Below are positions 1-64,000 of a stretch of DNA of 64,000 bases, one piece after another (the first letter of the stretch is position 1; every line of letters begins with the position of its first letter). The position numbers and the translations under genes were made by a program. The notes under the pieces were generated by a model. It ran no database searches, was not told where the DNA came from, and saw only the letters and a program-made list of their open reading frames with translations. This DNA comes from Tubiluchus corallicola (lineage: Eukaryota > Animalia > Priapulida): contig JAQGDQ010000066.1 of NCBI GenBank assembly GCA_030141605.1, positions 660,693-724,692 of the forward strand, given 5' to 3'.

Positions 1-654
1 TATATTTGGAGCCATTAAATGCACGTTATTGATCTGTTCGAGTTGGTGTTCAGTCAACATTATGATCAACCTTTAAAGCATAGGGAGAAAGTCTAAGTAC
101 ACATATACCAATCAATATGTCAACTCAAAATCGAGGAGATTAGTAGCCTGCGGCATAAAATAAGAACCAACAAAATTTGCAGAAAACTACCTTTTGTACA
201 TGTGCATGCCTAATAACAACTGAAGCGATTTAACACAGACAGATAATTCCAGTGCACATAAGGGCTTCATGCAACCCGCCATTTCAAACAAACAGGAGAA
301 ATGTTCTCAGTTTTAGAAACCTAACTAATATCAAGTTAAAATCACAATTTTATCGTAATTATGAGTATAAAGCCTAAATTTAAGGAATGACTACGGACAC
401 TAAGAAGGGTAATGCTTTTAATACTTTAAAATGGAAGCGTTTCATTAAATATTAAAACAGAAATTTTGCGAGTGGCAGTGCGTTTGTAAACTACATAGAT
501 CACAGTAGTTTTTCGCCATATCTACCGGTTTCAACATGCAGCGCTTTTTTATTTTGAGACCCGTATTACTTCTGCTCAATCCACTGCATAATAATTATGC
601 ACAGCAGTTCTATTCTTGAAACAGTCAAACCTACAAATAAAATGTGACCGGCAA

Positions 655-840
655 TAAAATCACAGGAAAAAAATGACGGTAAAAAGGGACGATTTTGGCT
701 AGGAAAAAGTCACAGGAAAAAAGTTACAACTAATTTTGACATGGTTTGGGACTTAGGGTTGGTGTCATCTTTATTTTCCTGTGACTTTTTCTTGCAACTT
801 TTTTTTGACTTTTTTATCTGTGTCTTTTCTACACGGATTC
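655..840. repeat. Imperfect inverted repeat built of GGAAAAAAGTCACA units (MITE-like)
   Basis: GGAAAAAGTCACAGGAAAA on the left against TTTTCCTGTGACTTTTTC on the right. Confidence 0.55.
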
Positions 841-3166
841 AAATCAACATGTCACAATAATGAAGTTACTGTATCTCATTGTCTAAAGCTTTTTCTGAGT
901 TTATAACTGCTCACATTGTTTAACTCATCTATGTTTTTTGTATCGTTATAAAAATCTGCTACAAGCGCATGGATTTCAAAGTTGCGGATACAGTTTCAAA
1001 GAAATAAAAACACGAGACTGTAAAGCAAGAGCTGCAGCAACAGCAGCACAAGAAAGAATCGCGAGTTTTGACAGCAGATGGAACTAATCAATATCGTTCT
1101 ACAAATAATGCGTGTGATGATCATCAGCATGCTGTCTGCTTGAATCATCATTCTTCTGCCAGTTTCAAGTTAAAAAACGCTGAGACTTTAGGAGTGGTAA
1201 ACGTTGAGAAATTTGGAGAGGAACAAAGCATCTCTTCCTAAGTTAACGAAAAAATGCCCCAAATTGAAAAAATAATTCTCACAAAGTGCCGTTCTTCCAG
1301 TACTGTGACCCAGCAACGTTAACCCAGCAAACAAATATTGTGTTTTATTACAAATTGCTGACTGTTGGGCACGATCCACAAAGATTGTGTGTAAATTGCA
1401 GCGCCTCAGTCAGTTCGCGAGCCGACGGAACTGCTCGGATTACGTCGTTTACCATGGTTTACACACATACATTGTATAGCATGGCAATTGGCAGTTCTCA
1501 CTCATGCCCCAGCCTCCAGGCTCAGACTCCTCACACAAAGCCCAGCGAAAATCTACAGTATTATGCGCATTCAGTAAACAATTGCTATTCACATTTTAAA
1601 TTAGAATTCTTTTAGCACCAGGGCCAGCTGAGTCTATTGTAAAACACGTCGCCGGCCTCATTGAGAAAATCAAACCAGTTTATATTGAATAGTTTTTTCT
1701 GTTCCACAGCAAGCATAATATTATAAATACCGTGATGTAATAAGGCTTGCAAAAAGATTACATACAGCAGTCAATGCTCACTATCAGAAATGTATAGTCA
1801 AATACAATGATTATTGATAATACTGGACTTCTGCCAACAGACTGCAGTTTCATGAATCTTCCCTCGGCCACTTGAATGGATTACAAGATTACATGTTATA
1901 AATCCAAACCTCTAACTTTTAATATTTATAATAATTAATTTATTGATGTTGCTGCTTCTGGATAATGAATTTTATGTCTTAATGTAACTAACAAATTAAA
2001 TCGGCTCAATTCAATGTACACAGTTTATTAGAATAGGCTTATAAGTAGTCCTGTGTAACAACTTTGATACTTCATGTAAAAAATAGCGATGCTTTTCTCT
2101 CTCAACTCACCATTATAGGTTTAAGTTGGGAGTTGGCCAATGGCCACCTGTACTCTACACGTATTTCACTAATTTGATAGTAAACCGTAGAACCTGTAAT
2201 TTCAAACCATTTGAAAATTACTGGAATCAATTGAGCATAACTCTATATAACTTATATGCGATGGAAATTCAAATTTAAATTCAGTGACTTTGTGTAAATA
2301 TTAGGTCAATATCACCTTAACTGATAGAAAAGGGCAAACTGATTAATAACTGTAGATATAACCAATTGTCAATCTATCTATAATGAACTGCTATGTGATA
2401 ATTGTGAATAAAATCCACCTCACTGCATTGTGATTCTACATTTAACATAGCTCTATTGAATATTGGAAAAGCATGCAGTTCCGATCACAAAATTATGATA
2501 AATCGTGGTAGAAACATCAGCTGCCACATATTTAGGTATCCAGGAGCATTTTTGTTTTGATGAAAATGCGCAATATTTGGCTAGACTACTCTGTTTAGCC
2601 TACTGAACAAATCAAGATTGATTAGGAACATAGGTCATGAAATAAATGAGGGTAAAATGTCAGGTTCAACAAAACTGAAACTACTATGAGATGAGCAAGA
2701 GACATTCAGGAAACAATGACCACTTGAGTGAGGGCTGCACAATAACAAAGCTTTAAAAGCCAGCATATCGATAGCATAATAAAGACTTTAAGCACACCAT
2801 GAATTTTCCTCTAAGTCTAAACCACTATAGGTCTATATAAGCTATTGTAGCAGACTTACCAGAGTTCTTTTATAAAGACTGCAAAAAATGCCACTACAGA
2901 AAATGAATGTTACTGAAAGCTCAGAATGTCACTTAAACAAGCATCCGAATAGTAAATTATTATTATTTAATTTATTAGTTTATTTTGTATGAAAATATAA
3001 GGTTACAAAGTTAACAGGTTTTTAGTAAACTATGGGAATAGAAGTGATGCTAGTAAAATGGGAAAAATTTGATTTCGACAAAGTTCAAATTTGGATTTAT
3101 TGGTTTTATTCGTTTCCTTGTACTCCAACAACAAAATAATTTTTACGCAACTGATTTACTACTTAC

Positions 3167-3359
3167 CTGCAATTTTCAGTACGGCTCTATCCGCAGGATC
3201 TAAGGCCAGAATTGCAAGTGGTTTGTTTTCCTCGCATTTCTCTTTCGACATATTCATTTTCATACATGCCTGTTTTACATCTTCAAAACTTCTAACACTA
3301 ACGCGATTTTCAGGCTGTCTTCGCTTTTTACCTTGTCTTGTTCTGCAGGGACTAGCCAT
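3167..3359 (-). CDS. Possible first coding exon of an unidentified minus-strand gene
   Basis: ORF MASPCRTRQGKKRR... ends at a consensus CAG/GTAAGT donor; there is an upstream TTTTTCCATAG acceptor; no recognisable domain. Confidence 0.3.
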
Positions 3360-3833
3360 TTCCTTTCATAGAATTCAGACTATGGAAAAAAATCTGGCTA
3401 CTATTCTACTAATCTAGCTTGGTGCAAAGATTCACCGAGCATCGATTTCTTCATCACAACATTTTGAAACGCCATGGTCTATGTTTACAGTTAAGTATGA
3501 AGCTCTCTATGCACGCTTATCACATACATTCCTAACGGTTTTTATTTCTGCACTATAAACCACGAGCATCTCGAAATTCTCACCGGCGGGAAGATTCTGC
3601 ACATAACTGCCCACAGGATACAGAATAAGGTTCAGCTGAAGCAAGCAAATTATAATTCATTTACCAAGCTCGGCAACACACTGGGCGCACGTTTACAAAC
3701 CGCTGACTGGCAAACCAGGTCGATCAATCCAAGGCTCTATTCAGTCAGTCACAGCTGCTCCATCTAGCGCTAACTGTTGTAAGCAAAATTATCGGAAACT
3801 GTCCCGCAAAATTTCCTCCTTGCTTTATGAACT

Positions 3834-4083
3834 CATAGGTGTAAGGGAGGGCTGAGCCGCTCTTGCCCGAAAAAAGTCCGGACTCGGCAATTACCTCATG
3901 ATCAAAAAATACCCAGATTTCGGGCACTTTGTTTAGCGACACAGAGAAATTTTGAGATTTCCTTTTATGAAAAATATATTTTTATTTTTTTCATCATTTG
4001 ACAGGTGTCCAAAAAATTTGGTAATTGCTCGAATATTGGGGGGGGGGGCTGCAGCCCCACAGCCTCTGGTTCGAACGACAATG
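3834..4083. mobile_element. hAT-type MITE
   Basis: Perfect 8-bp TSD TATGAACT (3826-3833, 4084-4091); degenerate termini CATAGGTGT and ACGACAATG; G-run with GGGCTGCAGCCC palindrome. Confidence 0.75.
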
Positions 4084-4759
4084 TATGAACTAAAATGACA
4101 CCCCTTAGTAAAATATGAGTTTAGGGTTAGGGTTATACTCACACAAGGATGTTATGCTTCAAGACAGTTTGTTTGTTAATTGTTTGCTATATTAGTAAGC
4201 CTATTACCTAAATATAACAGATTTCCATGAAACTTTGTGGAGAAGGAGGTATAGGGTGCCAAAATAGGCGTTTTTTTCGTCTTTTTGCGTAACTTGATTG
4301 AACATCACATACAAAAATCATTCGTGAAAGTTGCAAAACAAAATATTTTCTAAAACAAAATTAAAAAACAAGGTTGACCCTTAAAACATTGTGTCATTTG
4401 AAATTATTCTGATTTCTGATAGTCATTAGTCAAAGTACTAGAGATAATTAAAATAAGAGAAGAGAGAGAAAGAGGGAGAGAGAGAGACAGAGAGAGATGG
4501 AGTGAAGAAAGGGAGAAGAGTGAGGATAAGAGATAAAGACAAAGTTAAGTCATATAGCTGCTGTTTAAACTATGTCATAAATGTTCGTGTAGCTGCTGCT
4601 TGAAAATATATCTTACCTGTTCGTGTAGCTGCTGTTTAAAGGCGATCTCTTCCTCCATGGCGGAGATTCGAGTTTCAAAATCTTTTCTCATCATTATTTC
4701 CTGCTCGTTGCTTTGAAATATTCAAATTTTATAAATAAGCATTGAAGACAAGATTGAGC

Positions 4760-4837
4760 TAGTTGCTGCTGCTACTGCTGTTGTTGTTGATGTTGTTGCT
4801 GCTGCTGCTACTGCTGTTGCTGATGTTGTTGCTGTTG

Positions 4838-4869
<32 letters not shown>

Positions 4870-5050
4870 GGTGATGGTGGTGGGGGTGGTGGTGTTGGTG
4901 GTGTTTGTGGTGGTGGTGGTGTTGTCACGGGCTACGATTGTTGTTTTTTTTGTTGTTGTTGTCATGTTGCCGTCATCATCGTCACCGTTGTTGTTCGCGG
5001 TGAGCTCATTGTCATTGCCATTGCCATCGTTAGTGCTGCTGTTGTGGTTG
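4760..5050. repeat. Compound trinucleotide microsatellite (GTT/GCT/GGT)
   Basis: Seen directly; flanked by GA-rich tracts at 4455-4520 and 5100-5190. Confidence 0.95.
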
Positions 5051-6224
5051 TGGACAGATTTTGCATGTTATAGAAACAATGATAAAAAAGGCGGCGGAAA
5101 AAGATAGGGAGGGAGAGAAGGATCGAGAGAGAAAGACAGTGAGAGGATGAGAGAGAGAAAGAGGCAAACAGGGAGAAGCAAACAGAAAAAGAGAAATTGG
5201 AGGCTTTATCCTACTAAAATACCTTTTTAAAGCAATTAATTTACCTTGCTGTGATTTTTCTGTTAAGATATCTTACTGGGATATGTCTTTTCTGTGAAAC
5301 GAGTTTTCTGGGAAAAAAATTTGTGGGAAAAAGTTTTCAGGGGAAATTTTTTTCGGCAATTTTTTCTGATAATGGTTTTTCTGTGAAAAAACTTCCTCGA
5401 ATACACTTTTTCTGGGAAATGGGCCTAAACCGTATGGAAATTACTCAATCTCTTGAATAGCGGTTTCGTTTTGAAGTTCTTTCTCCTTTACAAGAACACT
5501 TCATCTGAAAATGAGCCTCTTAAGTTGTCTACTGTAGATTGCATGTTGCATTATAATTATTTTAATTACTTTCTTATTTTTGAAATTATCTGTAATTCTG
5601 TATCAAGGCGATATATTTGCCGTTTTTACCTACTTTTTCATTTGTGCCATTTTTTCCTGTGCCATTTTACCATGCCCGTTTTTCTGTGCCATTTTTACTT
5701 ATTTTTCCATCTGTGCCATTTTTCCCGTGTAATAAAGAAGTTAAAGCCTAGTTCATAAATGAGACATGGTTCTGGATGAGTACACAAATAGACACAGGAT
5801 TCAAAATTTCATATCTGTGTGTGTGTGTATGTGTGTGAACAGATTCTGGAAGGACGCAGTTTGGGTATGTACCCGTACAATCCCCCTTTTGGCACTTTCT
5901 AGCTAAACAAAACGCTACTCCCAATTTTTACACACTGCGTCTGATTTAACATTTCGTGGGGAATACATTGATGTATGACATGCCCCTTTACGACTTGTGT
6001 TTTTTTTTTGTAATTTTCTTAGATCGGGGTTTCGCTAATTCTGACATGTTTGCATGAGGCCATGTGTCAGCCGCTGGAAAAAACTGGCTCATGTCTAAAT
6101 AGCCAATACATAGTACTTTTTAAACATGGGCTTCTAAACATATTGTCATGTTGACACCATCACGTATAAGACCAACCTGTGAAGGAAAAAATAGCGTGCT
6201 AGCCTTAGGCGTATCCTACAACTG

Positions 6225-6304
6225 GCGAACCGTAACACTGACGAACCATAACACTGATAAACCGACCAAAACCGTACCACTGACGAACCATACCACTGGC
6301 ATAC
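6225..6304. repeat. 16-bp minisatellite (CGTAACACTGACGAAC-like), about 4 copies
   Basis: Seen directly. Confidence 0.8.
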
Positions 6305-7439
6305 TGTCAACTGGTAAAATAAATAGTACATGATGGCTTCATTTTTGTCCTTTACATTGCAATTACTGCAGATTTTAAAACTCTCGTCGCGGTTAGTGAG
6401 TGATATTATTATCGATAGTGAGGACATAGATTATGATATAGCGTGGCGAGCATTGATGCGGTAGATTTGGACGTCCTGGGAGTAAAAAAGTCTTGTTGTT
6501 TAGCGACTGAGTGCCAGGAATGAAGTACGGAATCTGGCGCGCCGACCTGGCCCACTGAATTTTTTTGCGGATACGGACACACACTGCTTGCAATGCTGAC
6601 GGAGTCGCGATCCAGTCCGGATCTGGCTTCAAAATTGGAATAATTTAGTTTTCTGGAAGCTTGTTCGAGTTCATTTTTTCTAAAAGTTAAAAATGTCCAA
6701 CCAGTTACTGAGTGGTCGGCTTCATCTGATCAGACATTCGGTCACATTTATGCGGACGTCCAGAACAGGGATAGAGATTATTCCTTAAAAATTCACCCTG
6801 GGCATCTGAGGGCGCACCATAAGTTCCCTCAGTGTAGAGTACCTTTGTATTTACTGCACAGTCTACCACTGTGACGTGCCCAGTTTTCCATGTCTTTTAG
6901 CTCATAAGCATTTTTAGGTTTCTATTTATTGCCAAACCTTTTTCAGAAATGCTTTTCAGACACCACCTTTCAATAACTCTTTAAAAGAGTGATCTGTACG
7001 TGTTATAGACTTAGGAATTTGCTCACATTTTTGTGATCGAGGTAAGATGGGGAAGATGGAGGCCTGCAGAAAGAAATATTCTTATAATATCTAAAATTTG
7101 GTTGCGGAATATTTTTTTAAACTCACGTTATCAATCATCAATGATTTAATTGTCATAATTATCGCGAATTAACTTTGAGTCCCAAACTGGTTGCATGAAG
7201 TTCTCGGCGTTATCAAATTCATTTTTTATTAGCCAAAAGCTCTTAAGTTGTGCAACCTTGTACGCTGCATTCCCAGATGATTTTTCTCACGTTAGCTAGC
7301 AAGGGTCGTTATTTCAGGCAAAGCCTTCTATTTCATCGCATTTTGCGCAACATTTACTTTGAAATAATAAATTTTCATTGGTGGAAGACCGGAAGAATTA
7401 CTTTAAAATTGGGAGAACTGGAGGTTAGGTTGTTACCAT

Positions 7440-7660
7440 TAAAAGCCAAACCGGGAGAGTTGGATTCGTACCAAACTAAATCTCGCGCACGACTTATTCC
7501 AATTATTTTCCTAGCGGAGGGCGCAGCCATTGTATGACGTAATCTCGCGGAGCCTCGAACCTTAGCGGAACAAAAATAAGAGGGGTCCTCGCGTCTTTGC
7601 TGAATGCAAAGCGTGTGGTAAAGCAATAAAGCCATAGCACGTGTTTCGCTTTCTTGGTAT
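7440..7660 (+). promoter_or_regulatory. Candidate promoter / non-coding first exon of the polycystin gene
   Basis: Locally CpG-rich, with TCTCGCG twice and a TGACGTAA CRE-like site. The ATG exon at 8741 has a splice acceptor, which implies an upstream UTR exon. Confidence 0.35.
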
Positions 7661-8745
7661 ATGGTTGTATACTACAGCATTCAATTAATTTTAATTATTA
7701 ATTAATTAATGACTATTGTAAGTTTTTTGAGATTAATACCAGTTGGCCCATGTTAATTACGTACTTATTTGTTGGATTTGTTATGTTTACTTGTTTTGAA
7801 AGCAATTCCCTTATCAAATCTCTTGTGCGGCATCTCACAGTACCAGTATCAAATTTTATAAAAGTATATGTAGTATTTCTGTTATTATAAAGATGAAAAT
7901 CTGTTTATGTGGATGCTCACCCAGATGCTGCAGTGTACCCCACATGTTGAGTACGTACCATAAGAACCAGCATGGGAAGGTTTACAACTGCCTGCAGAAG
8001 GGACATGACTGCCCCCTCCCCTCAAAAAAATATATAGCCAAAATGGTTTCCAGAATGGCAGTTGTTAGGATGTTCTGTTATATAGAACTAGCATGGTCCC
8101 GGGAAGGTTTTAAGCTAGTGCCAGTATACTGCCTGCTGCCAAAATGGTGTCCAAAGTAATATCCAGGTAGCGTGTGCAGACTCACTGCTAATGAATAATA
8201 TGCAAGGCAAATGCTTGGAAAAGAAAAAGAATTATAATTAACTCCGTTATTATATTTAGTATAACACACTAGGCCTACTTAGCAGAATGAATATAGATTG
8301 CATAATGTGAGGTAATATCGAAAATACCTAAGACAATAAGAGAATAATAAGACAATGAGATAATGCACTCCTTGGTTAGGCCTAACAAAAACAATAGCTT
8401 CCACTAAAACATTTTAGAATCTGGTTGACCAAACTCGTTTCTGTGCTGAATGTGCTCTATGTCCAACAACTTTTGCCTATTTCTCCATATTATTCGAAGG
8501 ATTTTTGCCAAGTGAAAAGTGACAGAGATATGTTCTTGCTTTTGTTTATTCTTTTTCACATGGTATGTTCACTGAGTAGTATAATTCCGTGCATTTAGTG
8601 GAATATCATTGAATGCTTTTGCAGAAAATGTACGTTTAGCAAATACGTGCTTGAATAAATTGAAAACTTTTTTGGGAAAATGCGAAGATTTAAAATTGCA
8701 AATGAAAACTGTATTACTTCATATTTATTTTAAATTATAGGTTTT

Positions 8746-8827
8746 ATGATGAAAATGATAAGTCAGTGGCTGTTTGTAGTATCTCTTGTTGTGCTGCTAC
8801 TTCATGTGAAGAAATGCATTGGATTAG
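8746..8827 (+). CDS. Exon: start codon and signal peptide MMKMISQWLFVVSLVVLLLHVKKCIGL
   Basis: Acceptor ttatag at 8740, ATG at 8746, hydrophobic core, phase-1 donor gtacgt. Confidence 0.8.
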
Positions 8828-11800
8828 GTACGTCTTGCGAAAATCTTTGTTTGATAGAAAAAGTAAAAAATACATAGAAATCTGTATAGTCAGCTTCTGT
8901 TTATTATCCAATTAATAATATTAGGCTCTATTAATTATTGCATAATGCACGTATTCTGTTAAACTTGTTTAACATTATATTTGAAAATAGCTAGTATTAG
9001 GTTGCCGAAATACTGAAATGTGTTTCTCAATAAATCATCACTTAACCCGTTAGCTTTTATATTTTATTCAGTGTTATTAGGTGTTATTAGTCCAATTAAA
9101 CAATTATCTTAACATACATCGCCAGATGGGAAAATCTAAAACCAAATGTGCAAAAAAAGATAAAAATTATAGACCTATAATGAATAAGAGAAAAGTATTT
9201 ATAAGTTTGCTCATGTTTAAGATCACAGATGACATAATATACTAAGGTGAATAAAAATAAGTTTTATGAATTATAGTATTATAATATTAATATAAATAAA
9301 AGGAGATAAATTATATAAGTGTTTTATGTGCATTGCACCAGATCCAAATTTGCTTTTATGCAGTTTGTTACATATAAACTATGCAATTGGCTCATGTAGC
9401 GCATTCTTCCAACACTTTTACTACATTTAGAAACATTAGTAGTTAGCATCTAAAATCAGGGGCGTCGTGCACCAAAAAAAATTGGGGGGGGCCCGACTGT
9501 ATATTATGACGGAACTTGACTGTTTAAAAAACGTATAATTTTGAATTCCCACACAGTATTTTGCGTGCAAGAAAAACAATTTATTTATTCCCCAACTGGC
9601 ATTTAACTTAAAGCTATAGCAACGGAAACTTAATTAAAATTAAAAATTATATTAAAATTTAATTAAGTATTTATTAGCTGTCAGGAATCCGACGCAGAAC
9701 TATCGACGCAGAACATCACTCCAGAAGAGCTCAACCACAGACTTCAAGTCCATATTCTTTGTTTTCTCAGCCTCAACTGCAAGGATCATCAGGTCACTCA
9801 GTCGTGACTGACTCATTGTACTGCGGAGAGCATTCTTGACAAATTTAAGAACACAAAAGGATCTCTCACAAGAGCAAGATGTAACGGGCAGAGTCAGAAT
9901 CAACTGGTATACGATGGAGATCATTGGGAAAAGTTTGTCCAGTCCAGAAGTCATATAACAGTATATTGAGTGAATGCAGTTTGTGTTGACATGTTCAGGA
10001 ACAGAGTCTGCAGTGACAGCATGAGTGAACAAGCGGTACTCCAACTCGAGGGTTTCTTCATCGAGATCAGCCATGTAGAAGGTGCAAAGAGTCTTGACTT
10101 TCTCCATCTTTGCAGGTGATGTTGATGGGTTGATCAGACAGTCAGTTGACAATACCAACGGAATGACATCAGAACCAAATCTAGAGTTCAACGCACTTGT
10201 CATCAGGTCGATGATCTCATAGAACAGAGCTGTTCGGAGAGAATCAACACCGGTTTGTTGCTTTACCTCTGTATGCCAGTACTCGTCAATTCTTTTCGAG
10301 ACTTTGCGACGACGTGGCTCACTGTACTCCACCCCAATGCTCTCAGCTATTTCTTGTGCAATCTTCCAGTACTTTTCGAAGTCATTCACGGTTCGCTTTG
10401 CTGCAGTCTCTTTAATTAAGGCTTGGATGAGAAGCACTGCTGATGGCACATTGAGTTCTTTGCTCTGGAGTGCTTTGGAAACAATCTGTGACATTCCCTC
10501 AGATCAGTCATGATTGATAAACACAGACAAAATTCATAATTTATTGATTTTAGGAGGGAGAACGCCTCTCCGGCAGTTTTTCGATCATATGATGGTCCTT
10601 CGGTAAAGGATTCCAATGTCATGACTACACCAGTCAGATTGTCCTTAAGAGCCTTGCAGTTGTCGACGCAAGACGACCACCGAGTTGCTGAAAGCGGGTG
10701 CAGAGTCTTGGATGCTTTGTTGTGTTCATTCGATTCGAGCTGTAGGATCTCATCTTGGATTTTCGCAAATGCCGCGTGTCGTTTTGTGGATCCTTCGATG
10801 AAATTGTAGAGGGATTCAACTACACCAAAGTGTAGTTGTCCAATCAGGAGGTGGCTGAGCCATGGCTCATCAATTTGTATCTCCCAAACTGACTCTCTTG
10901 TACTAGGCTAGCTCGACAAACTGACTCTCTGGTACTAGGCTAGCTCAACATGATTTCAATGTTTGCATTGTTTTTGCTCTATTATTTCACTTATTCTCTA
11001 TTATAACACGCTGCTGAACGAAGCTCGAGTGCTAACTGAGCCGTTTTGTTAACTAACAGTCTTTTGTGCAAAGACGCTAATGCTACTCAATGAGCTGCTT
11101 TGTTAACTGTTCCTGCCGCCTGAATAGATTACATGCAAACAAATTAACTACATCCTGACTTTCAGGTAAACACATACTCATGCTCATACTGTTCGCATTT
11201 ATGGAGCGCTGGCCCGCTATTGCGTGTCAAAAAGTTGGAAATAAATTTGATTACCGGTCTCATTACGAGCCGCTGACACACTTCAAATTTTTGACATTTT
11301 CTAAAAAATTGGGGGGCCCCGGGCCCCTATGGCACGACGCCACTGTCTAAAATCAAAGTGCTTTAGCTGATAATAACACATTTTGTTATTGCTGTGGTTA
11401 CAAGAACTCAATAGGTTTCCATTTCTGTCAGAAAATTTGACATTATAGATCAGACTTTTCTGGAATTGATATTTAATTGAAATATGCTCATGTAACTTTG
11501 CATCTTAATACCACAAATTTAAGCAACTTAGGTTTGCAAGTGATTGGTTACAAAAATACTAATGCATGAGAAATAGTAGCAACTTTGAAGTGCAGCATAG
11601 CACTGTAAATGAAAACGCTTTCTTGTCTATTCTTGTTGCATCAGTAAATTATACTTATTTGTAATGATTTAGAGAAAAATATAAGCCTAGTCCGGGGTCC
11701 AAACGATTATTTCCACTTACTTGTGAATGACACATTCTCTTTGGATTGTCACTATGGCTATGGACAAAGTGTTTTTTCTCAGGTAATGTGTTTAACCAAA

Positions 11801-14800
11801 ATTATGTTTAATAGTCACTTGCAGTGAAACAGTAACTATGATGAGACCTAGTTACATTTGTAATCTTAGTTTTTAAAGCTGTGTTAAACACAAATATGTG
11901 CTTACTTGGTAATGGTAAATTATGCTGGAGAAGTATTGCAATGGTCTATGTAAAATTCAGTACTATTCACATTATGCTTACACACAAATCATCACTCACA
12001 TCATTTTTAAAGACTTTAGATAATATGGCTGGGTGTTCACTTTATATTATCTGGAAACATTACTTTACCAATAATCTATTCAGATTTGGCAAATTTCTCA
12101 CTATTTCTTACTGGATGTTAGGGCATTGAAGTTAAATGGTTCAAAAAGGAGCACACTGATGTAAAAGAAGTTGATGTTAATCAGATTTCGAGGTATCAGA
12201 TAAAGGAGAAGGAGCTTTCAAGTAGAGTAAACCATTCTTTGGTAATCAAGAATGCTCAAATAGAAGACAATGGCAGGTGGTATTGCGACATCTTCTTAGA
12301 CGGAATGAGCAAAGTGAAATCAAGAGAGGTTGTAGTACATGTGTCAGGTGTGCTATTTCTCATTTTTACCACTAGATGTCTTTGCCATTTTTGTTAATGG
12401 CAGTACTATGACTGAGTATAGCAGTGTTGTCTTACTTGTTAATGTCATGTTCATACCATGAGCTCAGATTGCTTTTGAAAAGTGGGCGTACCCAGCTAAT
12501 ACACTGCAGTGTGTAATTGTCAAAGGCACGAAGGCAGCAGCGGAGCTCTGGGATATTGTTGTTACCGAAGTAACGAAGTTATTCAGTGTTGTTACCGAAA
12601 AATTTTCAAAATTTAAACTTCAGTTCGTTGCATCTGAGCTAATTTTTGTATCTCACTAGCCCGAATTTGCCAGGTATTTTACTGCACAAGAAAGGCACAG
12701 AGTAATGGTATATTTTGTGCATTGTGTGACTGTTGTGCATGGTGGTGTTGTATTCATGGTGATTGCAGATGAGTGAAATGAGGTGAGTTTTGAAGTTAGT
12801 GAGGAAGAGATAAGAATCATAAAGTACTTAACATGTTTGCATCAACAATAATGGTCTAACTGGTTGACCCTTTACAGATTCAGTACAAACCTCTGTGATT
12901 TTAGTTCAGTTATTATCTAGGATGAATTTTAGATGCAATGAACTATTAAAAATTATCAACAACGTGAGATAAAAGAATCCAAAGTATCAAGGTTTGCAAA
13001 CACAGTACGTGGATGGTGGACATACAAATGTGAAATGCGCACTAATTTTGTTGTTTTTTGGATTGTAGTTAATGAACTTTTGTAAACAACTGAATTGCAG
13101 ATTTTCTTTGCCTAAATTTGCAATTTTAGTTAAACTGTAGCACACATGTGCCTAAGATAAAATTTTCAACTGTTTGCACAAATTTACCTTATTTCAACAT
13201 TTCGTCATGATGTAGGTTTTGTCTACTAATGTATTACTCATTAATGGTTACAACTTCTAGCTGCATGCAAAGGAGTTTTTAACAACAAGATACACATGGT
13301 AAGCTAGTTTTTGCCTACATTTTGCGAATCATGCGGGTGCCGGTTTTTTTTTGTAATATCTGAATTATTGCATAAGAACATTAAAACTGATTTCTTAGCG
13401 AAATCGCAATTACAGTAACCTAATTAGTCTGCCAGCAAAAACCGGCTGGTTTTGGAAAAATGATATTACGGAAAAGCATGTTAGCTCAAAGTTCACACAA
13501 AACAAGAAAAATTTAAGACATTAAAATCCTAATCGATTTAGAAAGCAAATAGTTTTTAATATGTTTTTTTGGTTATAATCCCTGCTAGTGTCTTGGGTCA
13601 GGAATACTCATTTTTGTTTTATGATTATACGGGCTGAAACAAAGTTGCTTTAAACTACACTTAATTTTTTGATATTTTTTGTAATTATTGAGTGGGAGAT
13701 GTACTACTTGAAATCCCACCTACTAAGAATTTTGAAAAGTGACGAGTCTCACATACCACCACCCATATCTGCACTATTGGTCCGCACCACACCAAATTAT
13801 AAACAAAATACTTGCTTAGCAACAATCCCTCAAAAATATTTTGCATTTAGCGGTATTAACATGAAAATTCTATGTAGTTTGTATAAATTTTGTATTTTGT
13901 ACCTATCTGTGAAGGTAATACACTGTTAGTCTATCAACTACTAGTCCAGGACGTGAAGTATTTTGTTATTAATCTATCTTGCTTACTAAGTTTTTTCTGT
14001 CCCAATTCACACCAGCTTCCAGATATAGAGTACTAGTAGTGCGACAAAGCATTCTTGTACCAAATTGTAGCTTCCTAGATGCTTGATAAGCTGAATTATA
14101 GGCTTTTATCAACTTAGCTGCTCAAAAAGTTGAGGTACGGCCAGTATGCACACATTTATGTTTTTGCTCGAACGTATGACAATCGGCCATACACATACAC
14201 TGCCCACACTTGGCCTGCCCCAAAACAACAGCAACAACAAAAACATTTTGCACAATGTTGAAGGTGCATAAAATGAGAAACAATGCTAACTAGTTTATAA
14301 TGTTTCTGATGTGGTCAGAAACTGAAGATTTTGTAACAATAGTTATAAAATTGGTTCTTAAAAATGAAAAGATGACAGTTTTCTTGAAGGTTCTTATTTT
14401 CTTTTATTGAATTCTGCTTACTTGAGTACTTGGGAAGTGCATCTCACAATGAAATCTCAGCATTTAACTGTTCAGCCCATCACCCACGGGTCAAAGGTCT
14501 GCCAATGTTAGCATAACTTATATCATTCAGTTAGTCTCTTTGAATTTCATTTGATATACAACATATTACTTTTGGTAGACCCTGAAAGGCATTTGCCTCC
14601 CCGACCCCTATTATGCCACTAACTGGGTCACAGGTTAACGATTCCCACTGTAACCTATACCATTCGATTCGCCTCATCAAGACCTTTCATTTGATATGCT
14701 ATATGTTGCTATTCGTAGATACTCGGTGCATTTGTGTTTTCAACCCACATTTTTTGGTTTTTCCCCCTACTGGGGTCAGAGATCAACCAGTCTCGGCATA

Positions 14801-17800
14801 ACTTACACCATTCAGCTTGCCTCATCGAGCTCTTTCTTTTTGGTATACTACAAGCTAGTTTTGGTTGACACTGAAAGGCCTTTGTCTCCTTGACCCCTAT
14901 TTTGTCCCCTAGCAGGTTCGCATTGTAACCTATGCTATTCGATCTGCCTTATCAAGACCTTTCATTTGATATGCTACAAGGTACCATTGCTCAACACTCA
15001 TTGCACTTCAGTTCCCAACCCGTATTTATCGGTTTTTTGCCCCCTAGGGAAAAAACTGTGAAAACTTGTGAAAAAAGTTTGGAAAAAACCGAAAGCCTTA
15101 AACGGAGATGCGACTTAAAGGAAAAACTGACCAATGCCCATTGCCCTTTCCTCATTGATCAGTGGTCACTGGTTGCCACACTGTTGTATGTCCCCCACCC
15201 AGGGCTACCAACCCTGTGAGTTTGGTGACCCTAGCTTGTAAGCCTTATGAGTTATTAAGCGTTAAAGTGCCAGAGAATAAATAAATAAATGGCAAAATCT
15301 TAATAAATCAATCCACTGACGATCAATAATGCACAAATAATCTGTGTAACTCTTGCTTTTTTGAAATGACGGTAATAAACTAGATATTAGCAGATACATG
15401 TTTACTGTTGTGTGGATTCAATATTTTTGTGAAAATTTACTATGCATTGTTTATTGCACAGTGATTAATTGGCATAGTTTCGTATACAAGACCAGCACCA
15501 CATTAAAACAAATCTGTTTGTAAAGGTTACATAGCAAGTGTGTAACCCAAAAACCAGATAATATGCAGTTATGCAGCAGAGAATAAATGATAGCAATTCA
15601 ATGTATGCATCTCTATAGTTCACTTATTGAAAGTCTCTAAACTGGAATTTGGAACCAGACTGACACTTGGGAACATTTGTTCACCTGACACACCCAGTTT
15701 CGGTTTTTGTTCCTTATCGGAGTCAAGGGGTCACACTGAGAGTAACTTATTCCATTCAATTTGCCTGATTTAGACCTTTCATTTGATCAATTGCAAGCTT
15801 CTGTTGTTTGAAACTGGTAGCATCTGTTTCCCTGAATTCAAGCTGGGATTTTACACCCTATAGTGGGGGATTACCCAACTGGGCGTAATTCTCACTTTTC
15901 AGTTCTTCTCATTGAGACCTTACATTTGTAATGCCACGAACCACTGTTTCTTGACACTGAAAGTATCGTTAAGGAGAAATATAAAAAAATCCGCCTACGT
16001 AAGGGATAAATTTCGTGACCCTAGCCCCGTCTGTATGTGACTTAGGTGAGTAAGAAATAAAAAGGCACAAATAAAAGTAAATAATAAAAACTGGAGGTAA
16101 ACCAAAAATATTCTACTATGTAGTGAAATCTTAATGTGAAAATGAGACCTTTTTTGGAGTATGAAGTGTCCTAAAAATACTGTAGCAGAGTGCTACTTTA
16201 CTGAATCAGAAATCAGATATGTATATCTATAGTTATAACCATGTAATAAGTAACCTGAAAATTAGTATAGAGAATGTTAAGTTATGTCATTTTATTTTGG
16301 ACTTATTCTAATGATGGTCACTGATCACTGTATAGAGCACGACCAATTATTGTTAGTGATGCTCCTATCATTATGTTGTAAGTTTAACTATCTGCCTAAC
16401 AGTTTCCTGCACAATCCATTGAACAATATTATTTATAGTTTGACTGAAATGAAAAATACGTAATTAAGCCAAATTGCTTTTGCTGATCTGATACTTTTTT
16501 TATTTTTAGATTGGGGTATAATCCATGATCCTAAGCATCAAAAAGTGGCTTTGGGCAAGTCTTTTACCTTGGCATGTGAGGTTTTCTTTCCACAGGATAA
16601 ACCAGTCCCATTATTCTCTGTAAGGCTTTACATTTTTTACTCTGTTAAATAGTGTTACAGTTCAAGTCTGTAGCTGACAATAAGTGGCATTGCATAGTCT
16701 TATATACTAGGAAAAGTCGAATTGAACTTGCAAGTGAGTAGCGCCTTTAGATACGTGCTTTCAAATGCAGATTAAAATTTTCATTTCTAACATACTGCAG
16801 TTCATAAGTTCAAGCAAGCATGAAATATAATAGCGTTTTCAAAGAGGGTATCACTACATTTTCAACATTTCCTTTTTTTTGTATAACAGTCATTCTATTT
16901 ATTACTGATATGTAGACAACTAATATTGCAGTCTAAAGGTAATTAGGCCTCTGTAGTTTTCAGGCTGTTTGTTGTTAACATTTCTCCCTAAATATATTGT
17001 TAATTATGATAAAATCGTTTTCAATTATAAGCTTGGACTTTGAAAATTGTCTACATTTCCAAAGACTTCATAGGAAGCTCTTGACCTATGCATGGGTTTC
17101 ATCTAATCCATTTAGCTGAACTTCTCTTTACAGCTTTGTTATTACACTTACCAAGTCATTTAGTGTTATTACTCTTGCATTTCATACCAATACAGTTAGA
17201 GGGCAATGCGCAATAATAGCCTGGTGCCAAAAACAATTTTTAGCTATTACGTAACCTGTTTATGACGACGGCACCATTTGCGGCGATCTATATATCAAAT
17301 GAAAGGTCTCGATCTAGTGTCTTCTCATTGATGGTTTATTTTTCGAATTGGGCTCACCGGGAGGAACGGGGGGCGAAAAACCTCCAAAAATGGCCCTTTT
17401 TCGGCCGTTTTTTGCAAAAGTTATACGGCTGAGATGTAGAGAACGGGAACGGGCCGAGGGTGGTGCTGGGTATGGATAGATAGCCCGTTCAGCGGTGGGT
17501 GTAGTAGGCATATTTAGAATTCCCGAGAGGGCCAGGGCGCCCCGCAACGGGCGTTTTCCCGGACCCAACTCGCGATTTTTTCGAAATTTTGACCAAACAG
17601 CCTGCGGGAAAAACGTTCTAGCGGCGCCCGGTGGGACTCTCGGGAGGAGATTTATAGCTCTTTACAAAGAGGAAGGACAGGGCTACACGATGATGTGGGT
17701 TATATTTTAGGGCAGGTCCACCGAGAGGAGTACCGACGAGTTAATTAGCTGTTCTATTTTCGGCGATTTTCGCTTAGAAAACTGTTGTGACGAATTCCAT

Positions 17801-20800
17801 TGTGCTGACGTCATCCATTATTGCTTATAGCTTTAATTCAGCAAAAAGCTGCTTTGCGTTAGTTAAACATACAGTAGGCACGAGTACAGGTTTTGCGTTA
17901 GGTAAGTAGGCAGGATGTTACGGGCTTTGCGTTATACATGAGGACTGTGTAGGATGTTCGCGTGTTATTGATTATACGTGGTTTTTTACGCAAAATCTTT
18001 TGCGGGGCCTTTGCTATTTATAATTATTGGTGTTGAAAAATGAAAAGGCATTAACTGATGGACCGTTTTCTTACAAATGGCAGCCAAAAAGGCTAAAAGA
18101 GAAAAATGCAATCAAGACCTGTGTGATAATGACAATAGCATTATTATAAAGAGTTCCTCTAAAAAGTCATTATTAATGAATTAAAAAAGATTGCTGATAA
18201 AAATAACTATCATTCTGTAAGCGAACTTGGTTAAGACAGGTTCTAAATAAAAGGAATGATAATTAATAATACCACAGTAATAATACCAAAACCACAGTAA
18301 ATACACGTGGCAATTTAATCATTATTAAAGCAAATAATATTTTGTTCAATCATAAAATTTCAAACTACTAAAGTCCAAATTGAATTTACAGTGCCTTGAA
18401 ACATACTTTTTTTATTTAATTTTTAATTGGGGGAGCTTATATGCAGCACTCTCCTGGACACTCTAGCTGTGAGAACTGGTTGTGAATTTATTCGCATATC
18501 ACCCATGACTGTAGCTGGGCCTGCTGGGTACTTTTATGCCCTTTTAAAATACACTATATTATAATAATACTAGGCTCCTATACAGCCGTTTGCTGAAATG
18601 ACTGATTCCTGAAATACTGAAAAGAGAGAGTTTTTCAAAGCTTAAATAGAAAAAGATTTTAGAACCCATGCAGAAGCATCAAAAACATGTCATTAATTAC
18701 ATGAAATATAAGTAATACAGTTTAGAGTGACATGCTAAGTAATGAATCAGGTATTGTTTCTTCGTAAGTGATAGATGAGCTTTTCAACCATTCTAACACG
18801 ATGATAGTTAATGTACAGATGTAGCTGCTTAAGCTGAAGCATCAATAAGAGAATAATAGTTAACAAAATGGACGAGTTAGAGTTGGTAAATGAGCAAATG
18901 ATTTTTACTCTTATAAAAAGATTTTGGCTAGCTGTATTTGCTATAGCTGCTAATGGCTGTAATAGCTAGCTGTAATTGCTATAGCTGTAATGGTTAGCTG
19001 CTATAACAGCTAGCCAAAATCTTTTTATAAGAGTAAAAATACAACCAAAAGAATGATGATCTGTCACAGTTCTGTGAAAATTTACTAATTAATGAAAATA
19101 TTATGCTTGTGGTGCCCTATTCTTCTCTGCATTAAAAATAAAATATATACTCTGAGAAGTGGGTCTTACAAGGAAAGGACTTGCATGTGTAATATTACTT
19201 GAACATTGAATTAATTGTTTCTTTCAAATATGGTGAATTGTAATTTGGAAAGCAGCAGTACATTGTTAATAGAACTCGTTGGCTCTATAGAACTTATTAG
19301 TAAGTAAATCAAAGCGGCTTGCCTCCTCTTGCTGTTTGTCATGACATATGAACTACAAAAACGTATTAGAACATTTTTGGTATAACTGCTATGGTGTTAA
19401 CACGTATAGTTTACAAAATTAATTACATAATGTTACTTCTTTAGATTCATTGGTACAGAAATGGTGCACTAATTTCAAATAATCTGCTGTCTTATCCACG
19501 GTACCGTTGGAAAGATCCATTTTGGAACGACACCAGAGATGGTGCTCTTTTCGTTGAAAACGCACAGATGGAGGACTCGACTAAATGGCATTGTGAACTT
19601 AAAGCTGCAAATGATACACGTAAATCTGACATCGCGCTGATAACTGTCGGTACTTTACCAACATTTTTCCTAATTTTATTTTTTACTAGTCTAAGTTAAC
19701 TTCTCGTACTTATGATGATACATATATTGATTATCTCTTTCACTGTGAGCAAAAAATTTTGATGAGTTAGTTTGATTAAAAATGAGTGCAAGCTTCTCTT
19801 TTGAATTGCTGGCCAATGTGTTGCCATGATTTCATTTGTTGTATTTCAAAGTCACTTTGTTTGTATATTGTTTGAAGAACTTTCTAACTTTTCCCCAGTA
19901 GAATTATAATAACAAACAAGTCGGCAGAATGGTAAATAATTAATTGTGAAGCAATTACCTCTATCTGAGTAGCGAAAGCATGGTTTAGGTCTAGCAAAAG
20001 CATTTGAAACTAATGTTAATTAATAATGAATTATTCATTATTAATAATTAAGTATTATTAATTAATAACAATTTTATCGCCTAAAATCCATATAAGATGT
20101 AAATTTTTGGTGTAGACATTTTAAAATTCACAGTCACACAAGAAAATTCTGTGAGCCAGATTTTGGAAACTGAATGTGTGTGTACATAATCACTTGAAGA
20201 ATACTTAAATTCACTTACAGGGATTAAATGACAAAAAGTTAAAAAGCTTCTAAGATTAAAATTGTTTTGATTTGGCATTTAAAAATATCGATATTTAGGC
20301 TTTCACCACATCTGAAAGTTTATTTTATGAATTATAAGCAGCAATAGAAAAAATATTACCAGTTGAAATTAGGTTAGTTCTAGATTTTATATCGAGGTAT
20401 TAGTATCAGATGACCTGAGTCAGTGGGATGCTGTATGCATTGTATTTATAAGAACTCAGGTAAGTAAGTGGGAGCAAAACGATTTCATCCATTTAATAGT
20501 AAGAAGAAAAATTTTAAATTTAATCATTTGGTGAACTGGGAGCCAGTGTAATTTCATGAGAGTCAAAATTATATGACATGATTTTTCCTATAGGTAAGCA
20601 CACTTATACGACTGCTTAGAAAGCTTAAAAATTCGACTGTTTTTAAAATTCTCAATGTAAACAATTTGGTATTTCCCAGATGAGTGAATTACACACTTAG
20701 TCATTACACACTTGAAATTAATTACAAAAGCAGAAGCTGCTGAGATATTATAGAATCCGGAATACATGAGTTTACTGATGTTATTCAAGAGGAAAAAACA

Positions 20801-23800
20801 ATAATCGCACGTTTACTCCATTACTAGACTGGAATGAAATGTGCAGCGTAAATACATGATAGTTTTTAGGAAGCCATTGTCGAAATCCTATACAGTTAAG
20901 CCAGATTGGGCAATTTTGACCAAGGTGTGTCAAAGTGAATAAACTTGAAAAAGTTTTTTAATTCTTCATGGCGTGAACAATATCCATTTCAGGCCCCAAC
21001 ATAATAAAGTTTTATACATCTTTATTAGGAAAACCAACATTGCTACTGCTTATTATCAGTTATCATTGGACTTTCTTAATAAAGGTGCAAAAAAATTTAT
21101 TATGTAGCTGGCTATTTATGAAATGAATAAATTTTGTCTTATTAGCATTCGAAGCCATTTGGCTTATAGGATACGATTTCTTTGATGCACTTTTCAGTTT
21201 TGACTTCGATGTCACATTCAGTGGTAGCTAATTGGTTGAATAGATATGTTAAGTGGACTGTCATTAGCATAGAGATGATAATCAAACCCATACTTACAGA
21301 CAATGGTAGGATGTTATTTGCATATAGCATGAGTCCGAATTAAAAGTAATCCTTGTGGGCCTTACATGATAAGACATCTTTGTTGTATATAAGTTTAAAT
21401 TAGCTGGTCTAATACGTTGCAACTGACTTGTGAAAGACGGTACGTTTTTGTTGCAGTATTGGATATTTTCTTCGAGCAAACCACCATGAGTGGTTGTTGT
21501 TGTGTGTCTCTAGGTGATGGCACCTGTAAGGCATCTCCACCCACAACGATTCGCATGCTCCTTCAGTGTTATCACTTGTTTGCATATCCCTTCCATCCTT
21601 CTCCTCCATGCTGTCAGTGGCCTTCTACATTTTTTGCACCTCCTGGTAGACTAGACTAGCATGGCTTCCTTCTAGCACTCTTTTGGAGGCTGTGCCATGG
21701 GAATCTTGTTCTATCCATCTTATGGAATTTCTGAGTATCTGCATTATCACCTTCGCTCTAGAGTACTCGGAATTGTTTCTGCAGTTCTTATGTCATCCAC
21801 GTAATTGTTTTTTTAAATAAACTGCTAACAAAAATTAAGTCTACATCTTTAACTTGATCAGTTATTATTTTAGATGTTTGTTTGCTTCTTCCTTGCCTTC
21901 ATGGGAAGTGCACACTGTTAAAAGGAGTCAACTATATATGCACATGTGAGGCTAGATATATAGGAGAGAACTGTACGGAAGGTATTTATACACTTTTTAC
22001 ATATTAATGTTCAGTACAGTCTGTTCCTAGTAAAATTTTTCCTGAGACGTAAAAATTTTTATTAAGGACATTGTACTCACTGTTACGGGGATGTTTAACT
22101 ACAGTGGGTGCCGCTTAATAGACTCACGGTTAATTCAGGCTTTGCCAGAAAGTTTAATCAGTTAGATTTGTAGTTAGACTGAACAGTAAGTATGTCACAA
22201 TTATAGCAAGCTGGAGCTTAGGCGAAACTACAGACGAAGCTACTTGGGGGGGGGGGGGGACATAGGCACCACCAACATTTTAAGCACTTACTCTGTAGTT
22301 TAGAGAAGTATGCTTTTTAATTCATTGCTAATTCACTTATATAAATTAATCTTCTAAAACATTTTTTTCTAATTTTTAACTGCACAAAGGAATTTAGGCA
22401 TTACTTCTTTCCTAAAATTCATTAAAAGCCTTTGCAATGCATAGTTTGCTGGTGACTCATACTTTTATACCAGTAATACTACACTCATCGGTTAATAGGT
22501 TCAGTTGGTTACTTGGGTCAAAACACTGTGGCCCAAAGTGAGTCTATTAAGCAGAGCCTACTGTACCATGTTTGCATGTTTGACAGATTTGGTGTGAGGC
22601 TGCATTAAACATACTTTTGGAGTAGATGTATGTGACGCTGAATGAGTGACCTTCAATCATTGCTTATCCCACATGTAGTTATATATACTGAAGCCTTTGC
22701 TTCTGAATAAAATTAGTCACTGCTTAGTGGATAAAGTCAATTACTATTACTATTAACAGTTACACCTGTTCAAACTAGTGACTATGACGAGCAAGCAAAG
22801 CAAGAATGGTTATTTCTACTTTGAAACCAGACTGAATAAAAGTAATATAAAAAATTCATTTGTTAGACATATTCATTGTCATCAGAAAACTGTAGTTTAT
22901 TTACAGGGATTGCAGTATTTCATGGTATTGAAACAAGCCATCAAGTAAGATAGGTATAGTTGAAATATGAGTACTTAATGAGCAGTTGGCTTACAAATTT
23001 GAACTCAGCTGCATAGTATATCTAATGCAAGAAATATCCATAATGAAATAAATGGTGCATAAAGTGGATTGGGTGGCATGCCAGCAAATAAGTATAGCTA
23101 TTGCCATATTGCATTATAAAGGGTAAAATACACTTTTTGATGTAAAAACATAGAATAAATGTTTCAGGATATTGTTACCTGTGAAAAGTTCAATAAAATG
23201 CCTTAACTTTTTAAAGGCCCTTATGCATTTTGTTCGTGCACAGTGTGTGTTTGAAGTATGTTAATGCAGTCTAAGTGATTGTCATGTCCTCTAGGAACTA
23301 TAGTGAAAAAAACTATAATTATGAGAGGTTTGGCTGAGCAGAATTTGGTTCTTTCCCCAGAAAATGGATGATTATATATGTCTTAGTCCCCAATTAACAG
23401 TGCACATGATTTCCTGAAAGCTGAAATGTATAATTAGGTATTTGCTTTAAAAATAGCGTGCTTGTTTTTCATCTGATTTCTCTATAACTTGTATGAATGA
23501 GAATTCATACCAAATTACACATTGTTTTTGCAAATTATGTTCTTTGTGTTTCGCTCTGTTGTACTTATGTTTTAACCATTTCTATGGTGTCAAATTGTGA
23601 TATTTAAAATATGAGAGCGCTCTCCTGAGACTTGTCTCTTTTTACATAAAACATGTAATACCCTTTATAAACTCAGTGATTATGGTGAAAGCTTCTGAAA
23701 TAATGTATAATCATTGATACTATAAACAATATATGAATTATATACTCATAAAGTTACGTGTTTTATGTTAAATTGGAACATTGATGAAAATTACTAATGT

Positions 23801-26790
23801 TGTTTCATTTTGTTTATTTGCTAAACTTTCAGATAAAGTACGAAGTATAGAGTTATATATTGACCCAAGTGAAGATATTTACTACACAAACGAACCTCAT
23901 GAAGTTTTTTTGCTTGCTAACTTTTCTATACCTGAACTAAGCCTTACTTTAACTGTTAACATGAGACATGGATTTATCTTTGAAATTTCCCAGCAGTTTA
24001 ATGCTACATATGATTATCAATTTCAACATACGTTTTTTAAGCCTGGCAATATAACGCTTGAAGTAATTTTCAAACTAAACCATGTGGACACACCTGTTTA
24101 CTGGAAATATCTTAAGAATGTGTATGTTAAAGACAGATTGGGTAAGTGCACTTTGTCGGATTTCATACACAGCGCTGGTCAGGAGCCATCAGATGCCCCC
24201 AAACATAGGATGCCATATAAATTTTCAGTTGGAGCTGTTTCAGTTATGGATTGTACTCATCCAATACGTACAGTGAAGCATAAATGGGGAATGTATGTGG
24301 TAACACAAGTGCATTTTCTACCAAGTCCTGCGTATCTTCGATCTAAAAATGCTGATGTGTACATGCCGGTGGAAGTTCCAACCACTTCGTTTGAATTAAA
24401 TGTGCCTGCGTATTTACTGAGAAGTGAAAAATACTTGGTAATGCATAACCTTACAGTTCAGGCAGACGATGAGATCTACTACCGGACAAGCTTGGTATAA
24501 AATTGTTTTTATTATTCATATGCTTGGAGTATGCTATCCAAACATTACTATTGGATAGACATTTCCTGTTTAAATTTTAATTTCAGTAGCTTTTGCATTC
24601 TAATATCAAAGGTACGATTATTATAACCAAATAAAGTAAACAAAACTCAATACCAGGGCTGGGAAATCTTCACGGACTGGGCGATGTAGATGTAATATGT
24701 ATATAAGACTACTAAAGTGTGATAGTCTTGCTGAGATTCTAATATTGAGATTGTCATTAGAGTTCGTAAGGATGTTGCCGATTAGAGTTCTTAATGGTGT
24801 TGCTGAATATTTTTGCCCCACTTTTTATTTGGTTGCGTATTAGAAGCAGTTGTGTTTGCTTTTCTTTATAGGTTACCCAGGATTATTTACTTTTCAGCTT
24901 TATTGAATCGTATAGAAAAAGAGAGAAATTCAGCCAATTTCGGGTTTTCCTAAATTTTGAAGCGGCTGTTTAAAATTTGAAAAGCCTTTCAGGTGGTTAT
25001 GTTTGAATCCATGAATAGAAAAAAATCAGTTTAAAATGACTGGATTGCTGTTGTGCAAATAATATTGTTATCAACTTCCTGGGAAACAACTGAAGTTTTT
25101 TTTGCAAGCCTGTCAAAACTAAATTCAACTCTCGGCAACAGCCTTTATTAGCAAGATGCTATCACTTGCAGTAAACTAGTGAATGTTAAAGCAAAAAGCC
25201 TCAAATTAAGTACATGTGATTGAAATTTGAATTCGTCATGTAATTTTGATAATCCACACAGTGTGTAGCCGTCTCAGCTTTAAATGACAAAAGTAACAAC
25301 TGTTCTTCGCTGTTCAGCATTATTTTTGTTTTTGCAATAAACAAATTGAACATTCGTAAGTTTTTATCATTTTTATTGATTATGATTTATTAACTGTTAT
25401 GTCAATTTTTGTTAATTTACTGTCAATTAATTTTTCAGGCCTGGATTATAGTAGATCATATGGACTTAAGACCTGTTATTGATGGTGGAGCAAAGCAGAT
25501 AATTAGATGGGACAGTGACGTCTTAATCAGTGCAAACAATTCTTATGACCCGGAAAATGAGTACTTTCAGGATAAATATAATCATCTACGTAATCCAGAC
25601 ACTTTACACTTTTCAGATGTGTTATTGCAAAGACAAATAGCAGCATACAGGTGATGGTTAAATGGAAAAATTGATTGATCTTAGAGTGCAAGCCAACTAC
25701 AGTAGTAATTTTATTTGTATTTACATCTGCCATGTCTTAGTATCTTACAATTGATCAAAATTAACAAAACATTTGAAAAAGCTTTAACTTACAAAACCAG
25801 TGTAAAGTGCCATTTCTTGGCAAACTGACACAAAATGGTGTTCCTCAGCTGTTGCAATGACAAATAAGGACAGTTTATGAAACTGTAACACTAATTTGGT
25901 ATAAAGTGATCTAAGATGTGTACTAAGAAAATAACCAGCTTCAATTTTGCATCTGGAGAATTCCTTGAATATAGAATCTATCAATATTAGAGTGTTGTTG
26001 TATGCCGTAAAAACTTTACACTTCTAAAGTCAAATGATAATAATGAGAAGTTTGGTGATTTATGCATTATGTATTATAAATAATTTTATTTATCAAACTA
26101 CTTGACATAAACATACATAACTATGAGATTAATTTTTGATAAGCATGTCACTGCAAGGTTGATCCCAAATCAAAACCATGTCACTTAGCCAGATTGGCAA
26201 TATGATTGTGCAGTCTGTCCAGTGAGTTAAAGTAGCAGGTTGAGGCAGAGCAGCAGAGATCTGACTGTAGTATTCCATACAAGGTCATACGGTCAATTTG
26301 TAATGCTTAGCCACTTCTGTAAGATATTATGTGTGACTATAATACGAATCACTGGTCATGTTGGTCTTCATCATTTTTGGCATCATCGTCGTCATCATCA
26401 TCATCATCATCCCATTGTCATCTTTATCCAAATTTTTTTGCTATTATTTTTACTGCTAAAATCATCATTTTTTTATTCATATGCTTTTTATGATAGATTT
26501 ACTTGGTATTGTTACAAAGGATCAATGGAAAGTGATGTCCCTCCTGGAGGACAAAGTTGCTTTAGTGACAGTCCGGCTCTTTTTGCAAATCGTAGCAGAA
26601 GTACGTTTTTGTGGACAGTATTTTCATGCTAAAACAATTTTAATGTATACCAGTAAAGCATGACATTATGTGCCAGTCATTGTATGAAACTAGGAAACAA
26701 TGCAGAAAGCTGGGAAGCTTGTAGAAGCATTCCAAAATGCTTAATGTCCAACTTTGCATTTCCTTTGTTTGCCTTTTCCACTTTCTCCCT

Positions 26791-26871
<81 letters not shown>

Positions 26872-29800
26872 GTTTCTTTGTAAAATGGATTCACTACAAT
26901 CTCTTAAGTACTACTGATACACAGTCTTTAACTGAAGTTGCAAGCATAGCAACTTTAGTTTACATTTGCTGCAAGATAATAAGATGATACTAATAATTTG
27001 CTGCAACAACATTTTTAAATAAATAAACGATTCAAATAAATTCCTCTGACAGCAGTAACTGTGCTTCAGCTAGTGATAGGCTTGCCGACCAGCTGAACGT
27101 TAGCAAAGGCCCTTATGTGTTCCAGCTGTAGCTGGCTTTGTCAATTTAAGTGTGCTGAATTCAAAAATGATATGTGCCGTTTTCTTCATGCACATATTGG
27201 AGTTCAAAATGGCCAGCACTATTCTTAGAACTTTGAGCTAGGTTTAATTTTTTTTACAATTTCTGCACTATACTAAATAGTGCATGTAGGATTTTATACA
27301 AAACATCTCTTGAAAATAAAAAAGAGTGATTATTATTTTTTTAAAACCTTCACTTTTTCAGCTTTTATTTTCTTGTTTAACAGATTCGGTTTTTCACATT
27401 AAGGCGAGGAGTTTGGCTAAGCGACAACCATATACGATCTATATGGGATTTTCACAGTTCGATAGAAAAATTCGGTTTCTAAAACAAGAAATTATGCCTT
27501 ATGAGGGTCTACAGCCGAGTATTAGTATAAGGTATTTTCAGTTTTGTTGTATTGTACTGATTTGCTCATATGTCAAGGTAGGTTGCACAGGGTTAGTTTG
27601 AAAAAAAATAATTAGTAATTGCTATGCTCACTGCAGGAAAAAAAGTGCAATAACAAGCTCATGATTCAACTTCTACCAGCAATGGAGGTGTTGGAAATTG
27701 TCTTAGGTTTGTCTGAAAAGGAACTAATTTTACATTTCCTTAGTTTTTTCATTTTTATTCTGTTGTCATTTTCTTGGTCATGTTTCTAAAATAGTTTTTG
27801 CTTGATTTTTGTGGAAGTATGCATGCATTTTTTATCATGAAATTGCCTTCAGAAGAATGTAGAATTAAATTAAAAAACAGTTGCTTTGGGTTAATTTTAG
27901 TTGTGAAATAAACTGCGGAGTTAAAGTTGACCCGCTGGAGCAGTTGCATCTGACCGCTGACTGCATAAGATGTAACAGCAGTTTTGAGTTCCACTGGTCA
28001 CTGAAATTCTGCACTTCTGGCAAAACAATTGACTTCGAACGCGATGTAGTTTTGTCTAAATTGGTAAAGGTAAATGACCATCTGGTGGTGAAAAGGAATG
28101 TATTTGCAGAAAGTGATTCGTGTTTGTTGGAAGTCGAAGGTATGTAAATTATGTGCTACATATTTATGAGTTCTTTTAAGATTCTTTGCACATGTTTATT
28201 CTCATTTCACACAATTTCCATGTATTTCATCAAATAAGTTTTTGGGAGTCATATAGCAAAAAGGGCTTCTTTTAATACTAAGTTACTTTGTGAGTGGGCG
28301 TCATAATGTTTTGTTGCTGAGAACAACGAAAAACATGTTAACGTATTACATGAATGAAACCAACAATAACTGGTTGACTGCACACAGCAAAACTGCAAAA
28401 ACAAATAAACAAATTATATGACTGTGAACTTGCAAGCGAGTAACAAAAACAACTTTGGTTACAAGTATTCTTAAATTTTGTGTTTTCATGAAATACTTGT
28501 TGGTATATGGCTCAAATCTGTAAACCATTTCTGTTAGGAGGCTGTAGTGAGCTATCTTGCCGTTGACCATTCTTCTTGCTGCATTTATGTTAATCTGGTT
28601 ATAGACGTCTCTGTTATAATTTTTTCTTGATTAAAATTTAGCCCAAAATTTGTTTATTGTTGCCTTGTTGGTTGTTATTCACATCAATAAGTTGTAAAAA
28701 TTATAGAGACTCGTTTGACTGGTGTGTATATATTTTATTTTGACTATTTTTAGGAGCTGCTCCTGGTTCGCAGTATAAAGGCTTTACGGCTTATCATTTT
28801 TTTGTGAATGAACGACCTGTTGAAGGCAGTTGCTCTGTCTCACCGCTTCGAGGTTATTAAATTTCATTTTCTTTATTTTTTATATGTTAACGTACTATAA
28901 ATTCTTGTGCAGTCTTAAGTTGTTTTTCTTTGTAGCTAGAACTATTATTTTCTTGTAGATCATATGTGCGTTAAGTCTTGATTGTATCGTGACTTAATTT
29001 GGCCATTCATTTTCAATTTCTTATTTGCATTTAGTTTTAAATTACTTAAAAAGTATTTTCTTACTTTACAAAATGCAGAACAAAAATCTGTTTACGATTG
29101 CCTTTGATATTGTCGATGACGGAAAGAGGTTTTTAACGTTGTTGTAGTCACAAACTACATGCATTAGAATGATTAGGTGAAGGAGTAATTTTTGTCTGGA
29201 TCTTTAACTTATACAATGTAATTTTTATCTGGATCTTTAACTTATATTATCAACATCAGGACTGGGCATGTATACAGCTAAAAGTCTGTAAGGTCTCACT
29301 CCAGGATCCACCACAGTGCCAGCCCATAACTCTCACATTTTCTGTATTTGAGAATATTTTAAGGCACTCTTTAAACTTAATAATGTGCATTTTGTATTCT
29401 ACCAATTCTTTGTTCATACCAATATTACAATGTGTAAATCTTTGCAGTGTGGCATTTAATGAGTGCTACTTTTTCAATAATATGCTGTGGAATTAAACCA
29501 ATCAGCTGCTTTAACAAAGTTACTGACAATTTTGAAACTAGAAGAATTCTCATAATTAAGAAACCTAATAAAATACAGTGTGCATAAATTAAATGAGAAA
29601 AATTCCATTTCTTAATTTTACACATTTAAATGCTGTAATCATTGCTTGTACAGTTTTTATAATAGTAACAGATAAATAACTAAAACCTGCTCTCAGAGAA
29701 GTTTAGGCATATATATACTAAGCTACAATATTGTATGTACGATGCACAATTAAGGTCCTGCAGCTCCATCTTACGAGCTTACAGGAAAGTTATAGTATAG

Positions 29801-32800
29801 TAATCAGACAGACTGTTGCTACTATCATAACTAATGGCTACTAATGGGAAAAATGCAATGTTGCAAAATCCGAGGTGAATCAGATACTTCTCGGCTGCAG
29901 CAAAGTTAATAATTGTTTACTGGTAACCAAGGTTCCGGAAGAATCTTACTTACCCCTGGTCTATAGTGTCTAGCCATTAGCTAAGTCACTATTTGCAATG
30001 CTTTCAGTAATCAGCTGGCAAGATTGTTGCCCAAAACACGTTTGTTGCAATGTTGTAGGAGTCCGTATAGTCATTACTCATTTTCTTTCTTTATTTCAAG
30101 TTTTTTTTCTTGTTAGGAATATCAACAGTTGATGAATTCTCCATGAATTGTGATGGCTACTGGGATTCGGATGTTCCACTTTCTTATGAATTTTATTATA
30201 AAACTGGAGCTGAGCCTGATGTAGTCGAGCAAAAACATTCTAAAGGTATGTTTAAGTTTTTATACTAAAATAATACCAACTATGCAGTGACCAATACTTT
30301 AGCATTGAGCTTAAATAAGTGAGACCTTTTGAGACTTGCAATTACTATACTCTAAGTTTCAAAGAAATATATACTTTATTTACTGTATACCTTTATTTTA
30401 TCTTTTTATTTTATTTCACGCATGCCTTTATTTTGTTTATTTTATTTTTAATAATGTTGTGCTGTATTGTGTACAAATGCAATTGCATTGTTGTCTTTTA
30501 AGCAATAAGGTAATTTTAATATTATAATCTTGTTTACACCTAATGAGGTCTATGAGGGACAAAAGCTTCTTAAGAAAACAATGTCCATTTTTGAGACTTA
30601 CAGAGTCTGACCTTTTATTCTTTTAATATAGCAATGGCAAGTCTCAGAAAACAATAAAAATACAGATAACTGCCTAGCAAATCTACATTTTGAAATAAAA
30701 ATACTACATTAGCAATAAAGTTAGTAAGACTTAAAGTAGTAAAGTAAGTAATGAACAGTAAATGGGATGATACCAAAATTTTTAACTATTCCAACATCAC
30801 TTTCACTATCCTGTAAATCCAGTTCCACTAAAAAGCCTCAATTTGAATACAATTTTCGTTCATTCCAATACCAATTACGTTTTTCTCCATTACAATTCCA
30901 ATTTCAGGAAATTTCACTCTAAATATAGCTTTAAATATCGCTCTATATATTTTGTTAGCACTTATGTGCCAATTGATTGAATTTGCTTGTGTACTAATTT
31001 TATTTTTTTGCCTTCTTCTTTTATTTAATTTTCAATTTTGTCAGAGCGAACAAAAGCAACTTTTGTGATACATTATAGTTTTCTATTATTATTATCATCA
31101 TCATCATCATCATCATCATCATTATTATTATTGTAGTTACATTCATTGACTATTATTAAAATAACGTGGTGAAAGCAAATCACAAACAAGGAATTGCGCA
31201 CTGTCAAATGACTAAACGAGCCTGTAAGAACTACAGTACAGGTCGCTAATTATTTGGCCTATTTGTTTAGTCAGTTATATACAGCATTTTGAAAGTACGA
31301 TCATACAAAATAAATATTTTACTAGTCACAAAGGACTTACATTTTGCCTAAAAAGTGTAAATTTTTCTAGAACAATAACTTTTTTATATCGACCAGACAG
31401 GATCCTGGTCCAAGCAGTTGTCCCGTGCAGTTATATTTAACAGTAACAGTCTGTCTTTGTTCATTGTGTTTGCAGGAATCTTTTTGCATTATTCTGTAAA
31501 ACCAGTGTTACCATTAATCCTCTTACCACCTGGAATACCAGAGAAAAACTACGTAACAGTAGTAACACTGAAGGTGGCGGACGCGTTGAAAATGGCCATT
31601 TACACAAAAATCAAAATCACGGTATGCATGCTTTTATAAGCATTACAGTCCAGTACAATGCAAATAATGAACGACATGCTAACGACATGTGATTGTGAAG
31701 TCAGGTCGACAAATTTACAATGTGATTGTTATCAGTCTCACAAGTTGAAACAATCACTTTAATAGAAAATGTATTTTGTTGGGTTGCTTAAATATGTTTA
31801 AATATATGCCCATCTATGTGTTTGTTAACATGGTCCTTTGTTGCTTGAATTTTGACTTGAAATACACTATGACCACTCAGCTGCTATCTTTCCCTTCATA
31901 CACAGAGAAAGCTTATGTTTAAGACCACATTTAGAAACTGATCGGGTTGCTACTACTGCGATTACAACATGTAGTTCCATAAATAAGTTTCAGGTACTTT
32001 TGTGAAATGTTTTATTTTTCAACTTTTATACGTTTATTTGTAAAGTACTAATTCACCGATTTTGCTCTGTAAAGTTTTCACCATGGTTTTTCAAAAACGA
32101 ATTTGTTGCAAAAGCGTTTACACTTTTTCATTTCCTCAGAGTGAAAATGCCTTCAAATCGCAAGATTATTATGTCAAAAGTAAAACTTGGGGAAAATGTC
32201 TGTTTCGGTAAGATGTAAAATTACATCTTTTCCTGAACAATGTATTTAATTTTGCCAAAATCCCTGTGAAAACTTATCACTAGTTCATGTACTTCGATTA
32301 ACCCGCTACCGTTTGTTGATGTCTTTCTGTTTATGGTAACCAGCTTTCTTTACATTACAGTATTACAATTTTCTGCTTTTTTATGTTATGACATCGCACT
32401 TTGCAGAAATTGGAGAAAGTCAAGAAGAAACTTTGGGGAAGTTTTGAATAAATTTTTCCATTTAACAGAACTGAAATTCGATCTGAATTGTATTTTTATA
32501 AAAAAGTTGCCTATGCTAATTTAGAGGAATGTATTTGTTAATTGAATATGTGTAAATTCTGTACACATTAAGTCTTCATAGTGTATACTTTTTACTATTT
32601 TTTGATAAAAACACTCGCCGCTAAGTGGTAAACATCTTTTATTAGTCTCGAGGTTGAAACATGAATTACTTACTCATTCCTGATGGCAGTTGTACAACTT
32701 TGTGGTAGATGTGTAACTAGAAGCCTGACATTTGATCCTTTCATAACAGTGAATTTACCCAATTATTTTTATTTTTTGCTGTGTAGGTGTATCCATACGA

Positions 32801-35800
32801 GTATGGCAAAACTTGGGATACTGCCCTAGATCACATAAAAGATATTTTGCTGCTGATACAGAACCTCATCAAAAAAATGGAGACTCGACTCACTCATAAC
32901 GATATTGCTGGTAAGCTAAGTTTATTCAAAATATTTCTTATTAATCACCATGTTTTTAGTTATTGTTTGTTTAACAGGATGAATCTGTAGAATACCGGAC
33001 TGGTAGACAGGTTCTCCAGAGCAAGGACCTTCAGTTTCTTTAATTAGCCGTAGTTGCTCTTTTACTATCGTTCAAACTGAGGTTTACTATACTGTTTGCA
33101 AGTACAATTCCTCTACATTTTGGGCATTTTCATAGTGGCGAGTTGTCTATATGGAGTATAAAGGCAGCTTCATTTTCAAGGTGTTTGTCAAAAGCAGACG
33201 CAGCAAGTGATGTATACCCATAATTGTTCCTGAGGATAAATTTGCCTTGATGTTTATAAGTCATAGTACCAGTTTAGTACTTGTGTGCAGTGCTGTATAT
33301 CAGTCTCTTTGTTGTTGCTGTGTTAAAATGTAGAACATTGAGTTTCTAGCTTCATTAAAATCTTGTTTACAATGATCGTTTTAAAAAAAATTATTGACAA
33401 GTAACTGGTTCAGTGGCAGCTGGAGCTGACATTACTGTTAGTATCTGCTGTCTTGATCTTCTCATGGAAATCTGCCTGCCTGTGCCCATGTCTACAATAT
33501 ATGCAGTGGCTTAATGGGTGTTTAATATCTAAGACAAAACCAAGTGGTACCATTACTATTAATAGTAATACCTTTATTGGATACCTGCTTAATTATCTCT
33601 ATTTATCACTTATTTGTGTTTGATTCTTACCATCAACATTATTCATAATTTAAATGAATAGTTGTAGTGATATAAACACACTATAACATATTGTCTTATT
33701 TGTATGTGGACTATAAATATATTACTGACTGTAATTTTGTCTGTCATTTACTTGTTTCTAGGTGTCTCCCATCTGATACACCTTGCAACGTTTTTACTTA
33801 ATGATTTGAAGCCTTTGGGTAATGAGACAGCAGAGATAAATCAGTTAAAAATAGATGTAAGTTTGTATAAGTAATTTATGAATTGTTGTCGCATGTCATT
33901 GCTTATCTTGTTTATAATAACTTGAATACACTCCTGTTTATTTGACCACCTTATGCTGCAATCAAAATTGTAAAAATTAGCATGTTTGTAAAAGCTCATT
34001 ATTTTTGCAAAAACATAACCATCTTGCCCACTATTGTAAAATCAGAAATTATTACTTTTGTTAAAGAATTACTAGTTTTTGTAAAAAAAAAACTGGGTGA
34101 CTAATTTTGCAAAAATGTTAGCCACTTTTGTGAAATACTCTTGTAAAATTGTTACTGTCTTCATAAAAACTCCTGCCCATTTTTGTTAATTACCAAGTTA
34201 CTGTTTTTTTCAGAAAATTTTATACTTTTGTAAAAACAAGAGTTATCACAAAACACTAATCACTTTTGTAAAACTTACCACTTATATAAGGAATGGTCTG
34301 TTACTCTGTTTGCATGTTAATTTACACCAAACACCAGAACACGCCAGGTAGTGCAGCACAAGCATTGCAAAATCGTGGTGGTATAATTTGGTGCAACATT
34401 TTCTCACCAAATTCTCACCGTGTATGTTGAGATAAACCATTCCCACAAGAGACGGCATTAGTATAAACATTGCAGGAGTCTTGTGATATGATATAAAATT
34501 TTTCAATGTTCGATTTCAAATCTCTGAATCCAAACTTACAAAAATTTTTATTTGGATATAGCCTTAGGTCAGTGTGAAAAATCTCTCCACTAATACTGAT
34601 GTTTTTCTAAAAATAAACACTTTTATTGAAACCAACACTGCAACAAACTTGCCAGTTGGAGATGGTACGTTAGCGATGTCTTCTACTACGAAGCTCAGAA
34701 TTGGTAGCAACCAGGTTTAGATTTATTAATCCATTTAGCACAATACAAAATACAAATTATACAATTACAAATTGACAATGCATTGCTGTGTTATAAGGAT
34801 AGCAGAAGAAATAAACTTAAAAGTTAAGTTGACATCATAATGTAATGAACTAATTATTATGCTATTGTGTAATGTAATAGTTATTACATAACTGTTAATG
34901 AAGCTGACATCATAATTTGGAAGTAACTAATCATATAGAAGGTAAGCTTGTTGCAATTTAAAGCCTAGTGTTCTCGAAAGTGTCCGATTTAAAAATCATT
35001 TATAAGATTCACATAAAGTCAGTACACCTTACAGGCAAAAATAAAAATTGCAATAATAATAAATGAAGTGATAGGACTTTTCCATATCAGAGTGGATCTT
35101 TTAGCAGTAGATGATATAGTGGCTTCTCTGACTGAAAAAATAATGTTTAATTAAAGATTCAAACAGTACTTTTTAAGAGGTACGGTAACAATGTTCTCTT
35201 CTTAAAAAGAGACTAGACTGTGTGACACATGAGTGCCGCTGGTATATCGAACTGTCAGCTGATCTAATGAAAGAAAATGAAGGAAAGCCACATTACCCAG
35301 CTATATCAAATAAAGATAGCGTTCCAAACAAAAGTGTATGACCAATTAATTATGACTATAAAGGTTATCAATGCTGCTAGGCAAAAACTACAACAGTAAG
35401 ATTTTACAAGACTAGCAAAAGTTTTACAAAAGTGGTTATTTTTTATAAAAAGAGTGTTTTATAAAAGTGGCTAATGTGTTTACGAAATTAGTGACTCACA
35501 AGTTTTTCCACAGATGTGGCAAAATTAATAGTGTCTGGGAGCTTTTACAATTTTTACAATTTATGTTGCAACATCATATCACTATATATTTTTGACAGGC
35601 AAATTTTTGAAGTATTTTTGAAGTGACAAGATTTCTTGCATGCCCTTGTTGGCACATGTTGGACAGCTTGCCAAAAACACCTCAAGAGAGGGAAAGACCA
35701 CTGAACGAATTTTTGTAAAAAAACTGTTTGCAAAGTTTCTGCTTTTTTTTCAAAAATCAGTCTGTTATTATTTGTGTTCAGATCAGAAATTCTCTGCTAA

Positions 35801-38800
35801 GCATTTTATCTAATCTGCCAGCATCATCTATTCAAGCTTGGAGACAGCGAGCTGATATGTGGACGGCAAATGCAGGCGAGGATGACCTTAGTGATGCAAA
35901 TGTGAGTAAACACATTCTTATATATCTAGGGTTTTAAAGTTCTTTTTTATGGATTTATCCTACAATAATATGTAAATAATTAATAAGAAAATTACTTCCT
36001 TATTTTTGTTAACTGGTACATCCAAACTAGAAAAACATTTTCCTTACTTCATTCGTTTTGTTATGATTAAGAATAAAATTATTGTTTGTAGCAGCACGAT
36101 GGTCTAATGGTTTTAGTATAGCTGCCTGGAAAGCAGAAGATCTTGTGTTAAGAGTCCCCCAGTGGAGATGCAAAAATTTTTCTTGCTTTCTAATTTAATA
36201 TTTGCTTTGTGCTCTGCATGACTGTTCGTGTTTGAATTTATATTCAACTTGTTTGCAGCTTTTTAAATCTCTTGCCTTTTCTTTACTAAGCATTTAGGAA
36301 TTCTTTTCAAGTTTTTGCCAGGTTCCCGTCACACTTTCTGAAATTATATATGAATAAAATTTCATAATGTAGTCCTTACTTCTTAAACAAATTCATTTTG
36401 AAAACCCTTGTTTTTTCAGAAACAAGCTATAACTAATTTAGAAATTATCGGAAAATTCCTAAAAAAGGGACAAGACGATATGAATATTGAAGAGGCAGAG
36501 GAGTCTGGACAGTATGTACACCTGTTGCTTCACTATAGAAACCTCTCCTATCCAAACATTTTTAATTATATAATATAAAACTAATTTCGAATACATTTCA
36601 GTGTTTGTCTTTGCAAATATACAGGGATGCTATGTAGAGCTTTACTGAAATTTTCGCCTGGAGCTGTTAAAATTTAAAATTGTTCTGTGTCATTGTTGGG
36701 ATCTAATAACAGAATCACTGGGTAACATTGACAGCCTTATGAGACACTGCCATAAGCATACACACAATGGCTTTGTTGACTTCATGTATTAAACATTGTA
36801 TAAGTTTCATAATCTTGTCATGTAGGTACTTTGTCATAAGGCATGGAAGTTGATATTAAAACCATTTGCCTCTGACAACGTATTCTACACCTAAAAGTAA
36901 CACACTATATACTCAGGCATTGAGTCCAGTGATCCTGGAGTTTTTAGTTTCTTTTTTCTTAGTTGATGGTGACTGATCCAGTAATGTAATGATGTATGAT
37001 AGAATTAAAATTAAACATTGACGAGTAGATCATAAATAGATAGAAATTTGCAGCAATTTCTATTCATTTAATTAAATTACTGAAATAATATTAGCTGTGT
37101 ACTAGTTTACCACTTACTAATTTAAATACTGAAAGTGTTTGCCGAGTTTTAATGCAAATACAGTTCATTATACCGTAATTCCAGCTAAAAGTAAATATTA
37201 GCATACCACTGTAACTATGTTACCTGCAAGGCTGTAAGTGTTTAATAAGCAGTAGGTACTTATACATAATTGTTTTCATCTGTTGTGAAACAATGGCATG
37301 CTGATAAGTGGCCAACATATGGTGACCAGAACAGAATCGTGGGTAGTATGACTAGTAATTAGGTGATTAGCTAAGTACATTACGGATCGTCCATTAAGAG
37401 AGTGTGAACTGGGTATTTTATCAATTATGGCAGTGTTCTGGGGTTTGAGACTGGGGAAAATGCCGAAAAAGGAAAATCGATAATTTGAAAGAAGAATTAC
37501 ATTTTATTTTTCGAGTTATTTTATTCGTTTAATAAATCTTTTATTAAATGGGGATTTTACTTGTTTGTTTTCCAAACAGCAAATTTTTGTTTGCCTATCG
37601 GCAACTCTGAAAGCTACTTGAAAATAAATTTTCTGTGAGTATGATTTTCATAAGTGGGGGGAGCACAGTAAAAGACTCTTCTGAATGCAAAATAATCGGT
37701 ACGATCGCACTTGCACCTCTCAAAAGGCAAGAACCTACACCCATTTCATTAGTAAGTAAAGGGGAATTTAGTGTCAGTTAATGAAAAATGGTGAAGGTTG
37801 TAGCTGCAAGTTTTTGACTTGCGTTTCAAATCATCATCAGGCAAAAAAATCATTCTTCTCTGTATGTGTATTTATAATATGTTTATATATGATATATTTA
37901 TACAGAACACATATTTTTGCCATGTATTTCCAGAACTATCCTCAGTGGTATTTCTAAAATATTTGGTGCCTTGGAAAATTCTCCCACAACAGATTCTGAA
38001 GAGGTAAGAGCTGCAAAAATGTTTTATACATTACTCTCTTTCTGCTTAGCCTTAATAAATAATCATCTGTGAACTTTATTTTACAGTAATTTTGTTGGAT
38101 TTTTAGAGATCTTGTATATTTATAATCAGTTTAACATTTTGCATCATACAATCAACCTGACAAAGTTTTATCTGATGAAAGAAGTATCTGCTAGTTGTAG
38201 TGGTGGTATTAGTGCATTCATCTGCAAACACTTTCAAATGCATTACATTTACGTGGTCGCTGCCTGTTCTTTGGGATATTTTAGGGAGTTGCCCATTTGC
38301 CCTTGATGAGTCAGGCTCTGTTCGTATCATGAATATAGTGTTGAGTGGGTCTTGCTGCTGAATGTTTACATCTAAATATATATTATATTTATTATATATA
38401 TATATTATAAATTTATATATTTACACACACACAGGGGAGGAATTATTACAATGATTTTTAATCATAACTTCATGAGCAGCGTGACTGCATAAAAGTAAGT
38501 CATAATACTAAATTTAAACTGTGAAAGTACGTGACTACTAAATTTAACTAGTGAAAGTGCTTGCCAACTAAAATAACCTGTGAAAGTGCTTAACTACTAA
38601 ATTTAACCTGTGAAACTATTTGATTATTAAATTTAACCCAGGAAACTGCTTGAGTTTTGCATGTGATGACGTATCATAGACTGGCAGATCATGCTGAGTA
38701 AAACCATTGAGCTGTTGCAACGAACCTAATGAATTAAGTTATTATTATTTTTTTACTGTGCTACTTATTTGGCTAATGAAATTTCAACTTTATGTTAAAC

Positions 38801-41800
38801 ACTGATAATTTTTTCAACAGGGAAAAGACACTTCTGACAAAACATTTAGTATCATAGACATCATTGCAGAAGTAATTAAAGAAAAGAAAAGAAAGGGCGA
38901 CAATGCAACTGTTATTGAAACAGACACAATAACAGTGACTGTGGACAAAAAAGAAGTTGATGAACTAGGAGGTAACTGTGATTCTCTTGAACTTTATACC
39001 TAATGTGTTAGCATGTGTTGTGTGCTCTATCAAAATTCATGCTCGTGTTTGTAACGTGGAGCTTAAATTTTAAACAGTAGGCATGAAAACTAAAACCATT
39101 ATCTCATGCTCGAGTGCTGGGAGAATTTAAGCTTGTTTTTCTAAGAATTTTTTCTAAGAATTCAGATTCTGACTTGAGTGGTACTGTCATCATTATAGGC
39201 TCTTGTTCAAGGCTCTATGAGCAGATATCACTGAAGAAGGTTAATTGTAACGAGATCTTGTAATTTTGCCATTTATATTCATTATGCTGAAGCCACAGCA
39301 CAATACTGTTGGCAACTTAAAGCTTGGCAGACATCAATGTCTACGCACACTCGTTTATTTTCAAGTGCACCTTTAAAAATTTTTTTAGTTGTTTCGGATT
39401 CTTGATCACTTAGATGTTTCTATTTTTATTTGCAACCTTCTTTTTAGGTTATAAAATAGCAGCTTAGGTTTGGCTAAGTTAGATGTTTTGGTTTGGAGTT
39501 TGCTGCCACTTTTTAGCTGGTCAATATGGCCTCTATTTAAAATTAGATTACTTTGTTAGGCATTGAGTTGATAGTTTTAGACTTCTTGACAGCTGCCATG
39601 AACCTCCGTGAGATTCTAGGCTTTTGTGGTGGCCACAAGTGGTCAGGAGTAAAACATGAATAGCCTGTCTAGAGAATATCTTTGAATAGCTTGCATAGAG
39701 AATATGTTTTAATATTTCTCATAAACAAAATTTGAAATCAAGGTGGGAAAAATAAAAAACTGGGGAAGCATAAGTGTACTACCTAGTTACTTTGTGCTAT
39801 TGATTGTAACATGTTTTGAAAACTTGGTTTTTTATTTTAGATTCTGAAATTGATATGGGAGGTGATGCTGGGCACTTCAAAATACCTCCGGCCGATTTAT
39901 TCCTGAACGTCTCTGCAGATGAGATGATCGAAATTACAGTTGTGTATTCAAGTTTTTTCACATTTTTAGGCATTTATAGCAAATATGTTTGCCGTAGGTT
40001 ATGTACTTAAGTATGGAAGGTAATCTCTGATCAAAATTTTCAGTACTAATTTATTATTCAGAGGACTTTTAAAAATCCAATTTATTTCACTTCATTACTG
40101 CAAAAGTTTATCATTGTTCGTAATAAATTCATATAAGAAAGTGTTTGGTTCAATTGCTAATTCTGCATTTTAGGTTGATTTCGTGTTAGTTGAATATTTT
40201 GTGTGGTCATTTTAGACTCTCTGATTACCTCGTTTTAAATTTAAATTTTATGTTTTATATACACTATTTGTTCAGTTGCTTTTCATGAACAAAAAGTACT
40301 GTAAGCACAATTTTTGGATGTCTTAAATTTTAACGGATTGCATAATTGCTTAGTGTGAGTGAGTTCTTGGAAGGAGTTAACAATTCCCAACACAACTTAA
40401 TAGATTCCCTAATTCCAACTTTCACAATATCGCTAACCCAAACCCTAATCCACTGCACATACTAATTTCTTGTGTGTGGCAAAATATAAGCTTTAGCTAA
40501 ATTCTCAATATTTCCAGTTGGCTACCATTAAAGTAAATCCATATAATTGGCACGAGTCATCTGAAGGTATTAACACCGCTGTGGCAAATCTTGAAATTAC
40601 TGGAGCGAATGGTTCATTGTTGGCCTTTGGTGCGCCAATTCAATTTTTTATGAATTTACCAAGTAAGATATTATTTGTATAGTTATGTATTTTTAGTAAC
40701 AATTGTGATCAAATAATGAATTGTAAGCTTAGTTAAGTAGTTGTCTGCATTATTAGTTTAATTTAATTTAATTTTTTTAATTTAGACTAACTCTTTACAA
40801 CTTTGTATGTGATGTGCTTTATCCCTGTTAAGCAATAAATTTAATTCAAATCCAGATTTTGCCATGATTTAAGATTTTCAAGATGTTTTTTAAAAATAGC
40901 TTGCGTTCAAAAAGTATTACTGACATCAAATTTCGTTAGTTTCTCAGCTTGTCTATAAAAAACTCTGACTGTCTCTGACTATTAGAATTACTTATTGAAT
41001 AAACAACACAACCCATACTGCACCAATCACACCAATCACACCTGTCCACACCACTCCACCATATCACACCCCCCACTCCACACCACAAATCACGTGACAA
41101 CACAAAAAATTGTATTAGAATTGGGTAAATGATTGAAAATCTTTCTTTAAATGCATACTGCAATTTCAATTAAAATTCAGAAATTTAGGCTTTAAAAATA
41201 TGCGGTCTGCAACTAATCTGCATATTACTGCGAATTTCGTGTCCACAAATAGCTATCCGCACAAATAGCTACCTGCCTCAGGTAGTTGAACCTGACTAGC
41301 ACTTTTTCCCGGCAGTCTCCTATCTACTTACACTGTGACCAGTCCGCTATTCCCGTTGCTTCTTTTTGGTGCTGCAAGAAAACTGAAAGAAGAAATAAAC
41401 AAATGAAAGGTATTGATAGATGCATCCCTTTTCTAAGAATTACACTAGTGGTTGTTTAACCTAATCTGTGACATAATTATTTCATTGTTGTGTTTATATG
41501 CAAATTGAAAAAATACTTCTCTTTTTTACAGAAACGAAGGGAGTCGGTTCGTTTTTTGTAAATAACACTGGCACACGGACAGACAAAGATATAACTGTGC
41601 ATAGTATTTATGCCAAGCCACAAAATTACATCATCCTTGCTATTAATGATTTGCCTGACAATGTGACATTGAAGGTAATTTCATAGTGATTTGTTTGGTG
41701 AAACAACATTACCAGTCGTGAAATCGTAACAAATTTGTTTACAGAAGATGTTAAATATGGTTTCTTATTTTTTAATACAAACATTTAACTTACAGATTAA

Positions 41801-44800
41801 CACTCATCTTTTATTTTTCTAAGCAATACCTGGCCTATTTTTTTAATGTAAGTAAATGGAAGTCATTTAATTTTCTGATTACACTTTTTCTGCTTGTGGA
41901 CTTTTGTGTCACATTTTCGAGCTGAGTTGTTCTTTTTAATCACTAGTCCTTCACATTTCTTTTTGCTGCAGATAGCACTGAAGCGTTCACCCCCGGCTAT
42001 TTGGGAACTCGTCTGCCATACCTAAAATAATACTTCTTTTCACTGATATACACTTTTTCTTGGCTGAGTCTTCTTAAACACCTTCTTTGAACTTTGAAAT
42101 TAGAACTGATAGCCACCATGTCATAAGTTTTCAGTTTTCTTCTCTTCTTGTGTCGTACCGCTCTACATGAACCCCAGATTCATCTTAAAGTTGTTAAACT
42201 TTGTAGACCTTTTCAGAAACCTCATTATATTTCAACCCATTAAGTCCTTTTCCTTCCTCGTGTACACTTGTCACACACTTAAGGCACTTGTTTTTCTTAT
42301 TTCCTTTGTGTGCAGCAATAGGTGTTGTGTATGTAAAAAGTTATTTGTAGTCACAGAGTCATGTTAGAAAAATTAAAAATGTTGAAAAGGGTGAGAATGA
42401 ATTACCAGATATCATGCAGTTTGTTGAGTGTACACCTTTAGATTATGTCTGCTGGAATGTTTGATTTTTTCCATAGTATACCAGCCTGGAATTACGTGTT
42501 ATCAAGAATGGTTTCATTTAGCATTTTTGATATAGATTTTGGTTCTTGTTATGCTTTGCAAGAATGTGCTCCAATGTTACAGATTTTACTAAAAGATGGC
42601 AGGCTATTTATACACTCTAAATGCTAAAAGGAAGTTATCAATGCATCAAACTTACAAATCATTCTCCATGTATTTTTAATATGCATCTAGAACTGATATA
42701 TAAATTCAACAAGTTTTCTATCAAGCAAGTGTCTGTTGTAATAGGGTTTGTAAAGGGAATTTGATAATTGTTATTTTGTAAGAACTGCATTGTTTTGTGT
42801 ATCAAGGGTATGATTATGCATAGGTGTGCATGCTTATATGCATATGCAAGTGTGCATTGTGATCATTTAGGTTACGTGCATTGTCTTCATTATGTATCAA
42901 GTTTTTCTTTCCAGGTATATGTGTGGGTGTTGGTAGCTCACCTGATAACAACTTGCACACATGTAGTGAAGTAGGGTTTTTACTGGTTTAATCATTTTTG
43001 TGTTGGGTTGTGCCATTGATTCTGTCTTGATTAGTTTCTTGCATGACAGTAATTACACATGATGCTAAATCATTAGCCTTTAATTTACTTTCAGGTTGTG
43101 TTAAAAAAGCATGAAAGGCCTACAGTAGCCGACTTTGAAGCTGATGCTGATGTGTTCCACCTTCCTGTGCCTCGTGAAGATCCATACTCTTCCGAGTTGC
43201 CCGATAACATCCTCAGCTTTCGCAACACTAAAGACACGGCTATTCAATACTTTGTTGGATTTTTATTTGATTCGTACTACACTCCGCCTTGTCATAAACC
43301 TTTGCTGGTGTGTAAAAGTGAAGCCCAGGCTTGCTTAGCTAATTTTACATGTAGTATAGTGGTTGATAATCAGACGTGCGCTAGACTTGCAGATGAAGCA
43401 TGCAGTGTTGATGCATGCATGGAGAAACAGCCATGTTATGGTGACTGGGTAGAACACTGCATGAATGTGTCTTTTAGGTGCATAATGAAAGAGCGGCGTT
43501 GTCGAAAGCCAGTAAACTTTGAGTGTGAGACAGCCTATTATGGTTGCCTTGGTAACTGCAGCAGTGAAAATAGCACGTGTAAGGAAGACTGTTTCTTAAG
43601 CAGGGCAGATTGTTACAAAGGTGACGAGGATGATGATGACAGCGATGATAAGGCTGAACCATGTTATTCAGTGAGTGATTGCATTAATAAGACAGATGCT
43701 GCTTGTAATGAAACCTTGCACCGTGAAACTGATAGAAGGCACTGCAGATACATGTACGCAGTGTGTGCTCATGAGTTCATTGGAAACTGCTCCGCCAAGC
43801 TCTCTGCATGTCGCAGTAATTGCACATGTAACGAACCGCCTTGTGACTCTGCAATTAGATCAGATTGTGTGGAACAGTGCATGTCTGAGTACCGCTTTTG
43901 CACCGCATTTGTTGCTGATACGTGCGTAAAATTTGTCCTCAGAAGCGATTTGTTTTGCGGAACTATTTGGTGGGAAGAGCGTTCTCGTAACAATGCTGTC
44001 AAAAACAGTGAAACAAATGTGAGGAGTTTAGATGAAGTCACAAAAGGTAGTATGTCTACTTTTGTATTAAATATGAAAGAGTATACAAATGTGTGCAATT
44101 TCTGTGGCAGTTACATATGCAACACTGTAGACAATGATAAGTGTGCAATGTATGATAGTTCTATGTTAGAACTCTGTTGCTACACTAACATCTTTTACTG
44201 CACATTTATCCTTTTCACAACCTAAACTGCTTCCATGTGTATATGCTGTAATGTGGCTTTTTATTATTACATTTTTGCTTTTAGATAAATTGGAAATACA
44301 AACCAAAATGAAAAAAACATTTTTCTACACTATAAGCTGTGGAAACTGATTGAACCGAAAAATACACATCAGAATTCTATATACTTTGCATTGAATTAAT
44401 ATACCAAAAACAACTATTTTTTAAGTGCCCGGGTGCTTGAAGTGAAAGATATCCTAAGGTATGATGTGTTAACGGGGGACTATCACAAAAATCAAGTTTA
44501 ACTCATGTTGTCATTGCCTTACCTATGGACAGCTTGAGAATAATTTTTTTGTAATACATGTTGTCTAATTAATGAGTAATTAACTTTTTTGTATCCTGCG
44601 GGAAACGAAGGGAGCGGTGTTTATGCCTGTCGCTTTGAAAATATTGAACTAATGCAGCTCCTGCTAATGACATCACAGACAGTGAACCCCACACTGAGTT
44701 GCAACAGTTCTATACACATCTGGGCTGTAAATAACGCTGTTATTTACTACATTACACACTGATAATTTCAGTACTTGCATTGAGTCGGATAGGTTGTCAG

Positions 44801-47800
44801 CTTATAGAAATGACTGTCATTGTGCCCATTCACATGATTTGTTAATGAGTGATACTTTTACAACCATGCCAATAAAAATTCTTTTAATTTTCAGCACTTC
44901 TCTTAATGCTTTTTTGTTGAATGCACGGTATCTTGTAAGTCGCTATACACTATACATTTTTTCACATTTTTTTAACAAAGAAATCAAAATGTTCGAAGAT
45001 TGGTACAGATGAACTAAAACCTTGGGCGATTCTTTTAGTCAAATTAGTTAAAAATCTGGAAGGAATTAATGCACTGATAGGTTTTGCTATTTTCACTACC
45101 TTTTACAGGCATTAGCTTGCAATGAGCCTCTCACATCCCATGAGTGGTGAAACACAGGTGCTGTTTGTTGAAAAACTACATTGTTAATAGTGAGAGAATT
45201 AGTTTGGTTCATATGGTGCTCTGTCTTTCTAACGAGCTTCAGTTGGTAATTGAAGGACTTCTTGCCAGGCTGATTTGGCACCTCATTTCTAACCTACTAT
45301 TATTGCCCTAGCAATGGTGTTCCAATCAAAAAATAAAAAGAATTGCCATAGGCCCTTTTTTTATTCATGTTAAAACTTGCTGAGATTGGAGAAAGAATTT
45401 AAAAGAAAATTATAAATGAAAATGTTTAGTGACATTTGAGACACCTGGTCACACCTTATACTTCATGTAGTGTTTTAACTCAAAGTTTGCATGATATATT
45501 AATCACAGAGTGGTCAGCAATGTTATAAAAGTACTATAAGCTTGTTGTTTGTCTTTGTAGATTCAGTGCTTGTTAAATACCGAATTGGTACTGTAACAGC
45601 AGATGTAGCTGATAGTGGTACCAGTGCAAGTGTATATGTCATTATACATGGCAGCCACGGGACAACAATTAAAATGATGCTGGATAATTCTGCCAACAAT
45701 AATGAACGTGCTGGGTACGTTTACTCTGTAAATTGTGTAATAGAATTAACTCGTTTGTATCTAAGAACTTGGGTATTGTGAAGGTATTGTGATGCCGTTG
45801 TTGATATATTAAAATCAATCAAAATGTTTTCACGGCAACCTTTAAATTATTTACAAAACTTGAATTTCATAAAACCTGGTATGTTGATATGAGATTATTG
45901 TTGTAGATTATATAAAGTTTGAAATACCTTCTTTTATAAAACTGCAAGTCCTTCAGAGTGTAGATCTTTTAATTTGTAATCAGTTTTAAAAAATCTTAAG
46001 AATTAGGGCTTGTGGAATAACAGTGTACTTGGCTGCAATAATTAAGCAGAGGCTGAAGCGTCGCTTACCCTGGTTAGTGAATAGTTGGGTGAATGTTGGG
46101 TAATTTGTACAGTTTCGTCAACTATACTGCCTTCAGTTATTTCGCTTGCTGAAAGATCATGTATATTGTTATTGGAAAATCAACCCTTTCCAAATTAGTA
46201 AAATAGACATTGCTAATTAAGCGCTTGTATATGTGCTGTGTAAAGTCAAATAGCAATAATAAACTGCTTTGAATTTCTATGTAAGTTCACTCTGTGTAAG
46301 CGCTCGTGGCTATAATGTCGCCTTTCTTTCATTTAGATTGTGTACTTAAGGTCACCTGCATGTGTGCATGGGTAACGATGCTTTTTTGGTTTAATGTATG
46401 AACAACTCGTCTATAAAACTAAAGTGTGACCTATTGCCTGTGACCTCTTTCTTAGCAGGTACCTGAGAAAGCAGGTCTATCTGCCCTTATTCACAAATAC
46501 AGGCATTTTTCACAAATCATAATGTAGGCCTGTATTTTATAAATTATTAGATAATTTAGTGATGTGAATTTTGAAACAATTTTATTGTGATTTGATATTG
46601 CTTGGCTTGTCAAATTAAATTTCCAGTGTAATTAACGTGCAATAGCTGAAAATCCAAGCTTTGTGAAGAAAAGAAATACATTGTTATTGTGGCCACATTT
46701 TTGCACAATTTCTTACTGTTTTTCTAATGACTATTGTTTGACTAATCAATTGTTCCACAGCACAATTAATACAAGTCTCAGGTGCGAGCAAATCAATTTG
46801 TTCAGTACACAACCTGGATGTATCTACCGTAAGTTCTCTCCCGCTAAGCTAATTTATAAACTTATCAAGTTCTTCTAAATAAATTCCAAGTTCAAACACA
46901 TTTTTCGATAATTATGTGTAAACCATGGTTCACTTTATAGGTTCAGGTGTTTATGTTGAAAGGTTTTCTGGTTCAGGCACTTATCTTCGATAAATTACTG
47001 GACTTCTGTCTCAACTTACGTTTAAAAAAGGAAACCAATATTGTTTTAATATCAATTAAATATGTCTTTGATATGTGAAATTTGAAAACCCTTACCTGCT
47101 TTCTTTAAATGTTCATTTAATTTTATAAAAGTTATGTATGATTTGAGAAGGAAAATGTAGCATTTGAGACTGTCCTGAATGTCACAATATGGGAGGATAA
47201 CAGATCCTTTTGTTCATGTTCAAAGGAACAGTTCCTTCGTGGTTATTATATACTACTCGTTATCCCGTTGTAACTACTTGTAGTGTGGTAATAAATCTAT
47301 TATTTGTGAAAATTTTATCTTAATTTTTCATTGTCATTGGACAAAACGTTTCATAACTGTTGCAGTTGCTTGCACTTGATGTTGCTGGATGTCCACAAAA
47401 ACCTGTTTATTTACCATAACCTTAAAAAAAACGATGATTTCATTAGCTGGTATTAGTTGGTATTTTGTATTGTGCCATCTGTCCTGTACAAAAAGAAAAT
47501 CACTATACTACTTTTGTTTGATTGCATGTGCTGACAAGAGTTGTAATTTAGTAATCATCAAATATTCTTCATTATTTTGTCACAGTTACCGTTACAATAA
47601 TATGTTTATTAATGTTTAATAAAAATACATAAACTTAAGTAGCTAAGATTTGTAAAATGTTTAGCTTACACGATCCTGAAAGACGCAGTTTAGCTTACAC
47701 GATCCTGTAAGACACAGTTTAAACATCATCCTCATGCTTCAAATATGTCTTTATTAAATGATATTTCACCTCTACAATCTTTGCTGCTTTTACAACTCAG

Positions 47801-50800
47801 TGTCCTTAAATGAGGTCTTACAGTACGAATACAATGTTGTTAGATTTTAAAAACCTCATAGATAATTAGCAAGTATCACTAAGTTACAGATGCATATGCA
47901 TTCCACTGGTAGTGATCAAACTGAACGAGCGCACCACACTGATAGAAAAGATGTGTTTGGTAGTAACACTTGTTTTGACCGCCAATTATCAGTGAACACA
48001 TGAACTGGTTTCTGGCATGCTATATTAATACGCAGTGGATATTTCTTTGATTTCACCAGTTAGTTAGATAGATATTTAATATCAGACTTTTTTATAATTT
48101 TTTTGGTTAATTGTTTGATGCTGGTATATTTTAGCCAATTAGTTTTTTATTTTCAGAATTGATTGGTTTGAGGAGGAAAATGTCGCAGTTGGGACCATCC
48201 TGAATGTCACAATATGGGAGGATAATTCAGGATTGGCTCCCGACTGGTTATTGGAAAAGGTAAAGCAAAAAGCAAAAACGTGTGTTCGTTGGCGAGATAC
48301 ACGAATTTATCTATCAAAGAAATATCTCTAAAGTATACTACAAAGTAATGAACATAATTGTCACTTTGTATGAAGCTGTTTGATGGATGATAATATGTAG
48401 GAGCTAGTTCATTATTAGTGGTCTTTTGCTATGATTGTATACCACTAATCTTCTGGGCGTAACTGTTTGTAGTGTGTTAGTCAGTGCATCTATTATTTGT
48501 GAATATTTTATTTTGGTTTTTCATTGTTGTCGGGCAAAGCCTGTACCTGATTTACACTGAACGCTGTTAAACGTTCAGGAAAACATGTATTATGCCACCA
48601 GCTGCCAAAAAACTAATGATTCCATTTACTAGACAATTTGTTACTTTGTGTGGTGTCACAAAACTAATTGAAATTTTGGTGTAGTGTTTCTGTGACTTCT
48701 GTGACATCTGTGCACTTGAATAATTCCTTTGGACGCTTCAGAATTTTATTAGTAATTTTTTGTATCTTGAATATGAATTTTGCACATGAGCAATTTGTGT
48801 ACTTGTTTTGCTTATTTTAAGTAAATACGATGCATTTAAGTGCAATACAATGTACGGAACGCATACATTAGAATATGATGCTAAGTCATTGAAAAACACA
48901 AACATTTTTATGAAGCTTCGAAATCTAAACAGTACTGCTGCTGTAATGATTGTTAGATGGATGAGTTATTGATAAGTGTTACTTAAATTCACATCAATGA
49001 TTAAAATGAACTACTTTGCAGCATTTATGTTACAAATTTTTGCACTTTTTTGCAATTAATACAGTAAGTGTTTATATCCTAACTTTTTAGCTGCAGCTCT
49101 TAGTATTTTTAAAATAGTTTTCAAATGAAGTGTGTTGTATTGCAGCCACATGATCACAGTCATCATTATAAAAAAATTGATATTAATTATTATATTGAAA
49201 AAAAATTACAGGTGTTTATGTTAACTGCATCAAATATCTTGGCCAAGGATTGCAGTTAAAGTGTGTAATTATCAAAGTGTTTTTTAAAAACTGAAAAACA
49301 TACTCTGTTTTATTTGCTATGCTGAATCTGGTTGTTTACCTTGTAAAAGGAGGATATATATATATATACATTCAAATGTGGCTGAGATACTTCTTCGGAA
49401 TCAGTGACTTAGCCTTGATAATGAGGTTTTTGTCTTGACACAACCACTCACAGTATAAGTAGGCTGTGTCATTGAATGTTGTATTCTGGCTTGCAGTTAC
49501 TGAATTGTATAAAAAAATTTGTAATGGTACATTTGCTGTTGCTTTGTTCAAGTATCAAATTCAAAAGCTTAACACGTACACAATTCAGCTGTAAGGTTAA
49601 TTACTCACTGTCAAAAATTCGACTATGTCATTCCAATATTCAGAGAATTGCACTTGTTCCCAACTGAGTGCATAATAAAATTTAAAATAAATTTAATAAC
49701 TTACAGAGCGATCAATGGTGTTTCACTTATTTACATATCAGACCTTCTCAAGCCATATGTTCCTTGCAGAACATTAAAATCTATCTCAAATAGAAGTGAT
49801 CTTAAAGTCCCACTTGCCAGGCTTGTCACTGCCCTTAGACTGTGGAACTCTTTACCAATGCAATTATGCCAGATGAAGTCACTTGGCAGTTAAAAAAATT
49901 GAAAACTCCCTATTTTAGTGAAGCTTTTTGTAATTAAGATAATTGTGCCTAGTCTGTGTTTGTGCATGTTTTGTAGCATTGCCTTTATTATTTTACTATT
50001 TTTTTCTGTGCTATGATTTCTTTCTTTTTTTCATATTTAATTTACTTTTAATCACTTAATGTGCCTTGGTCTTAGATGTCTTATGAATTCATTTTTTAGT
50101 AATTTGATAGTCTTTTACTTTTTTAAATCTTCTGTAAAATGTAATCTTCATGTAAACTGCATTAAAAATATTTCATAAAATAATTATTATTAATTGTTGC
50201 TGATTCTTGTTGTTTAGTATGTATTGGATGTAAGTAGTAAACGAATGTGATGATGCGCTGGCAGTGATACATTAAGATGAAAATGTCATATTGTTTACAT
50301 TTCAGTCTAACTTTGTTCTTTTATTTCACTAGCTGGTGATAGAACTTGGCTACTTAGTCTACACATGTCCATGCATGAAGTGGTTCGACGGAGCTCCTCG
50401 TGAAAATGCGCAGACATTTCCCTGTTACCTCAAAGCAAATAATACTCCACCAGGTATGAGTTTAGTAGTTAAAGTAATACTGATAAATGTTTTCTTATTA
50501 GTGTGTTAGTTAAATGATGAGTTAAGCAAATTTATAAGGTTCAGTGGAGGAATTTTTTTTAAAATTATTTTTATGTAATTTACCCAGATAGGTTCCCTAA
50601 TAGTAGTACTTTTTTCACCAGTCAGATAGTGGGATAGCAAATTGTCTAGGTTGGTCCAACACAACCAGGGCAATTTTGAGCATTATCCAATTTGCAAGTA
50701 CAAATGAAATGAATAGGATAAAAATAAAAAAAGAGAGATTCCCACATGTAAATATAGGTATATTAATGACGTCAGCATTATTTTCACTGTCTTTTCCACA

Positions 50801-53800
50801 ATGTGTATTTTACAAAATATCAAAAGATTATGTCTTGGTAAAAGATTTATGTTTTTGATCCGGGCATTTAATAAAAGGGAACAAAAAATCATCATTAATT
50901 TTCCATCACTGATTAAAAAAATTTATACCAAAAATAATGCAGAGAATGCAACCGTGTTTGCAGTCGTTATACAAATTATTTGAAAATTCCTCCATACCTT
51001 TTCTGCGGGATGAGGAAGAATCTTGTATGAACTAGGTTAACCAGTTGTTCAAAGTTGTGTAAACTAAATGTTGCCAATTTTGTACCAACATGGTGACAAT
51101 ATTTCCTGAACATATTTTTTGTCGATTTTGGCAAGATCGTGACCACATGGTGACAATATTGTATGCTGCCTGGGTAGCTGCTTGGATGGTCTTGGAAAAA
51201 TAAGCAAAGAAAGAAATAGTCCATAGGGTGTATATAGTAAGTGTTATCGTCATTATCATCACCTTCTTCATCATCAGTTATAACATGCTCTAGTTACATC
51301 TGTGTAATTTGGTAACTACTGTATTAATAAAACTGAAAATTGTGCTCGTTCAGTATCATTAAATATGTCCTTGATAACCAGCTTTTGTACTTTACCTCTT
51401 AGTGTTTTGTTATCTTAAATATTTGTGACTGTAACTTGTGTGTGATGTTCCTTCTGTTTGCGAGGTATTTCTTTACAAAAGTAAAGCTCACAAATAAAAC
51501 TTTATATTTATTTTGTTGTTTTCTTTCTCTTCATATATTTTGCACATTTGGAAAGCGTTTTTGCAAGTTTGTAACACCAGATTACCTGTGCTAGTGGTGA
51601 TAATGAAAAATTATTTCTAACATTTTACTGAAATATGGTGCATGAGTTGGTGCCATGATTGATATTTTAAACAAGTTTCTTCATACGAAATTTCCAACAT
51701 GAATTCCGTAATGCTACCACATTGCAGAGGTAAATTTGTTTTGTTTCAGAAAAACTGAATGTAGTGCCGATCAACTTTACTGTCGGTTTTTATAATTCCC
51801 GTTGCGTGTATTGGGATGAGAAAAAGGAGGAGTTTAGAAGTGAAGGATGTTTGGTATGTGTCCTTATAGCCCCAAACACTTTGAATGGCAACCATTTTTC
51901 AGAAAGGAATGATTTTCAAATTATTATTAAGTCATACAAATGAATTTAGTAAAGCCGTTCTTGGCACTTTGATGCTATATGATGTGTGCACAGTAAATTC
52001 TTAATTATTAAAACACGATTTATCTCATGTCTGTGTTGTAATTTTGAACTTTATGTAAATTACTGGTTTATTACTGTAAACACAAAGTTGAAGGTCTATA
52101 CATTTGAAACAGCAGTTTCATTACATTGTTACATCAGTTTCAGCATGTATTCAGTCTAATGCAATTTTGACTATATATGACTATTAATTAATTTTTGTTA
52201 ATTCTGATACGCAAGTTTCTTGTAAAGTTGTAATTAGTAAATTTTTGCCTGATTTTTAATTTCTGCTAAATCAACCACAGGCAGCTAGTAGCTGATGATT
52301 ACTTATTTACATAACCAGGCTTCTGTTGATAGAAACATTAGTCACAGCAATTTCTGAACTATGAAGGCTTATAACAGCAAACAGAACCAAACTCACATTT
52401 ATTTCATAAAAATAAGCAATTTGAACTACTTTTGTCTTAAAACGTGTTTATGTTGTAACTATTTCTAGTTATTTTAAGTTATATTGAAATGAATTTTTGT
52501 TAATAGGTGGGACCTCTTACGACAGAAAAAAGAATGCACTGTGTGTGTTATCACCTCACTGCTTTTGCTGGCAGCTTTCTTGTAATGCCAAACGAGATAC
52601 AACCATTTGAAGAGGCTGAATTGTTTTTGACTTTTTTCGACAACCCTGTAACAATACTGCTAGTTGTACTGATTTGGATAATTTACTTTGTTTTGCTTGT
52701 GTACTCATACAGAAAAGATAAAGCAGACACCTCAAGGGTAATCATTTTCTATTCTCGAATGTTGTTCCAGGCTAGGCCCGGAGGTGGCTGTGTTTATAGC
52801 TAACAGTTAGTTCTTTCTTTCTGTCCGTTTATTTGAAAAACTGTAAATGAATTTTCATGATATTTTAAGTAAATGAGGAAAAGTTTAGAGAAATGCTGAA
52901 TGTTGCTGTGAAATTGCCAAAGGTGTTTAGGTGTTTAATGCCACTTGATATTCTTATTCATAACTGATATTTTAGTGAACCAGTTTTGCAAACTATACTC
53001 CTGTATCTGCTCTTTGCAAGTCAAAAGTCATATTTTGTGGTTTTAGTGTGAACCTATCCAGCAGTGCTTAAAGGGTTTGTAGTTAGTTATGAAAATGCAA
53101 ATTACCCAAGATTTCTTTATACCTAAAAAGAGTCAAATGTATATGTTTTGTTATTTTTTAATTTATTTAAATTTAGGGAATAATTTCTATGAAAAAAAAT
53201 TGCACAAGTATAAACAAATTTATAAATTTACGTAAATGTTAAAATGTTCACCATCATCATCGTACTCCCTTTACATCTATTTACAGACGGTGAATGGGCA
53301 ATTTTTAGATTACTAGTTCTAATTTTGCTTCATTTCGATGGATACAGTAAATAGTCACTGTAACAGACAGGGCAGTTGCTCTATTGATATCTTCTGAAAT
53401 TAGCATTTTCGATTTTTGTTGGCAGGTTGGTGTGACGATACTTGAAGATAACAATCCACATGATAAGTATGTTTATCTTATCATCACTTATACTGGAATC
53501 AGAAAAGGTGCAGCTACGACCGCTACTGTCACTGTAGTGATAAAAGGTATAGTACATTCAATGAGGACAGCTTGCTGAAATTGTCTTGTTTTTTTTTAAA
53601 TGTTTTTTTAATGTAGCATTTGTTGTAATATGAAAATTGCAAAACATGTGCTTCATTTTGCATGTTATTCTTAATTTTACACGGCTGGCACTTACTAATT
53701 AGATCCACCAGAAGAGTGTCGTAGAGAGTTTTCGAAAAATAGGCATCTTGAATTTTGCCTATGTAATTTGTAAGAAATATGCCTATTTTCACGATGTGTC

Positions 53801-56800
53801 ATACCAAATCTTGTTATGAATAAATTTTCACCACACTCTGGATATGAAAAAAGGCTTCAAACTTTATGTAAATGTCAGCTCTGAGTTGTTTTTGTCTGCA
53901 AATGAATGAAATAGTGCAATTGTTACCAGTTCAAAAGGTTATCCAAGGCTGCTCATATCTGTTCTTTTTTGTTTGGTTACCCGTATTGCTTGTATATGAA
54001 CTCCGCATTGTTTCTTTTCTTTGACCAGTAGGTTGGATACGTACAACATTTTTTGTATTCATTTGTCCTGCTATTTCATTGGTCGTGTTATCAAAATTAT
54101 GTAGAACTTGTTAAAGATTGGTGACCCACTCCTTTAAGTTTGGGAGTAATTTAGACAAGTTACGTCATTGGTTGACAAAGATTTATTTCTGCTCTAATGT
54201 TACAAATTTCTGTATTTTTTCTAGGTACTGATGCTAATAGTCCTCCAACCATTTTGACTGATAAAAATAGGCCTATCATGTGTGCTGGAGCTCAAGACTG
54301 GTTTCTGTTGCTAACACAACATTCACTTGGTGATCTAACATCTATTGTTATTTGGCATGACAATTCGGGAAAGCATCCTTCCTGGTAAGGTTTGGAAATG
54401 GTAGAATAGAAAGCAACACAATAGCCCTGAGCAAAAATGAGTGCAAAATTTTTTTCAGAAATCTGATGGAAAAACTCATTACTGGGCATACTTTACGAGA
54501 AGTTGAAGCACATGATGAGGAGTCAGCAACTTATAAAAGGTTGTAGAGATCAAGTAATTGTTAACCAGTTCAAGATTGCTGATAATCATCATAATAAGAA
54601 CAAACATTCGCAACTAAATCTTTCTAAACCGAAAACTGTATTTCCTAAAATACTGAAGTAGATTTTTGGTTTAGAGTTCACTTTGTGGTGTGTGGTTGAT
54701 CAAAAATATCTGAAAGGTAATTTCAGTATGAAGCTTTTGTGGTGTTTAGTTTATCAAATGTGTCTAAAAGCTAGATTTAGCACTTTTAGCACAATGTTTC
54801 AGGCATCTACACACTTATTTGTAAGTAAGGAGTGCTGTTGCTTATAGAGTGCAGCTGCACCACATTAATTTAAGCTCTCTTATCACACTAAGTGCATATC
54901 CTTTAGGTTCTTGCGAAAAGTCGTGATTACAGATGTACAAGATGATACCTCCTGGGTTTTCTTGTGTAACAAGTGGCTGGCCGTTGATCGTGGACTGAAA
55001 ACAGTTTATTATGAGCTGTATCCAGCTAAAGAGAGCACGCTAAAGGTAAAATAAAAATTTAAGAATAGCAAAACTATGAGCTTAGTTATCTAATAATTAC
55101 TTGTACCATAGCCATTTTTGTATTTAAAGTTGCTTAATAGATTTCCAATAAAAATAATGAGGTCACTGGTGGTATATTTTTATTATCTTGTGTGTATTTG
55201 TTAGCAGATATCATATTGTTTCCATTGTGCCACACAATTCGATCCTTAGCTACTCTCCAAGATGAATATTTTTGAAAATTACTGGTCTTTTGTCTGAGGT
55301 GGTGCAGACCAGTTGCTGACGTATAGTTCGTTTTCTAACAAAGTTACTGTTTTCCTGCTTTTGTGTCCACCTTTTTCCATTGCTGTGTCAGTAGCTGCCA
55401 TGTTTGTTCTGTAGTGGTTCTTATAGCACGTAATGGTATGCTTTGGTCTTCTTGTAATGTTGCCAAGAGAGCAGCGGAAAGTGTCTGTGAATTGGCACTT
55501 GCTGATTGTTTCTCCCAGCACTCATAGCACTTCTCTTTTTTCCTTGTGAAAACCTGTTTTTAGCCATTTTCTTATGATGAGTCCATACAGCCTTACAAAA
55601 ATGTACCTTGTTATATATTTGCCGAGTGCACTTGGTATATTTGGCGTAGTGCATAGTGCTTTAACTACACACAGTTAAGTGCTATTAAACTTGTTTTAGT
55701 ATTGTCTATATAGTACTGTTAGCTAGTACCATCGTATGTGGGTAATTGTTCAATGGTCATGGAGTTTTATTGGACACCAAACTTGAGCAGTACTCAGTCT
55801 GATCAGTAAACTGAATGTGATCGCTGAGAAAACTGCACCTATGACATTTCTTTTGTTGGAACAAATCATATGGCTGCATCTTTACCAGTTCATCATGCCA
55901 TCTTAGTTCCTTGATGAGTCCCTGACTCCCAGTTGTTAAACCAGGATTGATTTACATTTCTCACTATCTATGAATGTCTTTAACACAGTGAACCTGTGGC
56001 TCACATGATATTGCTCTGTTATAATGCATGTGTAATTCTTGCAGAACTCCTTTTGCACCACAACCATTCCACAACCGTTGATTGATGGATTCCAGCTTAC
56101 CGTGTGCTAAATTGTATATTATTAAATACATAAATAATGCAAGTAAAATGTCTTGTACTAATTATTTTAGTTGCTTATTGCAGTATGAAAATTTAGTATG
56201 ATCACTTTTTGTATGTGTAGGGCTTTGTTCACCTCTTTTCAAATAGAACTTTGGAGGATTTTCAAGACGGACACTTGTGGCTGAGCATATACTTGCGACC
56301 GCCTCACAGTAAATTTACCAGAGTTCAGGTAGGTAGTTTTAATTTGCTATCAGGCTATATTTTGTTTGCGTGACAACCATCGAGTTGTAGACACTATTCA
56401 GGTTTTCCTTGTTGATATCTGTTTACACATTTAGGCCGAACACTATTACATTTTTGTTTGTTTATTGTTAGTACTATATGGTTTTTGCTTCCCTGGGATT
56501 TATATGAATTTTTCTAAAGTTGTGTGATGTTTTCCATAGTTGTGTAATTTGCATGTATTTTCTATTTCAAACATTTTCAAAATGTATAAATCTTTTATGA
56601 TTTCTATTACCGTTTTAACATTTTCAGAGATTATCCTGTGCTTTATCACTTTTACTTACCATGATGCTTGGAAACATCATGTTTTATGGCATTCCGACTG
56701 ATGACCCTGAAGATCAAGCTGAGGTGGCTGTTCTAAAATTTTCCTGGTCTCAACTTTCTATTGGTACATATTCTTACTAACATTAATGATGTGTAATTTA

Positions 56801-59800
56801 CATATTTTAATTGACATTTTGGTAAAACATTTATTTTTCTTTAATTTGCAGCTAGGAAGTATACACCACTTTCCAAACAAATTCTGCAGTTCATCAAAAT
56901 AGTAGCATATATGTGACAGAAAATAGATTTGCTATTGTTTAAAAAATGGTCTATTTGTTTATATCAGAACAACAAATGTTTAGTGTTTTCGAATAACAGA
57001 GCATCTATGATTCATTGGGGTTGTCTGTAGCACTAGTCTTAACTGTAATAAATGCACTATTGTCCTCAGCCTAAGCGTAATTTGTATACAATATTGACTG
57101 CCCCGAAGTTCCCCCTCCCCCCCACCTGGCGTGCTAAACATACTTGTTCAGTACTATTTGCAGCAAAATTTGTCATTATCTATCATGTCATTATTACTCT
57201 TTGACTCTCATTTGTATTTACAGCAAAACAATCGCTTCGCTGCACATTTAGTTATAGGCCCGGCGGAGTTTTGATAAATAACTAAATTTTATCAATGTTT
57301 GATTTTTTTCGAAAGGCATTGTGATATCTAGAGTTTATGTTAGGCTGAAAAAATGGAAATTATTTTTTCTTTTAAATTGAATATAAATGATATTTTTAAC
57401 CCGTTCCTTTGTGCTTCTAAATATATATTACTGTAATATTACTCCTAAAAATATGTCAATGTATGAGTGAACCACTTCAGAATAACAGAGTCATTTTTAT
57501 ACAGTTTTTTAAGTGCTATGGCTTTCTTTAATAGCGTTTCTATTCGTGGGTTCTTAACAATTATGTTTTCATATGTAGCTCTCTTCCTGACTTTGAATGA
57601 CAATATGATAGATTACAAGTAATGTACAGACATGATGTTGGCATCGAAGTGCTCACCAGGATATGCTTATCGTGTTATAAGTAAATTTTCATAATTTGAG
57701 TCAAAAGATCGATTTTGCTATGACACATGGAAACATTTGCCATCTTTGACTTTAAAATAACAGTGTGATGCAAGTAAAATTGCTTGATTTAACTAGTTCA
57801 TCATCAGTTTTTTTACTTGCGTGATATGTTACAAAACGTGTTTGTTCATTCACGCCGCCAAACTCAATATGTCTTTAACCACAGTGCAGACTTGTTGATA
57901 GCTACCTATGGTATATTACAACAAGTATTTTGAACATGCCCTGTCAATCAATGCCCCATTTTAAGCTGTATCTCCATGCTGACTTCACCCCTCAAACAAG
58001 AAGTGTGGAAGTGTTCAGTATTGTTTAGAATATCCATTGATTTAAAAGAATCCTCTTGAGTTTCAACCGCAGTTTTCAAAAAGACAAAAAGAACAACTCT
58101 CTGAGCACCTGACATCTTCTGCTGCTGATAAAAAATCAAACCTTGTCTTTTTTGCTGTTTTGCAACAGGGAAACATTGTTGTAATTTACCATCTAGGTCT
58201 TTTATAATTTCTTTGTTACGTAATTTTTTATATTTTAAAAAATAGTTTGAAACAGTAATTTTAATCTGCATATCCAAAGTGAGGTTTTGAGATTAAAGTA
58301 TGCATTTGGGATCAAAGGGAGTACATTTTTTTGTAATTGTTTCTTGTGACTTTTGTGGTTGTTAACAGCAACTTATTGCATTATGCTGTCACGCACACAT
58401 ACACACACACACACACACATGCACACACACATATATGATTTTCTCCTTTTTTTAGGTTTTTCGACTGGCCTCATTACTTGGTTAATTAATTTGGTTATCG
58501 TGTCCTTTTTTCGAATGTCACAAACTGGTGAAGTTGTGTCTGTGCGGGAACAGGACATTTTTAGCAGGTACTTGGTGATCTTTTCTCCACTTTTATTGGG
58601 TTTCTCCACTTATGATTTAATTCACAGAATTTATTCTGCCATGAAGTGGATCTCATCTCATTGTTGTTAATGTAATAAGTTTCTAGCCTGTTTTTAGTGT
58701 GAAGTCACAATTATATAGAGTAGCCAGAGGTGGAAAATCTTACAAATGTCCTGGTGACTAAAATTTGGCATACCGGTAATGTACTAAGTCCAGAGATTTT
58801 TATAGATGTATCTAGTATTGAGATAGCGGGGGAGGGGGTTACTGCAAAGGGCCACAGAGCCCATGGAGATTTAAAAAGTTCCACTTCTAAATTGTCAATT
58901 TTATTGGAATTTTCACTACTTACATGTATTCCCACTGCAAATACAATTGTTATCTTCAAACATTATTTCAGTTATTGTTACACACTCACTCATAGTAATA
59001 CTTAGTAGTTTATATACCCACCAACTATGCGTGGAGTTAAGTGATTTAAAACTGTGATGCTTAGCAAGATCATTTTGCCCCTTATCTTAAATACTGTTCC
59101 ATAAAATTTCTTAGAACTATTCTAAGAAAGGAGTCCTTCATTTTGTTTGGCTCACAGGTTTTATCACTTTGGTATGAGACAACTTCAAACAATAATTCTG
59201 CAAAATATCTCACCCATCTAGGCACTTATAATGTCTGATGTTGCTTAACTACTGAAGGAAGTTCTTTTGAGCGCCAAAAAGTAACAATGCAGTAAAGTTT
59301 TTAAGATATTAACACACGACTTGTATTGGTTGCATTTTAATACTGACCACTGGTGATGCTTGGAAGGTTAACTATTGCAAAAATCAATATATCTTATCTT
59401 TACAGCAGCAAGCTGCCTATTTATAAAACAAAATTGCTACTATAATAGTTTAGTTATAGTTACTGCACAGTTATGATGCAGACACATTATTCCTGTATGT
59501 GCTGCCGCTGCCAAGTTTTTGAGTACGATGCAATAGCGGCAATATGTAGGTACAAACTACAGCTCATGTAGGTGTGCAAAAAATATTACCTCGAGTAATA
59601 ATTACATTGTAGCTTTGATGAGTATTAGAATGTGGCACAGTTTTGTCATTTTTGCTAATAAAGAGAGAGAAAAATCGAAACTTTTGCCATTAAAATTTTG
59701 ATAAAAAATTGTGTCCCTCTGCAAGAAGAAGTGTCCCACGGACTACGTCCACCAGTCCGGTAAGATTTTCCAGCCCTGAGAGTAGCTTCATCTTCTAAAT

Positions 59801-60095
59801 TTTTATGTTAAAACGGATTCTATTGTAATAGTAAATGGCATTCTAAATAACATCGTCATGAAATGGATTCTGTTGCAATGCTACATAGCATTCTAAACGA
59901 CACATCCGGGCACTTGGGCAGAGAAAACTCAGTAAGTGTGTGACCCAATGCTTCACATTCTGGACTAGCTATTTTTTCGGCTAATTAATAGACTTGGTGA
60001 ACTAAAATACTGGTTTTTCATTTTTTAACTATCATTCCAATTGTCATTAAGAATTGCCTCCATATTATCATACGCATTTATTTTCAACCCACATC

Positions 60096-60162
<67 letters not shown>

Positions 60163-62299
60163 TTAGATTTTTTACCATTTTTGATTATAACACTAGTACT
60201 TAATTAATTTTTTACTTCACTTGCAGGATTAAACTTTCTAGACTATGGAGTGTGTTTAGGAAAAAGCCGATAAGAAGAGTTTCATCAGACATCCACTCTA
60301 ATCCTGAAACATGGGTATTTTATGAAGTGCATTTTTGTTGACAGTGTTATTATTGTGACCTAAGGGACATATGTATTGGCCGTACTTGAAATTGTTTTCA
60401 GTTTAGGTTTTGTTAAATAGAAACGTTAACCTGTAAGTTGTCTAAATTTTTCTTACAATGTTTATTAAAGAAAAACTGGACCTAGTCTAAACTACGCCTG
60501 AAAATAATCTAATCTGTCAAATACTGAAAGGGAACATACTATATTTTCAAGAGCGATTGATGTGAAAGAATTATTATCACATAATTTCACATTCACGCAG
60601 CTAGTTCTTTGCTGTTACATGCACTTCACCATTCTCTATAGACGTGCACTAGCCCCTGCATCTCAGAAATGCACTGCACATAGAACAGGTGTTATACCTT
60701 TTATTTCAGAGTTTTTCAGTTGTGACTTAATGCACATGTTTGAGACCTCAAGCGTGAGCACAGCAGTAAGCTTGAATTTTGAGTTTTACTTAAAATTTTG
60801 TATATCGCATTGAATATCTTACAGTATAACACTGTACTTTTTGTTTTCACAAATACATGCAGCATGCTCGTTGAATGTTTGTACTGTTGAAGAGTATGTG
60901 CACTTGTGATGTCCTCACTATTTGAGCTCGCCCGCCGCTAATTAAGTTTTTAAATTGTTGTTTAATTATCAGAAACGCTTGGCATTATTACAAGCATCAA
61001 AATGTGTAATTTTTCCCGAACTTGAGTAAGATGTGAAAAATCATCCTTCTTTCCTTTAAAAATTTTTGTACCAATGTACGTGTCATTTTTGCATGATAAC
61101 TCACGATTGTATTCTTACTGGAAATGATAAGATAGAGAAGCAGAGAAAAGTTGTACTACAAATAATCCTGTGTGAAATTTTTTACAAATGTGGTTTGACA
61201 AAACATCATTGCTCGGCATACTTTACAAGAAAGTGAAGCAAATTCTGAACAGCTATTTTATTACATTTGTGCTGCGCATCACTTAGTGGTGAGGCGCCAA
61301 CAAATTTTGCAAGCATTCCAAATTCAACTAGGTCTTGGCCAGTTCAAGACGGACTGCAAAACAATTGTAATAAAAACGTTGAACACACATTCAAGGTCAT
61401 AATTAATGTAATTTGAAAGACTGTACTTTGTAGAGTACAAACATAGGTTTTTGGAATCGAAATTGCTTTATTGTATAATTCATTGAGTAATGGTTTATGA
61501 AACGTATCTGAAAACTAGTTCTAGTATGATGCCTTATGTATTTATTTGTAAGTAGTACTCTTGCTTGTGGATTACGATTTAATTTATGCTAACTTATCGT
61601 ACAAAATAAATATCTTTTATTTACATTTGAAAAGTTACAGATGTGCAACAGGTTAGCTTCTGGTATTTCTTGTGTAATTAAGTGGCTAACCATCTACATG
61701 TAAACTAAAAAGAAAAGATTTAATTCATTTCACACTGAAATTCAGATTCGATTTTGTAATATCAAACGACAGAGGATAATTATAACAATTCTTGTTTTAA
61801 CACAGGAAGACTCTAGAGACAGTGCATCTGTGGAGCAGTCAAATCGGTTGCAGGTAAAAGACTATAATCCTGTGCGACCTGAAAGCATTTCCTTAGGTGC
61901 TAAAAGCGTAAAATATAGAAGAACAAAGCGAAAGCAGTCTTGGTTTGAACTATACTCTGGAACAAAAGTGGAAAAACACTCACGCTTTCAACTGCCATGG
62001 TGGTGCATTTACATCGGCTGGGTTCTGGTTTGGAGCTCTTCATTAGCATGTTCGTATTTGGTGATGCTGTACGGATTAAAATATGGGTACAAGACAAGTA
62101 TCGATTGGTTGATGTCCATGTTGTATTCTACCTTTGAAGCTGTCTTCATTTCAGATCCAGTGCAAGTAATCCTCACGGCCTTCCTCTTTTCCTTGCTATA
62201 CAAAGACCCAGAAGAGCTTGAAGAAAAACAAGTGTATGTGCCTCTCATACACGAGAAAGACGAGCTGTTGCATGAGGAGTGGTGTAAAATGTATGAGAG
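8746..62299 (+). CDS. PKD1L: Polycystin-1-like (PKD1L/REJ family) receptor gene, 37 coding exons traced, 3' incomplete
   Basis: Spliced by hand: all junctions are GT-AG, phases match throughout, 6641 nt with no stop codon. Family motifs: REJ (VIDGG, SYDPE, RFTWYC, CEINC, NERPVEGSCSVSP, LLPPG), GAIN (NPYNW), GPS (CVYWD...CVCYHL/TAF), PLAT (WHDNSG.HPSWFL), DGHLWLSIYLRPPHSKFTRVQRL and LPWWC. Orthology to a specific vertebrate paralogue is not established. Confidence 0.95.
9457..11345 (-). mobile_element. Internally deleted hAT DNA transposon (ZMYM1-like transposase) in the first coding intron
   Basis: TIRs CAGGGGCGTCGTGC and CAGTGGCGTCGTGC (14 bp, 1 mismatch); perfect 8-bp TSD TCTAAAAT at 9449-9456 and 11346-11353. 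Confidence 0.95.
9700..10830 (-). pseudogene. C-terminal half of a hAT transposase with a 1-bp frameshift near 10497
   Basis: LSATRW motif; dimerisation motif TLPVTSCSCERSFCVLKFVKNALRSTMSQSRL; N-terminal half missing. Confidence 0.9.
11673..11782 (+). CDS. Exon: Ig1 N-terminal half (EKNISLVRGPNDYFHLLVNDTFSLDCHY...)
   Basis: Phase 1-0; carries the B-strand Cys; donor gtaatg. Confidence 0.8.
12122..12347 (+). CDS. Exon: Ig1 C-terminal half (VKWFK...LVIKNAQIEDNGRWYC)
   Basis: Ig C-strand Trp and DxGxWxC motif; phase 0-1. Confidence 0.88.
14460..16060. mobile_element. Non-autonomous element(s) with internal ~130-150 bp repeats (Helentron/DINE-1-like, tentative)
   Basis: Six copies of a core like CATTC...AGACCTTTCATTTGATAT at about 14521, 14659, 14807, 14934, 15750 and 15892; GTGACCCTAGC occurs twice. 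The family assignment is inference. Confidence 0.5.
16510..16619 (+). CDS. Exon: Ig2 N-terminal half (IIHDPKHQKVALGKSFTLACEV)
   Basis: I-set A'/B strand pattern; phase 1-0; donor gtaagg. Confidence 0.88.
17250..18010. mobile_element. GC/CpG-rich intronic insertion, probably a young TE
   Basis: Sharp rise in GC content; contains ATATCAAATGAAAGGTCT (reverse complement of the 14.5-16 kb core) and three TTTGCGTTA repeats; termini not resolved. Confidence 0.4.
18901..19040. repeat. Perfect 35-bp inverted repeat with a 70-bp repetitive spacer
   Basis: 18901-18935 is the exact reverse complement of 19006-19040. Confidence 0.95.
19445..19649 (+). CDS. Exon: Ig2 C-terminal half (IHWYRNG...LFVENAQMEDSTKWHC)
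   Basis: WYRNG and DSxxWxC motifs; phase 0-1. Confidence 0.88.
20250..21400 (-). mobile_element. Degenerate L2/CR1-group LINE ORF2 relic
   Basis: Frameshifted RT motifs GPQG and YGFDYHLYAND (YADD-like), plus LHWLPVHQMIKFKI; boundaries approximate. Confidence 0.8.
21480..21800 (-). mobile_element. Probable 3' fragment of an RTE-clade LINE
   Basis: Decayed RRPLTAWRRR resembles the RTE GRPxxTWRR motif. Confidence 0.4.
21874..21981 (+). CDS. Exon: EGF-like domain (DVCLLLPCLHGKCTLLKGVNYICTCEARYIGENC)
   Basis: Six-Cys EGF spacing with CxCxxxYxGxxC; phase 1-1. Confidence 0.92.
22102..22563. mobile_element. Tc1/pogo (Tigger-like) MITE
   Basis: TIRs CAGTGGGTGCCGCTTAATAGACTCAC and GTGAGTCTATTAAGCAGAGCCTACTG, each flanked by TA. 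Confidence 0.8.
23833..24494 (+). CDS. Exon: PKD-like domain and start of REJ region
   Basis: Lies within ORF 23781-24500; HTFFKPGNITLEV resembles the PKD HxYxxPGxYxV motif; phase 1-0. Confidence 0.88.
25439..25650 (+). CDS. Exon: REJ (LRPVIDGG...SANNSYDPE)
   Basis: REJ motifs; phase 0-2. Confidence 0.88.
26497..26600 (+). CDS. Exon: REJ (RFTWYCYK)
   Basis: FxWxC motif; phase 2-1. Confidence 0.85.
26791..26868. repeat. (TC)n microsatellite
   Basis: Seen directly. Confidence 0.97.
27384..27531 (+). CDS. Exon: REJ
   Basis: Open frame, canonical junctions, phase 1-2. Confidence 0.85.
27901..28139 (+). CDS. Exon: REJ (SCEINCGVKVDPLEQLHLTADC)
   Basis: CxxNC REJ motif; phase 2-1. Confidence 0.9.
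28754..28852 (+). CDS. Exon: REJ (VNERPVEGSCSVSPLR)
   Basis: NxxPxxGxCxVxP motif; phase 1-1. Confidence 0.9.
30117..30245 (+). CDS. Exon: REJ (FSMNCDGYWDSDVPLSYEF)
   Basis: FxxxCxxWxDxDxPLxY-type motif; phase 1-1. Confidence 0.9.
31476..31621 (+). CDS. Exon: end of REJ (LLPPG...VADAL)
   Basis: LPxG motif; phase 1-0. Confidence 0.9.
32787..32910 (+). CDS. Exon: helical region (GAIN subdomain A)
   Basis: Phase 0-1; donor gtaagc. Confidence 0.85.
33762..33856 (+). CDS. Exon: helical region
   Basis: Phase 1-0; donor gtaagt. Confidence 0.85.
33954..35573. mobile_element. Foldback-like element with long imperfect inverted arms
   Basis: TGCTGCAATCAAAATTGTAAAAATT matches the reverse complement of 35549-35573; 34091-34140 matches the reverse complement of 35452-35500; the arms are built from TTTTGTAAAA units. 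Confidence 0.6.
35782..35901 (+). CDS. Exon: helical region (IRNSLLSILSNLP)
   Basis: Phase 0-0; donor gtgagt. Confidence 0.87.
36420..36511 (+). CDS. Exon: helical region
   Basis: Phase 0-2; donor gtatgt. Confidence 0.85.
37934..38003 (+). CDS. Exon: helical region (TILSGISKIFGAL)
   Basis: Phase 2-0; donor gtaaga. Confidence 0.85.
38506..38653. repeat. ~30-bp minisatellite, 5 copies (TACTAAATTTAACCTGTGAAAGTGCTTGAC-like)
   Basis: Head-to-tail degenerate copies with no spacers. Confidence 0.9.
38821..38971 (+). CDS. Exon: GAIN A/B junction (GDNATVIETDTITVTV)
   Basis: Phase 0-1. Confidence 0.87.
39841..39938 (+). CDS. Exon: GAIN B (GHFKIPP)
   Basis: FxIP motif; the donor gttgtg is weak and the end could be 39941. 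Confidence 0.8.
40518..40662 (+). CDS. Exon: GAIN B (VNPYNW...INTAVANLEI)
   Basis: NPYxW polycystin GAIN motif; phase 0-1. Confidence 0.9.
41532..41674 (+). CDS. Exon: GAIN B
   Basis: Phase 1-0; donor gtaatt. Confidence 0.87.
43095..44046 (+). CDS. Large exon: GAIN B strands (RPT...QYFVGF) followed by a 32-Cys inserted module
   Basis: Lies within ORF 43098-44225; acceptor ttcag, donor gtagta; phase 0-1. Confidence 0.88.
45561..45714 (+). CDS. Exon: extra PLAT domain, part 1 (YRIGTVTADVADSGTSASVYVIIHGSHG)
   Basis: PLAT YxIxxxTxDxxxxGTxAxVxxxxxG motif; phase 1-2. Confidence 0.9.
47140..47480 (+). pseudogene. Decayed duplicate of PLAT exon 48157-48259 and its downstream intron
   Basis: Shares TCCTGAATGTCACAATATGGGAGGATAA exactly; 47281-47480 resembles 48470-48660. 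Confidence 0.8.
48157..48259 (+). CDS. Exon: extra PLAT domain, part 2 (DWF...WEDNSGLAPDWLLEK)
   Basis: DNSG..PxWxL motif; phase 2-0. Confidence 0.9.
49600..49930 (+). mobile_element. L2 LINE 3' fragment
   Basis: IKFKINLITYRAINGVSLIYISDLLKPYVPCRTLKS...LWNSLP matches the L2 ORF2 C-terminus. Confidence 0.85.
50333..50453 (+). CDS. Exon: extra PLAT domain, part 3 (YTCPCMKWFD)
   Basis: Variant of the FPCxxW motif; phase 0-1. Confidence 0.88.
51750..51853 (+). CDS. Exon: GAIN resumes, GPS part 1 (NFTVGFYNSRCVYWDEKKEEFRSEGCL)
   Basis: GPS CxYW...GC motif; phase 1-0. Confidence 0.92.
52507..52737 (+). CDS. Exon: GPS cleavage site (CVCYHL/TAF), stalk and TM1
   Basis: HL-T codons at 52552-52560; VMPN motif; hydrophobic helix followed by RKDKAD. 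Confidence 0.95.
53426..53546 (+). CDS. Exon: canonical cytoplasmic PLAT, part 1 (LEDN...YLIITYTGIRKGAATTATV)
   Basis: Polycystin PLAT motif; phase 0-1. Confidence 0.93.
54225..54384 (+). CDS. Exon: canonical PLAT, part 2 (SLGDL...WHDNSGKHPSW)
   Basis: WHDNSG motif; phase 1-2. Confidence 0.95.
54430..54780 (+). repeat. Dispersed repeat, with a second copy at about 61170-61530
   Basis: Collinear shared blocks GGCATACTTTAC.AGAA, CCAGTTCAAGA and ACTGTA.TT...TAG.TTTTTGG. Confidence 0.65.
54907..55045 (+). CDS. Exon: canonical PLAT, part 3 (FLRKVVITD...FLCNKWLAVD)
   Basis: FxCxxWL motif; phase 2-0. Confidence 0.95.
56221..56328 (+). CDS. Exon: DGHLWLSIYLRPPHSKFTRVQ
   Basis: Polycystin-1 family signature just before TM2. 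Confidence 0.95.
56628..56763 (+). CDS. Exon: TM2 (RLSCALSLLLTMMLGNIMFY)
   Basis: Family motif; phase 0-1. Confidence 0.93.
58456..58567 (+). CDS. Exon: TM3
   Basis: Hydrophobic helix ending FFR; phase 1-2. Confidence 0.9.
60101..60159. repeat. (TA)n microsatellite
   Basis: Seen directly. Confidence 0.97.
60227..60314 (+). CDS. Exon: TM3-TM4 cytoplasmic loop
   Basis: Acceptor ttgcag; phase 2-0, which bridges the neighbouring exons. Confidence 0.72.
61806..62299 (+). CDS. Exon: loop, TM4 and TM5 (LPWWCIYIGW...MLYGLKYG...WL)
   Basis: Overlaps ORF 61830-62303; donor gtaagt. Confidence 0.93.
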
Positions 62300-63875
62300 G
62301 TAAGTCAAAATTAAAAATGTCTTTATGATTATATACATTGTTAACAAAGTTTAATAAGCAAGCTAACTAATTGATTTCCTTGCAAACTAACATTTTTAAA
62401 CTGTTGATTTGTTTTTTAGAAATGTTAATGGACAAGAAAAGGGGGTATCTGAAGTAGGTTTCAGAAAAATCGCCTCAAAAAAATTATTACTTTAAAGCAA
62501 TTTTATACATATGTCATTTATGCAAACGTAAATCAGGGGAAAAGGCAACGTTAAATTATGTCCGAAAAAATTTCCAATGAAAATCTATATTACTTAGCAT
62601 TTTGCTTACCTGCTGGAAAGACGTAAGTTACTAGAAATAATAATTTAAAATGTTCATGCCAGTTAGTAAAATGTCGCTGGCTCACTCTCCAGGTTGCGCC
62701 ATTTACTAAGCAAAAATGTCTTTTTAATCTTATTGGCAGATACAGTAATGTAAAATTTTACTTAGTAACACATGTGCTACGAACGTTCTGATTTCTGCAA
62801 TGCAAACTTATCAAACAGGCTACCATCAAAATGGCTGCGCCTAATGGTCATCGCAGGAGTTTAAATTTACATGCTTTATGCAGTATTACTGCAGACGAAA
62901 GACCTGCATGAAAAAGGCAGTATGTAAGTGGTATAAAATTTCAAGACGAATTTTTTAAGCTTTATGTAAGTGAGGGTTTTCTTGTGCTTTAAACTTAAAA
63001 TGAACTTTCAAACCAGACAGAGTATAAAAATCATAGAAAATTATTTATAAAAACAGCAAATACACTGAAAATGTTCTCATTTTCAAAATGCTTGGAAAGT
63101 CTATCATGTATTTCTGAAGTCCAGTCTTTATATGCTTTTTTCTCTAGACATATTTTTTAGTTATAGGCATTTAATTAAAATCAGCAAGACTGTAACGTTT
63201 CAATGTCTTGATAAACAGCTGTGTTCTGTAAGATAGCACAACGTATATCAAAAAGTTATGGATCTAGTCAAGCTTGATTTGTTTAATTATTTATAAATAT
63301 TACGCTACTATATTATTACAGTTGAAATAGGGTTATATTTAAATAACTGATTCATTCACAGTGTAGGATAGTACAAATTGTGCACTAATTTCTTGTTCAT
63401 TTGAATTATAACATTACTGTAGTTACTACTTGACAGACCAATAATTAAAATATATGGTATTTATACTACTACTAGTATGTGCAGTTTAGTTTATTTGTGA
63501 GCCAGCATCTATAAAAATGGACTGCTCAAGCTCTTTAGTGTCAAATTACACCTTTTGAAAGCCTCAGAATTATTCCGGCTAAAATTTTTATTGCAGCTCA
63601 TATGCACTGTAATGCTAACTTATATACATAATTATATATATTATATCACTTGGTGTTTAATTTACAACAGTATTGTGTGAATAATTAAATAACTTTACAA
63701 GAGCGACTTTGTACAAAGTTAAAGTTTGTTTTTAAAATGAAACAAATATTTTTGTATTATTAAACCACAAATTAAATATAAATTGACCTAAAATATACTT
63801 ATTAAATTGAACCATGTGTACACAGTCTAACTGCTTGCGTCGACAATGACTATTCAATTGCGATTTAGTTATGAT

Positions 63876-64000
<125 letters not shown>

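Follow-up and report, generated by a model that had tools for sequence, protein, structure and literature searches.

A polycystin-1-like gene of the priapulid Tubiluchus corallicola predicted to carry a cysteine-rich segment and a second PLAT domain in a loop of the GAIN region

Introduction

The closest described relatives of the gene analyzed here are proteins of the family of polycystin-1 (PC1), a protein known from kidney disease, in which the PLAT domain is stated to be always intracellular (PMC1934368). In polycystin GAIN domains, an extra nine-stranded subdomain C is located between strands S9 and S10 and also houses the tethered-agonist extension (Seufert et al. 2025, PMC11697300, legend of Suppl. 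Fig. 3); no experimental structure of a polycystin GAIN domain is available according to the same paper. A stalk model has been put forward for PC1, and whether PC1 is activated by ligand, force, or both, and how the stalk is exposed, is presented in the same article as an open question (PMC9672506). The loop of interest here does not appear in the trimmed PKD1 alignments that supplement PMC6294549. Large insertions are on record elsewhere in the family: SpREJ7 is described as containing 428 foreign residues within its REJ domain (PMC1934368). PLAT/LH2 domains are characterized as lipid- and protein-binding (PMC8051682).

We analyzed a 64,000-nucleotide stretch (hereafter, the window) of Tubiluchus corallicola contig JAQGDQ010000066.1 that contains a polycystin-1-like gene. 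The predicted product carries a 389-aa insert, consisting of a 32-Cys segment and a second PLAT domain, in the place of a 28-aa loop of a related gene, and this insert would, in our estimate, most likely serve the GAIN domain as an extracellular handle for binding (probability of about 0.5).

Results

Gene model and domain organization

Directly visible in the DNA are an open frame with its splice sites, an intact HL|T motif, and the location of the insert, flanked on either side by a conserved GAIN strand. The gene model (31907-58567) consists of 22 exons with 1188 codons and no stops, and an N-terminal model of 9 exons encodes 573 aa, also with no stops; a few exons within 26600-31906 are without a settled phase. 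The order of domains in the predicted product is signal peptide, Ig, Ig, EGF, REJ, GAIN/GPS, TM1, and PLAT (Table 1). The Pfam REJ profile matched the exon 25439-25558 above its cut-off (E = 3.6e-6; 26.3 bits, cut-off 25), and another exon was assigned to the REJ cluster of the Atlas. The gene extends toward or past the end of the window, and the visible helices stop at about TM5. A REJ region in a long ectodomain with a predicted signal peptide, a GAIN/GPS with HL|T before TM1, and a PLAT domain directly after TM1 are traits of the PKD1 family that the gene shows; in contrast to adhesion GPCRs, TM1 leads to PLAT and polycystin-type helices, without a seven-helix bundle after the GPS.

Table 1. 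Features of the polycystin-1-like gene in the window
Feature	Coordinates	Strand	Evidence and remarks
First coding exon, predicted signal peptide	8746..8827	+	ATG, hydrophobic run, phase-1 GT donor
Exons of two Ig-like domains and one EGF domain	11673..21972	+	Pfam I-set E 8.9e-5, Ig_3 E 0.0075, EGF E 2.9e-5 (EGF over cut-off)
PKD-like/REJ exons and N-terminal GAIN region	23833..41674	+	Pfam REJ; Atlas REJ cluster 0.90
Predicted polycystin GAIN subdomain C strands, ending with the strand before the insert	43095..43271	+	L002 alignment
Cys-rich insert, 259 aa, 32 Cys, 9 N-glycosylation sequons	43272..44046	+	Same exon as GAIN strand
Inserted PLAT exon 1, phase 1-2	45561..45714	+	Pfam PLAT profile 1-41, E 0.0048; acceptor rank 3/355
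Decayed tandem copy of inserted PLAT exon 2 and the intron behind it	47139..47345	+	88.7%/62 nt, 78.8%/80 nt
Inserted PLAT exon 2, phase 2-0	48157..48259	+	Pfam PLAT 59-82, E 0.18; acceptor rank 1/355
Inserted PLAT exon 3 and linker, phase 0-1	50333..50453	+	Completes PLAT alignments; donor rank 1/527
Predicted extended strand S10 and GPS first half	51750..51853	+	Pfam GPS 2-21, E 0.0092; L002 alignment
GPS second half with HL|T site, stalk, TM1	52507..52737	+	Pfam GPS 28-43
Canonical cytoplasmic PLAT, three exons	53426..55045 (domain 53459-55024)	+	L001 alignment, PDB match
Further membrane helices, TM2 to ~TM5	56221..62300	+	46% identity/149 aa with L001; translations

In the splicing predicted from the DNA, the exon 43095-44046, the three inserted PLAT exons, and the exon 51750-51853, all with GT/AG ends, form one open frame; the first-pass annotation had placed these features correctly throughout. 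Sites within 44100-51700 were scored with a splice-site matrix derived from 29 further exons of this gene; the acceptors of the inserted PLAT exons ranked 3, 1, and 28 among 355 AG sites, and their donors ranked 12, 5, and 1 among 527 GT sites. Extra exons at 41972 or 42587 were ruled out by stops in the required phase. A strong phase-1 donor near the start of the insert that would restore a short loop was rejected by its score (best 4.1 vs 7.0 for the real donor).

Position of the insert in the GAIN region

The GAIN strand QYFVGFLFD (43245-43271) lies inside the exon 43095-44046, and GAIN resumes in the exon 51750-51853 with the strand VPINFTVGF, followed by RCVYWD. The next exon encodes CVCYHL|TAFAGSF and TM1 and is 48% and 42% identical to its counterparts in L001 and L002, respectively, two metagenome contigs encoding members of the same invertebrate PKD1-like subfamily. 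The two halves of the GPS profile matched two consecutive exons, both under the cut-off; the four GPS cysteines and HL|T are present. The cytoplasmic PLAT domain shares 45 of 122 residues with that of L001 (z = 19.5), with introns at corresponding places, and its top match in a PDB sequence search was polycystin-1 (E = 0.014); the same type of search with the GPS exons, inserted PLAT exon 1, and the TM4-5 exon yielded no meaningful match.

From one anchor strand to the other, the insert measures 389 aa (380 aa from PPC to EKL). L001 stops short of this region; the short-loop comparison is with one locus, L002, which has at this site a loop of 28 aa containing 2 Cys, with neither intron nor PLAT, consistent with the first-pass view that the loop is normally short. 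Alignment with related sequence, which that annotation had proposed as a check, showed that both flanks of the insert are collinear with L002. The downstream flank is 41/110 identical (z = 22.9). The upstream flank (exon 41532-41674 plus 43095-43271) is 28/107 identical in an anchored global alignment (z = 4.3; 3.7-4.3 across global alignments), a score equaled in 1 of 3000 shuffles and the highest among all equal-length windows of the protein; local alignment of this flank to L002 was not significant, and pairwise BLASTP of 43095-43283 against the L002 exon gave no alignment.

Projected on the published polycystin GAIN topology (PMC11697300), the insert most likely occupies the last loop of subdomain C, just before S10, outside the core GAIN sandwich that polycystins have in common with adhesion GPCRs. 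The strands were assigned by sequence pattern, and the AF2 models covered single exons. Thus, the earlier proposal of an insert inside the GAIN domain holds insofar as strands of the polycystin GAIN region flank the insert, and gives way to a probable subdomain C location with regard to the core sandwich.

The inserted PLAT domain

Spliced together, the three inserted exons encode a 118-residue PLAT domain (phases 1-2-0-1) that is identical to the cytoplasmic PLAT of the same protein at 35/118 positions (z = 9.1) and to the L001 PLAT at 36/118 (z = 10.2), scores reached by none of 1000 shuffles in either case. Exons 1 and 2 gave ordered partial matches to the Pfam PLAT profile (PF01477), both under the curated cut-off, and exon 3 had no Pfam match; the top PDB sequence match of exon 2 was, weakly, the polycystin-1 PLAT (E = 0.073). 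Judged by these alignments, the inserted domain is a genuine PLAT and, with the second PLAT after TM1, bears out the two-PLAT architecture noticed in the first pass. A recent duplication of the cytoplasmic PLAT was rejected as its origin (30% identity, 83/118 positions differing, other intron sites).

The inserted PLAT with its linker contains two sequons, vs 0 in the cytoplasmic PLAT, and is net acidic (15 D+E, 8 K+R); acidic residues are present at what are presumably the Ca2+-ligand positions of lipoxygenase PLATs. Extracellular PLAT domains exist in secreted lipases.

The three PLAT exons (45561-50453) constitute a phase 1-1 cassette, such that a direct junction of 44046 with 51750 would stay in frame, a property missed in the first-pass annotation. 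Local duplication of PLAT exons occurred twice within the gene (47139-47345 and 61579-61687). The copy at 47139 was rejected as an alternative exon, being truncated and having a stop codon at a Trp position.

The Cys-rich segment and RNA-type contigs

Consecutive cysteines of the Cys-rich segment are spaced by 7 or 8 residues in 17 of 31 gaps, compared to a random expectation of 3.3 (0/20000 draws). Comparison of 60 of its 259 codons with a related RNA-type contig (from the set denoted X2; 43434-43671) gave a dN/dS of 0.17 (Fisher p = 6e-5), based on 13 synonymous and 14 non-synonymous changes, that is, the 27 listed of the 33 differences of this contig, with the inserted PLAT outside the comparison. 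None of the 8 compared cysteines is altered, and the single 3-nt insertion is in frame. By this codon comparison, part of the Cys-rich segment is under purifying selection.

The AF2 model of the Cys-rich fragment is entirely helical (pLDDT 60); the first half of the segment appeared as strands (pLDDT <50) in one single-sequence AF2 model and as helices in the other. To judge from the Cys spacing and the helical fragment, the segment is likely helical and stapled by disulfides, although both models are of low confidence. Pfam searches with the segment and two sub-pieces, an ESM Atlas search (no usable match), and a Foldseek fold search (E 0.001) identified no relatives, and neither did a phmmer search that queried 1.84 billion representatives with the Cys-rich exon (no match at E 0.001), a metagenome scan (0/134), or exact look-up (0/3). 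Word-index searches among proteins of up to 2000 aa, a range below the usual size of the PKD1 family, likewise gave nothing for the Cys-rich exon (0/894 candidates of 556-2000 aa and 0/461 of 174-555 aa) or for the GPS/TM1 exon (0/148). The best VIA-align Z-scores were 6.2 for the whole Cys-rich exon and 9.3 for the helical fragment, the matches being generic helical hairpins.

One X2 contig lacks 38971-39841 and 39938-40518, both bounded by GT..AG. In the one X2 contig that starts at the 43095 acceptor, the upstream letters match the modelled upstream exon at 9/30 positions and contain an in-frame stop, so that at least one related transcript is spliced otherwise than modelled. X2 contigs gave no cover of the PLAT and GPS exons at 85% or 80% likeness, which is evidence neither way, and no RNA record was listed over 43050-53000. 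In a second set, X1, a contig over ~43397-43613 had a word depth of 243, vs 7-20 for the eight longest X1 pieces; depth is not equivalent to copy number, but this value suggests that the Cys-rich stretch may be a repeat.

Discussion

Proposed mechanism

A putative binding handle of this kind, for which the first-pass annotation suggested Ca2+/lipid or protein binding and ligand or force sensing, could have arisen in two steps, namely, expansion of a native two-Cys loop into a Cys ladder inside its own exon, and entry of a PLAT of other origin as a symmetrical phase 1-1 exon cassette. The GAIN domain would fold around the looped-out insert and then self-cleave, leaving the insert extracellular on the N-terminal fragment. 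In this position, its arm of helices and its acidic PLAT may bind a lipid surface, the matrix, or a protein partner. S10, which directly follows the insert loop, would run through both sandwiches, as deduced from the published topology, so that binding or pull could strain S10 and subdomain C, loosen the stalk, and tune signalling by the membrane fragment along the lines of the stalk model for PC1 (PMC9672506).

We consider it possible, if less probable, that the architecture is real and the insert has an accessory role in binding or adhesion, or aids trafficking or folding, uncoupled from stalk release, with the loop being a permissive site of accretion like those that gave rise to the variable N-terminal domains of the family. 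Loops of GAIN domains are reported to be often longer than 50 residues (PMC11697300), the insertion in SpREJ7 (PMC1934368) is a precedent, polycystin ectodomains vary widely, and the L002 loop with its two cysteines already occupies the place of the insert. However, the insert ends 5 residues before the strand that appears to enter the GPS core, and the subdomain holds the stalk extension; given this proximity, mechanical coupling would be hard to avoid if the insert is bound.

A more far-reaching version of the binding-handle reading, which we regard as unlikely, is that the last loop of subdomain C is an evolvable ligand-recognition site, where a diversifying family of paralogues acquired a disulfide-stapled arm of helices along with an extracellular PLAT that came in by exon shuffling and can be switched through in-frame skipping of its cassette, and where a bound partner would pull directly on the cage of the tethered agonist. 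Such a family is hinted at by the 86-94% identical transcribed relatives and the high-depth Cys-rich stretch. If so, this would be a natural receptor showing where and how the polycystin GAIN domain opens.

It appears quite unlikely that the PLAT exons are an optional cassette, skipped often or always, such that most receptors have the Cys-rich arm alone and the two-PLAT form is minor or tissue-specific. The phase symmetry and the repeated local duplication of PLAT exons are compatible with such skipping, but each of the six splice sites ranks near the top within the interval, and the PLAT frame runs unbroken through the three exons while the exon 2 duplicate has degenerated, which makes permanent, as opposed to regulated, skipping improbable. 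That the model is wrong altogether, through misassembly, a nested gene, or a decaying polycystin chimera with a repeated Cys-rich element, seems very improbable, because, against the X1 depth, the loose end at 43095, and the reliance on a single unverified assembly, the Cys-rich segment shares an exon with GAIN strands, the 22-exon frame is open, the flanks are collinear with L002, dN/dS is low, and the PLAT exons come without a separate start, stop, or leader.

The predicted architecture has practical implications. That a GAIN loop is predicted to accommodate a module of ~390 residues points to a site beside the cleavage site that is apparently tolerant of large insertions, and the corresponding position in human PC1 could well receive tags, binders, or force handles as a means to probe stalk release. 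Furthermore, the predicted extracellular PLAT would break the rule of thumb, used for inference of membrane topology, that this domain is always cytoplasmic (PMC1934368).

Comparison with known systems

No description of a two-PLAT architecture with a GAIN insert was found in the titles, abstract openings, and passages of the literature searched, in agreement with the first-pass impression that it was undescribed. The GPS/TM1 exon has 42-48% identity and the same borders in the L001/L002 subfamily, which also shares the introns of the cytoplasmic PLAT. With polycystin GAIN subdomain C, as outlined in PMC11697300, the locus appears to share a series of predicted strands that follows the core GAIN strands and precedes an extended S10 running into C-x-Y-W-D; unlike here, the account of subdomain C in that paper describes no domain inserted there. 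Like SpREJ7, the predicted product is a PKD1-family protein with a large insertion inside a conserved module of its ectodomain, but the insertion in SpREJ7 is in REJ, not GAIN, and its description in PMC1934368 reports no PLAT. The order of signal peptide, REJ, GAIN/GPS with HL|T, TM1, cytoplasmic PLAT, and TM helices is common to this gene and the polycystin-1 family (human PKD1, PKD1L1-3, and PKDREJ; sea urchin SpREJ3-6; cnidarian and mollusc PKD1-like proteins). The gene differs from this family in the second PLAT upstream of the GPS, predicted to be extracellular, in the 259-aa, 32-Cys segment in the GAIN loop, and in the N-terminal Ig and EGF domains; family members have eleven TM helices with a TOP domain and a TRP-like channel half, which in this gene would lie past the window. 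The inserted PLAT belongs to the same fold family as the PLAT/LH2 domains of lipoxygenases, LOXHD1, and secreted lipases but, unlike those, is embedded in the autoproteolysis module of a predicted receptor.

Gene layout and splice sites

A single large plus-strand gene occupies the window. Its membrane helices extend to 62300, and no channel half of this PKD1-like gene falls within the window. After a signal peptide-like exon, the encoded domains follow in the order two Ig-like domains, EGF, PKD-like/REJ, GAIN, GPS, TM1, PLAT, and further membrane helices. We used two partial gene models, both with 0 stops, namely, an N-terminal model of 9 exons (573 aa from the start) and a second model of 22 exons (1188 aa, 31907-58567); the phases of a few exons in 26600-31906 were left unfixed between them. 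The Ig-Ig-EGF arrangement before REJ (11673-21972) is absent from the polycystin architectures compared in the accessible portions of the literature. Intron 1 contains a broken hAT-family transposase on the minus strand (9703-10907; Pfam Dimer_Tnp_hAT, E 2e-10). An imperfect intronic palindrome of 140 nt (18901-19040; 76% self-complementary) is MITE-like, and short Cys-containing minus-strand open frames in an intron (55279-55560) resemble, by eye, a transposase remnant.

Coding features around the insert and at the start of the gene
Feature	Position	Strand	Basis
First coding exon, signal peptide-like	8746-8827	+	sequence pattern
QYFVGFLFD strand and Cys-rich segment	43095-44046	+	open frame
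Inserted PLAT exons	45561-45714, 48157-48259, 50333-50453	+	together 118-residue PLAT
VPINFTVGF strand, then RCVYWD; GAIN resumes	51750-51853	+	open frame

The exon coordinates of the first-pass annotation proved exact, with AG/GT borders and compatible phases throughout the insert region. Scored with a matrix that was trained on 29 exons elsewhere in the gene, the acceptors of the inserted PLAT exons rank 3, 1, and 28 among the 355 AG sites of 44100-51700, and the donors rank 12, 5, and 1 among the 527 GT sites. We consider it very probable that the two-PLAT protein is made as at least one isoform.

The insertion site in GAIN

When metagenome contigs were scanned with the GPS/TM1 exon, two of 180 candidate stretches were confirmed, both as loci of the same PKD1-like subfamily: L001, which extends from GPS through the membrane part, and L002, which includes the insert region. 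In L002, the loop between the equivalent strand and the strand toward C-x-Y-W-D is 28 residues long, contains 2 Cys, and is encoded together with both strands by a single exon. Between these anchors, the window gene encodes 389 residues, split by four introns; the claim that this loop is normally short is thus borne out by one locus. The downstream flank aligns with L002 at 41/110 identical residues (z 22.9) and the upstream flank at 28/107 (z 4.3). The upstream score was equalled by 1/3000 shuffles with BLOSUM62 and 5/3000 with BLOSUM45, and no other stretch of the same length in the 1188-aa model scored as high against L002; local alignment of the upstream flank with L002 alone did not reach significance. 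Given the short loop and the two alignable flanks, comparison with this one relative points to insertion at one defined loop.

According to the available text of Seufert et al. 2025 (PMC11697300), polycystin GAINs have a further sandwich of nine strands between S9 and S10, called subdomain C; S10 spans both sandwiches uninterrupted, carrying C at position S10.47 and W at S10.50, and the embedded last strand is the tethered-agonist extension. The RCVYWD motif of the window gene fits this scheme. Five residues separate the end of the insert from the long strand entering RCVYWD, a sequence pattern that most likely places the insert in the last subdomain C loop. Under this topology, the original placement of the insert inside the GAIN holds for the extended polycystin GAIN but not for the core common with adhesion GPCRs.

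Identity and origin of the inserted PLAT

The spliced domain aligns both with the cytoplasmic PLAT that follows TM1 in the same gene (35/118 identical, z 9.1) and with the L001 PLAT (36/118 identical, z 10.2), each score being reached by 0/1000 shuffles, which upholds the proposed two-PLAT architecture. Pfam PLAT matches fall, in order and under the Pfam cut-off, on two of the three exons. Phase-1 introns flank the inserted PLAT on either side, the pattern of a shuffled module. A recent within-gene duplication is ruled out because the internal introns are placed differently from those of the cytoplasmic PLAT, which coincide with the L001 PLAT introns, and because the two domains are only 30% identical. 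The inserted PLAT contains 15 D+E and 8 K+R, compared to 11 and 12 in the cytoplasmic PLAT, and, including the linker, 2 sequons compared to 0; this acidity and these sequons would suit the extracellular side.

A decayed tandem copy of inserted PLAT exon 2 (47139-47345; 88.7%) lies 1 kb upstream and is truncated, with a stop at the Trp, unlike the modelled exon, which is intact. Another decayed copy, of the third exon of the cytoplasmic PLAT with its acceptor, is located at 61579-61687 (72%).

The Cys-rich segment

After QYFVGFLFD, the same exon encodes a 259-residue segment that contains 32 Cys and 9 sequons. The Cys are spaced by 7 or 8 residues in 17 of the 31 gaps (random expectation, 3.3; 0/20000 draws), which is the spacing of one helix face. 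AF2 single-sequence modeling of 43506-43955 yielded an all-helical structure (mean pLDDT 59.9); the whole-exon model agrees in its helical second half and has strands in the first half (pLDDT under 50). With low confidence, the segment is predicted to form disulfide-stapled helical hairpins. It is encoded in one exon with a GAIN strand and may have arisen by expansion of the native two-Cys loop. The short loop of L002 (761-992 of that locus) contains a two-Cys mini-loop, a possible seed of the 32-Cys segment.

In X2, a read run presumed to be RNA, one contig lacks two of the modelled introns (38971-39841 and 39938-40518), the gaps falling at GT..AG, with 15 differences in 223 letters; X2 therefore contains spliced transcripts from a paralogue or close relative. 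Another X2 contig, 86% identical, spans 43434-43671 and has a single 3-nt insertion that keeps the frame. Across 60 interior codons, pS was 0.41, pN 0.094, and dN/dS 0.17 (Fisher p 6e-5), calculated from the 27 listed of 33 differences, those near the ends being hidden, and 0/8 Cys were changed. The compared part of the segment, at least, is therefore under purifying selection in the receptor frame. A contig from the DNA run X1 on 43397-43613 (72 codons, 12 Cys) has few differences and a word depth of 243, the eight longest pieces of X1 having depths of 7-20; by the tool's own caution, word depth is no measure of copy number. This hints that 43397-43613 is multicopy, the genome containing many other copies that are nearly identical.

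Possible role of the insert

We propose, with a probability of about one-half, that the insert serves as a binding handle. The receptor would be made with the insert included, and the GAIN would fold around it and cleave at the HL|T motif, leaving the insert on the outer fragment; binding or load could then strain S10 and subdomain C, easing stalk exposure. The last step builds on a tethered-agonist model that was put forward for PC1 (PMC9672506, available part). Less probably, the insert is an accessory binding or folding module, uncoupled from such exposure. The accessible text of PMC1934368 provides a precedent for large insertions in the family, SpREJ7, where 428 foreign residues lie inside REJ, in contrast to the GAIN region in the window gene, and GAIN loops commonly exceed 50 residues (PMC11697300, available text). 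It is unlikely that the PLAT cassette (45561-50453) is mostly skipped, even though skipping preserves the reading frame and so is possible. Least plausible is an artefact or decaying chimera. Counting against the modelled splicing, and citable for this last reading as well, an X2 contig begins exactly at the 43095 acceptor: its 93 upstream letters match neither modelled exon nor intron, and the last 30 agree with the exon at 9/30 and include an in-frame stop. These letters could come from a chimeric contig, a non-coding leader, or a paralogue whose upstream exon differs.

Comparison with known polycystins

Full-text searches of openly accessible papers turned up no account of a PLAT lying within the GPS region or ahead of it; the arrangement therefore seems, as first suspected, undescribed, and proteins like it may be present in public annotations without comment. 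Each architecture given in the accessible parts of PMC4890752, PMC8846589, and PMC12980990 has a single PLAT. The REJ, GPS, and post-TM1 PLAT of the polycystin-1 family are all found in the window gene, which differs by the extra PLAT before GPS, whereas the family PLAT is always intracellular according to the available text of PMC1934368. The gene represents a real, apparently undescribed rearrangement of known parts, together with one Cys-rich segment without an assigned family.
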